From: a virus
Lineage: Duplodnaviria; Heunggongvirae; Uroviricota; Caudoviricetes
Direction: 5' to 3' (one strand)
IMG/VR virus record: IMGVR_UViG_3300033149_001657
Coordinates: 1 to 64,000 of that record
Length of the DNA stretch: 64,000 nt
The translations under genes and the position numbers were made by a program. Under the pieces are notes generated by a model. That model was not told the DNA's origin, ran no database searches, and was given only the letters and a program-made list of their open reading frames with translations. Below are positions 1 through 64,000 of the stretch, in pieces. Positions within the stretch are counted from its first letter, which is position 1. Every line of letters begins with the position of its first letter.

Positions 1-99
1 ATATTCCATATTCACCTCCTAATCTTATCATATCAAAACAGATATGACCATAATCAAATCTCATCATATCAGAATCCATATTAGACATCTTATCCGAGC

Positions 100-978
100 T
101 TATGTCTTAAGAAGATTAATCTGTTCTTTATAAGTCTTCTCTTCTTGTTCCCTGAGATATTGTTTGAAATTGAAAATAGTTTCTTCTAGTTCCTCAAATC
201 TGAATGGAGGATAGTATAGAAGAAGATCGTTGTTTATCCGTATATTTCCAAATCTGTCTTGAAATGTAATAACTACAGCTCCGATATCTGGTAACCATGC
301 ATCTGGATGCTTCAACTCTCCATATCTATCTATCAACTTGAAGCATGGACACCACATTGATCCAATAGTCTCAAACATAGCTCCAGCTGCTCTGTGATTG
401 TGAAACTCATAGCTAAAATCGTATTTCGGTGTCTTGCCCAGACTATATTCTATTAGATTGAACTTGATCTGTCTCTCATTTGCACTTGACAAGTATACAA
501 AAGCTCCAGATGTACCGTGTCTGAATCTAAGCGTCTTCCCAAAATATGATCTAATAAACTGGGTTCCTATCAATATTTTCTTATCTGGATGAAGTATCTT
601 TAGATCCTTAGCTAACAGATCTTCAAATCTGATTTCTTTCATTCCATGATATCTATGAGCATAGACTATTAGAACTTCCTTAGTATTTTCACCTATCCAC
701 TCACTTATGAGCTCAGCTCCCATCATAGATTGTTTCTCGTAATCTGGTAGCCAGATATCTTCACAGAACTCTAGTCTATTCTGTCCCTCTCCTACTTCTC
801 CACCTATAACTAGCACATCTGGATAGGTCTCAGGTATTCCCACAGCTGATTTGGCTTTTTCCCAAGCTTCATTTCTCAACCACACTTGGAATCTATTTTG
901 TTCTTTCCCTTTGGTTGTCATTCCAAATATAGATCCTACTCCTAAATGTCCTAACAAAACAATCTTAAAATTGTACAT
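100..978 (-). CDS. hypothetical protein (292 aa)
   Basis: Long ORF; ATG at 978 preceded by AAGTTAGGAGGTGATATA (strong SD, 5-nt spacer). No confident family match. Confidence 0.55.
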   Translation of the reverse strand: MYNFKIVLLGHLGVGSIFGMTTKGKEQNRFQVWLRNEAWEKAKSAVGIPETYPDVLVIGGEVGEGQNRLEFCEDIWLPDYEKQSMMGAELISEWIGENTKEVLIVYAHRYHGMKEIRFEDLLAKDLKILHPDKKILIGTQFIRSYFGKTLRFRHGTSGAFVYLSSANERQIKFNLIEYSLGKTPKYDFSYEFHNHRAAGAMFETIGSMWCPCFKLIDRYGELKHPDAWLPDIGAVVITFQDRFGNIRINNDLLLYYPPFRFEELEETIFNFKQYLREQEEKTYKEQINLLKT

Positions 979-1100
979 TATATCACCTCCTAACTTATCT
1001 TATCAGATACACATCCTATCTTATACTATCACATCGAAACTTATTCTTAGCTTAGAATATTAGATGTAATTATGATACTTATGAAAAACAGATAGTCTTT

Positions 1101-1198
1101 AGCTAAACTTAGCTAAACCAAGCGTGTTAAAACATGGAACATCTAAACCAAGCAGATCGTAAACAAAACCGAACTAATCAAAGCGAAGCTAATCAAAT
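1101..1198. repeat. iteron-like short direct repeats in 320-bp non-coding region
   Basis: AGCTAAACTT / AGCTAAACCAAGC / ATCTAAACCAAGC (1101, 1111, 1141) and CTAATCAAA x2 (1172, 1190). Confidence 0.3.
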
Positions 1199-1384
1199 AA
1201 ATTTCAGTATGTTGTCTTAAGCCAGCTTAACATATCTCAAAACATCCCGTCTTAGTCCTAGTAGAGCCTATCGGACCTTAGCATAACCTATTCTTGAAGA
1301 TCTACCTAGCTTAACTCATCGGACCAAATCACAGCCCATTTCTAACGTATACTAATATATCATAACGCATCTTATCAAATAATC

Positions 1385-2122
1385 CTAATAAAATTCATTA
1401 AACTCAGTCGGATTGGGACATGCCTTTGCATAACTATTTCTTTTAAATATCAAATAATATCCATGTGCAGTCTGAGAGTGTCTATTGTTTCTAAACACTC
1501 CAACCAAAGTTCTAATATAAACTATAACATCTATCAATTCAAAGTTCTTGAAAGCATCTATTATAATACTGTGATTTAGAATTAGTTCTCCCTTGTATCT
1601 TGTGTCCATTATCTTAACTATCAAAAGTCCATTTGGATTCAGAACCATTGGTAGTATTTTGTTAAGTATCTTAGCTGATTCCATTTGATCATTGATACTC
1701 CATTTGGTCTTGTTAGATGACCAGTCATAGTCTGGTCTCTTGAATAATATAAAGCTAGGTTCGTTGTACTTATATGGTGGATCATATATCACACAATCAA
1801 ATTTGCCATATTCATCTACTAAACTAGGAAGATCATCAAAAGGTAAGTGATGTTTAGCTGGACTGTCTGGATCTATATCGTTACCTATAATAGTATATTC
1901 ATCAAAGTTTACATACCCTGAAGCCTGATACAGCTTTCCATGACCATAAGTAATGTCTAGTATACTAGATCCTTTGGGTAGGTAGAACTCTAGGATCTGC
2001 TTCAATATCTCTGGTTGTTCTCCAATCAGTACTGATAGCAACCTTACTCCTCTTCCATCTCGTTTATGACATATGCATCCAGAAGAGACTGGAGTACTAT
2101 CTTGTACGTCAGAGTATGCCAC
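1385..2122 (-). CDS. DNA methyltransferase (N6-A/N4-C type), GTG start
   Basis: DPPY motif (VIYDPPYKYN) preceded by SAM-binding-like ILDITYGHG. GTG start; 5' end overlapped out of frame by a 53-aa ORF with a strong SD. Confidence 0.6.
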   Translation of the reverse strand: MAYSDVQDSTPVSSGCICHKRDGRGVRLLSVLIGEQPEILKQILEFYLPKGSSILDITYGHGKLYQASGYVNFDEYTIIGNDIDPDSPAKHHLPFDDLPSLVDEYGKFDCVIYDPPYKYNEPSFILFKRPDYDWSSNKTKWSINDQMESAKILNKILPMVLNPNGLLIVKIMDTRYKGELILNHSIIIDAFKNFELIDVIVYIRTLVGVFRNNRHSQTAHGYYLIFKRNSYAKACPNPTEFNEFY

Positions 2123-2370
2123 TCTTCAGGAGCTTTTCTAGCTGCCTCTAATGAAACCTCCACTATGTCCTCTAAGTCTCTTTTCACCATTTCTTTCTCC
2201 TTCATACATACACACCTCCTCATTCAATGATCTCAAATTTATATTCAACATTACAATCCAAACCTCCTACCAAAACATCATTTCTTTATAATCTCACAAA
2301 AGTCTGATTGATTTCTATACTAATACAGTTTCGTTTAATGTCCTGAGCAGCTTTCATGATTCATGTTTCC

Positions 2371-2742
2371 TCATTCTGATAGAGCTGAATTGGAAATGTC
2401 TGGTACTTCATCTATAGAATAGAAGATCCTCAATCCAAGTTCCTTAGCCTTCTCTAGTTCTTTATCTGCTCCTTTACTCGGAGCAAGATAGAGAAGAGCT
2501 TCAGCCCACATCTCTAGAAACGTCATATCATACTCATACCACCATTCTCCATAGTCTCTAGGACAGGATGGATGAATATGAATATAATGTGTTAAATGTG
2601 GTACGAATGGATAGTGTCCTCTCTCTATCAATGTTATTGCAGCTTCTACAGCTCTATACACATTTTTAGCAGCTATCTGAATAGCTTCATGTTTGTTCTT
2701 TGCATTGACTGGATTGTATGGACCAGCTATATAGATTCTCAT
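2371..2742 (-). CDS. nucleoside 2-deoxyribosyltransferase-like / DUF4406-like protein (tentative)
   Basis: N-terminus MRIYIAGPY..N..FxxAAxxL..G..PFVPH resembles the NDT-fold family. SD GGAGGTGG upstream. Confidence 0.3.
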   Translation of the reverse strand: MRIYIAGPYNPVNAKNKHEAIQIAAKNVYRAVEAAITLIERGHYPFVPHLTHYIHIHPSCPRDYGEWWYEYDMTFLEMWAEALLYLAPSKGADKELEKAKELGLRIFYSIDEVPDISNSALSE

Positions 2743-2955
2743 TTAATTTTCCACCTCCAAGATTAATTTAGTCAGATATCCAGCTTCGAGTATAAGAGTA
2801 GCTTTTCTAACGTTCCTTAATTCTTCATAGCCAAATCTGTTTCTCACTAATACCTTTGATGATACCCAATCTCTCCCTATCTCTAACTTGAAGTGTCTTC
2901 CATTATAGTATCCATGAACTTCTCCAAGTATTATTCGTTTAGACACTAGAATCAC
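2743..2955 (-). CDS. hypothetical protein (70 aa)
   Basis: ORF in the minus-strand gene chain; overlaps the next gene by 17 nt. Confidence 0.35.
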   Translation of the reverse strand: MILVSKRIILGEVHGYYNGRHFKLEIGRDWVSSKVLVRNRFGYEELRNVRKATLILEAGYLTKLILEVEN

Positions 2956-3280
2956 CTCTATTGGATATCATTCTGTCATAGAGGACTTTGAGCTTTTTAC
3001 TAGCTATCTCTTGAAACTTGTCTACTGAGATTCCTATTGATTCAAGAAGTAGTACAAGATACACTATAATGTCAAATGCCTCTTCTCCTATGTCTTCGAT
3101 AGTAACTATCTCTAAGTTAGTACCTCCACCGTATAGCTTCTTTAGCTTATTGCAGAGTTCTCCTGTCTCACCAGCTAGAGCTACAGCAAAGAACATAGGT
3201 CCTTTTCTGAATCTCCAGTATGGATAGTAAATATCGTTGAACTTTACTATATCTTTCCAGATTTTCTTCATATAGATCAC
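2939..3280 (-). CDS. MazG-like nucleotide pyrophosphohydrolase
   Basis: Motifs LAGETGELCNKLKK and EEAFDIIVYLVLLLE are typical EExxE/ExxD MazG helices. GTG start 12 nt after a GATAGTGACTA motif. Confidence 0.55.
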   Translation of the reverse strand: MIYMKKIWKDIVKFNDIYYPYWRFRKGPMFFAVALAGETGELCNKLKKLYGGGTNLEIVTIEDIGEEAFDIIVYLVLLLESIGISVDKFQEIASKKLKVLYDRMISNRGDSSV

Positions 3281-3289
3281 CAGATAATT

Positions 3290-3559
3290 TTAGTCACTAT
3301 CTTTAAAACTTTTGACCAAAGAGCTTATGATACTCTTAAAGAATCCACTTACAAATCCCAGAAAAGCTCCAAGTTCCCATAGCTCACATTCTATCTCAGT
3401 AAGATTCATCCATATTTTAATCACAGCCTGTCCTAAAGGAGTCATTCCTACAACCCATCCTACAAAAGCTCCGATAGCTGTAGCAGCTATAGCTACTACA
3501 AAAAATGCAGTTACCACTAATACTCCAACTATTATTACAGCAAGTCCTTCATCTGTCAT
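3290..3559 (-). CDS. small membrane protein (2 predicted TM helices), holin-like candidate
   Basis: Hydrophobic stretches VIIVGVLVVTAFFVVAIAATAIGAFVGWVVG. Ends ..DSD* encoded by the GATAGTGACTAA motif. Confidence 0.4.
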   Translation of the reverse strand: MTDEGLAVIIVGVLVVTAFFVVAIAATAIGAFVGWVVGMTPLGQAVIKIWMNLTEIECELWELGAFLGFVSGFFKSIISSLVKSFKDSD

Positions 3560-3697
3560 GAATCATACCTCCTCTAGTAACTATCATCTCTGACAGTATC
3601 AAATAAATCATCTATATTATCTTCATTAGTATTTCTTTCCTTAACAGATTCTTTTTCTATATCGTCATATAGTAAGAGTATAGCACATAGAACAATC

Positions 3698-3937
3698 TCA
3701 TCTATCATTGACATCTCTCCAGATCCAGTATGCCACTCTTAAAATAGTCCATAGTAAGAATATAACAGAGAATATTTCATGAATAGATGAAAGAACAGTT
3801 CCTATCGATAGCCATAGTATTGCTTCTGATACTCCCATTATAGCTGGATCTATTTCTCCATTCTTTATTCTACTTGGAATAGTCTTTGTAGCTCTATATA
3901 TCATTTTTAGAAATGCTCTAAAGGATGTATCTTTCAT
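3698..3937 (-). CDS. small membrane protein
   Basis: 79-aa ORF with hydrophobic segments. Confidence 0.35.
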   Translation of the reverse strand: MKDTSFRAFLKMIYRATKTIPSRIKNGEIDPAIMGVSEAILWLSIGTVLSSIHEIFSVIFLLWTILRVAYWIWRDVNDR

Positions 3938-3939
3938 AC

Positions 3940-4197
3940 TTACCTCCTCAAATATATTGTTCTTTTGAGTCTCTCAGCTTCAGAATACCAGTAATCAGCA
4001 TCGTACTGAAGCTCCTTTAGTTTCTTCCTAAGCTCATCTATTTCTCTACGTAATCTACTTGTCTCTTCCTCAGTATAATATAAATCGTATTCAAGATTGT
4101 CATAACACTCTGAACATACTACTTTAGATAGATCCTCTATTTTGTTGTTACATTTGGAACAAACTAGCTGTCCTAGTTTACTCTCCTCATTATTCAA
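3940..4197 (-). CDS. zinc-ribbon / coiled-coil small protein
   Basis: Motifs CSKCNNK..CSECYD followed by a charged coiled-coil region. Confidence 0.4.
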   Translation of the reverse strand: MNNEESKLGQLVCSKCNNKIEDLSKVVCSECYDNLEYDLYYTEEETSRLRREIDELRKKLKELQYDADYWYSEAERLKRTIYLRR

Positions 4198-4291
4198 ACG
4201 TAAATTCCTCCTCTAATATTATCTGAATTATTCCCTCTGACTTTATCATGATCCCTGATATCTATACCTTGTGAGTCATGCTCTATCACGA

Positions 4292-4516
4292 CTATTCCTC
4301 ATCTTCAACTGGTTCTCCAATATAGGGGTTTCTAGAAAGCTTGTCGAGAATCTTCATTATCTCTTCATAGCTTTCTGAATCAGTCTTTTTTATTTTCTCA
4401 AGTTCTTGTCTAGCATGAAGAGTAAACATCACTTCACATCTGTCTCTAGTAACTAAGTATCTCAATTCAGCATAAAGCCACTTGAGCTTGTTTTCCAGAT
4501 ACTTAAGATAGTTCAT
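4292..4516 (-). CDS. hypothetical protein (74 aa)
   Basis: ORF in the gene chain. Confidence 0.35.
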   Translation of the reverse strand: MNYLKYLENKLKWLYAELRYLVTRDRCEVMFTLHARQELEKIKKTDSESYEEIMKILDKLSRNPYIGEPVEDEE

Positions 4517-4534
4517 GAGATATCCCTTCTATTC

Positions 4535-4771
4535 TTAGATCTTCCCAACAACAAAGTACAGCCATAGATCTTTCTTTCTTATCTGGATACTTCGAGCTCC
4601 ATAATAAGTACCTTCCACTGGAATGTTTAGTTCTCTACTGAGAAGATCTAGGTCTTTATTATCTACAAAGATACGAATCCATAGCGGTTGATTCTCTAAT
4701 CTTGGTAGATCTATTCTCACATCTGTTTCATCCAGTGTAACAACCTTACCAGTACCTTCTCTATACTTCAT
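4535..4771 (-). CDS. hypothetical protein (78 aa)
   Basis: ORF in the gene chain; 4-nt overlap with the upstream gene. Confidence 0.35.
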   Translation of the reverse strand: MKYREGTGKVVTLDETDVRIDLPRLENQPLWIRIFVDNKDLDLLSRELNIPVEGTYYGARSIQIRKKDLWLYFVVGKI

Positions 4772-5238
4772 TTCCTATCACCCAACTTTAGAAGATAATC
4801 CCACACAGCTAGAGTAGCTGCACAAGCTACATTAAGACATCTAACCTTGCCATTCATAGGCAGCTTTATTATGTCATCAGAGATAGATATGATCTCTTCA
4901 GGTACATTACCATCTTCTGGACCAACCACTATACATGGATCACTTTTCCACTGAAATGAAGGTATGTCATGTGCTCTTGGATGCAACTCCATGGATACCA
5001 GATATTCATTGTTGACATAGTCTACAAAATCACCAATAGAATCCATCATAGTGATGATGCTCCATGGTTCTCTTTTAGATAGTATCTTACGTTCCAGCCT
5101 CGATCTAACTAGGTCTCTCGGAGATACAACGATGAACTCTTCTGTTCCAACACCATCAGCTAATCTTAGAACATTATAGACGTTGATATATCGCTTTGGA
5201 GATATCATACAAATCTTCATTCTACTCATCAACTTCAA
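4768..5238 (-). CDS. SpoU/TrmH-family (SPOUT) RNA 2'-O-methyltransferase-like protein
   Basis: Motif 2/3 signature: IVVGPEDGNVP ... IKLPMNGKVRCLNVACAATLAVWDYL. Confidence 0.6.
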   Translation of the reverse strand: MKLMSRMKICMISPKRYINVYNVLRLADGVGTEEFIVVSPRDLVRSRLERKILSKREPWSIITMMDSIGDFVDYVNNEYLVSMELHPRAHDIPSFQWKSDPCIVVGPEDGNVPEEIISISDDIIKLPMNGKVRCLNVACAATLAVWDYLLKLGDRK

Positions 5239-5881
5239 ATCTGTATTCTACCTCATGATCTAGGAATTGTCTACCAAAACATCTTTCCTTAATAATCATA
5301 CAGTATTTTGGATCAATCTCAATACCAATACAAGATCTGTTTAGATCCTGACAGACTTTCATAGTAGTTCCACCACCAAGAAATGGATCAAGCACAACAT
5401 CACCTTCATCAGTTAACAATTCCACGATCTTCTTTACAAATCCTTCATGTTGACCCCACTTGTGGTATCTCTTATCCTTTCTCTCTGACTCATGTACATT
5501 ACACATCCATTCTGTTCTATAGGGTTTGCCCTTGGTAAAAGCAAGGACAGGTTTTGATCTAATCATCAGCTTCTTGTACCATACTCTGGGATTACCACCT
5601 CTGTGTAAAATTTCATATAACCAGAACCAATCTAAGTATGGAGTCATTAGCTGAAGTACATCTGGTAAGAACTGAGCTCCACAATAAGCAAATAGGTATC
5701 GTCCATCCTTGAGGAGTCTTTTCCCCTCTCTAGCTAGAGGCTCATATAGACAAATTCCTTCCTTTGTGTAAGGTGGATCTGTGATTATTAGATCGATGCT
5801 CTGGTCTTTCAGCTTGGGTAAGATCTTACAAGCATCTCCCTGAATTAACCAATAGAAATTCTTCATTACTATCTTCCACAC
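5222..5881 (-). CDS. DNA methyltransferase (N4-C/N6-A, beta-class order DPPY then FxGxG)
   Basis: Motifs LIITDPPYTKEG and VLDPFLGGGTTMKVCQDLNRSCIGIEIDPKYC. GTG start 13 nt after a GATAGTGACTA motif. Confidence 0.8.
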   Translation of the reverse strand: MWKIVMKNFYWLIQGDACKILPKLKDQSIDLIITDPPYTKEGICLYEPLAREGKRLLKDGRYLFAYCGAQFLPDVLQLMTPYLDWFWLYEILHRGGNPRVWYKKLMIRSKPVLAFTKGKPYRTEWMCNVHESERKDKRYHKWGQHEGFVKKIVELLTDEGDVVLDPFLGGGTTMKVCQDLNRSCIGIEIDPKYCMIIKERCFGRQFLDHEVEYRFEVDE

Positions 5882-5893
5882 TTTCTTTTTACT

Positions 5894-6358
5894 TTAGTCA
5901 CTATCATCTTCTATATCCATAACAGCTACGTATTCATAGTCTCCATAGACATAAGCACTGATAGTAACTATCGTTCCATCCTTAAGTCTTAGAGTAATTG
6001 AGCTCAATCCATCGTCAAAATAGTATTCATCATGAACACTCAAATCAATAACAGTAGCTCCTAGCAATTTCTTCTTCAGTTTCTCTTCCGTAGCTTTCAT
6101 CCTTCTCTTGTCTTGACACGTAGAACATATAGGTTCTTTCCATGGACATCTTCCCAGAAATATTTTACCACAGTCCTGACATTTCCAATATTTGTTTGGA
6201 TTCTCTTCATAGAGAGCTTCTTTAAGAGATTCATTTAACTCAGCTATTCTTGATTTTATATCAAGATATTCAGATCGTAGTTTGTACTCTGACTTATCAA
6301 TACTATCTAGTCTCTCCTGAAGCTCCTTAATCTGTCTACGAATTTCTTCACTTTTCAT
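5894..6358 (-). CDS. coiled-coil protein with C4 zinc finger
   Basis: Motifs CQDCGK..CPWKEPICSTCQD; N-terminal charged coiled coil. Confidence 0.4.
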   Translation of the reverse strand: MKSEEIRRQIKELQERLDSIDKSEYKLRSEYLDIKSRIAELNESLKEALYEENPNKYWKCQDCGKIFLGRCPWKEPICSTCQDKRRMKATEEKLKKKLLGATVIDLSVHDEYYFDDGLSSITLRLKDGTIVTISAYVYGDYEYVAVMDIEDDSD

Positions 6359-6369
6359 AATATCACCTC

Positions 6370-6753
6370 TTAAAGATCTATAGCTAAAAGTGCTCTGATA
6401 AATCTCTCAGCTTCATACTTGTCTGGATTATAAATCAGTATCCAATCGTTTATTTTCTTTGATGATATAACCTTACGGTTATAGGTTCCTAGAATGACAC
6501 ATAATTCTTTTACCATATCGTGATATGTGTTATCAAACAAAAATCTGATGATTTCTGATGATCCTTCTAATGAAAGGAGCTCATCAGAGATATTCATTGA
6601 TAAGACAATTCTAGGTCTGAGATAGATAACAGTATCATTGTGTGTTGGTCTATGTTCTAGATGAACATCAACATCTATACCTTTCTCTCTAAAAAACTCT
6701 CTTATTTTCTCACGAGTAATAATAACTTCTTTCTCCACTAGAACCCTCTCCAC
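6370..6753 (-). CDS. hypothetical protein (127 aa)
   Basis: ORF in the gene chain. Confidence 0.35.
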   Translation of the reverse strand: MERVLVEKEVIITREKIREFFREKGIDVDVHLEHRPTHNDTVIYLRPRIVLSMNISDELLSLEGSSEIIRFLFDNTYHDMVKELCVILGTYNRKVISSKKINDWILIYNPDKYEAERFIRALLAIDL

Positions 6754-7022
6754 AATCCTTTCTCCTTAAGATATTCGATAGCTTTTAGTCTATTCTCATC
6801 TTCGTTAGCTTTTATTTTCTCTAAGTTTTCCTTACGTTCTTTAATTTCTTTATGCCATTCATCAAACGTAAGAATCCACCAATAGGAGGCATGTATATCT
6901 GATCTCTTAACTTCACACTGTCCACATATAACACATATTCTATAATCTGGTGTCTCATAGTGCCACTTGTGTAGATCAAGAGATTCACACATGAAACGTC
7001 TTATCTTACTAATTATTCTCAA
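6738..7022 (-). CDS. hypothetical protein with CxxC..C motif
   Basis: Motif CVICGQCEV; 94 aa. Confidence 0.35.
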   Translation of the reverse strand: MRIISKIRRFMCESLDLHKWHYETPDYRICVICGQCEVKRSDIHASYWWILTFDEWHKEIKERKENLEKIKANEDENRLKAIEYLKEKGLWRGF

Positions 7023-7034
7023 GTCTAACTCACC

Positions 7035-7790
7035 TCATATTAATATTCTAACATAATGTACAGTTCCATTCTCTTTAAAATACAAAGTACCTGGTACTGG
7101 TTCCTGTGCATCACGTTGAATCTCTAGTCCATATTTTGCATATTTGAGACCTAACTTCTGCATTATTTTCTCTTGTCCATAAAATACTCTAGCATCTTTC
7201 TCATCACTTAAATCTAAGACAATATGGTATCCTCTAGATGTCTCTGTTACCATGAATATAGGAAGCATTGATACTTCATTAAGTATCGTATCAAGTAAGT
7301 TCTTATCAAGCACATCAATGTCTAGAGTAACATAGTGATATCCAGCTATTTTGTGTCTATGAAGCTTACTAAAGAATCTAACATCCTGTTTAGTAAGCTG
7401 ATAAATAGAGCTGTCATCTCTTTGAAGCATATAGCTAACATTCTCTTTCATAAGATCTCCTATGGCATGATATACACTTCTTGGACTTAATGTGGCATAG
7501 ATAGCTCTAGCAACTATTGGAATGTCCTTGTCTCTAAATTGATACTTACCATAGTGTTGTAGAAGAGAAAGTCTCTGTACTTTGTTGAAATAGAAGTCTC
7601 TCCAATTATCTTTAGGTCTAATTATCTCTCTTGATATCAATAAATCTCTAATTTTGATTCCTAAGAGCTTTTTAGAAATTCTACTTCTAACAGCTAACAT
7701 CAAAAGATGAGTCGTAGGTGGATTTAATGTGAGCTCTGGTAATCTTTTGATAAATTCTCTTACATCTTCTTCAATAAACAAGTCTACCAT
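7035..7790 (-). CDS. hypothetical protein (251 aa)
   Basis: Long ORF; no recognisable motif. Confidence 0.45.
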   Translation of the reverse strand: MVDLFIEEDVREFIKRLPELTLNPPTTHLLMLAVRSRISKKLLGIKIRDLLISREIIRPKDNWRDFYFNKVQRLSLLQHYGKYQFRDKDIPIVARAIYATLSPRSVYHAIGDLMKENVSYMLQRDDSSIYQLTKQDVRFFSKLHRHKIAGYHYVTLDIDVLDKNLLDTILNEVSMLPIFMVTETSRGYHIVLDLSDEKDARVFYGQEKIMQKLGLKYAKYGLEIQRDAQEPVPGTLYFKENGTVHYVRILI

Positions 7791-7793
7791 ATT

Positions 7794-8393
7794 TCATTCC
7801 TTCATTTGACATTTTCTGAATATTGACACCATTCTAAATCTATGATTTGTACTCCCACTTATTCCTATCATACCAACAAGTTCTAGTTCATCTTTTCTAA
7901 ACATTGGAAGTACTTGATCTAACCAACATATGAATCCATTAGGTTTTGTGATTTTGACACATTCCTTAATTACTTTGTTTCTATTTACCATTGGATGTCC
8001 ATAATGTAGAGCATCTTCTTCACTGTATGGAGGATCAGCCAAAATAAGATCAAAGTAATCTTTGTCAAAATACTCTGATAGATTATGTGCATCACCTACT
8101 ATATCTGGATGAAGATCTGGATTAATATCAAATCTAATCTCTACTGGATAACCTATCAAATCATCTTCTGTTAAAGATCCAGAAAATAGATGGAGTACAG
8201 TCTCACAGTCTGGAAACAGAGCTGAAATCCTCTTAAGATATGAAGGTGGATATTCTCCATAGTATCCATGTTTTCTCTTGTAGTAGTTACCAATTATCCA
8301 TACTCCATGTACCCATCCTTTATCGTATATAAGTCTAGGATAGTTTGGAAAACATCTTGAATAGTTTCTAACTCTTTCTTCAAGTGATATCAC
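7794..8393 (-). CDS. DNA methyltransferase-like protein (DPPY motif)
   Basis: Motif LILADPPYSEED with upstream SGSL and downstream PNGFICWLD. Confidence 0.5.
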   Translation of the reverse strand: MISLEERVRNYSRCFPNYPRLIYDKGWVHGVWIIGNYYKRKHGYYGEYPPSYLKRISALFPDCETVLHLFSGSLTEDDLIGYPVEIRFDINPDLHPDIVGDAHNLSEYFDKDYFDLILADPPYSEEDALHYGHPMVNRNKVIKECVKITKPNGFICWLDQVLPMFRKDELELVGMIGISGSTNHRFRMVSIFRKCQMKE

Positions 8394-8466
8394 ATTTAAT
8401 TCCTCCTTTTCTTGTATTCGTAAATATCTCCTATATCATACTTGATATAGTCACTAAAGGATACTT

Positions 8467-8721
8467 CTACTGTATCACCATTATCCATAACAAAGTAGTA
8501 GTGATGATGAAATATTGGAATAAGAACTTACCAACTGGAATAAATATCGGTACAGTTCTCTCATATTTCTTAACAATCCTAGCTCGTACAGCTATCCATT
8601 CACCAGTAAAATGATAAATGATAATTCCTACAACAAGTCCTACTGCTAGTAATATAATTCCAGTAACAACTAAAAATTCTTTATCCATGCTCACTCTACC
8701 TTTATGATAGCTACTTTTCAT
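8467..8721 (-). CDS. small membrane protein
   Basis: Two hydrophobic helices (VVTGIILLAVGLVVGIIIY; FIITTTLLWIMVI). Confidence 0.35.
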   Translation of the reverse strand: MKSSYHKGRVSMDKEFLVVTGIILLAVGLVVGIIIYHFTGEWIAVRARIVKKYERTVPIFIPVGKFLFQYFIITTTLLWIMVIQ

Positions 8722-8728
8722 ATTCCGC

Positions 8729-9235
8729 TTATAAGCTGCTTCCTATTCTTATTATCTTGTCAGGCACGAAGCTTAGAGCATATTCAAACTTAGTAACTAG
8801 ATAATTTCTATACTCCTCATCAATACTTCTAAATCCATCTTCTACAAGTGGTAGTGGTTCACAGTAAAATATTATCTTCTTACCAGACATCTGATAATAT
8901 ATTTCTTTAGATCTAGATACTAGCTCATCACATTCTTCTTTAGTCATTCTGCCTTTATCATATAAATAAAGAGTATATGGAATGGTATCAATACTGCATC
9001 TATCCATGACAATATAATCAGCATTAAGCTCTACAAAATCTCTTTTAGCATAGAACTCTACTACCCACTTTTGAGATTTATATGTACCCATCTCATTAAT
9101 AGGATATGGACAATTTCGTATACCTTCCTCTCTGTATTCAACTTTGAATCCTAGGGACTTTAATAGAAGGTATGTAAATCTTGATCTAGTGGTCTTTCCA
9201 CTACACTGTACTCCAGAGAATATCAGACGTATCAT
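8729..9235 (-). CDS. P-loop NTPase / nucleotide-kinase-like protein
   Basis: Walker A FSGVQCSGKTT near the N-terminus; about 168 aa, the size of dNMP/polynucleotide kinases. Confidence 0.45.
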   Translation of the reverse strand: MIRLIFSGVQCSGKTTRSRFTYLLLKSLGFKVEYREEGIRNCPYPINEMGTYKSQKWVVEFYAKRDFVELNADYIVMDRCSIDTIPYTLYLYDKGRMTKEECDELVSRSKEIYYQMSGKKIIFYCEPLPLVEDGFRSIDEEYRNYLVTKFEYALSFVPDKIIRIGSSL

Positions 9236-9603
9236 TCCTCAACATCACCAAATTCGTGAGCTACAAGCTGTAAGATAGTAACTATTATAGACATAGGATC
9301 AGGATTCTCATCTATCTTCTCTTCTACTATAGTATCGTATACTTGAAGCACATATTCTCTAAGTCGATTGATGAACATATCAGCTAGATCTGAACTATAT
9401 CCATCCTCATCAGAGAACTCAAATGTATACTGAGTTATCTCACCTTCATAATTAGTTGCAAATGATATTTTGTGTTTTTCCTCTATGAATTGATGTATTT
9501 CTCCAAGTGCTTTGTCAAGCTCTTCGATAAATTCATCCTTATTCAAGACATCACCTCCTATGTGTAGAAATAAGCCAGTTGATTCTATGCATAACCATTC
9601 CAC
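9232..9603 (-). CDS. hypothetical acidic protein
   Basis: ORF in the gene chain. Confidence 0.35.
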   Translation of the reverse strand: MEWLCIESTGLFLHIGGDVLNKDEFIEELDKALGEIHQFIEEKHKISFATNYEGEITQYTFEFSDEDGYSSDLADMFINRLREYVLQVYDTIVEEKIDENPDPMSIIVTILQLVAHEFGDVEE

Positions 9604-9644
9604 ATTTCACACATTTCTCTATCTCTCATCCATCCCTTATTTCA

Positions 9645-9974
9645 TCAATCATTCAATACAATTCCCTTTGTACTAGATGTTTCTTCAAACTTCTCTTCTT
9701 CCAACACTATGCTACCATCCTCCTTAATTATCAAATACCCAAACCAATCATCCTTTTGATGTTTTCTATGAACAGCAAATCTCATCAGTTCACCTCTTCT
9801 ACACTCTGCCTCCCATATAGGCTCAAAAGGATCTTCCCTAAATAAAAACTCTAGTTCATGACAATCCAGTATAGGTTTAATAATTGTCTCTACAGCATTG
9901 AGCAGAGAGTATGCTTGATTGTATTTCTGAATAGCTTCATGAACAGAATTAAGATCTATCTTTCCTACCTGCAT
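9645..9974 (-). CDS. hypothetical protein
   Basis: ORF in the gene chain. Confidence 0.35.
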   Translation of the reverse strand: MQVGKIDLNSVHEAIQKYNQAYSLLNAVETIIKPILDCHELEFLFREDPFEPIWEAECRRGELMRFAVHRKHQKDDWFGYLIIKEDGSIVLEEEKFEETSSTKGIVLND

Positions 9975-10341
9975 TTTCTTTCTCTCTCAATTGTTTTCTA
10001 AGCTTCTTTATTTCTTTCTTTAACTCTTTATTTTCATTCTCTAGCTTTAAGACGTCTTTCCAGTATTGTGGTTGAAACATTAAATCCACTTCTACTATTG
10101 GTATGACTTCTCCCTCCTCTTTTCTTAGAGAAGATAGAAAATCTACCTGAATGTCATTGATGTCTAGCTGATCCAAAAACCTAGTAACTATTTCTGGATC
10201 ACATTCTACTATTATCTCATATATATGAGATATTTTTCTATACTTAATGAGTGCATCTGAGTCTGAGCATCCAACAGCTGCTCTTAGAAACCTCTCAAGT
10301 ATCTGAATCTTCTCTTTGTCAGAGATCTTTCCAATAGACAT
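9949..10341 (-). CDS. hypothetical protein with C-terminal coiled coil
   Basis: C-terminal segment KELKKEIKKLRKQLREKE. Confidence 0.35.
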   Translation of the reverse strand: MSIGKISDKEKIQILERFLRAAVGCSDSDALIKYRKISHIYEIIVECDPEIVTRFLDQLDINDIQVDFLSSLRKEEGEVIPIVEVDLMFQPQYWKDVLKLENENKELKKEIKKLRKQLREKENAGRKDRS

Positions 10342-10414
10342 ATCTAATCACCTCTCCAAACTTAATTTATTTGTGTAAAAGACGATTAAACGATAGTATC
10401 AATAAGTTACGAAC

Positions 10415-10756
10415 CTACAAAAGAGCTGGTAGAACCCTAATTATCTCAATGATGATTCCACTAACTCCAGTTATGAGAGCTGTGTACAGAGCTATTCTCT
10501 CCTTTCTGCTCATACTGTTTCCATTACAATGAGGCATACTCTCAAGTCTATGTACAGCTTCACCTAAAACGTCCAGTTTAGTGATAATCTTGTTATTCTG
10601 TTCGTAATAGTCTTTCTTAAAGTTCTTATAACTTAGCACTAGTTCTTTTGTGTCTTCAGACAGATTGTCAAGTCTTGTCTCAACACGTGTGAGTCTCTGT
10701 ACCACATCCAGTCTCCAATCATTCTTCTTATTTCCAGAGTTCATATGAAGCACCAT
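10415..10756 (-). CDS. hypothetical protein with C-terminal TM helix
   Basis: C-terminal hydrophobic segment ALITGVSGIIIEIIRVLPALL. Confidence 0.35.
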   Translation of the reverse strand: MVLHMNSGNKKNDWRLDVVQRLTRVETRLDNLSEDTKELVLSYKNFKKDYYEQNNKIITKLDVLGEAVHRLESMPHCNGNSMSRKERIALYTALITGVSGIIIEIIRVLPALL

Positions 10757-10787
10757 TAGAATAAAGGAAACCAGTAGTTATAAATGT

Positions 10788-11048
10788 TTAAGGAAAATCC
10801 CAGTCATCCTCCAGCATTCTCTTTATCATATCCCAAATATTTACTCCTCTTACGTATCCTCTATATTTTCTCCAAGCCCTGTCCATTGGCTCTATGAGCC
10901 ATGTTCCTCTTCCTTCCCAGTCTCTTAGATCAGCCAATAACTGACCAATAAAGAAATCACATCTGTCTTTCTCTTTTTCTCTATTAGATTTATCCTTTCT
11001 CAACATTAACCTTCTTATGTTCTCTCTTATTATCTCTCTATATTCCAT
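10788..11048 (-). CDS. hypothetical protein
   Basis: ORF in the gene chain. Confidence 0.35.
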   Translation of the reverse strand: MEYREIIRENIRRLMLRKDKSNREKEKDRCDFFIGQLLADLRDWEGRGTWLIEPMDRAWRKYRGYVRGVNIWDMIKRMLEDDWDFP

Positions 11049-11068
11049 AATATATCACTACCAATGTT

Positions 11069-11251
11069 CTAATGTATTTGGTTATAGATCTCTTCAATGA
11101 TGAGCTCATCTGTCTCTGTATCTCCAATACCTGCATCTGGATATCTATTCTTTATTTGCTTCAGTCCAGAGCTAAATTGTCTAATTAGATCCAATATTTC
11201 CTTTTCAGTTCTCTGCCATTCTTTGTTTAAGAGAGCAAATCTACCACTCAT
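11069..11251 (-). CDS. hypothetical small protein
   Basis: 60-aa ORF. Confidence 0.3.
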   Translation of the reverse strand: MSGRFALLNKEWQRTEKEILDLIRQFSSGLKQIKNRYPDAGIGDTETDELIIEEIYNQIH

Positions 11252-11291
11252 TTCTCTACCTCAATGATGGATAATTCTCTATATTCTGTAA

Positions 11292-11660
11292 TTATGCCAC
11301 CACCACTATTAAGATAGATGCCTCATAAAACACTACAACTGTCAATATAGTTACTAATGTTATTCCAATAATAGAAGAGTATTTAAAATATTCTTTACCA
11401 AGAGCAAACGGATTCTTCTGTATTCGTTCATCATATATAAGTTGAATTCCAATTCCAGTTAGAATGTAATTAACTGGGTATGTAAATAGAAATGATGTTA
11501 TTATCAGAATAAGACCATGATGATAATGTTCCAGTATTTCCAGATAGTTGCTAAGTCTGTATATCTTACAGAAGTATCCATCAAAGTAATAGTCCCATAC
11601 AGAGCTAATTAGAGCTCCTATTAGAAATCCTAGTATCAGGAACCGAATCATTGCTCTCAC
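11292..11660 (-). CDS. multi-pass membrane protein
   Basis: Three or four hydrophobic helices. Confidence 0.4.
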   Translation of the reverse strand: MRAMIRFLILGFLIGALISSVWDYYFDGYFCKIYRLSNYLEILEHYHHGLILIITSFLFTYPVNYILTGIGIQLIYDERIQKNPFALGKEYFKYSSIIGITLVTILTVVVFYEASILIVVVA

Positions 11661-11814
11661 CTATAGGTTCAGCTTTCTCACATAAAGTTTCGTATCCTTC
11701 AGATCCACATATTACTTCTTCATCTGGAAATAGACCACACAATGTAAATGGATTTTCTTTTTTCCTATATTGATATTTACATGGAAAACCTATACTTCCC
11801 ATTTTATATCTCAC
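11605..11814 (-). CDS. small Cys-containing protein (uncertain)
   Basis: 69-aa ORF overlapping both neighbours; possibly real with the downstream gene starting at an internal Met. Confidence 0.2.
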   Translation of the reverse strand: MRYKMGSIGFPCKYQYRKKENPFTLCGLFPDEEVICGSEGYETLCEKAEPIGESNDSVPDTRISNRSSN

Positions 11815-12103
11815 CTGCTAGTAAGACTGAACCAAAATGTTTCACTGTCTTTAATAACCATTTCTTAGCTTGTTTATGATCAGGAATTCTAGTAACTATC
11901 CTAGCTTCACAATCTGATGAGAATATCTTACCCGTGATGTTTATTATGAACTCAAACTTATCACCATAATAATCAATCTCTACAGTAATACCACTATTAC
12001 TCCTGAACTTTATCTTACAAGAAGAATTGTAATTCACAATATATATGTCATTATGTTCTCTTACCAATTCATTCACGAACCTAGTCAGAGTATCTATAGG
12101 CAT
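11804..12103 (-). CDS. paralog-family small protein (cluster 1)
   Basis: Roughly 100 aa; conserved C-terminus ..SVLLAGEI*; homologous to the 12419 ORF. Confidence 0.5.
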   Translation of the reverse strand: MPIDTLTRFVNELVREHNDIYIVNYNSSCKIKFRSNSGITVEIDYYGDKFEFIINITGKIFSSDCEARIVTRIPDHKQAKKWLLKTVKHFGSVLLAGEI

Positions 12104-12106
12104 AAA

Positions 12107-12418
12107 TCACACCTCACTAGCTAAGAGTAGTGGTTTAAGAAGTTCAACAATAGACCTAATCCATCTAATTATTTTATCTGGATCAGATTCAAATACTCTG
12201 AATCTTACAAATGTACTTAAACCAACTTTTTCGATACGTAAACAGATAGAGACTATCAGATCATAATCATGTTCCAATTTATGAATATCTACTGAGAATT
12301 TATCACTACTATAAACTACTGAGTTTAAAGATTTTCCTTCAATCTTAATAGCATAGTTCTTTACAATATATTTTTCTATCTTCCTAACACGTTCATCGAT
12401 TTGAGATAATGAATACAC
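12107..12418 (-). CDS. paralog-family small protein (cluster 1)
   Basis: C-terminus ..LLLASEV*. Confidence 0.5.
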   Translation of the reverse strand: MYSLSQIDERVRKIEKYIVKNYAIKIEGKSLNSVVYSSDKFSVDIHKLEHDYDLIVSICLRIEKVGLSTFVRFRVFESDPDKIIRWIRSIVELLKPLLLASEV

Positions 12419-12721
12419 TTAGAGCTCACCAGCTAAAAGTACCTTGTTTACATATTCAATTACAGTTAGAATCCATTGTTTAGCCCTATCTTCATCTTCA
12501 ACTGAAGAAGAAATAGTAAGCAATGAATCCTCCATAAACATATTTCCCTTAGCCTGTATCTTTATATTAAAGCCATTTCTCCAGCTGGTGATTTTAATTA
12601 CTATATGTTCATTATTAGCGATCTTAATAGTACACTCAGTATCGAAATGTACAACATAGAACTCATCAATCTCTTTTATAATCTTATTTACAAACTTAGA
12701 TAATGGACTAATAATCATCAT
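12419..12721 (-). CDS. paralog-family small protein (cluster 1)
   Basis: C-terminus ..KVLLAGEL*; N-terminus aligns with the 11804 ORF. Confidence 0.5.
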   Translation of the reverse strand: MMIISPLSKFVNKIIKEIDEFYVVHFDTECTIKIANNEHIVIKITSWRNGFNIKIQAKGNMFMEDSLLTISSSVEDEDRAKQWILTVIEYVNKVLLAGEL

Positions 12722-12722
12722 C

Positions 12723-13088
12723 TTATAGCTCCTTAGATAATTTTACTGAGGATAGAATAGCAATGGTATCATCCAACCATTTCTCTAAGGAGGATAGATT
12801 TACTTCATATGTAGAAACACTTAGATACGTATTGTTTTGGTTAAGATAAATGGTTGCTACAGCTGATATTTTACTTGGTATCAATCCAGAGGACATTATT
12901 ATTATATAACATCCATTTTCTAGGAAACATTCAAAAGTACTGTAATCTTTACTGTGATTTTCTTCTCTTATCTTATATTTGGATAGCAGGATCTGTTTTA
13001 TCTGTTTATAGAATGACAATCTTACTTTCTGTAAGAGAGCATCATAGGTCTCATTATCTTTTATATCAAAATAATGTTCAGAAGTCAA
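12723..13088 (-). CDS. paralog-family small protein (cluster 1, divergent)
   Basis: C-terminus ..SVKLSKEL*. Confidence 0.45.
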   Translation of the reverse strand: MTSEHYFDIKDNETYDALLQKVRLSFYKQIKQILLSKYKIREENHSKDYSTFECFLENGCYIIIMSSGLIPSKISAVATIYLNQNNTYLSVSTYEVNLSSLEKWLDDTIAILSSVKLSKEL

Positions 13089-13098
13089 GATTCTTCCC

Positions 13099-13443
13099 TT
13101 ATAGTTTCTGAGACAATAGAATTGAATCCAAGATATTCCTACATTTATTTATCCATCTCTTAATGTAGTCAACATCAAAATGAACTGTATAAAGTGATAC
13201 AAACGTAGCTCCCAAATAAGATGTCTCATAGAAATGTGCTATCAATCCGACATTTATTAGTCTCATCTGATTGTATGATACAGTAACAAAGTACGAATTA
13301 TGTAGCTTAAAAAATACTGAAGTAGTGTCCTCATCTACTCTCTCCTCATCTATACCATATTTTTCATCCAAATATTCCTTGATAGCGATTACTCTCTCAT
13401 CATTTAATAAATCATCTAAAGTAAGATTAGTCATAGACCTCAC
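13099..13443 (-). CDS. paralog-family small protein (cluster 1, divergent)
   Basis: C-terminus ..SILLSQKL*. Confidence 0.45.
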   Translation of the reverse strand: MRSMTNLTLDDLLNDERVIAIKEYLDEKYGIDEERVDEDTTSVFFKLHNSYFVTVSYNQMRLINVGLIAHFYETSYLGATFVSLYTVHFDVDYIKRWINKCRNILDSILLSQKL

Positions 13444-13782
13444 CTACAAGCTTTTAGCTATTCTTCTAAGATGATCTTTGTAATTCTGCCATTCTATATA
13501 AAGATAGATAAATATCCAAGCAACCCATGTATACTGAACTATTCTGCACAATTGTATGAACGTAACTCCAAGATCCTTCTCCAACGGTAAAACATAAGAT
13601 CCTAGTCCAATTAATCCAAGTCCAAACTGCCCAAGAATAGCTAGAAGTATAGAGTAAGATATAATCTCTTCCTTGATATCATCCCATTCTATATTTTTGA
13701 ATCTAAGATGTATTGATGTATAGTACTTATTTAACAAATACCACACAAAGTATAAATAAATCTTGTATCTTTTTGAATACAT
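13444..13782 (-). CDS. membrane protein
   Basis: Hydrophobic segments. Confidence 0.4.
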   Translation of the reverse strand: MYSKRYKIYLYFVWYLLNKYYTSIHLRFKNIEWDDIKEEIISYSILLAILGQFGLGLIGLGSYVLPLEKDLGVTFIQLCRIVQYTWVAWIFIYLYIEWQNYKDHLRRIAKSL

Positions 13783-13925
13783 TGTCTATCATCTCCAACT
13801 AATACACAGATCAGATGGATCTACAATCTTCCTGTGTAATCTACAATAATAAAATGATTCCATAATTTTACTACTAGTTACCAGAACAGAGTACTTGCAG
13901 GTCAGACATGATCTAGCTACCAGTT

Positions 13926-14759
13926 TCATTCTTCATCAATCCTCCTAATAATATATGGACACTTAGAATAGCTCTTCATAGGATAGTAACTATCTATTAC
14001 ATTTAATATCTCATATGGCTCTTCAATTTTAGCTATTGAGGAAGAAAATGAGCATGGAGATATAGAGCCGTCTGGAAATACTGATATTATCTTTCTACCA
14101 CAACCACACTCTTCTATCTTTCCAATTTCAAGAGCTATACTTTCATCTACATATAAGTCAAATAGCACACTTGAAATTTTAATTGTTCTCTTTAACTCAC
14201 TAGCTCCATAATTTAGCTCATAGAACTTAGGTTGTAAAGCATAGAATTTTAGTCCTTCTGTTTTTAAATAGTTAAAGACTAAAGGCATAATTCCAAGAGC
14301 TATCTTATCCAGTATAAGGTAGTTTACTCCTACTTCAAAGTTAGACAAATTAGATAAGCTATCTATTGTACTAGATATGTTCCGTATTGAACCGTTAGAC
14401 TTAACCTTATGATGATCTACTGATACTGATACTAAGTCTACGTATTCCAATGATTCAATTACTTCTGAGTTTATTATTGAACCATTGGTAGTGAGAGACA
14501 CATTCATATCACAGTGTTTAGCTGTTTTAGCTAGTTTAGTTACTATCTTTGGAAATAATAGTGGCTCTCCACCACCTATGGCTATCTGTGGAATATTATA
14601 TTCACTAGCTGCCTTTATTAGATCACAGAACCAATCCACATCTTTCTCTACAGTAGATTTGTGAATATAGCAGAATGGACAATCGAAATTACATTTGGTA
14701 GTAAAGTGTATCGATAATACTTCAATCATCATATCCATTATTTCTGCACCATTCTTCAA
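13926..14759 (-). CDS. radical SAM enzyme (CxxxCxxC), possible C-terminal auxiliary Cys cluster
   Basis: Motifs CNFDCPFCY, GGGEPLL, and C-terminal CGCGRK..SPCSF. Confidence 0.7.
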   Translation of the reverse strand: MKNGAEIMDMMIEVLSIHFTTKCNFDCPFCYIHKSTVEKDVDWFCDLIKAASEYNIPQIAIGGGEPLLFPKIVTKLAKTAKHCDMNVSLTTNGSIINSEVIESLEYVDLVSVSVDHHKVKSNGSIRNISSTIDSLSNLSNFEVGVNYLILDKIALGIMPLVFNYLKTEGLKFYALQPKFYELNYGASELKRTIKISSVLFDLYVDESIALEIGKIEECGCGRKIISVFPDGSISPCSFSSSIAKIEEPYEILNVIDSYYPMKSYSKCPYIIRRIDEE

Positions 14760-15246
14760 ACATACCTAATGAACCACCACTAGAATATGGAAATGATGAA
14801 CATATTCTACATATCTTAGCAAAAGCCTCATACGAGTTAATATCTCCATCACTTATCCAGAGCTTTAAACACTCATCTGTATATGACATAAAAATCTGAC
14901 CCTTAGATTTCTTATCTATTAGACGTACTGTTGTATAATTACCACAAGATGACCAAGATGAGATCGTCCTTCTAGCTTTCTCTGGTAACTTATTTATTTT
15001 TACTCCTATTGCTTTATCACCACAGTGATTAAATATCTCTATATCATCTGGAGATACTTCACTTACTACCTCTATTATACGTCTTGTCTTGCATAACGGT
15101 ATCTCAGAATATGTTAAACATGAAGCTCTAATAATTAGAGCAAGATTAGTCTCTTCAATAATTTGTTTAAGTAAGCTCTTTATCTCTTCAATACCTCTAA
15201 CTCCAGTACGTACCACTATCTCTGAACAATTAGGATGTATCATCAC
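14722..15246 (-). CDS. HPNCSE-motif protein, paralog A
   Basis: Starts MMIHPNCSEIVV; ends SSGGSLGMFEEWCRNNGYDD. Paralogous to the next gene. Confidence 0.45.
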   Translation of the reverse strand: MMIHPNCSEIVVRTGVRGIEEIKSLLKQIIEETNLALIIRASCLTYSEIPLCKTRRIIEVVSEVSPDDIEIFNHCGDKAIGVKINKLPEKARRTISSWSSCGNYTTVRLIDKKSKGQIFMSYTDECLKLWISDGDINSYEAFAKICRICSSFPYSSGGSLGMFEEWCRNNGYDD

Positions 15247-15793
15247 TGTAACCCCAATGCAAACAATCCTTTACTATGTCTTCATATCCATTCTTCCTAC
15301 ACCATCTCAGAAAATATGTGAGAGATCCCCCACCGTTTGGAAATGGTGAAGTCTCAAGTGCTCTAGATATGTCTGCAAATATATTGAAAGAATCCTCATC
15401 TCCATCTCCAATATTGAACTCTACAAAATCATCATCCAAACTAAGAAACACAGATCCATTCCCTCTAGACACATAGACAGATACATAATCATTATTCATC
15501 AACCATGATGGTAACTTCCTGACCAAGCTGTGAGGCAGCTTATCTTTGTGAATTCCAATATGTCTTACACCATAAGTATCTGCTATAGTCACATCATCAA
15601 GATCAATTTCTTGATATATATGTTCTCTATCGTAAAGTATTGATAGAGGAGTCTTAGAGTACGAGGTTATCCATTCATCCACAGCCACTGCAGAACTGGT
15701 CTTTTCTAGTACTGATCTTATCAGACTTTTTAGATCATCTAAATCTTCAAATTCAACCTTGATCACGAGTTCTGAACAGTTAGGATGAATCAT
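15230..15793 (-). CDS. HPNCSE-motif protein, paralog B
   Basis: Starts MIHPNCSELVI; contains NGGGSLTYFLRWCRKNGYED. Confidence 0.45.
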   Translation of the reverse strand: MIHPNCSELVIKVEFEDLDDLKSLIRSVLEKTSSAVAVDEWITSYSKTPLSILYDREHIYQEIDLDDVTIADTYGVRHIGIHKDKLPHSLVRKLPSWLMNNDYVSVYVSRGNGSVFLSLDDDFVEFNIGDGDEDSFNIFADISRALETSPFPNGGGSLTYFLRWCRKNGYEDIVKDCLHWGYSDDTS

Positions 15794-15802
15794 TTAAACA
15801 CC

Positions 15803-16033
15803 TCAGATCAACACCATCATTTTGTATTCATCAGATTCATGTTTCCAACACTGAGCACTTAACAATCTCTCAATATCAAAATCCGATAGATTATTTAAAC
15901 CTTCTTTCTCTATGAAACACTTGAAACACAGAGGTTCACAACCTTCTTCACATGAAAAATTTTCTCTTATGATTGGTTCACACTTCCATTCTCTACCACA
16001 TTTCTTGCATCTTCTCGTAATCATGGATATCAT
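15803..16033 (-). CDS. zinc-ribbon small protein
   Basis: Motifs CKKCGREWKCEP...CEEGCEPLCFKC. Confidence 0.4.
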   Translation of the reverse strand: MISMITRRCKKCGREWKCEPIIRENFSCEEGCEPLCFKCFIEKEGLNNLSDFDIERLLSAQCWKHESDEYKMMVLI

Positions 16034-16034
16034 C

Positions 16035-16772
16035 TCAAACGTAAATAGCTAGTCTCTTAAGCTTTGATGCCATATCATTGGTAAGCTTCTTTCTCTTATC
16101 TATTACATTCATAATAAAGTTTTCTTTAGATGGTGATAGATATAGAATAGCTCTTTTACCTGTTCTTATATAGTATGGAGTGAAACTCTTTAATCGTGGA
16201 GTGTTGTCAGATAGCTCCTCTATTACCCTCAAGTCTTCTACTCCATCATCTCCAATGTACTGTTTTATGATGTTATTGTCATATGGATTGAGTGACATAC
16301 TCTTGACCAATACAGCATTGGCTCCACTACGGATCTCCTTACTTATAGACATGAATCTATGCACTGAAAATACACTCATGATATAACCACGAGTAATCTT
16401 GTACTGAGCCTTCCAAATATGCCTTGATCTAAAGTACTGTTTGAGAATCCATTCAGGAGTATTATCTAGAGTGAAGTCATCAGCTATCTGAATCTGAACT
16501 GGTTTACTGTCATATCCCCAACTTAATAGATTAAGAAGTGAATCTCCTCTGTGTGATATAACTGCATTAACATTCTCCTCACCATAAAGCTCAACAGCTT
16601 TAGCTACTAAAGACCTAAAGAGAATCGACTTACCAGAACCCTGATCTCCAAATACTATTATTTTCTTATGAACTATTGGATTGTCATTTTCGTCTATAGG
16701 AGTGGGTAGTGATTCAAGCTTTGGAAATATATATGAAAAGAAATAGTCATTGTCAATATCCAGATTAAACAT
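16035..16772 (-). CDS. P-loop ATPase
   Basis: Walker A VFGDQGSGKS; Walker-B-like hydrophobic-D/E run later. Confidence 0.5.
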   Translation of the reverse strand: MFNLDIDNDYFFSYIFPKLESLPTPIDENDNPIVHKKIIVFGDQGSGKSILFRSLVAKAVELYGEENVNAVISHRGDSLLNLLSWGYDSKPVQIQIADDFTLDNTPEWILKQYFRSRHIWKAQYKITRGYIMSVFSVHRFMSISKEIRSGANAVLVKSMSLNPYDNNIIKQYIGDDGVEDLRVIEELSDNTPRLKSFTPYYIRTGKRAILYLSPSKENFIMNVIDKRKKLTNDMASKLKRLAIYV

Positions 16773-16781
16773 CTAGACACC

Positions 16782-17510
16782 TCATAACATGACAGCTAGA
16801 CCTATAGCAGCTACTATTCGATTTAAAGTTTTGTATAAATGGACTTTGGTTCTCATGTCGATGTCATTACTCCAAATCCGTCTAACTATAAGCTCGTACA
16901 TATCCTTAATAGAATATTCTGAATTGAAATAGACATATTCAAGACATCCTTCTCTGTATTTCTTTGGTAAGATAGATACCATGTCCTTGAGAGAGTCTAC
17001 GTAGTCTTTGACCTTATAATTACTAAGATTTTCAAACCATCCCTTGAACTCTTTTGAGGTTTCGAGTACTCTTGGAACAATATCATAAAGCTCAGAAATG
17101 TCAAGAGCTCTACTATGCTTTCTATTGATATTAGTTACATATCCAGAAGGTAAAATAGCTGTGTCATTTGAAAAGAACAGAGCTTCACATTTAAGAGACT
17201 CTGTACCATCCACACTGTTAATGATCAATACTCCAATATCATGATCTCTAAGAAAACAATAAAGTCTCCATTGGTATGTTAAATAGAATAGCTTAAGATC
17301 CATAGCCTCACTAATCTCCTTAACAATATCCAAGACCTGCTCATTTGGTATTAGCTTGTATCTCTTACCAAGAATAGCAACTAAGTCACCATCCTTGATT
17401 ATAGCTTTATATTTAGATGGATTGTCTCTGTACTGAATTATCTTCTCTTGATATCCATATGGTCTTTCAATAGTCTCAATCACATTAAATTCAACTCTCA
17501 GACTTGACAT
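16782..17510 (-). CDS. hypothetical protein (242 aa)
   Basis: Long ORF adjacent to the ATPase. Confidence 0.45.
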   Translation of the reverse strand: MSSLRVEFNVIETIERPYGYQEKIIQYRDNPSKYKAIIKDGDLVAILGKRYKLIPNEQVLDIVKEISEAMDLKLFYLTYQWRLYCFLRDHDIGVLIINSVDGTESLKCEALFFSNDTAILPSGYVTNINRKHSRALDISELYDIVPRVLETSKEFKGWFENLSNYKVKDYVDSLKDMVSILPKKYREGCLEYVYFNSEYSIKDMYELIVRRIWSNDIDMRTKVHLYKTLNRIVAAIGLAVML

Positions 17511-17521
17511 ATACTCACCTC

Positions 17522-17821
17522 TTAGAGTTTAAGCATTAATAGAAGCCTTTCAATCTTTTCATTGAATGACTTTAATTCAAAAGAATATAGAACAGGATAA
17601 GGTAATGACTCTGATAATACAGAAAGAGCTTTTCCATCTGTCATTTTCTTCTTATCTATCATCTCTCTGATAACTTTCTTGAGATAAAGAAGGTTCCCTA
17701 ATAGAATCTCATCAAGTGTCTCAAGTCGTATTAAGCGTTTATTAAAATACTTAATTAATAGAACATATAGAACGTGTGCAGTCAATCCATCAACATATGA
17801 TTCAGCTCCATACACGTTCAT
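17522..17821 (-). CDS. hypothetical protein
   Basis: 99-aa ORF with a 4-nt overlap. Confidence 0.35.
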   Translation of the reverse strand: MNVYGAESYVDGLTAHVLYVLLIKYFNKRLIRLETLDEILLGNLLYLKKVIREMIDKKKMTDGKALSVLSESLPYPVLYSFELKSFNEKIERLLLMLKL

Positions 17822-18327
17822 TTAATCCTCTCCTCTAGATCATTTGAAAATACAAGATAGTAACTATTGAAGTCATTTAGCCTTGACATAACCACAAGAT
17901 TTCTCCGTTTATATCGGGAGTTCATTAGCTCTTTAAATGTAACTATAGCATAGATCTCAGGTCTTAATCCTAGCATTTCAGCTTTCTCAAGATAATTACG
18001 AATGGTAGATGATACCTCAGAAATTGTTAAGTAAACTTTCATGAGATACCTATCTTTGGATAGAGGAATAGCATTACGTTCTATTCTCGGTGTTGTTATA
18101 ATAAAGAAAAGAAAAGATACCAATGAAGTGACTAGAATACAGATACAGACTTCATAAATTGAGATATCTGAATACCAATACATTATCATCCATAGTAAAG
18201 TACTAATTACTGTAGATAATCCAGATCCAAATAGTATCAGTCTTACATCTATAGTCTCGAATGTTTTTTCATTTCCCAGTAACAAATACATTTTAAGTTC
18301 ACCATAAAAAAATGTAGGGGTAGCCAT
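17818..18327 (-). CDS. membrane protein, possible NfeD-like partner of SPFH protein
   Basis: Two TM helices plus a soluble domain; lies immediately downstream of the SPFH gene. Confidence 0.35.
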   Translation of the reverse strand: MATPTFFYGELKMYLLLGNEKTFETIDVRLILFGSGLSTVISTLLWMIMYWYSDISIYEVCICILVTSLVSFLFFIITTPRIERNAIPLSKDRYLMKVYLTISEVSSTIRNYLEKAEMLGLRPEIYAIVTFKELMNSRYKRRNLVVMSRLNDFNSYYLVFSNDLEERIK

Positions 18328-18344
18328 ACTAAGTATTAGTACCC

Positions 18345-19292
18345 CTACTCATCGGATTTTGGTAAAGAGTATATCATTGGATTTCCTTGTTCATCCGTAG
18401 ACACTATTAGAACATCAACATTCGGTGCTATCTCTTTAAGAGCTTCTAAATATAGATATAATTTTGCTAAGTCCTCTGCATCATCGATACCAGCTGCTCT
18501 AGCTATCATCTCTATAGATTCTCTAGTAGCATTAGCAACTATCAATCTAGTCTCAGCTTCAGCTTGAGCTATTCGTATCTTCTGTTGTGCCTCTGCATCA
18601 GCCAGAACCAATATACGTTCTCTCTCAAACTCTGCTTGTATTTTCTGTTGTTCAGCTACCATCTTATCTTCGATAGCCTGCATGTATTTCTCTGGTAATG
18701 CTATATTCCTTAAATCAAATTCCAAGTGTATTAGAGCTCCTTTAAGAGACTCTGTGTTACGTAGAGCATCGAATACAGCTTCTTGAATAGCATACGCTAC
18801 TTCCTCTCTCCTAGTTATCATCTGTGTAGCTGTAAAGTTCTTAGTAACAAATCTGATAGTCTCTCTTACTGTAGAAGCTATAGCTCTGTCTTCCCAGTCT
18901 AAGTTTGGATACGATAGGTAAAGATCTTTGAGTTTTTCTGGACATAGACTCCATCGTACCATAATGTCTATAGTAGCTTCTAGCTGATCAGACGTAAAGC
19001 ACTTAACAGCAGGGTATTCTGCATAAATATCAGTTCCGTCTCCCCACATCCCCACAGATTCTGTAGCATAGTAAATGTATACTGTTCTATACCATGGCAT
19101 CTTTACAAACCACGTAGGTCCAAGTATTGGACCAGATATTGTACCAGTCATTGGATCCACTAACAATACACCATATCCTGTATCCACTGATCTAAACATG
19201 GTACCAAAGAATATACCTAGAGATGCACCAGCTACTATACCAATCACTAGTAGTATTTTTAGGAGTCTATTTGATCTATCATTCTCCCACAT
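18345..19292 (-). CDS. SPFH/band-7 (prohibitin/HflK-stomatin) family membrane protein
   Basis: N-terminal TM helix; Ala/Glu/Gln-rich coiled region QKIQAEFERERILVLADAEAQQKIRIAQAEAETRLIVANATRESIEMIARAAG typical of band-7 proteins. Confidence 0.75.
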   Translation of the reverse strand: MWENDRSNRLLKILLVIGIVAGASLGIFFGTMFRSVDTGYGVLLVDPMTGTISGPILGPTWFVKMPWYRTVYIYYATESVGMWGDGTDIYAEYPAVKCFTSDQLEATIDIMVRWSLCPEKLKDLYLSYPNLDWEDRAIASTVRETIRFVTKNFTATQMITRREEVAYAIQEAVFDALRNTESLKGALIHLEFDLRNIALPEKYMQAIEDKMVAEQQKIQAEFERERILVLADAEAQQKIRIAQAEAETRLIVANATRESIEMIARAAGIDDAEDLAKLYLYLEALKEIAPNVDVLIVSTDEQGNPMIYSLPKSDE

Positions 19293-19294
19293 TT

Positions 19295-19537
19295 TTATTC
19301 CTCCTGTGACCCTGAAGATTTATTGTTTATTGCCCATTTGCCTTCAGCTACCAACATGTAAACTTCCTTACCTTCATATGTTCTTAGAAGTTCTAGAGTG
19401 GTATCTCTGCTTGTACGTTTAGATAATCCTATAACTATATTTCCCTCTGCATCCATAGAGATATATTCTATTCTAGCATAGATTCTAATATTTGGTAGTC
19501 TTATATCCATAAATTCAATCCTCCTCATAAAGCACAT
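19295..19537 (-). CDS. small protein, possible OB-fold NfeD C-domain-like
   Basis: 80 aa; beta-rich segment GNIVIGL...GKEVYMLVAEGKW. Confidence 0.3.
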   Translation of the reverse strand: MCFMRRIEFMDIRLPNIRIYARIEYISMDAEGNIVIGLSKRTSRDTTLELLRTYEGKEVYMLVAEGKWAINNKSSGSQEE

Positions 19538-19926
19538 TTAAGAGCTAATGGCTCTATTTTCTTTCTCAGATCTTGTGGTATCTTGTTGAAAAGATACTGA
19601 AGGGATTCATCCCATGTGCCACGAGCTAATAATATGAGACGTAGAGCATCCAACAACAGTCTCCTATTAAAGTACATTTCTGTAGCTGTTTCATCGGAAA
19701 AGAAATTGGTAGCATGATCAATAAACTCACAGTAATCCTTGTATTCTTCATATACCTTAAACTTATGAAGGTATTTTCTTACTGGATCATTCTCCGATAT
19801 CGTTATTTTCACTACTACATTAGATTTTTCACTTGGTAAAACAAAAGAAACTAGGTTTTCAAGATAGCTTATTGGTGAAATGATTTTGCTATTGACTTTG
19901 TACACAGACAAGAATACTAGTCTCAT
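19525..19926 (-). CDS. hypothetical protein
   Basis: 133-aa ORF. Confidence 0.4.
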   Translation of the reverse strand: MRLVFLSVYKVNSKIISPISYLENLVSFVLPSEKSNVVVKITISENDPVRKYLHKFKVYEEYKDYCEFIDHATNFFSDETATEMYFNRRLLLDALRLILLARGTWDESLQYLFNKIPQDLRKKIEPLALKCAL

Positions 19927-21191
19927 TTTATCTTCACTACCAGATCAAAGTAGTCTGGTACTCTTCTTTCATCACCATTTCTGGTAATAACCCATATCAC
20001 AGTCATGTCTGGATTTATCATGTCCTGTGTAGGAAACACTCCATACCCATCAGTGATATAAATCAACAGATCAACGTCATCTCCATCCTCCTGAATCTTC
20101 TGAAATATAGGTCTAAAATCTGTACCTCCTCCACCTTTAAGATGTAATGTGTTTAAGTCGTATTCTGACGTAATGGTTTGAGCTTCATAAAGCATTGCAT
20201 CAGAACTATAGATAGTGAGTTCTGCATTAGGTACTTCTCTGAATATCCCTATTATCTGTGATAATCCATCTCTTAGATCTTCCATACTCATGGAGCCAGA
20301 TGTATCTATAACTACTACTCCCTTTATCCCTGACTTTAGCACACTTGGTAAGTAATATCCAGCAGCTATCGATTTCTTAGAAGGTCTAGAGTAAGTATAG
20401 TCATAAGGCATATGTCTCACAATCAACTGAGGTAAATACTCCAACCAATTGATCTGTGGTTCTATCAAATCTTCTATCAATCTCTCTATACCCAATGGAG
20501 CTTTACCCATCGAGCTGGCATGATGCCATGCATCTTTTAATACCTTTCTCCAGTTAACAGTCTCTTTGTCATCTAATGCACCTTTTGGTATTCCCAGTTT
20601 ATCTAAATCAGACTTTGATATAATACCATCCTCTACTTTTTTCTTAGCTTCCTCTATATCTCTTCTGGTTATATGTTTATCTAAGCTACCACGTTTTTTA
20701 CATACTACAATTACTGAAGGAATACCACTATATCCATTAGGGTTCTTCTGTTTAAATGGACAGTTATCACAGTCACCATTGCATTCATATCTTTTAAGAT
20801 CTGGTAACTTGTCATATATTTCTTCCCATGCCATATCTTCGTACTCTCTCATGTATAAAGCTCCCAATGGAAGTTGAAATGTTTGTAGTATCAATGGATT
20901 TATAGCTAAGTCTTGAGCCATATTAGCTTTAAAATGATCTCTTCCTTCTTCTCTCTCCAGATGTCTAAGAGCCACATGCATCACTTCATGACATATTAAC
21001 CCCTTAACCTGTTCAATACTTAATTTCTTTATGTAATCTGGATTGTAATATACAACTCCATAAGGAGTAACAGCTGCTGTGTCTTCATTGGGATCTGGTT
21101 TGAATCTTAATGACATACATAGTACTCCAAAGAATGGCTGTTTAGATATCATCTGAACTCTAGCTTTAGTGATCTTCTCTTCTGGAGACAT
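19923..21191 (-). CDS. VWA-domain protein with N-terminal HExxH metallopeptidase-like domain (MoxR partner)
   Basis: HExxH motif in LICHEVMHVALRHLE; MIDAS-like motif VVVIDTSGSMS in the C-terminal half; immediately downstream of a MoxR ATPase with a 3-nt gap. Confidence 0.7.
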   Translation of the reverse strand: MSPEEKITKARVQMISKQPFFGVLCMSLRFKPDPNEDTAAVTPYGVVYYNPDYIKKLSIEQVKGLICHEVMHVALRHLEREEGRDHFKANMAQDLAINPLILQTFQLPLGALYMREYEDMAWEEIYDKLPDLKRYECNGDCDNCPFKQKNPNGYSGIPSVIVVCKKRGSLDKHITRRDIEEAKKKVEDGIISKSDLDKLGIPKGALDDKETVNWRKVLKDAWHHASSMGKAPLGIERLIEDLIEPQINWLEYLPQLIVRHMPYDYTYSRPSKKSIAAGYYLPSVLKSGIKGVVVIDTSGSMSMEDLRDGLSQIIGIFREVPNAELTIYSSDAMLYEAQTITSEYDLNTLHLKGGGGTDFRPIFQKIQEDGDDVDLLIYITDGYGVFPTQDMINPDMTVIWVITRNGDERRVPDYFDLVVKIK

Positions 21192-21193
21192 GT

Positions 21194-22450
21194 TTACTCA
21201 TCCTCATCTTCTCTTTCCATAGATAAAATATATTTCCCTATTGTTGGAACAAATAGACTCCATTCTTTAAGCTTCAGTACGTTTCTATCGAAGAAATCAG
21301 GCATCATGCTCTTTATCATCTTTAGCATGAATGCACAATATTCTCTAGGCATTCTGTCTCCAATTATAAATATCCTCCTTAGAACCTCTCTAGCTTTGTC
21401 TTCAGGTTTGTTCTTTACATAATAATAGAGATACTCTGTAAGATTGGTACATAGAGCATACAGTAGATCGTTATCTTTAGGCATCTCTATTTTATCTGGG
21501 TTCTTGATGAATTTTTCTGGAGGAGCCAATCTGTCTCTTATTCTTAGAAACGATACAAATTCCTGAGCTACATAAGATCCTACTCTACCACTAGCATATA
21601 CAAATACTCTGTCTATATCTTCAACTCCTTTAATCATATCGCTTACTTTTTCCCATGTTCTAGGTGTAGCAAAAGCTTTCTCCTTACTCTTTGGATTGAA
21701 TGTGTAGATATTAGATGTTTTCACCCTTAGAAACGATATTATTCTAGGATCTATATCGTTGTTTACTGCCCATAAAGTCCATTCCTCTACTGTAGGAGTA
21801 GCTAATTCATACCATGCAAATCTATTGCATAATGGAGCTTCAAATCGAAATTCTGGACATCCATCTATATGTCCTCTATTACCAGCTGCTACTACTATCC
21901 ATCCATCTGGTAATTCATAGTCTCCTAGAGCTCTATCGTTGATTAGCTCCCATATTGCATTTCTAACCAGTGGTGGAGCTAATGGTAGCTCATCTGCAAA
22001 TATGATTCCTCTGCCTTCTCTAGGAAACCACACTGGAGCTGTCCACTTGGTTGTGTAGTCTATTATCTGATAGTCTCCTTTCCACTTAGCTGTAAAGATA
22101 TCAAAGTGTTTTATCGGTACTAGTTCCATATGTCCATTGTATTTTACTATTGCATAGTCTTCTGGTAGTCCTAGTACTTCACCAGCATCTTTCTGAGAGA
22201 ATCTCTGATCTACTAGACAGAATTTATCTGGATGAAGTATAGGAGCTTTCGTCTCAAGAAACTCAAGTGAATATTCACTAGCTAATCTTCTGGCAGCTTC
22301 TCTTACTGAACAACTTTTACCGATTCCTATTGCTCCTTGTATAAATAGAGATCCTTTTACTTCATATGTTCTCTTTATAATATCTATTAGCTGTTTATGA
22401 TTTACTACATATATTGGTCTCTCCAAGTCTTGTATCATTTTCTCAGACAT
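21194..22450 (-). CDS. MoxR-like AAA+ ATPase (AAA_5 type)
   Basis: Walker A GAIGIGKSCS; Walker B IIFADELPLAPP; sensor VVAAGN. SD GGAGGTAATTGGT before ATG. Confidence 0.7.
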   Translation of the reverse strand: MSEKMIQDLERPIYVVNHKQLIDIIKRTYEVKGSLFIQGAIGIGKSCSVREAARRLASEYSLEFLETKAPILHPDKFCLVDQRFSQKDAGEVLGLPEDYAIVKYNGHMELVPIKHFDIFTAKWKGDYQIIDYTTKWTAPVWFPREGRGIIFADELPLAPPLVRNAIWELINDRALGDYELPDGWIVVAAGNRGHIDGCPEFRFEAPLCNRFAWYELATPTVEEWTLWAVNNDIDPRIISFLRVKTSNIYTFNPKSKEKAFATPRTWEKVSDMIKGVEDIDRVFVYASGRVGSYVAQEFVSFLRIRDRLAPPEKFIKNPDKIEMPKDNDLLYALCTNLTEYLYYYVKNKPEDKAREVLRRIFIIGDRMPREYCAFMLKMIKSMMPDFFDRNVLKLKEWSLFVPTIGKYILSMEREDEDE

Positions 22451-22474
22451 ACCAATTACCTCCGATCACCTTAA

Positions 22475-22487
22475 GATAGTAACTAAA
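22475..22487. promoter_or_regulatory. GATAGTAACTA(TC) junction motif
   Basis: gatagtaactaaa, 26 nt before the MoxR gene ATG; overlaps the upstream gene stop. Confidence 0.3.
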
Positions 22488-22926
22488 TTTTCTTTGATAG
22501 GATTACTCTTTTGATTCTCTCAACAAGTTCAGCATATCGTTTCTCACTAATAAGAGTAAATATTTGTAAATACTCTAGAATATAAACTATATCAGTAATT
22601 TCTGAATTTAGGGATCCTTCTAAAGAAAAATAATTCTTATAGAACCACTCATCAAAATCTAACAAACTCATTAAGAGTTCATATTCTTCATCAGACAAAT
22701 CTAAGATAAGTTTAGAATCATTTATTTTGATGAATGGTTTTTTATTAGATATCTTAACAAGATAAAACTTAATTGAATTGAGAATATACTCTTTCACTGC
22801 ATAATGAAGTGATGATTTAGGCTCAGCTATTTTTAATACTCTATCATTTTCAAATCTACTACCATTTTTCCTCAGAATTACAAGTGTCATTAGATGATTC
22901 AGATCTATAAATATCTTGTAACTCAT
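22483..22926 (-). CDS. paralog-family protein (cluster 2, long form)
   Basis: 147 aa; ends ..RVILSKKI*; aligns with the 23861 ORF. Confidence 0.45.
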   Translation of the reverse strand: MSYKIFIDLNHLMTLVILRKNGSRFENDRVLKIAEPKSSLHYAVKEYILNSIKFYLVKISNKKPFIKINDSKLILDLSDEEYELLMSLLDFDEWFYKNYFSLEGSLNSEITDIVYILEYLQIFTLISEKRYAELVERIKRVILSKKI

Positions 22927-23222
22927 ATCTCTTTCACCAATACAGCTCGATTAAATACATCTATTTCCTCATCGATAAGATCTGTAATGTCATCTATAGA
23001 GATATGAAATGGAATGTATCTTACAGTAAGAAGCTGGAAATCAAGACTACCCATAAATGCTCTTTTATTATACTCAAGCTCAATTACCAAATATGTAGAT
23101 TCTTTGTAAACATACATATTAAATCTGTTTAATTTTAATACTACAAATGATTCTTTTCTAGAATATATAGTAGCTTTATGTTCCTTAACCACGTATTCTG
23201 CAATATTATCTATTATCTGCAT
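22923..23222 (-). CDS. paralog-family small protein (cluster 2)
   Basis: Ends ..RAVLVKEI*. Confidence 0.45.
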   Translation of the reverse strand: MQIIDNIAEYVVKEHKATIYSRKESFVVLKLNRFNMYVYKESTYLVIELEYNKRAFMGSLDFQLLTVRYIPFHISIDDITDLIDEEIDVFNRAVLVKEI

Positions 23223-23530
23223 AATTCTCTCCTTGAATCTAATAATCCGTTGAAGAAGACTATCTCTTTGTCAATTAAGTGTTTAAGCTTTTGAATGGTA
23301 GTATTTGTTGTAAATCCCCATATACTTGCACTTATAACAGAACCAGATTGTTCATCTTTTCTAGTATCAAAAAATAACTTGATTATTATTCCAAAATCTC
23401 CTATCCTATCTACTATGACTTTAAATTTGTCTAGTTGAATCTCAGTAATATTCTCTCTTGAGAAAACTATCTTGCCATTATATTTCTCTTGTAAATACTT
23501 AATCAAACACACTTCGATATCTTGATCCAT
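23213..23530 (-). CDS. paralog-family small protein (cluster 2, divergent)
   Basis: Similar size and layout; ends ..LLDSRRELCR*. Confidence 0.4.
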   Translation of the reverse strand: MDQDIEVCLIKYLQEKYNGKIVFSRENITEIQLDKFKVIVDRIGDFGIIIKLFFDTRKDEQSGSVISASIWGFTTNTTIQKLKHLIDKEIVFFNGLLDSRRELCR

Positions 23531-23568
23531 ATTATTTCACGATTTATGACTTACTAAACAATTTATCA

Positions 23569-23859
23569 TTATAATTCTTTAGATAATAGAACTTCCTGCA
23601 TGTAATCAATAGCTTCATAAATACTATTCATAATATCTCTACTATCTCTATCTTCTTCCATAGTCATGCATAAAGTCCACTCAGTAGATAATTTAACCTT
23701 AGATAATATTGCTATTCTATAACAGCTCCAGACATCCCCTCTCATTATCTCTATTTTGAGCTTACCAAGATCAATAAAAGAATCATTATCACTTAGCTTC
23801 CTTATCTTGCAGAAATCATATTTACGTAGAATCTTATTAGCTATTTCATATATTTCCAT
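23569..23859 (-). CDS. paralog-family small protein (cluster 2)
   Basis: Ends ..EVLLSKEL*. Confidence 0.45.
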   Translation of the reverse strand: MEIYEIANKILRKYDFCKIRKLSDNDSFIDLGKLKIEIMRGDVWSCYRIAILSKVKLSTEWTLCMTMEEDRDSRDIMNSIYEAIDYMQEVLLSKEL

Positions 23860-23860
23860 T

Positions 23861-24304
23861 CTAAATTCTCTCCCTTAGAAGATATTCGTTTATTCGTCTC
23901 TTGAGCTCATCAAATTTACCTTCTCTGATAAGAGTTAAAGGTTGTAAATACTCAATTAGCAATAGAATTTCTATGCCAGCTTGAGTCTTAGAGTCTTTAT
24001 CTAACCACTTCAAAGATATCTCTCTCAATATCTCTCCTAAAGCAGTAAACAGATCGTAATCCTCTTGAGTAAGCTCATACCACTCCCATCCTGATATGAC
24101 TCTTCCATGATACGGACTTTGTACTTCATTCCTCATCTTTCTTATATTCTCAGCATACCATCTAGCTATCAGATCAAAATAATCAAAGAATACTGTTACT
24201 GGATCTTTAAACACTCTTCTATATGTCCTAGACAAAGAATGTTCATTGTCTTTATGAATAACAATGAAGTTGTCTTCACTTATAGCTGCTGTGTATTTAG
24301 GCAT
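23861..24304 (-). CDS. paralog-family protein (cluster 2, long form)
   Basis: 147 aa; ends ..EYLLRERI*. Confidence 0.45.
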   Translation of the reverse strand: MPKYTAAISEDNFIVIHKDNEHSLSRTYRRVFKDPVTVFFDYFDLIARWYAENIRKMRNEVQSPYHGRVISGWEWYELTQEDYDLFTALGEILREISLKWLDKDSKTQAGIEILLLIEYLQPLTLIREGKFDELKRRINEYLLRERI

Positions 24305-24643
24305 CTATATGCTCTCCATTAGTAGCAATCTTTTAACGAACTCTACACGTGATTTTATTATATTAAAAGCTCTATGTATATCACGAGGAAGATACTTAGC
24401 GTATAATAAAGTCATATCTTCAAGATCCATGCAGGTTTCTATTACAAATTCATAGAAATATTCCCAGTCACTCACTTTGATATAGTAGAAACCACAATCT
24501 ATTGTTAGAGATTCATTGTCTTCATCTATTTTACCATCACTAAACTCTTTCTTAAGTAACTCTTTCAATTCATCGAATGTCATTAGATTCACTCTGGATC
24601 TGAGATTGAATGTATTTCGGTATCCATCTAATAAATTTGTCAC
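24305..24643 (-). CDS. paralog-family small protein (cluster 2)
   Basis: Ends ..RLLLMESI*. Confidence 0.45.
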   Translation of the reverse strand: MTNLLDGYRNTFNLRSRVNLMTFDELKELLKKEFSDGKIDEDNESLTIDCGFYYIKVSDWEYFYEFVIETCMDLEDMTLLYAKYLPRDIHRAFNIIKSRVEFVKRLLLMESI

Positions 24644-24681
24644 ATGTCAATACACATAGTTCACTATTGGATTTACAATTG

Positions 24682-25101
24682 TCACATGGAGTCTCCATCT
24701 TCTTCATTAACCTCATTCTCCTTATCTGATATCCTAGTGTATAGAGCACTAATGAACTCAGATGAGAGTTTGTAAAGTCTAGGAGTAGTTCTACGATTTA
24801 TCTCTAACATTCCTGTTGGTTCAAGTATTTTATTGCTTGTAAGAGTCTTTAGAAATCTCTCTGCATTCCTAATATTTCTATCAGATATCCATGCCAGTGT
24901 ACTTGAAGTTATTGGTATTCCTATTCTAGACATAGATATTACAAGACATAGCAATCTGTGATTAATTAGATTTCCCCAGTGTACTCTTGAATACTGTTTG
25001 ATGAATTCTCTGAACCTATAGTAGTACCTACCAGTTTCCCAGTTCATTAGAACTCTCTTATATTCATCTAGTACCTTCTCCTTTATCTCCTCCATATACA
25101 T
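24682..25101 (-). CDS. hypothetical protein
   Basis: 139-aa ORF. Confidence 0.4.
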   Translation of the reverse strand: MYMEEIKEKVLDEYKRVLMNWETGRYYYRFREFIKQYSRVHWGNLINHRLLCLVISMSRIGIPITSSTLAWISDRNIRNAERFLKTLTSNKILEPTGMLEINRRTTPRLYKLSSEFISALYTRISDKENEVNEEDGDSM

Positions 25102-25126
25102 TTAATTTCAACTCCTTCTATTACTT

Positions 25127-25480
25127 CTAAAATAAGAGAGCTATCTCAAGATTACGATATCTTATTCTGTCCAGTGCCTCAGACAGTTCTCTATCATTCC
25201 AATTTACTGAAAACAAATGATGTAGATACTCATGTGAGAGAGTATGAGATAGAATTTCTATTGAAGGTTCTGTATCATCACCTAATACTATTTCATGATA
25301 AAAGTAGTCGTAATATGAACCTCTTACTCCTTTGAAAGCTTCATTAAACTCTTGAGTAAGCTGTCTTGGTACTATGTTTCTTAGACATCTCCATGAATAG
25401 TAGTAATCTCTCGAAATAACAGTAACTTTAGGTTCAGAACTATCCTTCATATTCCATCTCCTGAGTAATCCAGCAAGCAA
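25127..25480 (-). CDS. hypothetical protein
   Basis: 117-aa ORF. Confidence 0.4.
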   Translation of the reverse strand: MLAGLLRRWNMKDSSEPKVTVISRDYYYSWRCLRNIVPRQLTQEFNEAFKGVRGSYYDYFYHEIVLGDDTEPSIEILSHTLSHEYLHHLFSVNWNDRELSEALDRIRYRNLEIALLF

Positions 25481-25559
25481 GTTGTATTTTCAGATAGAAC
25501 AAATAATACAATATTAGTGAGAGAACTTGTAAATTGTAAGTGAATAGAACAATAGCTTC

Positions 25560-26009
25560 TCATGGTCGAATCCAGTCATTCGTCATGGTTTCGTTAATAG
25601 TTGGAAGATAAGGTAGATGTATGATAAAAGAAGTTTCATTATGTATATGCATTGGATAGAGAAACCAGAATTTACCCATATGTACCGTAGTAATCTTCTC
25701 TAATCTGAACGAACCATCAACAATGATGCTTACATCCCTAGCATCCATAATTTCAGTTTTCAAGAATCGTCCATCGAAATATTTGATTACGTAAGATTCC
25801 TTTAGATCAAGATTGAATTCTGCAGCTAGAAGGAATACGGAACCTGAACCACTAGTATGCCATACGCCAAATGGACAGGTTACCCGATAGAGATCATAAT
25901 ACATGATATCAACAACTGAATATTCTGTCACTATAGCCACTATACATCCTCCGAATAAGCAAATCACTCCTATAAGGAATGAGACACAAACGAGAACACC
26001 TATATCCAT
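25560..26009 (-). CDS. membrane protein (N-terminal TM)
   Basis: N-terminal segment VLVCVSFLIGVICLFGGCIVAIV. Confidence 0.4.
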   Translation of the reverse strand: MDIGVLVCVSFLIGVICLFGGCIVAIVTEYSVVDIMYYDLYRVTCPFGVWHTSGSGSVFLLAAEFNLDLKESYVIKYFDGRFLKTEIMDARDVSIIVDGSFRLEKITTVHMGKFWFLYPMHIHNETSFIIHLPYLPTINETMTNDWIRP

Positions 26010-26399
26010 TCAAACTTCCTCCGTAATCATCTCAACAATTCTTTTGGTCTCCATGTACCATGAAAAAATAGAAACGATAGTTCTAACAGAATCACTGTAA
26101 TCCATTGATGATAGAACTCCAAGTGTCTTGACTGGAAATTTATCAAACTGATCTCGTATCTGTCTGAAATATTTTCTACAGTCATCAAGTCTGTCAGCAT
26201 AAGCAATATCATCCTCCGTTAGATCTGAGATATAGTCTTTCAGTATTTGTATCTCTTCTTGAGCATCCTTAAGTCTCACCCACTTCTCTTTTGCACATGG
26301 TTTCTGACATGACTGACATTTGGACATAAAGTCCTTACAACGAGATGCATTCTCAGACAACATCTCAACAAATGTCTTTGACTTATCTTCTAAGCTCAT
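26010..26399 (-). CDS. hypothetical protein
   Basis: 129-aa ORF with a CxxC pair. Confidence 0.4.
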   Translation of the reverse strand: MSLEDKSKTFVEMLSENASRCKDFMSKCQSCQKPCAKEKWVRLKDAQEEIQILKDYISDLTEDDIAYADRLDDCRKYFRQIRDQFDKFPVKTLGVLSSMDYSDSVRTIVSIFSWYMETKRIVEMITEEV

Positions 26400-26414
26400 T
26401 AGATCATTCCTCTA

Positions 26415-27032
26415 CTATAAGCTAGATTTATCTCTTCCACGTATCTTACTATACTTATAATTATTTATAGCTTTCAGAATCTCATTGATGTCTACTGGAC
26501 AGTAGTTCCACACATCAACACCGACATTTACTAGATACGTTCTAGATGTCTTCTTTACTTTCCATCTATCATGAACATGTCCTACTAGATTGATAGGATA
26601 GTCTGGATTGTGATCAATGGGATTGTGAGTACAGTAGATATCATTGCCACCTATTCTGAGAACAAGAGACTGGATAGGAGTGTTAAGTGAGTTGTTGTGA
26701 TCATGATTACCTTTCAGCAGAACAATATTGCCATTGAGCTGGTCAAGATAGTAACTAGGCTTATGGAGCTTCTTGTAAAACATGAAGTCTCCTAGATGAA
26801 TAACAATATCATGTTTATCTACTCTGGAGTTCCATAGCTGAATCAGTCTTATATCCATGTGATCAGCTGACTTGAATGGTCTATTACAATACTTTATAAT
26901 ATTCTCATGGCTAGCTACTAAATAGTAGCTAACTTTCATGACCAAAGTGTGTATCCGATGTAAACCAAGTCTTGATATCTCATCCCTCCCAGAATTAGAT
27001 ACTATCCTCCAGTTCGTATAAACACTGAACAT
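26415..27032 (-). CDS. calcineurin-like metallophosphoesterase
   Basis: Motifs HLGDF, LKGNHDH and GHVHD (the GDxHG / GNHE / GHxH set). Confidence 0.65.
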   Translation of the reverse strand: MFSVYTNWRIVSNSGRDEISRLGLHRIHTLVMKVSYYLVASHENIIKYCNRPFKSADHMDIRLIQLWNSRVDKHDIVIHLGDFMFYKKLHKPSYYLDQLNGNIVLLKGNHDHNNSLNTPIQSLVLRIGGNDIYCTHNPIDHNPDYPINLVGHVHDRWKVKKTSRTYLVNVGVDVWNYCPVDINEILKAINNYKYSKIRGRDKSSL

Positions 27033-28293
27033 ACACTCTGTAGAGAAGTGAACCAGATATATCTCCTAGACTAGCAGCTAAAGAGGATAGAACCTCAGCT
27101 TTCTTTGACAAGTCCATACCTTTATTCCTTAGTTTAACCATATGAGATCTAACTACCTCTTTAAGATCCTTTGGTGTTGGAGCCAATCTGTGTCTGATGA
27201 TAGAACGTATCTTATTCTCTGATTGTTCTATCAGATCTGATTCTATATCCTCAGCAAGCTCCTCCTTTACTATCGGATAGAGTTGTTCTGGTGTAGAGTA
27301 ATGTGGATAATTCTCCTTAGCTTTACGTACAGCTTTGTATATGATAGATACTGGTATCCCTTTAGATGCTATCTTCCATGACTTCTCTTTTATCTCATCA
27401 CATTTTAGCTTACAGAAATGAACATCCATATCAATATTTGAGAAATGTTTAGCTACAAACCCTTCGTATCCATCCTCTCCAAGATACTCCTTAGCTTCAT
27501 ACTCTATACGTTCTATCTGCTTACGAGTAAGAATACCAGACCACATCTCTTCTACGAATGGAATGTCATACTCTTGACAGAGATCTCTTGACTTTATAGG
27601 ATTAAGAAACTTAAGAGTACAAGTATCTACCACATCAAATACTTTGAAAGCTATAGGTATAGAATACTGTATGAACTCTCCTCTATTCAGATATCCGTAT
27701 AGTTCTCCAAATACTAAGTAATCATCTTTACATACTCTCTCTATTTTCTTAAGTAGCTCTCCATTATCTATCTTAGTAAACAGCTCTTTCCAGTGTGATA
27801 CTTGTCTCTTCATAGCCTGTAGAGATTGAACGTCCCATCTAGGCATCAATCTCGTTTTGCCCATTATTTCTCCATTAGGTAAAAGAAACAATCCAATATT
27901 AGTACCATCATATTTAGCTTGAACTATCACTTCTTTATCTATTACTTTTGTATCTAATGAGTAACGAATTTTTGGATAGCCTCTGATAACAAATGACTTA
28001 CTATCAAATAGTGAGAATATAGATCCCATAAGAGAGTTTCTTTTAAGATATATTACTCCAGTCCAGTCATGTCCATTCATTTTAAAGTGAAAGCTTCTTA
28101 TCTCACTAGGCTTACACTTTAGATGTTTAGTTACTATCGTTCTTATATTCTGTAATCCCTTTGTATGTTTTAGATCTTCTCTGATATTAGATAGTCGTTC
28201 AGATAACTCACTCATCATCATCCTTGCTCCAGATATTACGAAACTCTCCTCTTTCATCATTATCAATGATATGCCATAAAGTACAATAGTCAT
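26995..28293 (-). CDS. ATP-dependent RNA ligase (Rnl2-like nucleotidyltransferase); true start probably at an internal Met
   Basis: Motif I AKYDGTN, motif III FGELYG, motif IV EGFVAKH, motif V CKLKCDE. The N-terminus overlaps the upstream ORF 28208-28486. Confidence 0.6.
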   Translation of the reverse strand: MTIVLYGISLIMMKEESFVISGARMMMSELSERLSNIREDLKHTKGLQNIRTIVTKHLKCKPSEIRSFHFKMNGHDWTGVIYLKRNSLMGSIFSLFDSKSFVIRGYPKIRYSLDTKVIDKEVIVQAKYDGTNIGLFLLPNGEIMGKTRLMPRWDVQSLQAMKRQVSHWKELFTKIDNGELLKKIERVCKDDYLVFGELYGYLNRGEFIQYSIPIAFKVFDVVDTCTLKFLNPIKSRDLCQEYDIPFVEEMWSGILTRKQIERIEYEAKEYLGEDGYEGFVAKHFSNIDMDVHFCKLKCDEIKEKSWKIASKGIPVSIIYKAVRKAKENYPHYSTPEQLYPIVKEELAEDIESDLIEQSENKIRSIIRHRLAPTPKDLKEVVRSHMVKLRNKGMDLSKKAEVLSSLAASLGDISGSLLYRVYVQCLYELEDSI

Positions 28294-28486
28294 AAAACTC
28301 CTTCTCTAGTTTTCTAAGACTTTCTAAGATACTATCTATTCTCTTTTCTAACTCTTCAAGCTTGTCATACACATAGTAGAGAGATTTCCAGATGTTATTA
28401 ACTGATGGTATTAGTCCTATTGTGTCTGATGGATCATATTTCTCTATATGTTTCATATGAGATTTTTCAGACTCTTTCTTCAACAA
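28208..28486 (-). CDS. hypothetical small protein (overlaps ligase 5' end)
   Basis: 92-aa ORF; the 86-nt overlap suggests one of the two starts is mis-set. Confidence 0.3.
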   Translation of the reverse strand: MLKKESEKSHMKHIEKYDPSDTIGLIPSVNNIWKSLYYVYDKLEELEKRIDSILESLRKLEKEFYDYCTLWHIIDNDERGEFRNIWSKDDDE

Positions 28487-28548
28487 GATTTCCCTCCATC
28501 TTCTTGAAATTAATCTGTCTCTTTCATCTGGTACTTCTATAAAGTCTT

Positions 28549-28776
28549 CTAGTGAATGTCAAGTCCAAGAATCTCTCTAATACAAATCCTACAATCATTA
28601 TAGCACTCTGGATAAAGCTTACACGGACTAGCATAATTTGTTAGTAATCGTTTGAGTTCTTTTTTCCATTTCTGAAAATCCTCAAGGTACTTCTGTTCAT
28701 TAAATCGTTCCTGTAAATCTCTAACATCATAATACCAATATCTACTATCTTCAGGATCTGGTACTCTTATCTTCAT
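28549..28776 (-). CDS. hypothetical Cys-containing small protein
   Basis: ATG 18 nt after GATAGTAACTAT; SD-like GGTGTGAG. Confidence 0.4.
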   Translation of the reverse strand: MKIRVPDPEDSRYWYYDVRDLQERFNEQKYLEDFQKWKKELKRLLTNYASPCKLYPECYNDCRICIREILGLDIH

Positions 28777-28793
28777 TTCTCACACCGAAAAAA

Positions 28794-28805
28794 TAGTTAC
28801 TATCT
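28794..28805. promoter_or_regulatory. GATAGTAACTATC junction motif
   Basis: atagttactatc, 18 nt before the ATG of gene 28549-28776. Confidence 0.3.
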
Positions 28806-30699
28806 ATCCAGTTAACAGAGAAATTATCTTATTTCTTTCAAGCTTGTTTGGAGATAGATCTATATCAGCATCTTCTTCACTATCAACAAGTTTACATCCA
28901 GCTCTAACAAGAACATCAGATAGAGTAATCGGATTAGTAAACTTAGTAACTAGATAGTCTCTAGTCATAATACTTACCTTACCAATACGTGATGTTATAG
29001 CATTTCCTAACGTACATTCAGAGAAATAGAATCTTGACTCAGAAGGAGATATAGTAACTATACCAAGTACTTTCTGTCTAGAACCGATATTAGAAGTTGT
29101 GATACATTTAACGTTATTAGGATCAACCATGTAATTTTGTTCTAGAGCATTTAGATGTTCTTTAGCTACAAGTATCTTATAAGGTACAGAAATATCTATA
29201 GAATAATTGTAATAATTGAGAAATACGATAGATTTTCTACTAGATTCTATTCTCTTGACATAGAATAGCTCCGATGCTCCATTCGGAGCATCAGTCACAT
29301 CACCAGAAAACAATATCTCGTCTCCTAGCTTATATCTACTGTCCCATCCTATCTTACCAAACTCAGTATCTATTAATGATAGGTCTAGATCGATTCTATT
29401 ATCTCTTACATTGTTCCAGTGTACACCAAATACCATATCAGAGTCTATCTTAACGTAACTTCCAGAAGGAATATCACCAGTAAACTGTTTCTCAGTAGTG
29501 GGTAGAGCATATACCATGTAATCTGGAATATATACACTCTTATCCTTCAAGTAACTTAGATCAGAAACTATAGAGCTCATAACTATATCATAGACTCTTT
29601 TAGCTTCTTCTATGTTGTTGAATGAATACTCCTTGACATATGCCTTACCATTTCTTATCTTGAATAGATTGACACTAGGATTGTTCATCCTATATTGTAG
29701 AGCATAAGCTAGTCTAGTCTTTCTAAAGACGTTAGCTTTGCTGAGTTCTGACTGAAGATAGTTACTATCTATTATTTCTCCTCTGTTGATTCTAGCAGTT
29801 ATAGTATCCAGATACGAGAGTGTCATTGGTCTGTGGTAACGTTTAGCTAGCTTTCTTATCTTGTTTGTGTACCTACGTAGTTCTGGATTTGTTCTAAATG
29901 CAAGAAATATTGGCTTGAATCTATAGAATATAGAACCAAGAGACTCAAGACCATGCTTCAGCTCATATTGTTTCAGAGACCTCAAGACATTAAGGTTCTG
30001 GCTTGAATGTATTTGTAAACACAAATCAGTATTCTTGATTAGAAGAGAGCTACCTGTCGACTCATACACCATTAATCGTAGCATCTCAACTGGATTTCTA
30101 GGTACTAAACCAAGATATTCATAAGATAGACATCTAACTTCTCTATTTTTGATTAATTCTAGAAAACTCTCATCAATTACACCTTTAGAGATTAGATAGA
30201 GAATGACATTCATAGCATCTCTTACTGTATCTTCTTTCAAAGCTATTCCAGACGATAAGAGAGAAAGTAGCTTATCTTTTATCTCTTCAGGTGTATATCC
30301 TTTGATAACAGTAAGATACACTCCATCCTTAAGAGAAGGAATATCCAACTCTTCAGCTGGTATGAAGACTCTATCAGATTCATATATACCTAGCATTTCA
30401 TATCCATAAGTAGTAATGTAATGTACTATTTGCTCTAATACAAGATGAAACATAGGAGTATCTCTGACTTTTCTCCATGATTTATGAAATGATGAATTCA
30501 TGTCTTTTGGAGATAGTCCTATTAAGTGTCTGATTCTATCGATCTTTCTTAGCAAGTCTTCTTCCGAATAGTTGTAGATAACTTCTTCTGAAAAGATAAT
30601 GCCATTACTGATACAAGCTTCAAGAAGTCTTGAGCTCGGCTTAGCTTTCTTCTTCTCTTCTATAGGTAGAGCTTTAAAGAGTTTAACGATAGATTCCAT
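28804..30699 (-). CDS. large hypothetical protein (631 aa)
   Basis: Long uninterrupted ORF; preceded by a structured tandem inverted-repeat element (30720-30912). Confidence 0.5.
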   Translation of the reverse strand: MESIVKLFKALPIEEKKKAKPSSRLLEACISNGIIFSEEVIYNYSEEDLLRKIDRIRHLIGLSPKDMNSSFHKSWRKVRDTPMFHLVLEQIVHYITTYGYEMLGIYESDRVFIPAEELDIPSLKDGVYLTVIKGYTPEEIKDKLLSLLSSGIALKEDTVRDAMNVILYLISKGVIDESFLELIKNREVRCLSYEYLGLVPRNPVEMLRLMVYESTGSSLLIKNTDLCLQIHSSQNLNVLRSLKQYELKHGLESLGSIFYRFKPIFLAFRTNPELRRYTNKIRKLAKRYHRPMTLSYLDTITARINRGEIIDSNYLQSELSKANVFRKTRLAYALQYRMNNPSVNLFKIRNGKAYVKEYSFNNIEEAKRVYDIVMSSIVSDLSYLKDKSVYIPDYMVYALPTTEKQFTGDIPSGSYVKIDSDMVFGVHWNNVRDNRIDLDLSLIDTEFGKIGWDSRYKLGDEILFSGDVTDAPNGASELFYVKRIESSRKSIVFLNYYNYSIDISVPYKILVAKEHLNALEQNYMVDPNNVKCITTSNIGSRQKVLGIVTISPSESRFYFSECTLGNAITSRIGKVSIMTRDYLVTKFTNPITLSDVLVRAGCKLVDSEEDADIDLSPNKLERNKIISLLTG

Positions 30700-30719
30700 C
30701 TTTAATCATCTCTATTATT

Positions 30720-30912
30720 GCTTAGAGACGAGGAGTAAAAGCCCAGCTGCTTGATAGGAACTCCATATGTCTCTAAGCAGTTACTCCTAAACCACTATTG
30801 TATATAAAGGTTTAGGAGCTTTCCCGACAGAGAGCTTAGATAGAACGAGGAGTAGAACCCTAAAGGCAGGTTAAGTAGGAACTCCATATGCCCTATCTTT
30901 CTGCTCTCTGTC
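30720..30912. ncRNA. tandem pair of inverted-repeat-bounded elements (candidate structured RNA or protein-binding leader)
   Basis: GCTTAGAGAC...GTCTCTAAGC (30720-30778) and GACAGAGAGC...GCTCTCTGTC (30826-30912), each enclosing ACGAGGAGTA.AA.CC....TAGGAACTCCATATG. Lies upstream of the 631-aa gene. Confidence 0.3.
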
Positions 30913-31242
30913 TCTAGGACTCCTTTGTAACCCTCTTAAGACTATATAAAAGAATAACCCTGATATTATAAATGGTATTGAGAGAATCCATAGACTCATG
31001 TAAACTAAATGAAATGTAAATACTATAGACAATCCTAATCCAATTTTAGCTATAATTATAGTTAGTCTTCTTCTGGTTTTTTCATTGATATGAATCCACC
31101 AAGAGAAGATAACAGGCAGAATAGATGACAAGATTCCGTAATAAAACATAGGATGTATAAGGTATCCTAGAATTGCAGATACCAAAGATGTTAAACCTAA
31201 TGCTGTAAGACAGACTTTACAATCTCTGTCCATAAACCACAC
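30871..31242 (-). CDS. multi-pass membrane protein
   Basis: Four hydrophobic helices. Confidence 0.45.
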   Translation of the reverse strand: MWFMDRDCKVCLTALGLTSLVSAILGYLIHPMFYYGILSSILPVIFSWWIHINEKTRRRLTIIIAKIGLGLSIVFTFHLVYMSLWILSIPFIISGLFFYIVLRGLQRSPRDREQKDRAYGVPT

Positions 31243-31650
31243 TCAAAGATTATTGTTTTCCCATTTCTCAATCTCGTCTTTAAGTCTTGAAAAGACCTTC
31301 CTTCTCTCTTCTGAAGTCATAGCATAGAATAAAGATTCCCATCCTCCCTCATTCTTTATGTATATCTGTAACCTATCTTCTGGATCATACTCTAGGTCTT
31401 TTATTTTACCTGTAGTCTTAAACTCTTCAATCCATTTCTCAGCTAATATGATAGCTTTATCTGAAGGATAATCCTCTCCCATTTCATCTGAAAAACGAGC
31501 TATCTCTTGACAGAAATCTTTATTGTATTTCTCATTAAATCCGAGCTTTATTATTTCATCTTGAAGTCTCATAAGCTTTGAAGTATTAGGATGATACTTC
31601 TTCATTTTAAAACACTCTAATTGTTTGTATAAAGAATAACTAACAGTCAT
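31243..31650 (-). CDS. hypothetical protein
   Basis: 135-aa ORF. Confidence 0.4.
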   Translation of the reverse strand: MTVSYSLYKQLECFKMKKYHPNTSKLMRLQDEIIKLGFNEKYNKDFCQEIARFSDEMGEDYPSDKAIILAEKWIEEFKTTGKIKDLEYDPEDRLQIYIKNEGGWESLFYAMTSEERRKVFSRLKDEIEKWENNNL

Positions 31651-32007
31651 TCATAAACTTCTGTCTATAACGTTCACTAGCTGGCATGTGTTCAAATAGA
31701 TCTGGATTACGAATAACATCAACTAAGACTATCATCATTGAAATAATCAAGAGAGCTATAGGCATATCTATCATCCTTGCTTAGAAATCTTATTGAGATA
31801 TTCTAGAAATGGCTTTGCATCTTTTTTAAATGTTTCATACGACATGCTATATTTTATTTCTGGATAGAATCCAAATTTACATCTGCAATTATCAACAGTA
31901 CACCTACAATCACTGCCTTGTCCCTTATGTAAGATGATATGATGTCCACATTCACAAATCTCTGAACATCATTATTTATCACTCCACTTCCTCTGGAGCT
32001 ATCTTTG

Positions 32008-32898
32008 CTACCCAACTCTTTCCAGTGTCTCAATATCATCCTTTATTTCTTTAAGCTCTGCTTTGGTGAGCTTCTCTGATAGAAGTTCATCCGTAATATC
32101 GATACCTTTCTTGATGCAATATCCAATATTCACACACCATGCATCTTCTCTATCCATAGCCCACATACACTTCTCATCAAATATTCTACATTTAGCATCA
32201 TCAGATATTTTCTCGTCTGTAAAACCTATTACTATCTCATCATCTTCATATTTGGAGTGTTTGTTCATTTCTTTATTTCTAAAGTTACAATATCCATAGT
32301 CAGAATATGCTTTGTAATATTGTTTCTCCTCAATCTTCTTTCCTGTGTCCTCTAGAAACTTCTCTATTTCACCAGTAAGTAATATGCTTACTTTACCATC
32401 TCCAGTCAATATACTTCCACATGGCACCTCTACAGAAATCTTAGCTTTAAAATCAAAGTCATTATCCACTACTATTGAAAATGGATGATTACAATTTACG
32501 TATTCTTCATCTGTACTAGAATGCCATGCACCATTCTTGAAAGGATGATAATGTATCACACCTTTACCTACTCCTATGTCAGGATCAGATACTGATACTG
32601 ATGAGCTAGTAACTTTCTGTTCTGGTATAATCATATCCTTGACTATGAATCCTCTATCTGTTTCTTCATAGTCTAGATAAGCTAACCATTCTGTAGAATA
32701 CTGTTTCACTAACAATAATATTTTAGAAAATATGTCCCATGGGATCTCTATCTCTTTAGAGTTTTTGTATGGACAGTATGTATGTCTATTACCGTCAGAC
32801 CATACTGTATTCTTGTAGCTCGTATATCTTGTTATCTTATTCTGATTCTTGCTCTTCTTCAATTCCTTTGATCCTCCATACTCTTTCATTCTTATCAC
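32008..32898 (-). CDS. JAB/MPN (JAMM) metalloprotease-domain protein, deubiquitinase-like
   Basis: Motif E70..H116-Y-H118-PFKNGAWH-SSTD fits E-x(n)-HxH-x(7-8)-S-xx-D. Overlaps the E1 gene by 62 nt, so operonic. Confidence 0.5.
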   Translation of the reverse strand: MIRMKEYGGSKELKKSKNQNKITRYTSYKNTVWSDGNRHTYCPYKNSKEIEIPWDIFSKILLLVKQYSTEWLAYLDYEETDRGFIVKDMIIPEQKVTSSSVSVSDPDIGVGKGVIHYHPFKNGAWHSSTDEEYVNCNHPFSIVVDNDFDFKAKISVEVPCGSILTGDGKVSILLTGEIEKFLEDTGKKIEEKQYYKAYSDYGYCNFRNKEMNKHSKYEDDEIVIGFTDEKISDDAKCRIFDEKCMWAMDREDAWCVNIGYCIKKGIDITDELLSEKLTKAELKEIKDDIETLERVG

Positions 32899-33523
32899 CT
32901 ATGACTTTAGTTACTATCTCCATCATCTCCTTATTTGATAGAAATGAACTTGGAGATCTATCAGAATATGCTAACCAACATGCTATCTGAGCTATGAAAC
33001 TAGCTGGAATAACCCAGCTAGGAACTATATTATATCCTTCTTGATCATCACCCCACGTTACTTCAGATAGCTTATAATTTTTAGATATTGTAACATGTTC
33101 TCCATCGTAGGAAGCTCTAATGAGAGTAAAATGCATTCTTCTCCAGATCCTCTCAATTATTTTATGAGCTTTTGAGTTATCAGTAGTATCAAAAACTATA
33201 TCACATTGACCAAGAAGATCAGCTGTTTCTTCAACAATCCTTCTCTCTATAGCAAATACTGTAGCATCTGGTCTAATCGAAATAATGAAGCTCCTTAAAA
33301 CCTTAGATTTCTTTTTTCCTATTACATCTTTAGGATATGGTAGTCTGTTTAAGTTAGTTACATCCACAAAGTCATCATCAAACAAATAGATAGTGTCTAC
33401 TCCAGACATAGCTGAATAGATACCTACCCATGTTCCTATTCCACCACATCCTATTATTCCTATCTTATGTGGAATATGCAATTTTAACTCACTCTGCCTT
33501 GAATACATCTTCACACACTCCAA
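32837..33523 (-). CDS. ThiF/MoeB/E1-like adenylyltransferase
   Basis: Motifs IGIIGCGGIGTWVG (GxGxxG), DDDFVDVTNLNRL and DIVFDTTDNSKAH. Confidence 0.8.
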   Translation of the reverse strand: MECVKMYSRQSELKLHIPHKIGIIGCGGIGTWVGIYSAMSGVDTIYLFDDDFVDVTNLNRLPYPKDVIGKKKSKVLRSFIISIRPDATVFAIERRIVEETADLLGQCDIVFDTTDNSKAHKIIERIWRRMHFTLIRASYDGEHVTISKNYKLSEVTWGDDQEGYNIVPSWVIPASFIAQIACWLAYSDRSPSSFLSNKEMMEIVTKVIGDKNERVWRIKGIEEEQESE

Positions 33524-34638
33524 GCTGTTCTGAGATCATGAGATTCCTTTGAAAATGAATAATCACCACGACTAATCATCTCTGTTATTACATTAATCCA
33601 ATAAAGATCACTTCTATATCTATCATCATTGTTAGCTGTACCTAGTATTTCAATCACATGATCAAATATTGGTACCAACTCTTTCATTGATCTAACTATT
33701 CTGCCTCTAGCTGGATCATTTACTCCTAAACAGACACTACCTTCTGAATTGAGGTTACAATGTGGAATAGGAGAGAATCTAGCATTAAAGAATTCATCAG
33801 CTCTAACACATAATACTTCCTCTATTCTGTATCCATCTCTAGTCTTATCAAGATAAAATATAACAAATGCATCTATTTTCTCAACCCAGTCATCTTCTAG
33901 ATAATAGATTCTACTGTTATGGATTAGTTTAGAAATCTTAAACTTATAACGTCTAGCTACAGCTATCTGATTTTTACTTGCATATTTAATTCGCCAGATC
34001 ACTAGTCCCTTAGCTGCTTCTTCAAATGTAAAGTCTGGAAACTCTAATACTCTATCCAACTTGCTTCTAACTTCTTCAAGCTTACGTTCATACTCTTCAT
34101 GAATAGACAAAATTATACTTCTAACCTCTCTTTTGAGACAATTGACTTTGTTTGATACACGTCTCTTAATATATGTTCCAAGATCAGTATTCTCTTTGAC
34201 CAGTTTACCCTCAAATATTTTATTTCCTATGGATAGATAGACTGGTTGATCTATGTCTACTATTAGATCAAACTCTGGAACTCTACTACTTAGTGAAATT
34301 CCATACTCTTCAGTCTGTTTGGAAGCTTCAAGTTCTCTAGAAAGATAGTTACTAACCGTTCTTACAAGCTCTCTCCTATCATCTTTCTTACTTATGTCTA
34401 ATCCAGCTTCTTCAAGAATTTCCCATGATGTGTCTGTTTCACCAACAAATGGTCTAAATTCATAGCATGTAACTCCCAGAGCCTTAGCTATCAAATTCGT
34501 TGATAAAACTATTTCATTGTTCCAAAAGTAGTATCCATTAGTAGATATCATTCCGATTAAATTCTTCTCATCTTCAGTATCAAGCTTAAATCTAAATCTT
34601 GGTTTACCATCTTTTCGTTTACCAAATATGAATCTCAC
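33511..34638 (-). CDS. E2 (UBC-like) ubiquitin-conjugating-domain protein with N-terminal unknown domain
   Basis: C-terminal region FSPIPHCNLNSEGSVCLGVN aligns residue-for-residue with the UBC active site HPNINSNGSICLDIL (H293..C303). Confidence 0.6.
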   Translation of the reverse strand: MRFIFGKRKDGKPRFRFKLDTEDEKNLIGMISTNGYYFWNNEIVLSTNLIAKALGVTCYEFRPFVGETDTSWEILEEAGLDISKKDDRRELVRTVSNYLSRELEASKQTEEYGISLSSRVPEFDLIVDIDQPVYLSIGNKIFEGKLVKENTDLGTYIKRRVSNKVNCLKREVRSIILSIHEEYERKLEEVRSKLDRVLEFPDFTFEEAAKGLVIWRIKYASKNQIAVARRYKFKISKLIHNSRIYYLEDDWVEKIDAFVIFYLDKTRDGYRIEEVLCVRADEFFNARFSPIPHCNLNSEGSVCLGVNDPARGRIVRSMKELVPIFDHVIEILGTANNDDRYRSDLYWINVITEMISRGDYSFSKESHDLRTAWSV

Positions 34639-34709
34639 TCTCTCATCCTCCCATAAGCATAAAAAAAAATATGGGATATTGGAGCAGAATAGAACTCAAA
34701 AAGTGAAGC

Positions 34710-34991
34710 TTATAACCCAGCTTCATCAATTGGTTCTATTCTCACTAGATAACCATTGAGATCCTCAAATGTCTCTGGAGCATCCTCTGGAGATATCTCT
34801 CGTCCATCCACTTTAACTACAAATTTACCGATACCATGTTCTCTAGCTAGAGATTTAATGGTATCGACAAAGTATTCCTCTGGATCTACTGTAACTTCTT
34901 TACCACCGATTACTATTGTAACAGGTTCTGATTCTTCTGAAGTCCATACATCTTCATTTTCGCTAGTCCATTCTCTTGGCATATCAATCAC
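34710..34991 (-). CDS. ubiquitin-like beta-grasp protein (ThiS/MoaD-like), C-terminus AGL not GG
   Basis: Motif VKVDGREIS..LNGYLVRIEPIDEAGL* resembles ThiS/MoaD VNGE..DGDEVxIIPPVSGG. First gene of the Ubl-E2-E1-JAB operon. Confidence 0.45.
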   Translation of the reverse strand: MIDMPREWTSENEDVWTSEESEPVTIVIGGKEVTVDPEEYFVDTIKSLAREHGIGKFVVKVDGREISPEDAPETFEDLNGYLVRIEPIDEAGL

Positions 34992-35052
34992 TTTGGGCTA
35001 AGCCCTTATAGCTAGCTAGCATAATATCTAGCTAGTCTACGGCTAATACGAT

Positions 35053-35583
35053 TTAAATAATATTCTCCAAAATATCCTCAAGTATCTTGATCATTGGTTT
35101 GAATCGTGGATCATTAGCAATCTCATCTTTACTCATAGATCTTATCTCCTTGACAATGCCATCAAACCTTTCGGATACAGTGAGTGGAGAGCAACCCTGA
35201 ATCTCATACAGTATTTTAGCTATCTCCTTATATTTCTCAGGAACCCTGAATAAGAAATAGGCATAGGTAGGATCAAAGTCATCATCCCAGTCTCTGACAT
35301 AGTATGGATGCTTTGGTAAGATAACACAAGCTCTAGCTGGACATGTATATGCATCCCAGAAGAGACATCCACTACAGTTCTCTATCTCCATGTCATTCTT
35401 CATTTCTACACATTCTCTGTTACCAGCTCCATTTCTAGTGTAGAGAATAATAGTGTTCTCATCCTTAAGGAATAAGTCTCTATATCTTCCAGAACTCCAC
35501 TCTCCAAACTCATCCAGCTCCAACATAATCTTAAGTATCCTAGCTATCTTGTTTTCACCAAATAATAAATTATATAAGCTCAT
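35053..35583 (-). CDS. Cys-rich hypothetical protein
   Basis: Motif CSGCLFWDAYTCPARAC. Confidence 0.4.
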   Translation of the reverse strand: MSLYNLLFGENKIARILKIMLELDEFGEWSSGRYRDLFLKDENTIILYTRNGAGNRECVEMKNDMEIENCSGCLFWDAYTCPARACVILPKHPYYVRDWDDDFDPTYAYFLFRVPEKYKEIAKILYEIQGCSPLTVSERFDGIVKEIRSMSKDEIANDPRFKPMIKILEDILENII

Positions 35584-35780
35584 GTATGTCCCTTCAAGAA
35601 TCTAATAGCTCTCTCTTTACTATTGAAGAGAGTACTTTTACACAGTGGACATCTATACAAAACACTCTCACTATACGATGAGATCAAGTTCTTACTTGAG
35701 TAGATCTTTACAACTTTCTTAGCAACATTAATTTCCTCTATGTAACTAATTTCCTTACAACATCTCGGACATCTAGGCAT
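35580..35780 (-). CDS. zinc-ribbon small protein
   Basis: Motifs CPRCCKE..CPLCKS. Confidence 0.4.
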   Translation of the reverse strand: MPRCPRCCKEISYIEEINVAKKVVKIYSSKNLISSYSESVLYRCPLCKSTLFNSKERAIRFLKGHT

Positions 35781-35786
35781 TAAAGA

Positions 35787-36230
35787 TCACCAAATAAAAT
35801 CCTCTAGATTCTTAGTGTTCTTTTGATTAGGAGGAAAAGTAGTATTAGATACTACTAATACGATACAATGTTTTGAAACAAACATAGCCTTTCCAGATGC
35901 ATTATTAACATAGACGTCAAAGTCAGCTGATCCTAATACGTCAAGTGCAGTTACTATATCACCAGCAAGAAATGATGTTCTATCGATTCTGATATATTCA
36001 ATAACGTATTGTCTTAATAACCGTTTTATACGAGACACTGCCACCTTGTCTATATGTCTAAAGAAGCATCTTTCATGTATCTTCTTTATTTCTTTTCTAA
36101 AGTCCTCTCTTACTACATTGAATTTCTCTTTTGTATTCTCAATGACTCCTACCGTATCTTCCCAATTTACATAAAAACCACGTCTTTCATCATAGTAGAA
36201 ATTAGTGCTTAGTGAAATCAACACTATCAC
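35787..36230 (-). CDS. hypothetical protein
   Basis: 147 aa; GTG start. Confidence 0.4.
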   Translation of the reverse strand: MIVLISLSTNFYYDERRGFYVNWEDTVGVIENTKEKFNVVREDFRKEIKKIHERCFFRHIDKVAVSRIKRLLRQYVIEYIRIDRTSFLAGDIVTALDVLGSADFDVYVNNASGKAMFVSKHCIVLVVSNTTFPPNQKNTKNLEDFIW

Positions 36231-36368
36231 CTATAAACCTAGATTCTTCTCTATCCTAGAAAGATAGCTACCGATAGTAACTATCAATGGTTGATCTCTC
36301 TCAAAATAACTCATTAGATCATGACAAGAGAACATTTCATCTCTATCAGCTATGTCTTTCAAAGCCAT
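36231..36368 (-). CDS. small ORF (45 aa) found by manual translation
   Basis: ATG 9 nt after a TATAGTAACTAAAATATTT motif copy; below the 60-aa cutoff of the ORF track. Confidence 0.25.
   Translation of the reverse strand: MALKDIADRDEMFSCHDLMSYFERDQPLIVTIGSYLSRIEKNLGL
36273..36285. promoter_or_regulatory. GATAGTAACTATC junction motif (perfect)
   Basis: Perfect 13-bp palindrome. Confidence 0.3.
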
Positions 36369-36511
36369 AAATATTTTAGTTACTATAAATGGATGTTTAC
36401 CTTTATTCCATGTTTCTCAAGATACTTTCGTAAATACTTTTTTTCTGCAAATGGATCACCATACTTTATCCAAGATAATAGATAACTATCAGAATAGTCT
36501 CTTAAGTTGGA

Positions 36512-36757
36512 TCAGGAAATCTGGACACTTCGATATATCACAAATTTATCAATACGATTAATTATCTTTTTAGCGGTTTTTTCAGACAATTCTTTTAGTA
36601 TCACATCAGTCTTGTCATCTTGATACTTTTTATGGTATGTCTCATGAAGTAATGAATTTATTTCGTGTGAGATCATAGCAAGAACCTTTAGTTTGTTTTT
36701 TCTAATTATACTGAAATCTGGAACATGCAATTCATCGTCTCTTATTCTTAAGCTCAT
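36512..36757 (-). CDS. hypothetical small protein
   Basis: 81-aa ORF. Confidence 0.35.
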   Translation of the reverse strand: MSLRIRDDELHVPDFSIIRKNKLKVLAMISHEINSLLHETYHKKYQDDKTDVILKELSEKTAKKIINRIDKFVIYRSVQIS

Positions 36758-36879
36758 CTCACTTCAGACTCCTTATCACCTACTAGTCTAGCCCTAGTGA
36801 ATTGTAGTACTTGTGTCTCACCTTCTTCCTGAGATATCTCCAGCATCTTATAGACAATATCGCCAAATCTCCAAAGAAT

Positions 36880-37332
36880 CTATTCTTCAAGAAAGAATGG
36901 AGATGGAATGTCATCCAGTGTCCTGATTTGCTTAATGTACTTTAACTTCCTAATAGCTTCAAATCCAACATCCCAACAGGAGTTCTCCATTGCATCGTTT
37001 CTAGCTATCTGTTCAGCTTTATCAGCACTACTAGCTTTTATTATCTTGTGTAGAATAATAGTGGTGTCTCCAATTCTCTCTTCAAAAGTAGCTAGATAGT
37101 AAGACATATGGTTCTCTCCATGCTTGATAACAGTGATGTCTCTTTTTATTTCCTTCTTCTCTTTAAACTCACACTTACAATTGGGACAGTAGTAATATTC
37201 CACTACCTCCGAACTTCCATTATTACCTATCTTAACAATAGGTGGATGATAGTCACGTTCAGCTGTGAATCCACATTCTGGACATTGAACCATCTTTACA
37301 TACTCTCCTTCTATCTGATGGTTCTTATCCAT
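36880..37332 (-). CDS. zinc-ribbon protein
   Basis: Motifs CPECGF..CPNCKCEF. Confidence 0.45.
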   Translation of the reverse strand: MDKNHQIEGEYVKMVQCPECGFTAERDYHPPIVKIGNNGSSEVVEYYYCPNCKCEFKEKKEIKRDITVIKHGENHMSYYLATFEERIGDTTIILHKIIKASSADKAEQIARNDAMENSCWDVGFEAIRKLKYIKQIRTLDDIPSPFFLEE

Positions 37333-37430
37333 CCAAACCTATCTAAGAGCTTCTCTACTACCTTATCTCCGTCTCTCATCCTAATCGCATTCCATCATCT
37401 TCAATTCTCAAACATATCGATCTGTTTTAA

Positions 37431-37475
37431 TAGGGGAGAATTAGAGTTTAACTCTGTCATCCCATTTCTCCCCTA
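37431..37475. other. GC-rich nested hairpin in 230-bp spacer
   Basis: TAGGGGAGAA-[25 nt containing AGAGTTTAACTCT]-TTCTCCCCTA; a perfect 10-bp stem that is unusually GC-rich for this genome. Confidence 0.3.
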
Positions 37476-37563
37476 TGCAATTTAAGGCATTCTTGAATAT
37501 GGATATGCCTTTACATTGCCAACAATACTGAGGGATGACCATGATATAGTATCTGAACTAATT

Positions 37564-37773
37564 TTATATTCTTTTCAGTCTATAAGCATCATGGGATGAA
37601 TCTATTTCTTTGATGATTCTTCTCCATCCATCCTCATGAACCATGTACTGCTTACCATCTTCAGTCATAAAACAGACATACTCTATCTTGTTCTTAGTGT
37701 CTCTCCATTTCCACTTCTCTATTACCTTAATCATTGATCCCGCTTCCATAGATAGTAAAACATTCATCACCAC
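37564..37773 (-). CDS. hypothetical small protein
   Basis: 69-aa ORF. Confidence 0.35.
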   Translation of the reverse strand: MVMNVLLSMEAGSMIKVIEKWKWRDTKNKIEYVCFMTEDGKQYMVHEDGWRRIIKEIDSSHDAYRLKRI

Positions 37774-37899
37774 ATCAGTGGTTCATGTTTCCCTATCATC
37801 CTCTCACTTTCCTCTAATCTATAAATGAAGGAGGTGAGAACAGTGATATAGAATCTATCCATAATAAGATAAACAATCATCTCCAATAAGCTCTTGAAA

Positions 37900-37912
37900 G
37901 ATAGTTACTATC
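37900..37912. promoter_or_regulatory. GATAGTTACTATC junction motif (perfect)
   Basis: Overlaps the stop of gene 37912-38211. Confidence 0.3.
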
Positions 37913-38211
37913 TATATTCCATCAACATAAGGAGAAACTTTATCGTAATCATGTGATATGAAATTTGAAACATTACGACTAATAGCTATATGTATCGATT
38001 CATGCTCTAATAATCTTAATACTAACGAGAATAAGTCCTCTTCAATAAGCTCTCCTCTCATTCTGACTATAACAGTATCATCATCTACCATGTTCTGTTC
38101 AGGAATGAACAGATAGATATTGTGTTTATCAGATTCAGCTACTGAATCAGAAATCATATCTCCAATGATGAGATTAACTGAAGCTTTTTCATCAATAGTA
38201 TACTTTGACAT
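37912..38211 (-). CDS. hypothetical acidic protein
   Basis: 99-aa ORF. Confidence 0.4.
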   Translation of the reverse strand: MSKYTIDEKASVNLIIGDMISDSVAESDKHNIYLFIPEQNMVDDDTVIVRMRGELIEEDLFSLVLRLLEHESIHIAISRNVSNFISHDYDKVSPYVDGI

Positions 38212-38388
38212 CTATGGTCTCCATATACCTTTATCAAGAATTCATTTCTTCAACATCTAATGATAGATTCTTACCACACTTCACACATTTGAAGATAAAC
38301 TTCTTCTTCTCCTTGTCATGCTTGTAGAATCTAAAGACATGAATGCAAGACATAAACAATCCCTTCTTAAATAGATAAAGAAAAAGGA

Positions 38389-38955
38389 TTATCCAAGTTT
38401 ACATACTACCTTTGGTATCTTATCATGGATAAGCTTGATGTGATGTTTGCAAAACTTACATCTATCAACACTGATATAGTCCTTGTGCTTAGGACATGGA
38501 ATAGCTAAGGTAAATACAGAATCAATAAGTCTATGTTTAGCTGTTAAAAGTAGATTGACTGGTTCAGATACATTATCAATGAGCTTGTTAGAAATGTAAG
38601 TTAGTATTCTTTTCACATAAAGAGGAATCTTATAATTGTCATCATAAGCTTTCTCTAGCATTTCCTTGTGAGAATATGAAATAACTAAGTCTCTCTTTAC
38701 ATTAGTAATCTTGACATACATTACAGTAGAACTACCTAAAGCCCTAATGTTCCAGTCCTTAATGCTATATCCTCTCTCAGAGAATACTGAATCTAGTGGA
38801 ATAGGAGTAGGTTTATAACGTCTAGTTTCTGTATAGACTTGAAATGTGTTGTTCTCTCTATCTATCAAAATAGCATTCATTCCATTCTTACCTTTAGCAA
38901 AGCTGACTTCTTTATTGTTAATAACAATAGGCATAAACATCACACACCCATACAT
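38389..38955 (-). CDS. hypothetical protein with C-terminal Cys/His cluster
   Basis: Motif CPKHKDY..CKFCKHH. Confidence 0.4.
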   Translation of the reverse strand: MYGCVMFMPIVINNKEVSFAKGKNGMNAILIDRENNTFQVYTETRRYKPTPIPLDSVFSERGYSIKDWNIRALGSSTVMYVKITNVKRDLVISYSHKEMLEKAYDDNYKIPLYVKRILTYISNKLIDNVSEPVNLLLTAKHRLIDSVFTLAIPCPKHKDYISVDRCKFCKHHIKLIHDKIPKVVCKLG

Positions 38956-38982
38956 AAAAAAAAAGAGGGAGATTGTGTATAT

Positions 38983-39309
38983 CTACGGTTCATAAGTGAT
39001 AGCTATTGTCTTAACTCCGTTTTCATTCTCTTCAGCATTTTCCAACTGATCGCATAATACTATTAGAAATTGACGTATTCCCTGAGCCATAGTCTTACGT
39101 GCTTGGTTATTGGTCTTTGGTATTTCCTTACCATCTTTTCTCTCAGTGTATACTATGTTACCATCTTCGTCTCTAACGAATTTCTCTGTATACTGAATAT
39201 CTAGAAAACGACAAAGCTTCTTTACTTGGGGTTCTGGAATCCTGACAGGTAGAAATTCCTCTGGAGACTTCTCGACATCAACCCTTCGGTTTCCAATGGT
39301 CATGGGCAT
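38983..39309 (-). CDS. hypothetical protein
   Basis: 108-aa ORF; a 300-bp regulatory-looking spacer lies upstream. Confidence 0.4.
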   Translation of the reverse strand: MPMTIGNRRVDVEKSPEEFLPVRIPEPQVKKLCRFLDIQYTEKFVRDEDGNIVYTERKDGKEIPKTNNQARKTMAQGIRQFLIVLCDQLENAEENENGVKTIAITYEP

Positions 39310-39622
39310 TTCTGCTTCATCTCTCCGTTTTTCCGAAAGTGAGAAACCATAAGCTAGAGTAGTATATAAATGTTTCTGTTTCTGCGATAATCTAAAGCTT
39401 TAGTTACTATCTTTTAAGCTTGAAAAGACAGTTTTCGTTTCTTCTCCCTTCTTATCCCAAATGGAAAGCTCCGATCATGGAGATTTTACGGTTTTTCTCT
39501 TCTTTACGATAACAACAACAGAATCCATACATTCCATTCTCCTAATCCCAAAGAAAGAAGCTACTATATTATATTAAGAAGTTCATGTTCTAGAGATGCT
39601 TATTCTCTTTATAAAAAAAAGA

Positions 39623-39850
39623 TTAGGGGTGTTTGAGTAGAGCTTTCAGAGTTCTTATTCGTTCTCTCCAGATTCTAAAGGCGTTGTTCTCTAGAGATCT
39701 CTGATGATTGACCATAGATTTGAACTCTCCAGATGTTTCATAAAGTATTGAATATCTCCTTATCATCTCATTGCTTATCCTGTTTTTCCCTAGATGTTGA
39801 ATGTCTTGATATACTCTCTGAATTTCTCTCTTAATGTCCTCTACGTTCAT
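39623..39850 (-). CDS. early-region small protein
   Basis: Preceded by palindrome copy a. Confidence 0.4.
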   Translation of the reverse strand: MNVEDIKREIQRVYQDIQHLGKNRISNEMIRRYSILYETSGEFKSMVNHQRSLENNAFRIWRERIRTLKALLKHP

Positions 39851-39912
39851 ACTCCGTTATCTCCCAAAGGTGTTCTAGAATAAGAAGTATCGGCTTATAA
39901 AGATTTGGATAA

Positions 39913-39942
39913 TTCAACAATCTTAGTAAGCTTATTGCATAA
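39913..39942. promoter_or_regulatory. early palindromic promoter/operator motif, copy a
   Basis: ttcaacaatcTTAGTAAGcttattgcataa followed by an A-run; upstream of gene 39623-39850. Confidence 0.4.
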
Positions 39943-39983
39943 TCAATTAAAAAAATGGTAACTAACGATAGTAACTAAACTCT

Positions 39984-40235
39984 CTACTTCGATGAACTAA
40001 CCTTCTTTCTCCAGCTCCAATATTTGGATCCTCTTAGCTTTTCAACATTAGATAAGGCACTGTTGAGAGCTTCACTGACATCCTTGAATCCATCTCCATA
40101 TACTCTAAACTCCCAAATAGCTATGGCATATTCCCTTTCATCATTTCTCCTACTAACATCAGCTATCTCAATAAGATACTCTCCATCTGAAACTCTTAAT
40201 GGACTAACAAACTCTCTCTTACTCATTCTCATCAT
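39984..40235 (-). CDS. early-region small protein
   Basis: Preceded by palindrome copy b plus a GATAGTAACTA motif. Confidence 0.4.
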   Translation of the reverse strand: MMRMSKREFVSPLRVSDGEYLIEIADVSRRNDEREYAIAIWEFRVYGDGFKDVSEALNSALSNVEKLRGSKYWSWRKKVSSSK

Positions 40236-40286
40236 CTCCTAGTGTTTGAAAGGGATAGTAACTAAAAGTATTAATAAGCTTTGGGA

Positions 40287-40316
40287 TTATGCAACAATCT
40301 TACTAAGCATATTGTA
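40287..40316. promoter_or_regulatory. early palindromic motif, copy b
   Basis: ttaTGCAACAatCTTACTAAGcatattgta plus A9. Confidence 0.45.
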
Positions 40317-40323
40317 AAAAAAA

Positions 40324-40336
40324 AGATAGTAACTAT
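40324..40336. promoter_or_regulatory. GATAGTAACTATC junction motif (perfect) followed by a 9-nt A/T run
   Basis: Between the stop of 40339-40755 and palindrome copy b. In the transcript the 5-bp-stem hairpin plus U9 looks like a weak terminator. Confidence 0.3.
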
Positions 40337-40338
40337 CT

Positions 40339-40755
40339 CTAGTTATCCTCTAGATAGATATGGAAGTAACAATAGAACATTGGTAGCTCATATATGTCAT
40401 CCTCATCTGTCTCTATTTCTTCAATAGGTTCAAAGAAATCATCATCCATCCTTATTCCATCCTCAAGAGCATCCTTGAAAGCTTTGACAAAGTCTTCCTC
40501 TGTAAGGTTCCTTATCTCATCTTCATATTGCTTGAACAAATCCTCGTTTATAGGAACATAGTCACTAGCTCTTAGCTCTTCCTCTAGTATATCTATTATG
40601 TCGGATACTGTCTCTCTATAGTCTATTGGAAAGCCAACTGGTAGACAGGCTACTAGATTCTCCTCTGCAAAGGCATGTCCATGTCCTTGAAAAAAGCTTG
40701 GATCTCCATTATACGTTTCATCTAGCTCTATTACGAATCTAACCATCTGGATCAC
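40339..40755 (-). CDS. early-region acidic protein (GTG start)
   Basis: Preceded by palindrome copy c and the TAGTAACTAT motif 9 nt before GTG. Confidence 0.4.
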   Translation of the reverse strand: MIQMVRFVIELDETYNGDPSFFQGHGHAFAEENLVACLPVGFPIDYRETVSDIIDILEEELRASDYVPINEDLFKQYEDEIRNLTEEDFVKAFKDALEDGIRMDDDFFEPIEEIETDEDDIYELPMFYCYFHIYLEDN

Positions 40756-40797
40756 CAGAACATAGTTACTAACCTAATTGATATTTAAATCTATATG

Positions 40798-40827
40798 TTA
40801 TGCAACAATCTTAGTAAGAGTGTTGTA
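40798..40827. promoter_or_regulatory. early palindromic motif, copy c
   Basis: ttaTGCAACAatCTTAGTAAGagTGTTGTA plus A11. Confidence 0.45.
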
Positions 40828-40847
40828 AAAAAAAAAAGAAAAGAGAA

Positions 40848-41213
40848 TTATGTTGTATTCGATTGAATCATGTCTAGTAGAGTATCAACAAAGTTCTCAT
40901 TGTAAGGAATATACTCATTTGATCCTCCACTGTAATCTTTGAAATCTCTAGCTCTCCTAATCAACATTGAATTCATCAACTTGTATCTAACATCTCCAGT
41001 ACTAAAGTAGAAGACTCTACCATCATTGACTTCAAAGAATCCACTTATAAAGAAGTGTCCTTTATGAAACTCAATCCTCTTTATGTAAGGCTTCAAGATC
41101 CTCCGTATGTCTTTGGTAAAGGTTCTGTAGAATCTTCTAAATTGTTCTGTCTCTCTAGCACTACTCTCAAATCCATCTTCCAACATGTCAAGACTCTTTA
41201 GCTTCATCTTCAA
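40848..41213 (-). CDS. early-region protein
   Basis: Preceded by palindrome copy d. Confidence 0.4.
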   Translation of the reverse strand: MKMKLKSLDMLEDGFESSARETEQFRRFYRTFTKDIRRILKPYIKRIEFHKGHFFISGFFEVNDGRVFYFSTGDVRYKLMNSMLIRRARDFKDYSGGSNEYIPYNENFVDTLLDMIQSNTT

Positions 41214-41258
41214 TTACCCTGAACAAGGATTATTACTGTCTCTTTATAAGACTTTACG

Positions 41259-41288
41259 TTATGCAACATACTTAGTAAGGATGTAGTA
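41259..41288. promoter_or_regulatory. early palindromic motif, copy d
   Basis: ttaTGCAACAtaCTTAGTAAGgatgtagta. Confidence 0.4.
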
Positions 41289-41308
41289 AAATACGAATCA
41301 TAAAAAAG

Positions 41309-41743
41309 CTAGGAAGCTTCTGTATCCTGTTCAGAAGCTTCACTAGACGATGTATCTAGTTCGTTCTCTGGTTCTGATGTCCATAAAAAATTTGGTGGTA
41401 AAGGGAGTTTAGGTCTTCCTACCTTCTCATCAAGAGCTTCCCTAGTTATCTTTAGGAAACTATCTAGATCAACTCCATACTCAATCATTAGATCGTTTAT
41501 CTTTTCTAGTATAGATCTTAGCTTCACTAGCTCATCAATCTGAGCTGTTTTCCTTCCAGCAAAGTGTAGAGCTTCCTCCACACTATCGAATCCTGTATAT
41601 TTCCACTCTTTTCTTATCAGTACATCGATTGTTTCTGAATCAGTTGATTCCTTTACTTCAACCTCTAGACCTCTAACATAGAATTTCCTGATGTTCTCTG
41701 CTCTTATCTGTTTCATCAGATCCATCAAACTTGAACCAAACAT
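41309..41743 (-). CDS. early-region protein
   Basis: Preceded by palindrome copy e. Confidence 0.4.
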   Translation of the reverse strand: MFGSSLMDLMKQIRAENIRKFYVRGLEVEVKESTDSETIDVLIRKEWKYTGFDSVEEALHFAGRKTAQIDELVKLRSILEKINDLMIEYGVDLDSFLKITREALDEKVGRPKLPLPPNFLWTSEPENELDTSSSEASEQDTEAS

Positions 41744-41793
41744 TTCAATTCCTTCCGAACCAAAGTCAGTATCTAGACTTATAAAGATTAAGG

Positions 41794-41825
41794 TTATGCA
41801 ACGAGCTTACTAAGGTTGTTGCATT
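41794..41825. promoter_or_regulatory. early palindromic motif, copy e (perfect arms ATGCAAC / GTTGCAT)
   Basis: ttATGCAACgagCTTACTAAGgttGTTGCATt plus A9. Confidence 0.45.
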
Positions 41826-41841
41826 AAAAAAAAAGGAAAGA

Positions 41842-42408
41842 TTACATGTAGTCGATATTGTTAGCTTGTAGATTGATTATGTCCCATCCAGTTACTCCTA
41901 ATAGATTCACTGCTCTATCAAGATAGAACCCTACTAGACCAAACAGAGCTTGAGCATTATGCTTATAGACTGTTTTGGCATATCTAAGAGCATCAGCTAC
42001 TGATCTAAAGTATCTAATCTTGATTTCTCCATAGAGTCCATGATTACGAGTCCTAACCTCAGAATCCACATCACAAGTCATAGATCCCTTAATAGATTCC
42101 ATGTTTACAGGAACTCCTCCACAGTATCGATATGATACATAGATCTTCATCTCATCAGAGTCCAGACTCATGTTCTCATACTCATTAGCTGATCTGAGAT
42201 AGTCACTATTTAGAGATCTAGGAGATACTACGATCTCAGTCTCCATCACCACTGGGTATGGATCATTGTCATATTTTTCATCTAGTTCCCTCATGTCTAT
42301 AGCTTCACATATCAGACCCAGATAGATATCCTTATCGTCATCCAGTTGACACTTGAATGATTCATCGTCTATGTAGATAACGTTCTCATCCAGTTCCAAT
42401 ATCCTCAC
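41842..42408 (-). CDS. early-region protein (188 aa)
   Basis: Preceded by palindrome copy f, a CTTATATTT box, the TAGTAACTAAGG motif and an AGGTGAT SD. Confidence 0.4.
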   Translation of the reverse strand: MRILELDENVIYIDDESFKCQLDDDKDIYLGLICEAIDMRELDEKYDNDPYPVVMETEIVVSPRSLNSDYLRSANEYENMSLDSDEMKIYVSYRYCGGVPVNMESIKGSMTCDVDSEVRTRNHGLYGEIKIRYFRSVADALRYAKTVYKHNAQALFGLVGFYLDRAVNLLGVTGWDIINLQANNIDYM

Positions 42409-42462
42409 GTCAAATCACCTAGACCTTAGTTACTAGACCTTACAAATATAAGCCTAGTGGTT

Positions 42463-42490
42463 TTGCAACAGTCTTAGTAAGGATGTTGTA
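42463..42490. promoter_or_regulatory. early palindromic motif, copy f
   Basis: tTGCAACAgtCTTAGTAAGgaTGTTGTA. Confidence 0.45.
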
Positions 42491-42639
42491 TTACTTAGAT
42501 CTCAATGCTGGCTGAATAATAAGCATAGCAACTAAAGATCTAGCTTGGTTCTCTGGAAAGTGTTGAAAGAAATATTTGATCTTCTCCTCATCAGTCATGT
42601 CTTTTGTTCTTCGATAGATTTCTCCTAAAGTCATCTTCA

Positions 42640-42915
42640 TTACTTATTACCTCTTGGTTTTCTAAAGAATAAGGTTATTCTCAAGACATCATTGCCTAAT
42701 GCAGTTGGTTTCAGCTTAGTGGACCTGAAATATTCATACCCTAAACCTTTCATCTTCTTCTTTATCTCATCCATTTTCCTATTGATTAAATCCCGATCTC
42801 CATAAACTCCAATGCTAGCTCTGATGTATTCACCTTTGTAATAAACCGAAGGATGAGTTACCCAATAGCTATTACAGCAAGTCTGATCTACTCTCCACCA
42901 CTCAGTTGAGCTCAT
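42640..42915 (-). CDS. early-region basic protein
   Basis: Preceded by degenerate palindrome copy g and a GATAGTGACTAT motif. Confidence 0.4.
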   Translation of the reverse strand: MSSTEWWRVDQTCCNSYWVTHPSVYYKGEYIRASIGVYGDRDLINRKMDEIKKKMKGLGYEYFRSTKLKPTALGNDVLRITLFFRKPRGNK

Positions 42916-42963
42916 ATCGAATCACCGACACATAGTCACTATCTCTGCTTTTAAGACTTAGGT

Positions 42964-42990
42964 TTATGCAACATATTTGTGTGAATAGAC
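42964..42990. promoter_or_regulatory. early palindromic motif, copy g (degenerate right arm)
   Basis: ttaTGCAACAtatttgtgtgaatagac. Confidence 0.25.
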
Positions 42991-43016
42991 TTATACTTGT
43001 TTATCACTGTTCATAT

Positions 43017-43184
43017 TCATATTCTCTCTGTCCTGACTGACATCCAATCCACTGGATTATCTCCACACGAAATAGCTGAAGCTAAGTCTTCTTCAAAAAA
43101 TTCGATAGCTTCAGATTCAGCTTCTTCTTCATTATCAGCTTCCAACTCACATTCCCACGAAATTCTAACTCTGTACTTTGGCAC
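43017..43184 (-). CDS. small acidic protein (55 aa, GTG start) found by manual translation
   Basis: Downstream of palindrome copy h; GGTGAT SD 7 nt before GTG; below the ORF-track size cutoff. Confidence 0.3.
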   Translation of the reverse strand: MPKYRVRISWECELEADNEEEAESEAIEFFEEDLASAISCGDNPVDWMSVRTERI

Positions 43185-43233
43185 TTAAATCACCAGAACC
43201 TAGATAAGCATATCACTATATAAGATTAAGGGT

Positions 43234-43263
43234 TTTGCAACACACTTAGTAAGACTGTTGCAT
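43234..43263. promoter_or_regulatory. early palindromic motif, copy h
   Basis: ttTGCAACAcaCTTAGTAAGacTGTTGCAt. Confidence 0.45.
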
Positions 43264-43431
43264 CAGATCATCTAGCACTTTGATATATTCTTCTAACCAT
43301 CTCAGGTACATGTTTCTTGATAAAGTTGTAATCTGGTTTGATATTGTGTTTTTCACAGCTTTCAATGTATTTCTTTACCCATTTGATACCGATGTCCCAA
43401 GATTTGTGTAGAGTAATCAAAGTCATCATCT

Positions 43432-43746
43432 CTATTGAAGTTTATAGCAACATTCAGAGCATTCTAAGTTTACATGATAGGTATCTTTTCCACATCTAAG
43501 ACATGGAGCAAAACACTGACAGCTACCAAACTGCCAATAGTATAGACAGTTATTTTCTCTACAGAAATCTGGAATCTCATCTCTATAGACAGCTCTAAGA
43601 AACTTTGTCTTATCAAATCTGGGATTATCCAGCTCAAAGTATCTACATAGTCGCCTTACTATCTCCTCTTTGTTTGGTGAAACCCTCAATATCCCAGCTA
43701 TATCCTTATAGTATTTCTTGCTCAACATTTTAATCACAATTCTCAA
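43432..43746 (-). CDS. Cys-rich protein
   Basis: Motifs CQCFAPCLRCGKDTYHVNLECSECC; preceded by palindrome copy i. Confidence 0.4.
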   Translation of the reverse strand: MRIVIKMLSKKYYKDIAGILRVSPNKEEIVRRLCRYFELDNPRFDKTKFLRAVYRDEIPDFCRENNCLYYWQFGSCQCFAPCLRCGKDTYHVNLECSECCYKLQ

Positions 43747-43775
43747 CTAGACAAATCTCTTTAAAAGCATTAGGG

Positions 43776-43838
43776 TTATGCAACATCTTTATTAAGCTAA
43801 TTGCATAATTCAACATGCTTATATAATCATGTTGAAGA
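43776..43838. promoter_or_regulatory. double palindromic motif, copies i and i2
   Basis: ttATGCAACAtctttattaagctaaTTGCATaa followed by tTCAACATGcttatataatCATGTTGAag, a palindrome centred on a TATAAT-like box. Sits between divergent genes 43432-43746(-) and 43935-44681(+). Confidence 0.45.
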
Positions 43839-43934
43839 TACATAATCAGCTTAAGATTATTCCGATAATACCCAAAATCTTAAATATACCTTATTATCTA
43901 TGGATAAGCAAAAACGTAAAGGTGAAACGTAGAA

Positions 43935-44681
43935 ATGGTTAGACCGAGAAAAATCCATATAAGCAAAGAACAGATGAGAATTTGGTTAGAAAATGGAATG
44001 AGCTATAGAGAAATAACACGAGAAATTAAAAAGCTCTATGGCTTAAAATTTGACCCCTCAACGATATATAGGCATACCGTAAGACTCGGACTAAAAGACA
44101 AAAATATACACAAACAATATAAAGACTTTTGTAGAGAACACAAGAAAAAAGTTAAGAGAATCAATACACATTTAGCGACTAAAGCTAATTGCTATATGGA
44201 CATCACAGAGATAAGCTTTAGATCACAAAAGGGCAAACATAAGAGATCAGTTAAACGATATTTTGTGAGCTTAAAGGTAGAGAAAAAACTATATCTTTAT
44301 TACATCAAAGATCAAACAAAAGCTTCAATCCTAACAGCTATGATACATCTAAAGGAATTTATGCCAGCAAATCCGATTTGTTTAGTTGATACACAATTTA
44401 ACCCAAAGCTTCCCGAAAGATCAGAGATAACATTTTGTAACACAGAGAAATGGCATCCAATTAAAAATATGGTTGAAAAACATCACGGATTCAAGACAAA
44501 TATATACGCTAAATTCTGGAAGTTCAAGACCGTATCTTACTCAAAGATGAACGATGAATCTAAAAGACAGCTCCTAAGGATATACATTGAAACGATAGAA
44601 CGTAATGAACACATTGAGATAATCAACAAGGATGAAATGATAACAGAGATATGTAGATTAGCCGAAGCTCAACAACTATAA
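43935..44681 (+). CDS. basic HTH-domain protein, candidate transcriptional regulator (alternatively transposase-like)
   Basis: N-terminal helix-turn-helix MSYREITREIKKLYGLK..STIYRH. The only plus-strand gene in the early region; flanked by inverted copies of the palindromic motif (43809-43838 and 44701-44731). Confidence 0.45.
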   Translation: MVRPRKIHISKEQMRIWLENGMSYREITREIKKLYGLKFDPSTIYRHTVRLGLKDKNIHKQYKDFCREHKKKVKRINTHLATKANCYMDITEISFRSQKGKHKRSVKRYFVSLKVEKKLYLYYIKDQTKASILTAMIHLKEFMPANPICLVDTQFNPKLPERSEITFCNTEKWHPIKNMVEKHHGFKTNIYAKFWKFKTVSYSKMNDESKRQLLRIYIETIERNEHIEIINKDEMITEICRLAEAQQL

Positions 44682-44700
44682 ATCCAAACTCTTTTTTTTT

Positions 44701-44731
44701 TATGCAACAGAATTATATAAGCATGTTGAAA
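44701..44731. promoter_or_regulatory. palindromic motif, copy j (inverted copy of i2) after HTH gene
   Basis: tatgcaacagaattatataagcatgttgaaa; its reverse complement matches 43809-43838 at about 25 of 28 positions. Confidence 0.4.
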
Positions 44732-44976
44732 TAAACGAATAAGAAACGGAGGAGGAGAGATGAGAAATAGATACCTGGACTTAAAATGTACAAGTAAAAT
44801 GTACAAGTAATATCTCTGACTCTATAAAATTTTTAGGAGCTTAAGTTACTATCTTCTAAAAATCTTTTAAATCTGGACAATAAAAACATTACATCATGAG
44901 CAGTGCCTACTGAGATAAAAATAAACGAATCTGATTTGCTTAGCTTCCTCATAAGAATTTTCAGAGTTCTCTCTAA

Positions 44977-44989
44977 GATAGTAACTATC
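44977..44989. promoter_or_regulatory. GATAGTAACTATC junction motif (perfect) just downstream of terL
   Basis: Perfect palindrome 7 nt after the terL stop. Confidence 0.3.
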
Positions 44990-44995
44990 TCATCT

Positions 44996-46399
44996 CTAGA
45001 ATAGGACAAGTGGTTTTCTCCTTGTTCTAGCTACCTTGTAATAGATATCAGCAGTTTGTCTGTTCTCTTCTATATCCCTAAGAGAAAGCATCAATGCAGT
45101 TACTCTATCATCTCCCTTTCTCTTATCCCATGTATAGAGTCTAAGCTCATTTAATAGTGGTTGAAATTCCTCTGGTACTAAGACTTTCTCTTTTTCAAAC
45201 AAAGTCTTCATTCTAACCTGTAGTGTTCCAAGTTCCTTAGCTAGATCAACAGCTTCAGTCATTATTCCTCTCATCCGTAGTCTATCCACTGTTCTCTGAG
45301 ATTCTCCTTTAGGATTCAAATCCACAAATACATAGTCTGGTCTATATCTCAAGGCATAAGCTTCTATCCAATCCTGTATGTTCTCATATTTGATTCTATT
45401 CCATTCAACTACATCAATGATTCTATACATATCGTCGACCTTGTTAGCAACTACAATAACAGACAGATCTCTATATCCGTAGTCTATACCAAATATGATC
45501 TTACCATTTTTCATCTCAGAATCATATCTAAACTTATGTATTCCAATAGAACACTTTCTAATGTCATCTATTGGAACCACAGTATTGGTAACTGGGTATG
45601 GAATACCCTCCCAGAACACTCTGAACTGTTCCTCAGTAAGATTTCTCTTAGCCTCTTCTATCTCCTCTTCTGTAAATCTAGGACAGTCCATAGCTGACCA
45701 TGAGAATCTAGCCCATGTAGTAGGTTTCCTCTGATCTTCAGATAGATCAAAATAATCTGGATATGTCTTCTTGTCCATCCACATCTCAACAAACTTTGAC
45801 GTGTATTCCATTGGAGTACCACTGAGAATGATTAAAGAATCATCGAATCCACCAACAATACGATAAGTATCGTTTATAGTGAAGTCATCTACTAATGCAG
45901 CTTCATCTATTATAACAGCTGGCACATGTTTACCCTGAATAGATTTGAGTGACAGAGGAAGAGCTCTAACTACGGACTTGGTCTTAAATCTTGTAATAGT
46001 CTTTAGAACGTCACCATCTATCACTTCACCAAATATCTCATTCTCTTTGAGAGGAACAGCTGAATACTCATATAGTGATCTAGACTGCTCAGCTGATCCA
46101 GACACTATAACTACATCAAATTTCTTCCTATGATAGTAACTATAAACCAAAGCTAACCACAAAGCTATGCATGCCAGTAGTTTACTCTTTCCAGTGCCTC
46201 CTGCCGAAACTATCATGATTCTTCTTAGTTTTAATTCTGGAAGATATGACATCACTCTAGCTTGATATGGAAATGGCTCTTGATGATATAAGTCTCTGAA
46301 AAAAGAAGAGGGATCTTTGTACCACTGAACTATCTTTAGTTGTATTGGTATTGTCATAAGTCTATCCTTCTGAGAATACTTCTTCCCATCTCTCCACAA
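44996..46399 (-). CDS. terL: terminase large subunit (TTG start, overlaps small subunit)
   Basis: Walker A SAGGTGKSK; Walker B AVIIDEAALV; C-terminal nuclease-like acidic motifs (IDYGYRD, D..D). Confidence 0.8.
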   Translation of the reverse strand: MWRDGKKYSQKDRLMTIPIQLKIVQWYKDPSSFFRDLYHQEPFPYQARVMSYLPELKLRRIMIVSAGGTGKSKLLACIALWLALVYSYYHRKKFDVVIVSGSAEQSRSLYEYSAVPLKENEIFGEVIDGDVLKTITRFKTKSVVRALPLSLKSIQGKHVPAVIIDEAALVDDFTINDTYRIVGGFDDSLIILSGTPMEYTSKFVEMWMDKKTYPDYFDLSEDQRKPTTWARFSWSAMDCPRFTEEEIEEAKRNLTEEQFRVFWEGIPYPVTNTVVPIDDIRKCSIGIHKFRYDSEMKNGKIIFGIDYGYRDLSVIVVANKVDDMYRIIDVVEWNRIKYENIQDWIEAYALRYRPDYVFVDLNPKGESQRTVDRLRMRGIMTEAVDLAKELGTLQVRMKTLFEKEKVLVPEEFQPLLNELRLYTWDKRKGDDRVTALMLSLRDIEENRQTADIYYKVARTRRKPLVLF

Positions 46400-46889
46400 A
46401 CTTATTGATTAGATCTGGAGGAAAGTCTCTTATGCATAGCATTATCTTTTCGTATATCTCAGATTGTGTAACAGAATCAGTTTTAAACTTATCCTCAAAT
46501 CTGAACATTAGTTCCACTAGCTCTCTGGTAGATCTCATTATTTCTCTAGCTTCTTTTCTAGCATTTGGATCATTCATACGATCAACTACGTGTCTCAACT
46601 GTTGTTCTAGTATCTCCATTTGCTCTCTTATAGACTTAGCAGCTTTTACTATAGCATTTATCTGTTCTTTAATATATCTAAGCCTGAATCTATCAGCTTG
46701 GAGAGAAGCTTTGTAATATTCCTCAACATGTTTAGTAAAGTGTCTACTAAGTGATGAGATAGCTATGTCTTCTCCATATTTGTTCTTGATAATCTGTTTA
46801 ATATCTATGTACCTTAACTTCTTCTTTAGTCTAAGTTCCTCTATCTCAACTCTGTGAGGAGAAACACATACTTTGCATTGGCGTCCCAT
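46362..46889 (-). CDS. terminase small subunit-like HTH protein
   Basis: Directly upstream of and overlapping terL; N-terminal CxxC plus HTH, C-terminal coiled coil. Confidence 0.45.
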   Translation of the reverse strand: MGRQCKVCVSPHRVEIEELRLKKKLRYIDIKQIIKNKYGEDIAISSLSRHFTKHVEEYYKASLQADRFRLRYIKEQINAIVKAAKSIREQMEILEQQLRHVVDRMNDPNARKEAREIMRSTRELVELMFRFEDKFKTDSVTQSEIYEKIMLCIRDFPPDLINKFVERWEEVFSEG

Positions 46890-46901
46890 CCTAAATCACC
46901 T

Positions 46902-47639
46902 CTATTGAAATTCAAAATCCATTATAACACTTATAGCTTGATTCTCTCCAACTACCACTGTTGATCCAGTAAACTCATGGAACTTAATGTCTCCAGGAGA
47001 AGAAATGTATCCTTCAGTTATAGCACTGAAATTAGTGTAGGTTCCAGGAACTTCAATTCCAGTTCCTGTTTGCATTACACGTAAGGTAGTTTCATTTATT
47101 ATGGTATTAGCTGTCAACACCATAATAGTTGAAGACCCATCTACTGTAGCACCAATGTATGCAATATAAGTATCATAGTCGTCACCTATAGCTCCTAGTC
47201 TAGATGCACATATTACATTGCCATCTTCATTGAGACCTGAAAAAGCAAACTTGACTTCTAGTATAAGATCCTGATCCGAACCTAATACTATAGTGGCATT
47301 AATCGAATTGTGATATTCACTAGGAGAGTTAGAACTACCACACATTACAATCGAATATGATCCAGGAGTAGATATAGTAGTCGATGTAATCACCAGTGTG
47401 TTATTGTTTCTTGTAGGAGTCTCTATATCTATAGTGGTTAATGAACCATCTTTAATAACTCTCATTTCATCTATTGGATAGTATCCAGTAATTCCACCCA
47501 CTAGACCAGCTACTTGTTTCTTACCCCAAGTAGTTACTGTCTGAGATGGTTCAATTGTACATCCTATGGTACAGTCAAGCTTTCTATCAATTATGTAGTA
47601 TTCAAACATTTCATCTATTTTAATAGGTATATTTACCAT
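46902..47639 (-). CDS. Ser/Thr-rich beta-structured virion-associated-like protein (paralog of 47652-48107)
   Basis: Shared segment GKKQVAGLVGGITGYYPIDE vs GKEQIAKLLGGIGAYSINQ. Confidence 0.4.
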   Translation of the reverse strand: MVNIPIKIDEMFEYYIIDRKLDCTIGCTIEPSQTVTTWGKKQVAGLVGGITGYYPIDEMRVIKDGSLTTIDIETPTRNNNTLVITSTTISTPGSYSIVMCGSSNSPSEYHNSINATIVLGSDQDLILEVKFAFSGLNEDGNVICASRLGAIGDDYDTYIAYIGATVDGSSTIMVLTANTIINETTLRVMQTGTGIEVPGTYTNFSAITEGYISSPGDIKFHEFTGSTVVVGENQAISVIMDFEFQ

Positions 47640-47651
47640 ACTATATCACTC

Positions 47652-48107
47652 CTAAGTTACTTGGAAATCTACATCAGCCCACCATTGTTGACCAGATGAA
47701 ATAGTTATATCTATACTAATAGAATTGTGAACATTAACTGTGTCTCCAGAATTTCTACACTTAATCCAGGTGTATTGTCCAGCTGTGGTCCAAGGATTTA
47801 GAGAGTTACTTACTCTCAGAGTACCCGTAGCTATGTAAGATGTAGAAGCACTTTTCCATCCTCCAGTATCAGTACCTATCTGGTTAATTGAATAAGCACC
47901 TATCCCTCCAAGTAGTTTAGCTATCTGCTCTTTGCCCCAATCTGTTAATGAAGCATGACACTCCTTTCCAACTATTTTACAAAGAAACTGTTTCCATAAT
48001 GGAACTTTCACATCTATTCTTTCATCACGTACTATCCTTCCTGTCTCTTTGTCAACTACAACTATTCTAAGAGATTCCTTAATTTTAAGTGATTCTCTCA
48101 TATACAT
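47652..48107 (-). CDS. paralogous Ser/Thr-rich protein; start trimmed to internal Met
   Basis: The track ORF extends to 48224 through a hydrophobic junk N-terminus overlapping the plus-strand rSAM start. The internal ATG (MYMRESL, or MRESL at 48101) has a GGAGTG SD. Confidence 0.4.
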   Translation of the reverse strand: MYMRESLKIKESLRIVVVDKETGRIVRDERIDVKVPLWKQFLCKIVGKECHASLTDWGKEQIAKLLGGIGAYSINQIGTDTGGWKSASTSYIATGTLRVSNSLNPWTTAGQYTWIKCRNSGDTVNVHNSISIDITISSGQQWWADVDFQVT

Positions 48108-48207
48108 CACTCCAGTTATCTTAATAAATAATCCTCCATTCAGATAAATCTTTTTATAAGAAGAAATATAAACAATAACGAAAATAACAATACAAAGAGG
48201 TGATTGA

Positions 48208-49455
48208 ATGCCTATACTAATCAAAATGAATCTTGGATGTAATTTTGAGTGTGAGTATTGTTATCAGAAACCAATTAGAAAGCTAAAAGATAAAGAATGG
48301 AATCTTAAAAGAGTTAAAGAGACAATTAGAAATCTAATATTAACCATGCCAAGAGGATCTAATCAACAGATAGTTGTTCATGGAGGAGAACCATTAACTA
48401 TGCCAATAAATATACTTGAACAGTTACTAGCTCTTTCTTACGAGCTTACTGGTAAATCTAGTATACAAACAAATGGATATCTAATAACTGATAAACATAT
48501 TGAACTATTTAAGAAATACAAGACTAGCGTAGGAATATCAGTAGATGGTCCATTTCAATGTAATGTTTTACGTGGTAAAGGAAACTTGAAAGATAGAAAG
48601 AAACAAACAGAGAGAGTACTTAAGAACTTAAACAATCTTGTAGAAGCTGGTGTTTCTACTTCAGTAATAACAGTAGTACATAAGAAAAATGCAATTGGAA
48701 TAAATAGAGACTTATTAAAGAGTTTTATTTTGGATCTTCATAAGAAAGGTATCCATGGAAGACTGAATCCATGTGGAACAGATGATCCAGAGATCTCTCT
48801 TACTATTGAAGAAGCTATAGATTTCTATACTGACATGTACAAGTTTATGGAAGAGAATGGAATCTATGGATGGTCACCATTCATCGATATATTAAATTCA
48901 CTACAGAGAAAATCATGTGTATGTACATTTAGTGGTTGTGATCCATACTGTACGCCATCAGCTATTTCAGTACTCCATGATGGATCTCTTGGAGTATGCC
49001 TTAGATTATACAATGATGGTAAAGTCTATCTAAGAGATACTACACCTACTTCAATGAGAACACAACTCCTTAAAGAGACAGAATGTAAAGGTTGTAAATG
49101 GTTTGATTATTGTAAGGGAGGATGTAGTGGACTTAGTATAAATTCAGATTGGAGACACAAGGATAGATTCTGTGAAGTATACAAAGCTCTATTTGAATTA
49201 GCACATAACACTCTAAAGTTTGTTGGAATACACCCCCCATCCGTATCACAAATCTCAAGATCAAGATACGAACATTTAGATCATGGTATTAGACACCTTG
49301 ACAGTGATATTGAAAACGATCATACGGATGGAATCAAGCACTCAGACACTGGAACCACTCACCTAGATAGTAACTTCTACTCAAAGTCTGATCATTCGGA
49401 TGGAGAAAGACATGTAGATGGACCAATAGAACATTTAGATAGTAATTGGAGGTGA
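48208..49455 (+). CDS. radical SAM / SPASM-domain enzyme with C-terminal His/Asp-repeat tail
   Basis: Motifs CNFECEYCY; GGEPL; SPASM-like CKGCKWFDYCKGGCSG; roughly 60-aa tail with repeats HLDxG/HLDSN/HSDG/HTDG. Confidence 0.7.
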   Translation: MPILIKMNLGCNFECEYCYQKPIRKLKDKEWNLKRVKETIRNLILTMPRGSNQQIVVHGGEPLTMPINILEQLLALSYELTGKSSIQTNGYLITDKHIELFKKYKTSVGISVDGPFQCNVLRGKGNLKDRKKQTERVLKNLNNLVEAGVSTSVITVVHKKNAIGINRDLLKSFILDLHKKGIHGRLNPCGTDDPEISLTIEEAIDFYTDMYKFMEENGIYGWSPFIDILNSLQRKSCVCTFSGCDPYCTPSAISVLHDGSLGVCLRLYNDGKVYLRDTTPTSMRTQLLKETECKGCKWFDYCKGGCSGLSINSDWRHKDRFCEVYKALFELAHNTLKFVGIHPPSVSQISRSRYEHLDHGIRHLDSDIENDHTDGIKHSDTGTTHLDSNFYSKSDHSDGERHVDGPIEHLDSNWR

Positions 49456-49460
49456 AATAA

Positions 49461-50234
49461 ATGGAGCCTTTTACTAGAATATTATGGTTTGATCAGAAGA
49501 CAAAGCAGATATGGAAAAGACAAATTGAACAAGCTAGAAGACTCTATGAAGCTGTAGAGTTTGCTACTTTTGAAGCTGGTATGAGAGATGTCTATGTTAT
49601 GCACATATATCCAGAGAAGATATCTCAGCAACTAGAAATGATAGCTAAAGGTAAGTATGTTTTTCTTCCTATTCTGAAGAGTAAACGCTATTCTGGATTC
49701 TCTCACAGACATATACCACCAAAACCTGGTGATCCATATTTCATTTACGGAGTAGTAGCCAGAAATCTGGAGGATGCTGAGAGGTTCAAGGAATGTTCCA
49801 TTGGAAACAAGGTAGATCATGTAGAGATTGGAAGATTACTTGGATATCCTGAATGTTGTACAGAATTCTTTGATAAAGTCTGGAATAAGAAAAGCATAGA
49901 TCCAATCTATGAAGCTTATGGTTCAGAGACTTCTATTCATCCATTCTGCAATCAAGCTTTAAGATACTTTGGCATTAGACTAACACCTCATCTTGTTTGC
50001 TCTCCAACATGCAAGAGAACTATTGAAATGGGTAAGAAGTGGTTCAAAGTAGCTGAATCAATAGACTATGGATCTGCTCATACTCTTTTGAAGTTACTAT
50101 CCATGCCGTTTAAATGGTCATGTCTAAATGGATGTGCAATTATAGACACTGAACTATTTAGAGGTGTAACTAATTCGGATAAATGTTCAGAGGAAAAGGT
50201 TGTGATAAATCATGGATGGAACAAAGAACTTTAG
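49461..50234 (+). CDS. Cys-rich protein (GYPECC motif), probable partner of the rSAM enzyme
   Basis: SD GGAGGTGA then ATG; motifs LLGYPECCTEFF, CSPTCKR, CLNGC. Confidence 0.45.
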   Translation: MEPFTRILWFDQKTKQIWKRQIEQARRLYEAVEFATFEAGMRDVYVMHIYPEKISQQLEMIAKGKYVFLPILKSKRYSGFSHRHIPPKPGDPYFIYGVVARNLEDAERFKECSIGNKVDHVEIGRLLGYPECCTEFFDKVWNKKSIDPIYEAYGSETSIHPFCNQALRYFGIRLTPHLVCSPTCKRTIEMGKKWFKVAESIDYGSAHTLLKLLSMPFKWSCLNGCAIIDTELFRGVTNSDKCSEEKVVINHGWNKEL

Positions 50235-50874
50235 ATATTGTGTAGCAACTCTTGTTGGGAGACACAAGATCTATAGTACGAAAGATTTTATAGAACATTT
50301 AGAAAGAGTTACTGTACAGCCAGAGGTTATCGTTGTTTCATCCATACCAGAGATACATGAGATATTCTTCAGATATCAAAAGAATATACCAGTAGTTGGA
50401 ATAACTGGAGATCATGATGAAGGAAGAAATAGAATAGTAGACACTACTTCTGCTAGGGAATCTCTTAGACAATATATTATAAAGAATAACTATGAATGGT
50501 CACTATGGTTGGATAATGACATACTAGTACCATCCAATATAACTGAAAAATTCTTATCGTATCTAAGAAATAATCCTGAAGTTAAAATGGTTCATTCATA
50601 TCATCCAGCTAGACAGTATGGAGAGGAACTTAGACATGGAATCGGTAGTTCTTTTATTCACAAAGATCTTCTAGAAGCTTATCCATTTACTTATGCAGAA
50701 ATTAAAGGTCATTATTTAGGCGATGACCAGATTTGGTTACTAGTGATTAACCAATTAACTAGTATATATTATCCAAGATCCATCATAAGAGGAACACTAT
50801 TTGATCTTAAACATAAACGTGAAGATGGTACAGTAGCTTCCTTATCTGACAAATATAGAGATCAATTACTTTAG
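50212..50874 (+). CDS. DxD-motif nucleotide-sugar-transferase-like protein (GT-A-like, tentative), paralog 1
   Basis: Motif NYEWSLWLDNDILVP; paralogous to the next gene. Confidence 0.35.
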   Translation: MDGTKNFRYCVATLVGRHKIYSTKDFIEHLERVTVQPEVIVVSSIPEIHEIFFRYQKNIPVVGITGDHDEGRNRIVDTTSARESLRQYIIKNNYEWSLWLDNDILVPSNITEKFLSYLRNNPEVKMVHSYHPARQYGEELRHGIGSSFIHKDLLEAYPFTYAEIKGHYLGDDQIWLLVINQLTSIYYPRSIIRGTLFDLKHKREDGTVASLSDKYRDQLL

Positions 50875-50883
50875 TGACTAGAA

Positions 50884-51504
50884 ATGGAACCTTATATAGT
50901 TCTTACTCCATTTGGAGACCACAAACATTATGCTCTTAAAGAGTTTATTAGATCATTGAATAAACTTAGACCTCAACCAGAAATGAAGATTATATGTGCA
51001 GACTTGGACACAAAATACAAAGATGAATTAGAAAGTTACGATCTAGTAGTATATTACAGTCCAGAGATCTTCTCCCCTCCATCTTACCTGGAACGAATAT
51101 GTATGTCAAGAGAAATCCTAAGAAAGAAGTTCATTTATTCCAACTATGAATGGTCATTATGGATAGATTCTGATATTATAGTACCTCCAGATACTCCAAG
51201 AATTCTATATAAAATAGCTAAAGATAGTAACTGTCTGGTAGTCTCAAATGGATATCCAGGAAGCTACGGTCATGAACATGAGATCTGGCATGGATCTGGT
51301 GTTATGTTAACTAACAAGCTAGCTTGTACTGGTTCTAGATTTTGGGTAGCAGATTTCAATGGCAAGCACTTAAGTGAAGACTTTGTATTTCTAAGTATTT
51401 TAGATCAAGGTAGTTATTTTATAGAACAATATACTGGAAGAAAAGCCAGAATAGTGGGAGAATTCGTGAAAGTCAAACATCTAAGCCATAAACATAGTCA
51501 CTAA
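50884..51504 (+). CDS. DxD-motif transferase-like protein, paralog 2
   Basis: Motif NYEWSLWIDSDIIVPP; convergent overlap with the repeat-protein stop. Confidence 0.35.
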   Translation: MEPYIVLTPFGDHKHYALKEFIRSLNKLRPQPEMKIICADLDTKYKDELESYDLVVYYSPEIFSPPSYLERICMSREILRKKFIYSNYEWSLWIDSDIIVPPDTPRILYKIAKDSNCLVVSNGYPGSYGHEHEIWHGSGVMLTNKLACTGSRFWVADFNGKHLSEDFVFLSILDQGSYFIEQYTGRKARIVGEFVKVKHLSHKHSH

Positions 51505-52544
51505 GCTGTGTGTATATCACTCCAATCCTGATGAGGGTTAGCTCCATCTTGATGATCAGTCCAATCCTGATAGCTATCTGTCCAGTCTAGATGTGGTACT
51601 CCGTCATCACTATATACTACATTACTCCAATCTTCATGAGGAACACTATCTGTCCAGTCTTGATGTGGAGCTCCTCCACCACCTGCATCATTATGATCAG
51701 TCCAGTCCAGATGAGGAGGACCTGAATCTGAGTATGTTGCATCCGACCAGTCGCTATGAGCTACAGAATCTGTCCAGTCTGAATGTATACCATCTGTCCA
51801 GTCCTGATAGTCAGAGTGATATGGTGGTACATCTGAATAATCAAACCAATCAGTGTGGATACCATCAGACCAGTCATTATGACTATCAGTATGTGGTACA
51901 TTTGAATGACTGGTATCCGACCAATCAGTGTGTGGTCCAGAATCCGTATAGTCAGACCAGTCACTATGCACGTCAGACCAATCACTATGACTGTCAGTAT
52001 GAGGAGTATCTGAATGAGAACTATCCGACCAGTCTGTATGTGGTCCAGAATCAGAGTGTCCAGTATCCATATGATCACTCCAGTCCTGATACGTATCAGT
52101 CCAGTCACTGTAGAATGTCCAGTTCAAACCATCTGTTGTCTGCACAGACTCAGGTGCCAGAAACATCATCTTTACTTCATCTGTTGTGTGGAATGCCTCA
52201 AGTATTGAAGACTTCGATTTGAAGCTACCTACTGTCTGGATAGACTCATCTTTGAATAATGAAGTTAACAACCTATCATCTAAAGATACATCATGCTCTG
52301 TCAGGAATTTGTCTCCCCATGCAACAGCCCATATACTCCCATTATGGTATACTCTTACTGGACTAGCTAGTGGTGAAATAGTAGATACAAGTCTGAGACT
52401 GATGGTCTCTCCTCCAGTAAAGATTTTGACAAATGTACCTTCGGTAATGTCTTTCTCCCATGATAGAACTTTCCATCTAAGAACACGAGACTTTCCTTTG
52501 TATCCCACTCTTACCTTAGACCAATCAGTGCTCATCTTCATCAC
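51501..52544 (-). CDS. DW[ST]D / PH-repeat protein (347 aa) with globular N-terminal domain
   Basis: About 18 repeats of DWSD/DWTD separated by ..PH[TSLQ]. Overlapping shadow ORFs in other frames are side effects of the DNA repeats. Confidence 0.5.
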   Translation of the reverse strand: MMKMSTDWSKVRVGYKGKSRVLRWKVLSWEKDITEGTFVKIFTGGETISLRLVSTISPLASPVRVYHNGSIWAVAWGDKFLTEHDVSLDDRLLTSLFKDESIQTVGSFKSKSSILEAFHTTDEVKMMFLAPESVQTTDGLNWTFYSDWTDTYQDWSDHMDTGHSDSGPHTDWSDSSHSDTPHTDSHSDWSDVHSDWSDYTDSGPHTDWSDTSHSNVPHTDSHNDWSDGIHTDWFDYSDVPPYHSDYQDWTDGIHSDWTDSVAHSDWSDATYSDSGPPHLDWTDHNDAGGGGAPHQDWTDSVPHEDWSNVVYSDDGVPHLDWTDSYQDWTDHQDGANPHQDWSDIHTA

Positions 52545-55500
52545 TAAAGATCAGTTCTAATCCATATTTGCCCTTCAGCTGGTGACGATGGATCTGATGT
52601 TCGATTCTCCAGTCTCAGACCTATTGCCTGACCAGCTAGAAAGAGATCCTTCCATCTGTAAGTTGAGGTTCCCAAGTCGTAAGTATTGTCTGTAGATGGC
52701 AGTAACGACACATTAAGATTTAGATTCGTAGTTGTTAGTCTTAACAACTCTGAGAGAGAAGTATTCAATATTCTGAACTTATCCGATACAACTATGCTCC
52801 TTGAATATCTTGATTTACCAGCCAGGTATAGAGCCCTTATTTCCTCTTCAGTTAAGGCTCGGTTGTAAATGCGAATATCGTCAGCAACTCCATCTAATCG
52901 CCATCCTACACAGTTACCAACAACTAATTTAAGGTTGTTATCAATACTACCAGTTACGGATGAAATATCTAAATATCCAGACTGCTGAACACCATCGATA
53001 AATGCATAACATTGGCCCAAAGCTCTGTTAAATACCACTGCAATATGAACCCATTTATTACGCCAATCAAGCGGTCGAGAACCTACATCACAAGGTACAA
53101 CATCAAAAACAGTATTCCCTTCGACGTCTCTAATTGCACATTTAATACCGTTTGATACATACCCATGCCCTATTTGAAATCCAGGATGTGGGTTTACTCC
53201 ACCATGAGCGTTTCCATGCCAGATACAACATGTCGTTTTTGGGTAGGTATAATCTCGGTGATAGAACCATCCAATCACAGTAAAACTGTTGGTTCCAAAA
53301 TCTAAACTTGAAGATGGACTACATTCTAGCTGGTCATTCTTACCGTCGAAACTTAAAGCTTTACCAAACTTCCCATCACACCAGTTGTCGCTGTAAACCG
53401 TAGTACCTTCCCCTTCATCGAAGCGTAGGCAAAGAACACGACCTCCGCCGACATCTTCGCCTTGATAAAGTTGCTGGATTTCCTCTTCGTTTAAGACTCT
53501 GTTGTATATGCGAACCTCATCAATAAGGCCATCCCAAGAGTCCATTGTCCTGTACCTTCCTACTTTGAGTGTGTTATCAGGTGAAATCCTTGGGTTGATA
53601 GTTCGTGGTGTGGAATCTCCCAAACTTCCATCCACATAGAGTAGTATCTGGTCAGATGTCACCACAAAGACAACATGATGCCATTCGCCGTCCGAAGTTC
53701 CGCTTACAGTAACATATTTACTAGCTGATCCGTCTGCTATTCGTCCACGAATTGCATTAGAATTCGGTAGGTATATCATGTAGCTTATATTATTGTCAAC
53801 GGTTTCGTCATCGTAACTGACCAACCCTCTATAACCGCTTACGACTGTAGTCTTAAACCATGCACTAATGGTGAATTCGGCTGACAGGTCTAATGAATCA
53901 TCATGAGGTACTTTGACATAGTCACTTACGTCGAAGCTCAACGCCTTCCCATATTTCCCATCGACCCAAGAAGCCCCGTAAACTGTTCCCGAAAGAGTAC
54001 CATAAACAGTTCCATCATTCCCATAAGGAGATTCGTCATAGACCGAAGTTCCAGTTCCTTCTTCAAATGGTAAGTAAAGCACAAGTCCATAGTCACTTGA
54101 ATAAGCATCGATGTATGGATTGTCCAGAATACCACTTATGAAGGCATCTCCACCAATATAGATATCTCTAGAGAGTCTTAAGTCTTGCCATCTATAGCTT
54201 GCTGAGCCGAGGTCTCTAGAAGCATCAACATCAGGAATTAAATCTTGGGCAAAAGAAGCAATGTTTTTTAGAATTTTTGAAGCATCTATAACTTCGGTTC
54301 CGCCTATCTTGAGGGAGCCTAAATCTCCAATACCCGCTAAGTAAAGGTCTTTCCACTTATAGCTTGATGATCCGAGGTCGTAGGCATTATCTCTCGAAGG
54401 AATAAGAGAGTAGGATGGAATAGGAATCATTACAAGCCAGTCTATGTAGACTCTTCCTGGAATATATTCGGGGTCGTCTCCTCCATGAAACCCATCGTCG
54501 TTGTTAGTTGCATTACTCCCAAAGTGGAACCGAACATCATCTTCTGGGTCCCAATCTGCATTTACTATTCCAGCATCAATTATTTGATAGCTTGTAGTTA
54601 ATTTATTTAAGATATCTACAGAGAATTCGGTTGTAGCATCTGTCCAATTATAGATAAGGATCCTTGCATCTCCAAGGCTTCCAGACATTTTAGCTCTGAG
54701 AAGAAGCATATATTTTCTGCCTGTCATGAAGCCTTCCATATTTCTAATAGAAAGAGAACCAGTCCACCCCTCCCAGTAGGTAAATGCTCGACCAAAGTTA
54801 GCTTCTACATCATCTACATACTCGCTTCCTGAATCTAAGCTAGCATTCCACAAGTCATTTTTACCAGCAACACATGAAAGCATATCATGAATGAATCCGA
54901 ACCCTACAACGTGATCTAAGAAAGCCCTTCCACCTACATATAGATCTTTCCACCGATAGCTTGATGAACCTAGATCTCTTGAATTATCTGCATCAGGGAG
55001 CAGGGTCTGAGCTACTGAGACAATATTCTGCAAGATTCTTCCGCTTGTAAGAACTTCGGTTCCAGCGACTTTGAGAGAGCCGAGATCGATTGCTCCAGCA
55101 AAATAGCCATCCTTCCACTTATAACTTGAACTACCGATATTATAAGCATTATTTGCTCCAGGTAATATCTGACCAGTATCCCCTCTTAACACTATTGTTT
55201 TAGTCCCGTCTGAGTTTCTTACATCAAGGTAATGTCCGTCAGGACTTCCCCAAACCTCAACTCTCTGAGCAATTCTTAGAACCAAATCCGCCCAGATGGC
55301 AGGATAGTTGCCAGCTCTTCCCTCTTCATCTATCGTTTCGAATTTTCCTATTTTAATCGGATGAGCTCCACAATAGAATTGTGATGGTTCACCAGTAGTC
55401 ACTATAGTTAATATGTTCTTCAATCTTCTAGTAGAGTCAATAACTTCGGTTCCACCTATTCTTAGAGATCCTATGTCAGCGTATCCGCTGAGAAAGGCGT

Positions 55501-55735
55501 TAAGCCACTTATATGTTGAAGATCCTAACGAGTATGTTCCACTAGTCTTAGGATAAATGTTTCCAGCATTCTGGATTGGATTACCATCCATATCTATATA
55601 TGTTGGTCTAAGATAGATAGAGTGATCTCCAATCTTGAATCCTTTCTTTAGTATATTCTTAACAAGAGATTCTAACCTATCTGAATCTAAAAGAAAGAGA
55701 TTACCAGATTCAATGTCATACTTAAAGTCTATCAT
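52544..55735 (-). CDS. tail fibre / receptor-binding protein with two LamG (ConA-like) domains
   Basis: Six repeats of the [YR][DN]LGSS[ST]Y[KR]WKDLYLAG type at the N-terminus; LamG-like blocks (TISAWFKTT..EWHHVVFVV..LYVDGSL and TVIGWFYHRD..WVHIAVVFN..FIDGVQQ). Confidence 0.6.
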   Translation of the reverse strand: MIDFKYDIESGNLFLLDSDRLESLVKNILKKGFKIGDHSIYLRPTYIDMDGNPIQNAGNIYPKTSGTYSLGSSTYKWLNAFLSGYADIGSLRIGGTEVIDSTRRLKNILTIVTTGEPSQFYCGAHPIKIGKFETIDEEGRAGNYPAIWADLVLRIAQRVEVWGSPDGHYLDVRNSDGTKTIVLRGDTGQILPGANNAYNIGSSSYKWKDGYFAGAIDLGSLKVAGTEVLTSGRILQNIVSVAQTLLPDADNSRDLGSSSYRWKDLYVGGRAFLDHVVGFGFIHDMLSCVAGKNDLWNASLDSGSEYVDDVEANFGRAFTYWEGWTGSLSIRNMEGFMTGRKYMLLLRAKMSGSLGDARILIYNWTDATTEFSVDILNKLTTSYQIIDAGIVNADWDPEDDVRFHFGSNATNNDDGFHGGDDPEYIPGRVYIDWLVMIPIPSYSLIPSRDNAYDLGSSSYKWKDLYLAGIGDLGSLKIGGTEVIDASKILKNIASFAQDLIPDVDASRDLGSASYRWQDLRLSRDIYIGGDAFISGILDNPYIDAYSSDYGLVLYLPFEEGTGTSVYDESPYGNDGTVYGTLSGTVYGASWVDGKYGKALSFDVSDYVKVPHDDSLDLSAEFTISAWFKTTVVSGYRGLVSYDDETVDNNISYMIYLPNSNAIRGRIADGSASKYVTVSGTSDGEWHHVVFVVTSDQILLYVDGSLGDSTPRTINPRISPDNTLKVGRYRTMDSWDGLIDEVRIYNRVLNEEEIQQLYQGEDVGGGRVLCLRFDEGEGTTVYSDNWCDGKFGKALSFDGKNDQLECSPSSSLDFGTNSFTVIGWFYHRDYTYPKTTCCIWHGNAHGGVNPHPGFQIGHGYVSNGIKCAIRDVEGNTVFDVVPCDVGSRPLDWRNKWVHIAVVFNRALGQCYAFIDGVQQSGYLDISSVTGSIDNNLKLVVGNCVGWRLDGVADDIRIYNRALTEEEIRALYLAGKSRYSRSIVVSDKFRILNTSLSELLRLTTTNLNLNVSLLPSTDNTYDLGTSTYRWKDLFLAGQAIGLRLENRTSDPSSPAEGQIWIRTDL

Positions 55736-55923
55736 TGTTTCTTCTCCTTGGTCTCTTTCTTATCCTCTTTCATCTTAGTCTCTTGTAATTGTCTATTCAA
55801 CTCAGCAATTTTTACACCTAGTCTTGAAAGATCTTCAATAGCATTCTGAAGAATCCATATAGTGGACTGAAGGTTCCTAGCCATCTTCTCGATCAAGATA
55901 GTTATTTCTTGATTAGTACTCAC
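55732..55923 (-). CDS. small coiled-coil protein
   Basis: 63-aa Lys/Glu-rich ORF. Confidence 0.35.
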   Translation of the reverse strand: MSTNQEITILIEKMARNLQSTIWILQNAIEDLSRLGVKIAELNRQLQETKMKEDKKETKEKKQ

Positions 55924-56213
55924 TTAGATTCACCTCCATTGTTTTTAATTTTTATTTTCTTTCCTATTAAATGTTTAACTGAGTCTTTCTTGCTTTTATT
56001 GTTTTCTTTCTCTTTCTCTATAGTTGCTAGCTGCTCGGATCGTTCCTTAACCTTGGATTCTAGAAATGTATCTAACTCAGACTCTGTCATCTCTACTAAC
56101 TCCAAGTATGGGATTGATATTCCAAATCCATCATCATCAGATACAAGTACTATAAGAGCTGTGTCTCCTTCAACCTCGACTCCATCTATCCTATATTCTT
56201 TCAAGATGTTCAC
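55920..56213 (-). CDS. hypothetical acidic protein (GTG start)
   Basis: GTG 14 nt after an AGTTACTATATC motif. Confidence 0.4.
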   Translation of the reverse strand: MNILKEYRIDGVEVEGDTALIVLVSDDDGFGISIPYLELVEMTESELDTFLESKVKERSEQLATIEKEKENNKSKKDSVKHLIGKKIKIKNNGGESK

Positions 56214-56221
56214 CTCATATT

Positions 56222-57364
56222 TTAAGATATAGTAACTTCCCCATAAGTTTTAACCTCAGTACTTGTTATGTCTAATGATGGAAATGTCTTGCTTGGGTAA
56301 CCTTCAACTATGTCAAGTGAATATACATATGGATACATTTCGTAGTAAAGAGAATCTGACGTATATATTGTCTTAGGAAAAATAGTTACTATCTTTGAAA
56401 TCTTATCGGATAAAGTTATAGGTACTTCTCTCAGGTTAATATGTTTAATTAACACTCCAGATACTTCAACAATTTCTCTGGTCTTCATACGGATTCTGTA
56501 TAAAACATCAGATAAAGAGACAGTTCTCTTGAATCTAGCATAGATAGTAACTATCTCATTTAGAATTACATGTTCAAAAGATAATAATTTTGACGTAATA
56601 AATGGTGCTAAAGAAGTAGTCTCTTTCCATAGTACCTTGAACATGGACTTATCTATCGACGGAACAGCTGCAATTAGATTTAAGTAAACTTGTGCAAACA
56701 AACTGAATACAATATGTTGTATCAATGCTATCTTTACTCTAATTATATGCACAATAGATACAATTTCATTTCCTATAAGCTTAAGTACAAATCTGTCTAT
56801 CAATGAAATAATCATATCCAACTTTAGATGAAACACAGATAAGATACTTATCATTATATGATCAAGTAATCTCAGTTCAGATTTAATTGAAGATAGAATG
56901 GAAATGACTTCTTTCCCAAAATGTTCAAGAAGCAACCTATCTAGTGTCAAAGCAGTTTCAACTAGCTTAAAATAAATCCGAGTAAAGATGCTTACTATAA
57001 TATCTTCTAGTAATGTTAGCTTAATCCTAATATAGGATAGTACAGGGTTGATTTCATTACCAATAAACTTAATCAGTAACTTATCGACTGTTGAAAGACT
57101 TATAAATAACCTCAGATGAATAATAGTAAAAACTTTCAATAAAACTGTCTCTATCTTTTTTACATAGAGAAACATAGTTGATATGATAGTGACGAGATAC
57201 AAGCGAATAAAATGTATTTTAAACAGTTCTGACACTAACACATTTATCCTTTCAAAGCCCAATTTAACTGATATTCGTTCATATAGTGAAATAGCTTCTC
57301 CAAATATACGATGGACTGATCTTGCAATTATTTTTATAACTCTAACTGGAATTGCTATTGACAA
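56222..57364 (-). CDS. tandem 42-aa-repeat hydrophobic protein in tail module
   Basis: Five or six repeats of the [LI]D[KR]x[LF]hxK[FL]IGNEIxxhhSxI[RK]x[KE]LxLL..I..SIF type. Confidence 0.45.
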   Translation of the reverse strand: MSIAIPVRVIKIIARSVHRIFGEAISLYERISVKLGFERINVLVSELFKIHFIRLYLVTIISTMFLYVKKIETVLLKVFTIIHLRLFISLSTVDKLLIKFIGNEINPVLSYIRIKLTLLEDIIVSIFTRIYFKLVETALTLDRLLLEHFGKEVISILSSIKSELRLLDHIMISILSVFHLKLDMIISLIDRFVLKLIGNEIVSIVHIIRVKIALIQHIVFSLFAQVYLNLIAAVPSIDKSMFKVLWKETTSLAPFITSKLLSFEHVILNEIVTIYARFKRTVSLSDVLYRIRMKTREIVEVSGVLIKHINLREVPITLSDKISKIVTIFPKTIYTSDSLYYEMYPYVYSLDIVEGYPSKTFPSLDITSTEVKTYGEVTIS

Positions 57365-57602
57365 AGATACTCCTCCTCTTTAAAGATCGGTATTTAATTT
57401 TGAGATCTTCACTTAGCTTGTCCTCTTCTACTGTTCTTACTGTCCATTCATCTCCAAGAAGAGCCTCCAGAGACTTCATAGATACTTTCCTCATCTTCTC
57501 AATCGGCTCAAGTATCATGGTATCGGAAGACATGAAGACTACTCTAAACCCAAGTTCTTTTAACCTTTCTATCATTGATTTTTTCTTAGCTATAATCACC
57601 AT
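57342..57602 (-). CDS. hypothetical small protein
   Basis: 86-aa ORF between tail genes. Confidence 0.35.
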   Translation of the reverse strand: MVIIAKKKSMIERLKELGFRVVFMSSDTMILEPIEKMRKVSMKSLEALLGDEWTVRTVEEDKLSEDLKIKYRSLKRRSIFVNSNSS

Positions 57603-60325
57603 GCCTGAGCCACCTGATAACCGAGTATTTCAACCTCTATACTTCCAGATCCACCAGCAGTAGCACCTGTTAAAACAAATGGTTTGAGATCAAATGTAAG
57701 TATTGTATTAGCTGTTCCCATAAATTCTTCATCCAAAAATACCTCAACATACCCTTTGTTGGGATCTATAATAGACCAACAATCATAAGTATTGCCTGTA
57801 GTGAATTCTCCTAGACCAACAATCTTATAGTCATCAATCGTTCCAGCTGCAAAATACATGGTTCCTGATATAGAATTACCTTCGTAAGATCTAAACACGA
57901 AATAATATCCAACATTTGCTTCACTCTGAATACCAACACTTATTGCTCTCACTCCAACAGTACATTCTAGAAGATTTGGTACAGCTTTGAATCTAAACTG
58001 GATCTTATTTGAGCCCTTAATATTACTGGACTTAGCTTCTATTCCCGCTTTATATGCAGAAGTATCTTTCACCCTTAACCGATAGTATCCACCACCTCCA
58101 ATCTCTACAGTCGAGATATAGCTTGAATTTATTTGATTATAGTTACCAACATGATCACCAAGTGAAACTTGGAAATTAGAACTTACAAGAGCTGCTCTAG
58201 GAAATTCCAGATCGGTTTCCCAGAATTCTATTTCCTCTGATCTAGTAGGAATAATGTTTGTTGGTTGTTTGGCATTCTTCCAAGCTTCAATATCCCATCC
58301 GTAAGCTCGAAGTTGTTTCTTAGTAATTGCTAACAATTTCTCTGGAGATGGTATGTATCTTTTAGAGAATGTAAGATATGTATTGAAGTCCATCCCTCTA
58401 ACTTCATGTCTAATGTTTCTAAGAATCAATGGAATGCTCTCCATTTCTAGAAGAGATATTGTATATTCATATCCTGGTTTAAAGTCAAATCCACGTAATG
58501 TTTTCACATCGGTAGCTGATCTGATTGGATCTTTATAGACATTTACCATTATAGAACCAATTGCATCGATCTTCTGATAAGTATCAAGTCCTGGATCAGG
58601 ACCTATTGGAATGCCCTCTCTACGTCCATATTTACTAATAGACTCATCATCTGTCTTTATTGTCGAAATGTAAACTTCTTTAATATAGAAATTGTCTAAC
58701 CATGCAACAGCTTCCAGAGAAGGAATTGGATTTAAAACTTCAATCCTTATAGTGTTGATGTTTGTCCAGTCAATTGTAGATCCACTTGTATCTGGAGGTG
58801 TGTTAGACTTGTAGTTAAATGGAATCTCGAACACTGCAAATGGATAGTACCAGAACAAGTAATCATCGCCTGGATATTCTGAATATGGAACACCATCATA
58901 TCGTTCTATGCTACGTCTGGACTTTAATCCTCCAGAAGATTCAACAGTAACACTAAATGTACCTGTAGGACTGATGAACTCATTCAGAGTTTTAATTTTC
59001 TGTGTACCAGTAATTGATGACATCCTGGATTTTATCTGAAGAGCATAGGTCAGGACTCCTCCTAAAGATAAATCTTCACCATTGAATGAACGTTCAAACC
59101 AAATAGTTCCTCCAGATGGAAGAGAGTTTCTTAGTGAGTATGCACCTTCACCATATACAATCTGACTATCTAAAGAAAGACTACCACTTGCATTCCAATT
59201 ATCCAACTGATCAGACCATTCTAGATCACTACCTATAACACCAGTATCAGCTCCTATTACCTGTTGATAATTAATTACTGATTCGATATCCTCTTCGTAT
59301 GGAAACTCAGCTGTCTCATCAACATCAATATTGTCATCACTCTCAAGAGATCCTCTCTTGAAAAAATATAGGTCACCACCTAGATCAACATAGAAATCAT
59401 AATCATACTTATCAGCTAATTCTTCCAATGCATCAGATACATACTTATTCTGTCTAGCTGTATAATGAAGAAGCTCCGAAGTAGAATAAACATGATGAGT
59501 AGTTATCTTGCCTTCATTGACTAAGTCCTCAACCAGTCCACGTACAACAGAATCAGCAGTTCCAGACAAAGACTTCCCTATCTTGAATACTTTCTTTCTC
59601 ATATAAGAGCCATATCCATTTGCTCTCAGTTCTAAATCACGAGGTTCGTGTCCCTCTACATTCTTCGTAATATGCTCAACTATTCCAGTGAACACTTTCT
59701 TGTAATTGGAAGATGCAATTATAGAATCCTTAGCTAGCCATATCTTGACATGTGAACCAAGAAAATCGTAGTTACTATAGTCAAGATAGTCTAGCTCGAT
59801 TTGAGCAGTGTCTACCTCATCAGTTATAGCTCTATTAATATCCATCTCTAATGGAGTAAGTATTAAACAGGCTGGGGTTGTGTCTCCACAGAATACAAAA
59901 TAATCAGCCTCTACAGTTCCTTCTACATTCAATAGGAAAGATCTGATCGGTTTGTCAGCTGACAATCTTAGTGAATTAGTTTGCCATGAGTCATTATCGT
60001 AATACGGAGAATTCATTATGCTATAATCATAATATACTACACCAAAATTGTACTGTGATCCTGTCTCTTTGATTCTCCCTCTAAAGAACAGATTTGGAAA
60101 TGAAGATGATAATAAAGAAATAGCAGATGGTATTGTAGAATAAAATGTAATTGTACCAGATGCTACTTTAATAGTAGCTATATCACCATCACTACTCCAT
60201 CCAGACGTAGGATAGAATCCCCATGGAGACTTAACCTCGTCATAAGCATACATATTATCATTTGTGTATCCTACTTGAAAGAATGCTTCCACTGAAGACC
60301 TTGAATGAAGAGCTGGATTTGTCAT
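57596..60325 (-). CDS. large tail/baseplate-associated protein (909 aa)
   Basis: Beta-rich; immediately downstream of the tape-measure protein, the position occupied by Dit/Tal-like proteins. Confidence 0.45.
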   Translation of the reverse strand: MTNPALHSRSSVEAFFQVGYTNDNMYAYDEVKSPWGFYPTSGWSSDGDIATIKVASGTITFYSTIPSAISLLSSSFPNLFFRGRIKETGSQYNFGVVYYDYSIMNSPYYDNDSWQTNSLRLSADKPIRSFLLNVEGTVEADYFVFCGDTTPACLILTPLEMDINRAITDEVDTAQIELDYLDYSNYDFLGSHVKIWLAKDSIIASSNYKKVFTGIVEHITKNVEGHEPRDLELRANGYGSYMRKKVFKIGKSLSGTADSVVRGLVEDLVNEGKITTHHVYSTSELLHYTARQNKYVSDALEELADKYDYDFYVDLGGDLYFFKRGSLESDDNIDVDETAEFPYEEDIESVINYQQVIGADTGVIGSDLEWSDQLDNWNASGSLSLDSQIVYGEGAYSLRNSLPSGGTIWFERSFNGEDLSLGGVLTYALQIKSRMSSITGTQKIKTLNEFISPTGTFSVTVESSGGLKSRRSIERYDGVPYSEYPGDDYLFWYYPFAVFEIPFNYKSNTPPDTSGSTIDWTNINTIRIEVLNPIPSLEAVAWLDNFYIKEVYISTIKTDDESISKYGRREGIPIGPDPGLDTYQKIDAIGSIMVNVYKDPIRSATDVKTLRGFDFKPGYEYTISLLEMESIPLILRNIRHEVRGMDFNTYLTFSKRYIPSPEKLLAITKKQLRAYGWDIEAWKNAKQPTNIIPTRSEEIEFWETDLEFPRAALVSSNFQVSLGDHVGNYNQINSSYISTVEIGGGGYYRLRVKDTSAYKAGIEAKSSNIKGSNKIQFRFKAVPNLLECTVGVRAISVGIQSEANVGYYFVFRSYEGNSISGTMYFAAGTIDDYKIVGLGEFTTGNTYDCWSIIDPNKGYVEVFLDEEFMGTANTILTFDLKPFVLTGATAGGSGSIEVEILGYQVAQAW

Positions 60326-61971
60326 GTCAACATCACTCCTCCAACCCTACTTCTTACTCCTCTGGTAAGAGATTTCTTAACAGCTTTAGCTATCTTCTGC
60401 ACATCAGCTTCCTCTCTGATGTAGAATGGACCATTAACAGTCACTCCTACCTGAACGTTGGTAGATGTGACAGATAACCTTCTACCCAAACCAACATCTA
60501 TATCTTCCAAAACTCCCAGATTAGCCCATCCATACTGTGTCTTGATTTCCAATGGTGAGTGTGATCTCAGAGGAAGCCTAGTGAATTCTTCATTCAGCTT
60601 TCTCATCTCTTCTCTTGTTCTAATCAGAGAATCAACAACTGAATGTCCAGTCAATGTATCTTCAAGCTTTTGATAAGACTCAGTATTTGCTTCAGTCATA
60701 GCTAAATTCATTTGTTGCTGCATATAAAGATAGCCAAGTACTCCAATAAGAGCTCCTATCCCAACTGTAGCAATCGAGGTAACTATAGCCAATTTGCTAG
60801 TTGCTAGAGTCTGAGCTTTTGTCAAGGCTATAGCCATTGTTCTCACTGGTTTACCAGCTACTTCAACAGCTAAGTGTTGCATTTCGGACTGAGTCATCTG
60901 ATCAGTAACTCTAGTAGCTAAATATTTAGTAACTATTATTTTAGTAAGAATATCGTATAGTGAGATACCAGCTCTGATGAAAGTAGGTATTGTTCCAAAC
61001 ACAAACATTAGAATTGAATTAATGTAGTTTTCCTGAGCTTCTCTTACTCTAATTTGAGACATCCTTACGGCTTCTTGAGCATCTCTCACTCTGAGATAAG
61101 CCATTCTAGCTTCCTGTGATCCAGGTCCAAACTCAAACAAAGTCCTTGTGTATTCTTCCTGAGCTAGTTTCAAGTCTTCTTGTGCTCTTGTCACACTCCT
61201 AGCTGCTATCGTAATCGAGTACAATGCTCTGTTGACCCTCTGTATAGACATCACCATGAACATAAGTCCAAGTCCCAACCAGAATACAGTACCTCCAAGT
61301 TCTCTCATAGTCTGTCCTAACAATCCTTGTCTATATCTCAAAGACTGAGCTGACACTGCAGCTATTCGTTGTTGCCTAGCCATCTGTTGATATGAAGATA
61401 CCCATTGTCTGACATCTCTCTGAGTTCTTCCTATTTCCTTAGCATACATAGCTACAGCTGCATTCAGATCACGCTGCCTAGCTGTGCCAGAAGTAGCTAG
61501 TGTAGTAATGTCTCTCCACAACCTAGTAGCTCTTTGTTCCCTCTGAAGAGCTTGAAGAACTCTTACTTGTCTTCTAGCCTGAGTAACTGTGATCCCAGCT
61601 ATATCAGCATATTCATCAGCTAGTCTGTTTAAATCTGCTTGACTAACTGCTCCCATCTTGGTCATTCTAATAATGTCATTCCATACCTTTGAAGAAAGCT
61701 GCATCCTCTTTATCAAGTCAGCATTGGTCTCTACGAACTTGTCATATTCCTCTCTAATACTTCTTATAACTTCAGGTCTCATACTTCTAGCTCTTATTTC
61801 TCTGTCTCCTATCTTGACAGGAGCTCTAGTCCTTGCTAGGTTCTGAATATTCAGTCTTATGCCATTTATCTTCTGTTGTAGTTGATTCAGATTCTGTATT
61901 ACCTTATTGTAAGCATCTGGATCTACATATAACCTTAGTGCTATTCCTATATGTTCATCTGGAGCTGACAA
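60322..61971 (-). CDS. tail tape-measure protein (TTG start)
   Basis: 549 aa; long helical/coiled segments rich in A/Q/R/L; central hydrophobic TM-like segments; sits between a chaperone-like ORF and tail proteins. SD AAGGAGG. Confidence 0.55.
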   Translation of the reverse strand: MSAPDEHIGIALRLYVDPDAYNKVIQNLNQLQQKINGIRLNIQNLARTRAPVKIGDREIRARSMRPEVIRSIREEYDKFVETNADLIKRMQLSSKVWNDIIRMTKMGAVSQADLNRLADEYADIAGITVTQARRQVRVLQALQREQRATRLWRDITTLATSGTARQRDLNAAVAMYAKEIGRTQRDVRQWVSSYQQMARQQRIAAVSAQSLRYRQGLLGQTMRELGGTVFWLGLGLMFMVMSIQRVNRALYSITIAARSVTRAQEDLKLAQEEYTRTLFEFGPGSQEARMAYLRVRDAQEAVRMSQIRVREAQENYINSILMFVFGTIPTFIRAGISLYDILTKIIVTKYLATRVTDQMTQSEMQHLAVEVAGKPVRTMAIALTKAQTLATSKLAIVTSIATVGIGALIGVLGYLYMQQQMNLAMTEANTESYQKLEDTLTGHSVVDSLIRTREEMRKLNEEFTRLPLRSHSPLEIKTQYGWANLGVLEDIDVGLGRRLSVTSTNVQVGVTVNGPFYIREEADVQKIAKAVKKSLTRGVRSRVGGVMLT

Positions 61972-62145
61972 GTCACATCAACCTCCTTGACTTACCAAAT
62001 ACTTTAGCAGCTGTTCTATGTAAGGACTCATTCTTCTTCTGTTTTCTCATCTCCATATCTATCATCTCTGATAGCCATAACCTCTGAATATCGGTGAGAT
62101 CTCTAAAGATCCTTGAAGCTCTCTGGAAATCATAGTTATTCTCTT

Positions 62146-62562
62146 TTAGAATGTAGTAGAATTCAACACTAAGCTTTCCTTCGTTAGTTCTAAAAAATCC
62201 TTGATCTGTTTCTTTCTCTTCTCTCTGTATCTGAGATATCTAGTGTTGTAATCAGTCCACACAGCATCCATTATATTTCCAAGGGAAATTACAGAAGACT
62301 TGTAGTACTGGTCTTTTGACACCTTAGGTTCTACCAACATCTTCAATACCACAAAGTCAGATATCAAAGAGAGTCTCTGAGCCTCATCCAGATGCTCCCA
62401 TCTTGGATCCTCTTTAGCTTCTTTCACTGCATCCAGTCTATCACCCATCGTTGGATCTACATATTTTACCTTTCCAAAGCCAGGTACACTGATAGTATGC
62501 ACTGGTCTACCTATCACATCATCTATAGTCACTATCTTATCCTCTCTAGTCACTATTCTCAC
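62146..62562 (-). CDS. tail assembly chaperone-like protein
   Basis: 138 aa between the major tail protein and the tape-measure protein. Confidence 0.35.
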   Translation of the reverse strand: MRIVTREDKIVTIDDVIGRPVHTISVPGFGKVKYVDPTMGDRLDAVKEAKEDPRWEHLDEAQRLSLISDFVVLKMLVEPKVSKDQYYKSSVISLGNIMDAVWTDYNTRYLRYREKRKKQIKDFLELTKESLVLNSTTF

Positions 62563-62564
62563 CT

Positions 62565-63512
62565 CTAATATGGAAGATTAGCCCATGTACCACTGAAATC
62601 TTCAATCACCTTAATAGCATCATTTCCAGAGCTCGGTCTAGCTGAGAACGGGTACTCTCCCTCCACAGCATCAAGACCAGAGAGTTCATCTGGAAGCTCC
62701 CCAAACGTAACGTTGTTCAAAGTGATCTGTATTGTATGACTTGTCTTTATCAAATATACTTGTATAGTACATGTCTGTCTATTGATAACTATACTACTCA
62801 TTTGACCAAAGTTACCTCCAGTAGTCAGTCTTCCATTAACTTGAAGTCCTCCTTCCCTTATCTCAATTGGTCTATAGTCCTGAGCACCAGCTGACAGTCT
62901 AGCTTGAAGATTATTGTTAGTACTGATCTGAAGTCTAGTTATCATAGTAGCTGCAAACTGTCCATTTGGATGTATAACATCTATGCTTGAATGATAGAAT
63001 GAGAATGGTACAAGATTCATATTCAATGAAGGCTTGGATGATGCATTGGTAGGTATCGTTACTCCTCTACCAGCATAATTCAACTCTATCTGTACATCAG
63101 AACCTTGTTCAATAGTTATTTCAGCTGTATCTACTTTCATTCCATAGTATCCAAGACTGATGGTATTGCCATCCTCATCTGGATAGAGTCCTCTATAGAT
63201 GCTCATTGAAGGTAATGATGAAGCTGGAGAATACGTAACTGGAGTCGTAGAGGTATCAGTGGTAGATCCAAGAATATATTCAAATATTTTACCAGAAACC
63301 ATCTCTTGAGTCCATCTAGCAACTACTCCCTCTTCTAACCACGTAACTTTTCTCCAGTCTCTACTTCCACCAATCAGATCCTCTTCATTCCTATTTTCTG
63401 TAGTAGTAGCTGCCCAGTCTGTCAAGTAGTTAGGAAACGTGTTGGGAACAGTCCACTCTCCCCATGTATCCTCTTTTGCAAACTTAATCCACCTATCTGT
63501 GAAATAGCTCAT
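62565..63512 (-). CDS. putative major tail (tube) protein
   Basis: 315-aa beta-rich protein at the head of the tail module; SD GGTGGAGGAA; upstream 7-bp inverted repeat CCTAACA-CT-TGTTAGG. Confidence 0.4.
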   Translation of the reverse strand: MSYFTDRWIKFAKEDTWGEWTVPNTFPNYLTDWAATTTENRNEEDLIGGSRDWRKVTWLEEGVVARWTQEMVSGKIFEYILGSTTDTSTTPVTYSPASSLPSMSIYRGLYPDEDGNTISLGYYGMKVDTAEITIEQGSDVQIELNYAGRGVTIPTNASSKPSLNMNLVPFSFYHSSIDVIHPNGQFAATMITRLQISTNNNLQARLSAGAQDYRPIEIREGGLQVNGRLTTGGNFGQMSSIVINRQTCTIQVYLIKTSHTIQITLNNVTFGELPDELSGLDAVEGEYPFSARPSSGNDAIKVIEDFSGTWANLPY

Positions 63513-63608
63513 ATTCTTATTCCTCCACCTAACACTTGTTAGGTTCTATTTACAGAAGCTCCCTCTTGGGAGTCCCTAAATAAAAATAGTAGTTAAAGGT
63601 ATAAAAAC

Positions 63609-63989
63609 CTATAGTAGCTTAAATCTTATCTCGTAAAAAATCTTACAGTTTGGACTGGTACTAGACCAGCTTATTTCAATCGAGTCATCTATTTCTCCAT
63701 CAAGCTTTATTTCGGGTAAAGACAACATCGTATGAACAGCACAATAAAGCTTGGCAATTAGTTTACCAGAAGAGAATTTAGTCTCTATTTCTCCAGCTGT
63801 ACTATCAGTAAATAGATGGACAGCTCGTGTACTAACCTTGAAACCAGATGGTGGAACATAGACAGTAACTGGAGAAGAATCAGTATCAGTATCTATCTCT
63901 CCAGATATTCCAATTTCTGAAGCTAGGACATCAGACTGACCTACTGGTTTCTGTCTTTCACAATATACACTCAACACTGTTTCCCTCAT
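63609..63989 (-). CDS. hypothetical structural-module protein
   Basis: 126-aa ORF upstream of the tail genes. Confidence 0.35.
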   Translation of the reverse strand: MRETVLSVYCERQKPVGQSDVLASEIGISGEIDTDTDSSPVTVYVPPSGFKVSTRAVHLFTDSTAGEIETKFSSGKLIAKLYCAVHTMLSLPEIKLDGEIDDSIEISWSSTSPNCKIFYEIRFKLL

Positions 63990-64000
63990 ATTGTTTAAAG

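Follow-up and report, generated by a model that had tools for sequence, protein, structure and literature searches.

What do four coupled plus-strand genes do that converge on the gene of a highly repetitive 347-aa protein? The window analyzed here is the whole 64,000-nucleotide stretch of the virus record, and its relevant features are listed in Table 1. The open reading frames and their coupling are as the initial annotation described them, the first two genes being 5 nt apart, the second and third overlapping by 23 nt and the last two being 9 nt apart. The stops of the convergent genes overlap, the TAG of the repeat-protein gene lying at 51501-51503 and the TAA of GT-A paralogue B at 51502-51504. 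This island (48208-51504) is the sole multi-gene plus-strand block in the window. Just one other plausible plus-strand gene was found there (43935-44681), and the GC skew of the window is positive at 48-52 kb only. A sigma-70 scan of the intergenic region between the island and p190 gave nothing above chance. A Shine-Dalgarno-like AAAGAGGTGA is present 6 nt upstream of the ATG of the radical-SAM (rSAM) gene, and the most probable start of p190 is the MRESL ATG near 48101.

Table 1. Coordinates of the island, the repeat protein and the adjoining features in the window
Feature	Position	Strand	Description
p245	46902-47639	-	Small protein, paralogous to p190
p190	47652 to about 48101	-	Small protein, paralogous to p245
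Intergenic region, island and p190	48102-48207	.	AT-rich, divergent; sequence read
Radical-SAM/SPASM gene	48208-49455	+	415 aa
C-terminal tail of rSAM enzyme	49273-49440	+	aa 356-411, eight H-x-D triplets
DUF483 'GYPECC' gene	49461-50234	+	257 aa
GT-A paralogue A gene	50212-50874	+	220 aa
GT-A paralogue B gene	50884-51504	+	206 aa
Repeat protein gene	51501-52544	-	347 aa
Omega-x-Asp array	51516-52112	-	aa 145-343, 45 [H/W/Y]-x-D triplets; predicted substrate
N-terminal non-repeat domain, repeat protein	52125-52544	-	aa 1-140
Tail-fibre protein	52544-55735	-	1063 aa, two Laminin_G_3 domains, Pfam 1.9e-47

Judging from its sequence, the rSAM enzyme is of the SPASM peptide/protein-maturase type. 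This earlier assignment was confirmed by a Pfam Radical_SAM match (E = 2.9e-18) and a full SPASM motif. The CxxxCxxC cysteines are C11, C15 and C18. The seven-Cys SPASM motif is complete and invariant across the rSAM family, and the SPASM cysteines of this enzyme are C239, C244, C264, C293, C296, C302, C306 and C322. A PqqD-like peptide-recognition element, which the initial annotation had proposed to look for, is absent; with CxxxCxxC beginning as early as residue 11, the enzyme has no N-terminal RRE. The protein matches PHROG 1802 (5e-36), and its top NCBIfam matches are AmcB, DynA, anSME, YhhB and GrrM/OscB. With XyeB and FxsB added, the cyclophane-forming maturases among these are, together with anSME, the nearest curated families. 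All scores are far under the family cut-offs (96 bits vs 425 for AmcB, 90.6 vs 349 for anSME), which places the enzyme outside every characterised cyclophane-synthase family. The structures nearest to the family profile in the PDB are anSME 4k36 (6e-35) and then the triceptide synthase ChlB (5.5e-20). The enzyme ends in a tail with the triplets HLD, HLD, HTD, HSD, HLD, HSD, HVD and HLD, in this order. Nearly all rSAM homologues among 120 listed of 225 have an H-x-D tail, with the pattern HxDG[IV]EH[LI]DGxxRHLDS in close homologues and HGDxPHGD runs in distant ones.

The repeat protein had been described as carrying about 18 copies of a DWSD/DWTD...PH repeat. We counted DW[ST]D 15 times, as a mere subset of [H/W/Y]-x-D, and the meaningful repeat unit is [His/Trp/Tyr]-x-Asp rather than DW[ST]D...PH. 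Half of the 45 triplets of the array directly abut each other. An aromatic residue is found at -2 for 45 of 46 Asp, against a mean of 11.5 (sd 2.6, maximum 21) in 20,000 composition-preserving shuffles. At the DNA level no tandem repeat was detected in the array region, and there is no recent tandem duplication. Counted over the entire protein, the middle residue (X2) is Ser or Thr in 32 of 47 [H/W/Y/F]-x-D triplets. Across the 1,760 aromatic residues of 31 pooled arrays, the residue at +1 from the aromatic is variable, and at +2 D accounts for 73%, N for 12% and E for only 1%. His, Trp and Tyr are interchangeable, which fits a need for an aromatic ring and not for a metal ligand. The unit matches the Omega1-X2-X3 motif that is cross-linked by triceptide synthases. 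This motif defines triceptide substrates, and its Omega1 position can be His, Trp, Tyr or Phe (PMC11499958). Omega-x-Asp was not found among the characterised triceptide motifs examined (HAA, HNR, HTK, YDR).

Comparative genomics gives strong support to the view that the enzymes of the island work on the neighbouring repeat protein. An Omega-x-D/N array adjoins the rSAM gene in 35 of 36 family loci, and a DUF483 gene adjoins it in 32 of 36. These loci span phages, archaeal-virus-like contigs, prophages and the Thermus phages Cumys and phiLo. At 54 control loci, where the viral radical-SAM genes are unrelated, neither the array nor DUF483 was found (0 each). Homologues of the repeat proteins were not detectable with HMMER or PHROG, and thus their relatedness is that of a motif scan with our own pattern. 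The trio of rSAM, DUF483 and array was found again in dozens of other phages. Gene order varies: the array gene is convergent in the window and L001, and most other loci, the Anoxybacter fermentans prophage and Cumys among them, have it on the same strand and upstream. Fusions also occur (rSAM-DUF483 in P0097, DUF483-methyltransferase and GT-sulfotransferase). The DUF483 protein is an obligate partner of the rSAM family. In the window it is the GYPECC protein, which matches Pfam DUF483 (PF04467) with 25.4 bits at a cut-off of 25 and has an AF2 model with a pLDDT of 95. Residues E33, R42, H82, H120, C133, D147, R168 and C184 are invariant in an alignment of 50 homologues.

The last two island genes encode GT-A glycosyltransferases, in agreement with their first description as paralogous DxD transferases. 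The two share 29% identity (E = 2e-20) and a conserved DSD/DND motif (WLDNDI in paralogue A, WIDSDI in paralogue B). The family alignment of paralogue A contains an invariant D..D, an SED-type Asp and a C-terminal His. Paralogue B has an AF2 model with a pLDDT of 96.3 and weak sequence matches to Mnn9, PBCV-1 A64R, Anp1 and GT2. The virus-encoded GT-A enzymes PBCV-1 A64R and STIV A197 have virion proteins as their proposed or reported targets. Compared with these, the best fold matches of the pair in the window are generic GT-A enzymes (WrtF, Mnn9, TarP), and its family is tiny, with 69 representatives among 1.84 billion proteins.

The repeat-protein gene is located directly downstream of the LamG fibre gene, whose product also matches PHROG tail fibre/virion structural families. 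Its start, at GTG 52544 or ATG 52541, shares nucleotides with the stop codon of the fibre gene (TAGTGATG), and the two genes are translationally coupled. In other genomes the array is the C-terminus of LamG fibres (L018, L035) or of a Phage-tail_3 protein (L028). From this gene position and these fusions, we infer that the repeat protein is incorporated in the virion. On the far side of the island, p245 and p190 are inside a block that diverges between relatives. Their amino acid identity with the counterparts in the closest relative (L091) is 39-45%, while that of the neighbouring TerL and p175 is 92-96% (TerL, 92%). Only the N-terminal part of the fibre is conserved in L091, which carries at the same site another Y/D/S/H-rich protein along with a GT-B and two SPASM-type rSAMs that differ from that of the window. 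The initial annotation suggested checking whether related genomes lack the island, and this is the case in L092, which has the same synteny: the N-terminal domain of the repeat protein is kept (homologue L092:6249-7433), and array and island are both absent. The suggestion of a free moron did not hold, and the island instead belongs to a host-range (fibre-tip) cassette that can be swapped, as in L091.

We consider it reasonably probable that the locus is a swappable fibre-tip module, with an array that is matured by the rSAM enzyme, probably through aromatic-to-Asp-Cβ staples, and then tailored by the GTs. In this reading, the 347-aa product of the gene that directly follows the LamG fibre gene would be a structural protein associated with the fibre, and the island would supply the enzymatic half of a module that matures the tail-fibre tip. 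[quoted passage not shown] The product would be a chain of small cyclophane staples, rigidifying and protecting the fibre tip. The repetitive substrate may be recruited or held by the H-x-D tail of the rSAM, by the obligate DUF483 protein or by both, in an enzyme without a leader-binding RRE. The two GT-A enzymes would perform a lineage-specific tailoring, and other genomes have methyltransferase or sulfotransferase domains in their place. Their likely target would be Ser/Thr at X2, the glycosylation of which is possible. Array and enzymes are inherited, lost and swapped jointly within the host-range cassette.

The crosslink is proposed by analogy with the triceptide synthases, or 3-CyFEs (XyeB, GrrM/OscB, FxsB, YhhB, HaaB, HtkB, ChlB, AmcB). 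These also combine rSAM and SPASM domains, are among the best NCBIfam and PDB matches and recognise a motif, often in repeats, of an aromatic residue, a variable one and a conserved one in third place, although the window enzyme scores far under the cut-off of every 3-CyFE family. Their substrates are short leader-core peptides, whereas the predicted ones of the viral family have 347 aa here and up to 1200 aa elsewhere, with 45 to more than 100 motifs and Asp/Asn as X3. Unlike 3-CyFEs, the enzyme is virus-encoded, its tail resembles the substrate, and DUF483 is its obligate partner. A possible, though rather unlikely, alternative is that the array is the rSAM substrate but undergoes other chemistry, such as anSME-like C-beta oxidation, epimerisation, C-O/C-N crosslinks (DarE/DynA) or the undefined '+8 Da' of HxsA. 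In its favour, no solved structure is closer than anSME, which alone among PDB entries matches over the full length and is also nearest by full-length sequence; it shares the three-cluster SPASM layout and the lack of an RRE, acts on folded or large protein substrates through C-beta hydrogen abstraction, and performs oxidation, not crosslinking. DynA and DarE/DarW also score against the enzyme, and with all family scores below the cut-offs function is not transferable. In the HXS antiphage system (Nat Commun 2026), the His-x-Ser effector HxsA is matured by the rSAMs HxsB and HxsC with HxsD (PMC13128918), and rSAM enzymes on H-x-S repeats can yield a non-cyclophane mass shift. HXS is also a precedent for the maturation proposed for the window, since an rSAM there matures a full-size His-x-small-residue repeat protein and needs a small or unknown partner. 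However, HXS belongs to bacterial defence and comprises two rSAMs, HxsD and an effector that binds peptidoglycan, with five HxS repeats, whereas the window has one rSAM of another family, a DUF483 partner and a phage tail-fibre context, and arrays of its type hold tens to hundreds of H/W/Y-x-D triplets. Models of HxsB and HxsC are absent from the 25 best NCBIfam matches of the enzyme. Against other chemistry, the general base of anSME, D277, is replaced by L, M or I in the rSAM family, and the window enzyme also differs from anSME by its H-x-D tail. The next residue is R or K in 34 of 34 family members and is a candidate partner for the substrate Asp. Moreover, an aromatic with D/N at exactly +2 and interchangeable His, Trp and Tyr is what a two-residue crosslink predicts, while single-residue oxidation or epimerisation does not predict this pairing.

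It is improbable that the array is an unmodified adhesin for host glycans or metal ions, with enzymes that share the cassette and act elsewhere, for example on the tail of the rSAM itself, a different part of the fibre or a molecule of the host surface. Trp, Tyr and His plus Asp and Asn are typical sugar- and metal-binding residues, and GT-A enzymes could glycosylate a different target. However, this would leave unexplained the same H-x-D motif in the rSAM tail, the near absence of Glu in place of Asp, the joint loss of array and enzymes in L092, and the pairing of array and enzymes, in differing gene orders, across viruses that infect bacteria, archaea and Thermus.

An 'rSAM module' of the Thermus phages Cumys and phiMa and of prophages was published previously (Viruses 2024, PMC11437467). 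That paper, the first to note the rSAM-DUF483 module, suggested DNA modification and is silent on the repeat and on the SPASM/peptide-maturase character. Cumys has the same three-gene module: its rSAM aligns with 99% of the query at 31.7% identity, the DUF483 gene lies downstream of it and Cumys_13 (344 aa, 60 H-x-D triplets) upstream. The window module differs by two extra GT-A genes, by its inversion relative to the substrate gene and by the use of Trp and Tyr besides His. Modification of phage DNA or of a nucleotide, with a repeat protein unrelated to the module's function, is very improbable. Homologues are reported near deazapurine DNA-modification genes in some cyanobacteria (PMC11437467), and there are DUF483-methyltransferase fusions and PADLOC matches to viperin cores. 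However, the viperin matches are limited to the generic rSAM core (residues 10-163), the full SPASM domain is typical of peptide/protein maturases, the best matches are all protein-modifying, and the third gene of the module encodes an Omega-x-D protein. The module is found in the tail-fibre region (window, Cumys, Anoxybacter and many IMG/VR contigs) and not among replication genes. Finally, a moron with a multi-core RiPP precursor, cut after rSAM modification into many small cyclophane peptides for release (toxin, signal or metallophore), is hardly credible. In its favour, triceptide and related precursors may have several motifs, and many morons share the opposite orientation of the island. 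However, no protease or exporter gene is present in the island (Pfam, PHROG, NCBIfam), the folded N-terminal domain is common to the non-repeat homologue at the same tail-module position, the gene is translationally coupled to the fibre gene, and LamG tail fibres of other phages include the array covalently.

Read as a fibre-tip maturation module, the locus suggests that viruses chemically modify, and probably cross-link, the tips of their fibres with a chemistry otherwise known from peptide natural products.

The initial annotation credited the protein on which the plus-strand island converges with about 18 DW[ST]D repeats; 15 were counted, as part of a more basic unit, [His/Trp/Tyr]-x-Asp. 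This triplet occurs 45 times between residues 145 and 343, and half of the copies abut directly. An aromatic residue is found at -2 for 45 of the 46 Asp, and Asp at +2 of 45 of the 52 aromatic residues, with Asn at +2 of two more. Composition-preserving shuffles (20,000) gave 11.5±2.6 copies and a maximum of 21, versus the 45 observed. No DNA-level tandem repeat was found in the gene, and therefore the pattern is maintained at the protein level. HMMER returned the repeat protein itself alone and PHROGs gave nothing for ten repeat proteins, so relatedness of these proteins was judged by motif scanning. In 31 pooled arrays (7,446 residues; 1,760 aromatics, 1,253 His), Asp occupies position +2 in 73% of cases, Asn in 12% (85% for the two combined) and Glu in only 1%; position +1 is variable.

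A six-frame ORF list reproduced the gene map first proposed for the island (see table), which is the sole multi-gene plus-strand block in the window when ORFs of 90 aa or more are counted; GC skew is above zero at 48-52 kb only. The stops of the convergent genes overlap as claimed, with the TAA of the last plus-strand gene at 51502-51504 and the TAG of the repeat protein at 51501-51503. At its other end, the repeat-protein start (GTG 52544 or ATG 52541) overlaps the TAG of the fiber gene as TAGTGATG, indicating translational coupling. By its TerL, tail tube and LamG fiber, the window is the genome of a tailed virus. No close relatives turned up when 44-56 kb was compared by megablast with 50,697 phage records, no tRNA genes were found in the window, and scans for sigma-70 promoters and terminators gave nothing above chance.

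Features of the island and of its surroundings in the window
Feature	Coordinates	Strand	Basis or remark
TerL	44996-46399		tailed-virus marker
p245 and p190, paralogous (245 aa; about 150-190 aa)	46902-48224	-	separate the island from the terminase genes
Radical-SAM gene	48208-49455	+	six-frame ORF list
GYPECC gene	49461-50234	+	six-frame ORF list
Paralogue A	50212-50874	+	six-frame ORF list
Paralogue B	50884-51504	+	six-frame ORF list
Repeat protein, 347 aa, convergent with the island	51501-52544	-	six-frame ORF list
Tail fiber, 1063 aa, directly upstream of the repeat protein	52544-55735	-	two Laminin_G_3 domains (1.9e-47), PHROG tail-fiber matches
Tail tube	62565-63512		tailed-virus marker

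Elsewhere in the window, the only other plausible plus-strand gene (43935-44681, 248 aa) adjoins TerL in opposite orientation; its product has no Pfam match and is 93% and 39% identical to proteins of two syntenic genomes, L091 and L092, respectively. The non-structural part encodes a DUF2201 putative metallopeptidase and VWA-like protein (19923-21191, minus strand; 1.4e-38) and an RNA-ligase-domain protein (26995-28293, minus strand; 1.2e-13). Several short L091 segments (40-95 nt) each match 2-4 places within 40250-43270 by blastn, around 40.3, 40.8, 41.3, 41.8, 42.5 and 43.2 kb, which points to a repeated intergenic element scattered among the small genes.

The radical SAM (rSAM) assignment was upheld by PF04055 (67 bits, cut-off 29.5) and by C11, C15 and C18 of the CxxxCxxC motif, invariant in 34 homologues. 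The seven-Cys SPASM pattern with two auxiliary clusters (Cx9-15Gx4C...Cx2Cx5Cx3C...C) is present as C244-x14-G259-x4-C264, C293-x2-C296-x5-C302-x3-C306 and C322, together with C239, all invariant in 34 of 34. An N-terminal PqqD-like recognition element (RRE) occurs in many, but not all, SPASM-domain rSAM maturases. This element, considered at first, is absent: Pfam gave no PqqD match, and the cluster motif begins at residue 11, leaving no space for an N-terminal RRE. The best curated NCBIfam matches were the cyclophane-forming peptide maturases AmcB, DynA, YhhB, GrrM/OscB, XyeB and FxsB, together with anaerobic sulfatase maturase (anSME), all far under their cut-offs. Models of three-residue cyclophane-forming rSAM enzymes (3-CyFEs, or triceptide synthases), namely XyeB, GrrM/OscB, FxsB, YhhB and AmcB, scored 54-96 bits versus cut-offs of 310-450. 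On these scores the enzyme is a relative of the characterized 3-CyFE families and a member of none of them.

Against the PDB, the family profile aligned with anSME 4k36 along its entire length (6e-35); ChlB, a triceptide synthase, matched at 5.5e-20. Asp277 of anSMEcpe is reportedly the general base, as Goldman et al. 2013 are said to have found. Of 34 members, 26 have L, M or I at the equivalent position, after the auxiliary-I Cys, and two have D. Membership of anSME was rejected because the score was under the cut-off (90.6 bits versus 349, TIGR03942/NF010321) and this Asp is missing. The following residue is Arg or Lys in all 34 members; by analogy with D214 of HtkB, which pairs with Lys3, this conserved R/K266, beside an auxiliary-cluster Cys, is a candidate partner for a substrate Asp. 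A viperin (pVip) is defined by a viperin C-terminal domain, no SPASM and an NF038283 score above cut-off. This reading was rejected because the match (66 bits versus 180) covers the core domain only, residues 10-162; the full SPASM is present. Models of HxsB and HxsC, from the HXS defense system, are not among the best 25 NCBIfam matches. The profile results, the sub-cut-off scores and the replacement of Asp277 together place the enzyme in a new family within the anSME/cyclophane-synthase clade, outside every characterized family.

The C-terminal tail of the enzyme itself carries eight H-x-D triplets. Such a tail is found in nearly all of 120 listed homologues (of 225 with E <= 1e-10); among those listed, close homologues have two copies of 'HxDG[IV]EH[LI]DGxxRHLDS', and distant ones have 'HGDxPHGD' runs of up to 14 copies. 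Some rSAM homologues of 684-700 aa (P0052, P0056) contain inserted LAGLIDADG/intein-type domains (PF14528, PF05204, PF00961). Tandem paralogous rSAM pairs occur in some phage contigs (L033:9989-12913 and L034:9938-13354); L034 also has two separate array proteins (8726-9934 and 17024-18568), and some arrays have long periodic 'H[ST]DVSFVN' units. These tandem enzymes and paired arrays suggest duplication of enzyme and substrate.

The GYPECC protein matches Pfam DUF483 (PF04467) at 25.4 bits, with a cut-off of 25. About half of 50 homologues carry a precomputed PF04467 label, and the annotation of the homologue Cumys_11, from a Thermus phage, names a DUF483 domain. AlphaFold modelled the GYPECC protein with very high confidence (pLDDT 95); the DUF483 profile matched nothing in the PDB, and BFVD gave no match either. 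Invariant His, Cys, Asp, Glu and Arg residues suggest a putative active or metal site; for the His and Cys, a Zn site or a Cys-His catalytic site was considered. A scan of genome contigs with a DUF483 alignment detected one locus only, a Chloroflexota MAG with the same trio. One literature match for DUF483 proved to be DUF4832.

Paralogues A and B are 29% identical (E = 2e-20) and have a GT-A Rossmann-like fold. In 32 family members, D97 of the DxD motif (WIDSDI) and the C-terminal H199 are invariant, and D95 and D166 (SED) are nearly so. The earlier description as DxD, GT-A-like transferases is borne out by the fold, the DxD and the C-terminal His. Membership of a CAZy or Pfam GT family was not reached (Anp1 18.6 bits versus 28.8, Glycos_transf_2 16.1 versus 23.3), and weak GT matches were found in just 5-6 of 32 relatives. 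The family is tiny, with 69 representatives among 1.84 billion proteins, and in IMG/VR loci the genes are confined to the nearest relatives of the window. Across loci, Ser/Thr at X2, the middle residue of the triplet, did not clearly track the presence of GT genes.

Scanning IMG/VR with the rSAM alignment yielded 80 loci. All loci were searched by profiles and by a motif-density rule for arrays (an ORF with at least eight Omega-x-D per 60 residues, Omega being the aromatic residue; Asn allowed at X3, the third residue, in a second pass). Family-type rSAM genes mark 36 loci; DUF483 adjoins the rSAM in 32 of them, and 35 contain an array, the lone exception being cut by the contig end; the Omega-x-D rule identified the array in 30, usually in an ORF ending at the rSAM start, and Asn at X3 added four. 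Among unrelated viral rSAM loci used as controls, DUF483 or an array was found in 0 of 54. LamG-like ORFs lie near the rSAM in 9 of 35 family loci versus 1 of 54 controls. That enzyme and array are linked is thus well supported.

The arrangement varies among loci. A 92-kb viral contig with MCM (L001) has rSAM, GT-like and DUF483 genes, then a convergent 609-aa protein (109 motifs) adjoining a fiber. A 61.6-kb viral contig (L003) has a 474-aa array protein directly upstream of rSAM, followed by DUF483, a methyltransferase and two GT-like genes. In an Anoxybacter fermentans prophage (L006) the order is tape measure, LamG fiber, 385-aa array protein (60 motifs), rSAM, DUF483, holin and amidase; two further contigs, L005 and L007, are similar. 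Matches to Thermus phages Cumys, phiMa and phiLo were found by tblastn. The cultured phage Cumys has a tail-collar fiber, a small ORF, the array protein Cumys_13 (344 aa, 60 H-x-D), rSAM (Cumys_12) and DUF483 (Cumys_11). In phiLo (L009, MH673673.1), rSAM and DUF483 (annotated 'putative methyltransferase') are without a preceding array; a 421-aa ORF with 77 H-x-D (phiLo_137; 11810-13072, minus strand), cut at the locus edge, lies ~4.4 kb downstream on the opposite strand. Arrays also form the C-terminal part of LamG tail fibers (L018, L035) and of a Phage-tail_3 protein (L028). DUF483 frequently occurs as a fusion with a class-I methyltransferase, and rSAM-DUF483 (P0097) and GT-like-sulfotransferase (P0174) fusions occur.

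At the end of a 541-kb contig (L005:1-12609), DUF483 and rSAM are followed by an H-x-D/N array ORF. The neighbors encode 3139-aa and 1628-aa LamG/DUF2341 proteins, TatC, TatA, a sulfotransferase and two RlaP-like nucleotidyltransferases. This version may be a cellular, secreted form of the system.

The two genomes syntenic with the window, L091 and L092, differ from it at the island. Absence of the island from a relative, raised as a check at the outset, was found in L092 (TerL 56% identical), where the next gene is a p190 homologue and the repeat-protein N-terminal domain is kept with a non-repetitive C-terminus. L091 (IMGVR_UViG_3300033156_000141) is the closest relative, with TerL 92% and neighbors 93-96% identical. 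At the island site (L091:2956-8242) it has a 241-aa Tyr/Asp/Ser/His-rich protein, a GT-B glycosyltransferase, two small ORFs (197 and 174 aa) and two unrelated SPASM-type rSAMs (419 and 424 aa) with weak PapB/CbpB/HxsB-like matches; this may be a second, independent fiber-tip maturation system. DNA identity between window and L091 is 86.5% up to 46902 and essentially none over ~47.5-55.0 kb, with one further 79-nt match at 47456-47534; similarity returns over the fiber N-terminus. The island, repeat protein, fiber C-terminus, p190 and p245 therefore make up one block, a single exchangeable host-range unit. The cassette is swapped between near-identical genomes. The p190 and p245 proteins share a 'GK[KE]Q[VI]A.L[VL]GGI' segment, have 2-3 copies in L091 and L092, and gave no Pfam or PHROG matches. 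They diverge as fast as the fiber tip (39-45% identity versus 92-96% for neighbors).

Earlier work described a module of rSAM, DUF483 and an unknown protein in prophages and in the Thermus phages Cumys and phiMa; it suggested DNA modification and mentioned neither repeat nor peptide-maturase character (PMC11437467). The same co-linear rSAM, DUF483 and third conserved protein are found here. In triceptides, a 3-CyFE joins the aromatic ring to the X3 C-beta of Omega1-X2-X3, and characterized His motifs are HAA, HNR and HTK (PMC11499958). The adjacent protein has this pattern of an aromatic, a variable and a conserved third residue. However, triceptide substrates are short leader and core precursor peptides, whereas the candidates here run to 280-1200 aa and include folded N-terminal or LamG fiber domains. 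rSAM maturation of a His-x-Ser repeat protein in HXS is a precedent (PMC13128918). HXS uses HxsB with HxsC and HxsD on H-x-S repeats in HxsA, whereas the window has one rSAM, H/W/Y-x-D and a DUF483 partner. Searches of the literature on H-x-D repeats, SPASM with tail fibers, and rSAM crosslinking of phage structural proteins found nothing relevant. The enzyme falls outside anSME, each 3-CyFE family, HXS and viperin, and we rate the system as rSAM-mediated repeat-protein maturation in a new form.

That His, Trp and Tyr interchange and that Glu is excluded from X3 is more in keeping with a ring-to-C-beta reaction than with mere coordination of a metal. Together with the Omega1-X2-X3 pattern and the HXS precedent, this ring interchange leads us to propose that the rSAM enzyme would staple the Omega-x-Asp array of the fiber-tip protein. 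DUF483 and/or the H-x-D tail of the enzyme would substitute for leader/RRE recognition, and the GT-A paralogues (methyl- or sulfotransferases elsewhere) would add tailoring. The aromatic-to-X3-C-beta linkage, the placement in the virion and the parts played by DUF483, tail and GTs are inferred. The complete proposal is tentative, and we hold it possible although somewhat doubtful: in tailed viruses of bacteria and archaea, which would thus apply RiPP-type radical chemistry to their virions, a dedicated rSAM/SPASM enzyme with a substrate-like H-x-D tail and the orphan-fold DUF483 would put tens to more than 100 three-residue His/Trp/Tyr-to-Asp-C-beta cyclophane staples on a tail-fiber tip domain, then glycosylated, methylated or sulfated, forming a new hyper-crosslinked structural protein class exchanged between phages as a host-range cassette.

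The module is amenable to testing, being carried by the cultured Thermus phages Cumys and phiMa. An enzyme handling dozens of adjacent Omega-x-Asp motifs with no leader peptide would, if real, be attractive for peptide and protein stapling. To date rSAM/SPASM crosslinking is known almost solely from small peptide natural products and, recently, one defense effector (HXS); confirmed chemistry would potentially define a new class of hyper-crosslinked virion protein. If true, RiPP-like chemistry would reach virion architecture via a conserved, widespread viral module, DUF483 and the unexplained 'rSAM module' of Thermus phages and prophages would gain a function, and phages would have a new way to vary or harden their receptor-binding tips.

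Follow-up and report, generated by a model that had tools for sequence, protein, structure and literature searches.

Triceptides are RiPPs with three-residue cyclophanes made by the radical-SAM/SPASM 3-CyFEs (XyeB, GrrM/OscB, FxsB, YhhB, HaaB, HtkB and ChlB). A radical-SAM enzyme that acts on a protein, not on a small peptide, by abstraction of a C-beta hydrogen, is the anaerobic sulfatase-maturating enzyme, anSME. In the long-tail-fibre needle of phage T4 (gp37), HxH motifs coordinate iron. SD-repeat adhesins are glycosylated by SdgA and SdgB, and A64R of PBCV-1 is a case of virus-encoded glycosylation of structural proteins. The defining triceptide motif is aromatic-X-X, the His types HAA, HNR and HTK included (PMC11499958). 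In the HXS antiphage system, the His-Xaa-Ser repeat protein HxsA is matured by the radical-SAM enzymes HxsB and HxsC; the system is host-encoded and periplasmic, and it comprises a peptidoglycan-binding domain, five HxS repeats and, besides HxsD, two radical-SAM enzymes (PMC13128918). Among tailed viruses, an 'rSAM module' has been described in the Thermus phages Cumys and phiMa, where its third protein was called 'unknown' and a role in DNA modification was proposed (Viruses 2024;16:1410, PMC11437467), citing cyanobacterial homologues located near deazapurine genes. No publication on HxD repeats, or on phage tail proteins modified by radical-SAM enzymes, came up in a search of the literature.

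The window analysed here, the whole 64,000-nucleotide stretch of a tailed virus genome, carries the same triad as the Cumys/phiMa module, namely a radical-SAM enzyme, a DUF483 protein and an array protein, and in both cases it lies within the tail module. The array is not mentioned in PMC11437467; the third module protein, Cumys_13, is recognised here as an HxD array protein, in which three GSxW[IV]EG..L.Y[IL]D units are followed by the array. The window enzyme matches Cumys_12 with 31.7% identity over 99% coverage (tblastn, E=7e-52; blastp to the L086 ORF, E=8e-58) and the DUF483-like protein matches Cumys_11 (blastp, E=4e-44). The window differs in that its array is Trp-rich (HxDWxD) and encoded convergently, its N-domain is another one, and two GT-A-like genes have been added. 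Judged from these comparisons of sequence, the system in the window appears to be a variant of the radical-SAM/repeat-substrate systems.

The cassette occupies 48208..51504 on the plus strand and encodes the radical-SAM/SPASM enzyme, the DUF483-like protein and two GT-A-like proteins; it had gone unnoticed in the sequence-only reading of the window. The enzyme (48208..49455, plus strand; 415 aa; Pfam Radical_SAM and Fer4_12), which is the proposed array maturase, has its CX3CX2C motif at C11/C15/C18, and the cysteines of the SPASM auxiliary clusters are all present and invariant across 35 homologues. Its C-terminal tail (aa 354-415; 49267..49452, plus strand) contains eight H-x-D motifs. This HxD tail is kept across the enzyme family to about 36% identity, and in L060, L061 and L063 it is expanded into 8-12 PHGDHTD units, a fusion-type link of enzyme and array. 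The next gene (49461..50234, plus strand) encodes the 257 aa DUF483-like protein, which has an invariant GYPxCC motif. It matches Pfam DUF483 (E=1.6e-5; 25.4 bits vs a cut-off of 25), as do 37 of its 39 homologues; an AF2 model with a pLDDT of 95.9 gave no informative fold match. A reading of the cassette as a defence system was rejected, PADLOC giving only generic radical-SAM-core similarity to pVip. The array gene and the cassette are on opposite strands, and therefore co-transcription is excluded in the window; the same arrangement is found in L001 and phiLo. When the 47.5-52.7 kb region was scanned for promoters and terminators, the counts were at or under shuffle expectation.

The repeat-protein gene (51501..52544, minus strand) encodes 347 amino acids and its stop codon overlaps that of the convergent plus-strand gene. 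The array that the sequence-only reading had placed at 51501-52200 is indeed there, on the minus strand, with 17 units rather than about 18. The His of the PH or HS that had been taken as the end of a variable linker in fact opens the next unit, such that the repeating core is a hexad, [H/Y]-x-D-W-[S/T]-D (n=17), comprising 15 strict DW[ST]D, one DWFD and one DWSN. The elementary unit is the triplet aromatic-x-[D/N], of which there are 47 per 204 aa, and the array proper (aa 145-343; 51516..52112, minus strand) contains the 17 hexads within these 47 triplets, at a density of 25 triplets per 100 aa. Every Trp in the array is directly preceded by [H/Y]-x-D, and 47 of its 49 H/W/Y residues fall within triplets (17/17 Trp, 22/23 His and 8/9 Tyr). 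The array is far above chance expectation: 20,000 composition-preserving shuffles gave a mean of 11.5 triplets (sd 2.5, max 22) vs the 47 observed, and a mean of 0.21 DW[ST]D motifs (max 3) vs 15. Asp makes up about 23% of it and His 11%; Lys, Arg and Cys are absent, and the net charge is near -45.

The repeat protein belongs to no family in Pfam, PHROGs, NCBIfam or PADLOC, and six further array proteins have no PHROGs family. A word-index search of 5.8 billion proteins returned only the protein itself (P0001, identical, on a single JGI contig of 107,896 bp), which leaves no close relative for the comparison of copy number that had been suggested. The protein gave no tblastn match in 50,697 phage records, a megablast of 20 kb of the window against the same records gave none, and a scan of IMG/VR using the protein as query returned nothing. 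The single-sequence AF2 model was unusable (pLDDT 38).

The array follows a globular N-domain, as had been noted from the sequence. This beta-rich domain with its linker (aa 1-144; 52113..52544, minus strand), the proposed fibre anchor, has homologues in P0123 (E=4.7e-20, with 41% identity across aa 4-150) and P0124 (E=1.9e-8), whose C-terminal domains are globular and different from the array. Immediately upstream is a gene for a tail-fibre protein of 1063 aa (52544..55735, minus strand) with two LamG/concanavalin-like domains and fibre repeats (Pfam Laminin_G_3, E=1.9e-47; PHROG matches to tail fibre, tail spike and virion structural proteins), the stop codon of which adjoins the first codon of the repeat gene. 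The repeat gene is thus encoded among tail genes and next to a fibre, and the tail module of the window also includes the tail tube gene (62565..63512). In Cumys, the array gene comes after the baseplate and tail-collar genes, and in P0122, P0125, P0127 and a 1290-aa protein of L003 arrays are embedded in proteins of at least 1000 aa with sequence similarity to proteins of the tail-fibre or baseplate type. From this setting we infer that the array protein is located in the virion. L089 is a syntenic relative of the window (the last 60 aa of its fibre are 77% identical, the N-domain 41% and the terminase 45%) with the same downstream genes and an N-domain homologue in the same place after the fibre. 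In L089 a globular C-domain replaces the array and there is no radical-SAM, DUF483 or GT cassette.

The array, the enzyme and DUF483 are linked family-wide. An ORF with 13 or more triplets per 100 aa was called an array, and 69 loci with a true homologue of the enzyme were considered, those of the cultured Thermus phages Cumys and phiLo among them. An (H/W/Y)-x-(D/N) array is encoded in 62 of the 69, mostly ending at the start of the enzyme gene, and a DUF483 partner in 63. At four of the seven array-less loci the sequence upstream is shorter than 1.4 kb, and another scores 12; L029 and L038 have the enzyme and good flanks yet no array. Three metagenomic enzyme homologues that were inspected by hand each have a long H/W/Y-x-D array protein and a DUF483-like gene beside them. 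A genome-contig scan whose patterns had been over-generic gave 80 loci, of which 79 were reused as a negative control: these 79 loci (1.1 Mb), which surround unrelated SPASM enzymes, score at most 7 and have no array, while L090, the sole true homologue in that scan, scores 23 and has its array directly upstream of the enzyme gene. A search from the array side recovered P0125, which is encoded directly upstream of a homologue of the enzyme. The 60 arrays examined contain about 2,400 His residues, and for 97% of them the residue at +2 is D or N. The radical-SAM clade has more than 160 relatives in IMG/VR, and members were found in Thermus phages and in one biogas-fermenter contig. The closest enzymes do accompany Trp-rich arrays. 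The rank correlation between enzyme relatedness and the Trp content of the array was not significant (rho=0.19, p=0.16).

That such arrays adjoin the same radical-SAM enzyme in about sixty viruses suggests a modification or cross-linking of virus tail fibres that resembles the bacterial synthesis of cyclic-peptide natural products. The linkage of array, enzyme and DUF483 therefore points to a radical-SAM-dependent modification and not to simple ion binding, and the best reading of the array is as a shaft or tip module of the tail fibre that is modified by the radical-SAM enzyme. It had already been put forward from the sequence as a candidate site for post-translational modification, and that proposal holds. 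We consider it probable that the array is a substrate of the enzyme in a distal subunit of the tail fibre, with cyclophane formation the most likely chemistry. The 347-aa protein would be this distal subunit, its N-terminal anchor domain binding the conserved C terminus of the 1063-aa LamG fibre, and its C-terminal ~200 residues, the acidic array of 47 HxD, WxD and YxD triplets, would replace a globular receptor-binding domain. The radical-SAM/SPASM enzyme of the cassette, together with the DUF483-like protein, would modify the array by taking the C-beta hydrogen from the third residue, Asp, and coupling Asp to the ring of His, Trp or Tyr, such that each triplet would become a three-residue cyclophane. 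A floppy acidic chain might in this way be converted into a rigid rod, resistant to proteases and heat and still able to chelate metals or carry sugars; in this virus the two putative GT-A glycosyltransferases would probably also act on the array. To our knowledge, a cyclophane that joins an Asp at position 3 to His, Trp and Tyr alike has not been established. A more general form of the proposal, in which bacterial and probably archaeal tailed viruses staple tail-fibre arrays into cyclophane chains by means of radical-SAM/SPASM and DUF483 proteins, the window representing a Trp-rich, glycosylated variant, is offered tentatively.

If the array is a substrate of the enzyme, peptide-natural-product chemistry has been recruited for building virus particles. 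This would constitute a new class of post-translational modification in phage structural biology and a new answer to how a fibre gains rigidity and resistance to heat and proteases, would give DUF483 and this radical-SAM clade a function, and would correct the only published suggestion for the module, DNA modification (PMC11437467). If the triplets do form a chain of cyclophanes, the fibre would be poly-macrocyclic and held by covalent staples. It would also be the first radical-SAM-cross-linked structural protein of a virion and the largest known triceptide-like substrate; natural scaffolds with dozens of macrocycles per polypeptide would be attractive for enzyme engineering. The module is present in cultured phages of Thermus thermophilus HB8 (Cumys, phiMa and phiLo), in which the hypothesis can be tested now.

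The nature of the chemistry is the part of this proposal to which there is the most serious alternative. The best NCBIfam matches of the enzyme are the cyclophane-forming maturases AmcB, DynA, YhhB, GrrM and XyeB, plus anSME, all of them under cut-off (54-96 bits for the five maturases vs cut-offs of 310-450; AmcB 96 vs 425). A profile of the enzyme searched against the PDB found anSME as the closest solved structure (4k36, E=6e-33), aligned over the full length including SPASM, and as second best the triceptide synthase ChlB (9gm3, E=2e-20), aligned over the N-terminal half only. These closest characterised relatives of the enzyme act at C-beta on peptides or proteins. Because the family scores are so far under the cut-offs and the best full-length relative is anSME and not a cyclophane synthase, the chemistry is a guess, triceptide-like cyclophanes between the aromatic ring and the C-beta of Asp being the leading one. 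The array might instead be a substrate for other chemistry, such as an anSME-like oxidation, epimerisation, C-methylation, a modification of His or Asp, or a different cross-link, and we regard this as possible, with a smaller share of our confidence. In its favour, the His-x-Ser protein of the HXS system reportedly gains +8 Da and is processed, in place of a simple -2 Da (PMC13128918). An anSME-type target was rejected: the sequence C/S-x-P/A-x-R is absent, the array contains neither Cys nor Arg, and no sulfatase was detected at the window locus in Pfam or NCBIfam. The only invariant positions of the array, the aromatic residue and the Asp at +2, reproduce the geometry on which triceptide synthases act (PMC11499958), and this argues for the cyclophane.

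The likeness to known radical-SAM substrates is partial. As in triceptide pathways, a radical-SAM/SPASM enzyme occurs with repeated His/Trp/Tyr-X-X triplets in its candidate substrate; unlike them, the window has no short leader/core precursor, the triplets being part of a viral protein of 347 aa (up to 1290 aa) with 47 or more motifs, position 3 is invariably Asp or Asn, the accessory protein is DUF483 and the enzyme scores under the family cut-offs. The N-domain is not a leader: it is a structural module common to array-less homologues. Against the substrate reading, then, is the fact that the candidate is a folded-domain protein with no recognisable leader peptide or RRE. The HXS system shares with the window a full-size His-x-X repeat protein, radical-SAM enzymes and a place at the interface of phage and host, and it is a precedent for radical-SAM maturation of such a protein (PMC13128918). 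The window system is in contrast virus-encoded, is built on HxD/WxD, has a single radical-SAM enzyme plus DUF483 and lies in a tail-fibre setting. Membership of HXS was rejected on the grounds that position 3 is Asp/Asn in 97% of the His motifs across the family, not Ser, and that there is a single radical-SAM enzyme. HxsB and HxsC are not among the best 25 NCBIfam matches of the enzyme, and the repeat protein has no NCBIfam match.

It is plausible that the His and Asp residues of the array bind metal. A stronger version of this idea holds that the array is an unmodified chelating segment, with ion sites formed by His/Asp from three chains on the fibre axis, and that the radical-SAM and DUF483 proteins do other work, for example DNA modification. 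His and Asp are classic ligands, they are abundant in an array that has no basic residues, and T4 gp37 offers a parallel in which short His motifs are repeated along a phage fibre. The window array has HxD/WxD in place of HxH, no sequence similarity to gp37 and a dedicated radical-SAM enzyme, and it is the enzyme for which an unmodified array gives no account. Left unexplained are its near-obligate adjacency to the array in about 60 diverse viruses, the joint absence of array and cassette in L089, its own HxD tail and the array fusions, and its SPASM peptide-maturase affinities. DNA modification has been raised for the Thermus-phage module (PMC11437467), but the genes adjoining the cassette in the window were not seen to include any for deazapurines or for other DNA modification. 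We consider it unlikely that the array is left unmodified.

The two remaining genes of the cassette bear on the question of whether sugars, and not cyclophanes, are the key modification. GT-A-like putative glycosyltransferase 1 (50212..50874, plus strand; 220 aa; DxD motif WLDNDILVP) and its paralogue, putative glycosyltransferase 2 (50884..51504, plus strand; 206 aa; WIDSDIIVP; 27% identity), adjoin the array gene, and 16 of the 17 units have a Ser or Thr after the Trp, which lends a degree of indirect support to the O-glycosylation suggested in the sequence-only reading. If the array were mainly a mucin-like O-glycosylated spacer, these enzymes would decorate the Ser/Thr of W-[S/T]-D. The assignment is a weak one: the second protein matches Pfam Anp1 with E=0.0013 and a PHROG glycosyltransferase with E=4.8e-4, and a profile of the pair has PBCV-1 A64R (2p6w) as its best PDB match, with E=8.8e-4. 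The DxD motif (D101, D103) is invariant among 4 homologues. Viral GT-A-like genes beside a Ser/Thr/Asp-rich structural repeat recall both A64R and the SD-repeat adhesins, although the similarity is very weak and the repeat is not the SD dipeptide. GT-like genes are seen only with Trp-rich arrays, homologues of glycosyltransferase 1 occurring solely in L001, L003 and L088 among the loci compared, but the arrays of L005 and L009 are Trp-rich with no GT, and most arrays of the family have neither a GT nearby nor conserved Ser/Thr. It is quite unlikely that glycosylation is the principal modification; as an addition to cyclophane formation, not a replacement for it, it would be compatible with the main explanation.

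The sequence-only reading had also raised the variation of repeat number as a source of host-range or antigenic diversity, which would make the array a slippage-prone contingency locus. The length of the array does vary greatly among relatives, from roughly 13 to 138 triplets. In the window, however, the 18-nt hexad units average 71% identity, no two are alike and no exact DNA repeat is longer than 15 nt; AGY as well as TCN codons are used for Ser, and Tandem Repeats Finder detects just one stretch of 2.2 copies of 21 nt. The repeat is a feature of the protein and not of the DNA. With units so diverged and no near-identical relatives, slippage is a very improbable origin of the variation.

That the true coding frame is another frame or strand can be set aside as scarcely credible, since the long ORFs present in two further frames, which the sequence-only reading had rightly called spurious (51593..52222, plus strand, antisense; 51761..52108, minus strand, out of frame inside the array), are by-products of the stop-poor composition of the repeat and are not genes. 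The coding frame of the region is the 347-aa minus-strand frame, because it alone joins the array to the N-domain conserved in P0123 and P0124, it alone gives the peptide motif that recurs in dozens of viral proteins, unrelated tail proteins among them, and its start coincides with the stop codon of the upstream tail fibre. The listed start codon is GTG, and alternative ATG starts lie 1 and 3 codons downstream of it.

The gene at 51501..52544 (minus strand), the start of which coincides with the stop codon of the tail-fibre gene, encodes a protein of 347 amino acid residues in which a beta-rich domain and linker (residues 1-144) are followed by a repeat array (residues 145-343). The array contains 17 D-W-x-D units, comprising 15 DW[ST]D, one DWFD and one DWSN. 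The sequence-only reading had placed such an array after a globular N-domain, which holds, while its count of about 18 DW[ST]D units was too high. It had also described the unit as DW[ST]D plus a linker ending in PH or HS; as [H/Y]-x-D precedes every Trp, the unit is instead a hexad, [H/Y]-x-D-W-[S/T]-D, and HxD or YxD triplets make up most of the short linkers between hexads. The 47 aromatic-x-[D/N] triplets contain 17/17 Trp, 22/23 His and 8/9 Tyr, compared with 11.5 ± 2.5 triplets (maximum 22) in 20,000 composition-preserving shuffles. Ser or Thr directly follows Trp in 16 of the 17 units, Asp makes up about 23% of the array, Lys, Arg and Cys are all absent and the net charge is near -45. 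At the DNA level the hexad units share only 71% identity, no pair is identical and exact repeats reach no more than 15 nt, which indicates that the motif is kept by selection on the protein and not by recent slippage. The long open reading frames in other frames, noted earlier as spurious, are both present and are by-products of the stop-poor repeat.

The array gene converges on four plus-strand genes (48208..51504), with overlapping stop codons and no intergenic space: the TAA of the last plus-strand gene lies at 51502-51504 and the TAG of the array gene (minus strand) at 51501-51503. A promoter/terminator scan of 47.5-52.7 kb found no terminator-like site at these convergent stops (51501..51504). 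The first gene of the cassette encodes a radical-SAM/SPASM enzyme with a CX3CX2C motif and complete SPASM cysteines, invariant in 35 homologues. Its best NCBIfam matches, all far below cut-offs, are anSME and AmcB, DynA, YhhB, GrrM/OscB, XyeB and FxsB; the latter six are cyclophane-forming peptide maturases. Searched against the PDB, the family profile matched anSME first (4k36, E=6e-33, full length), followed by the triceptide synthase ChlB (9gm3, E=2e-20). The final 62 residues of the enzyme hold eight H-x-D motifs, and this tail is kept in family members of as little as about 36% identity, typically as ..H.DG[IV]EH.DG..RHLDS or HGDSPHGDW..HGDS; speculatively, it may serve for docking or act as a pseudo-substrate or self-substrate. 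At three loci (L060, L061 and L063) the tail is enlarged to 8-12 PHGDHTD units, a fusion of enzyme and array. The second gene encodes a DUF483-like protein with an invariant GYPxCC motif, the fold of which gave no functional lead, though the predicted model is confident. Genes three and four are paralogous, and their products, each with a DxD motif, weakly resemble GT-A glycosyltransferases (PBCV-1 A64R, E=8.8e-4; Anp1/Mnn9; a PHROG glycosyltransferase). Inteins (Pfam Hom_end, LAGLIDADG_3, Intein_splicing) interrupt several homologues of the array-linked enzyme, namely the proteins P0053 and P0057 and the genes at L007 8852..10990 and L003 13856..15733; inteins mostly sit in genes important to the virus. 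At L003 the module is adjoined by a GT4 gene and by another rSAM/SPASM gene that contains an intein.

In three metagenomic homologues of the enzyme, the context of which was read by eye, a DUF483-like gene and an adjacent long H/W/Y-x-D array protein were found in all three. Three cultured Thermus phages also carry the enzyme. A scan of IMG/VR yielded 167 relatives, and the loci of 80 of these were analysed using an array score, defined as the maximum number of [HWY]x[DN] triplets per 100-residue window over any open reading frame of the locus. Among the 69 loci with a true enzyme homologue (61 of them non-redundant), 62 score 13-31 and 63 have a DUF483 partner, and the end of the array frame is mostly the start of the enzyme gene. 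In four of the seven array-less loci the upstream sequence is shorter than 1.4 kb, and a fifth reaches a score of 12; L029 and L038 are genuinely without an array. In the first comparison set, loci from the same scan with only distant radical-SAM genes, L067 scores 13 owing to a real array beside a fragmentary enzyme homologue, L071 and L078 score 12 owing to an Asn-rich GYxNHxN repeat, and the remaining loci lack DUF483 and do not exceed 9. The L071/L078 repeat, GYxNH[TS]N, lies in a short open reading frame (7330..7728) upstream of a distant radical-SAM gene (23% identity); it could be an array analogue built on Asn, or resemble the array by chance. The second set, 79 loci (1.1 Mb) of unrelated SPASM enzymes in cellular genomes, contained no arrays (maximum score 7); the sole true homologue in the cellular-genome scan scores 23, with the array directly upstream of the enzyme. 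The search from the array side agrees, as genes for an enzyme homologue and a GT-like protein come directly after that of the array homologue P0125. The syntenic relative L089 resembles the window in the C-terminal 60 residues of the fibre (77% identity), the N-domain (41%), the terminase (45%) and the downstream small genes; its protein ends in a globular domain, not an array, and the radical-SAM/DUF483/GT cassette is absent, which makes L089 a natural control for the linkage. Judged by gene content, the data establish the aromatic-x-Asp arrays, this radical-SAM/SPASM clade and DUF483 as one functional unit in the tail modules of diverse viruses.

Across 60 distinct arrays, Asp or Asn is found at +2 for 97% of about 2,400 His, with the middle residue free. 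The commonest type consists of His-only pentads (xxHxD). The Trp-rich hexad type occurs in the window, L001, L003, L005, L009 and L088, and more weakly in L007 and L090; the enzymes closest to that of the window fall within this group, while over all arrays Trp content does not correlate significantly with enzyme similarity. A sub-type with a 7- or 9-residue period, AAHTDNTT(I/P), is found at L027 (7952..9900), L055, L014, L025, L026, L034 and L037. Two array genes stand in tandem, one of them with a Cys-rich C-terminus. The sub-type shows that widely differing spacers are tolerated in the family on either side of the invariant H-x-[D/N].

Characterised SPASM-group enzymes modify side chains of peptides or proteins, and short motifs in tandem are typical of their substrates. 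As the enzyme belongs to this group and the array has this form, the array is most likely its substrate. The closest characterised relatives of the enzyme all start with C-beta hydrogen abstraction. Triceptides have an aromatic-X2-X3 geometry, including the His types HAA, HNR and HTK (PMC11499958), which the invariant i / i+2 aromatic/Asp pair of the arrays fits. By analogy on these two points, our leading guess, a tentative one, is that the enzyme would couple the aromatic residue to the Asp C-beta within each triplet, giving a cyclophane. In the host-encoded HXS antiphage system a full-size protein with His-x-Ser repeats is matured by radical-SAM enzymes (PMC13128918), a precedent showing that enzymes of this kind are able to act on proteins. 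The two GT-like genes, weakly assigned as they are, and the Ser/Thr after Trp suggest that arrays of the Trp-rich subgroup may be additionally glycosylated.

Membership of known families was ruled out by the defining features of each. Unlike triceptide RiPPs the system has no short leader-plus-core precursor; the array has Asp where HXS has Ser, and the cassette encodes one radical-SAM enzyme plus DUF483; and the C/S-x-P-x-R motif of anSME targets is absent from the array. On these comparisons the system is classed as of the radical-SAM/repeat-substrate kind, outside all three families. The window locus is a member of a three-gene 'rSAM module' already noticed, and left unexplained, in the Thermus phages Cumys and phiMa and in prophages, where the third protein was uncharacterised and DNA modification was suggested (PMC11437467). 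The searchable literature yielded nothing on His-x-Asp repeats or on phage tail proteins modified by radical-SAM enzymes, so that what seems to be new here is the identification of the array, together with its statistics and the proposal that it is the substrate.

Word-indexed protein searches and phage databases returned no relatives of the array protein; relatives of two kinds emerged when 1.84 billion representatives were searched exhaustively with HMMER. P0123 (E=4.7e-20) and P0124 (E=1.9e-8) share the N-domain alone; at the C-terminus they have an unrelated globular domain. P0122, P0125, P0126, P0127 and P0128 share the array, which is N-terminal to a roughly 600-residue baseplate/fibre-like body in P0125 and P0127, mid-protein (1025 residues) ahead of a globular C-domain in P0122, and after a small N-domain in P0126 and P0128. 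Such mixing of parts, expected of tail-fibre proteins, shows the array to be a portable module. In P0122 and a 1290-residue protein of L003 it is flanked by a shaft-like region on one side and by a globular domain at the terminus on the other, suggesting that it serves as a shaft or spacer. Gene order and domain fusions lead us to infer that the array protein is in the virion, and the window's array is predicted to be the extreme end of the tail fibre. The N-domains of bacterial-phage array proteins differ from that of the window, with 2-3 copies of a roughly 35-residue unit, GS.W[VI]EG..LHY[IL]D..G..R (Cumys_13, L086 6940..7971; L017 9051..9986; also L033, L056 and L069), for which a PHROG search gave no match.

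The gene preceding that of the array encodes a 1063-residue fibre with two LamG domains, found by family searches (52544..55735, minus strand), and five copies of a (S/T)YDLGSSSY[KR]WKDLY-type repeat. It shares the C-terminal motif ..P..G.IW[IL]R[TS]DL with other fibres at L001 14630..18187, L005 4144..7314 and L089 65..904. Identity between the fibres of the window and L089 is 77% over the last 60 residues and only about 28% elsewhere, and the conserved end looks like a docking site for the N-domain of the next gene. Between the fibre region and the terminase lie paralogous proteins of 160-250 residues, two in the window (46902..47639 and 47652..48224, minus strand) and three in L089 (1964..3974), which are 31-44% identical; family searches gave them no assignment.

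The window, from a tailed virus, has a low GC content (about 34%) and carries nearly all genes on the minus strand, among them the large terminase (44996..46399; gene calls and family searches) and the tail tube protein (62565..63512; family search). Annotations place several of the closest enzyme homologues in Thermoprotei, Thorarchaeota and Bathyarchaeia bins, and the 92-kb contig with one of the closest module relatives (L001/L002) has an MCM helicase gene (7129..9156), which hints at archaea as hosts of this clade. A second, small radical-SAM protein (277 residues; 13926..14759, minus strand) matches prokaryotic viperin (NCBIfam NF038283, E=2.5e-22, below cut-off; PADLOC pVip, E=3e-24) and MoaA best, the viperin match being restricted to the radical-SAM core; to our knowledge a virus-encoded viperin-like enzyme is unusual. 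The minus strand also encodes an SPFH/Band 7 protein (18345..19292; E=1.9e-21) and an RNA ligase (26995..28293; E=1.2e-13).
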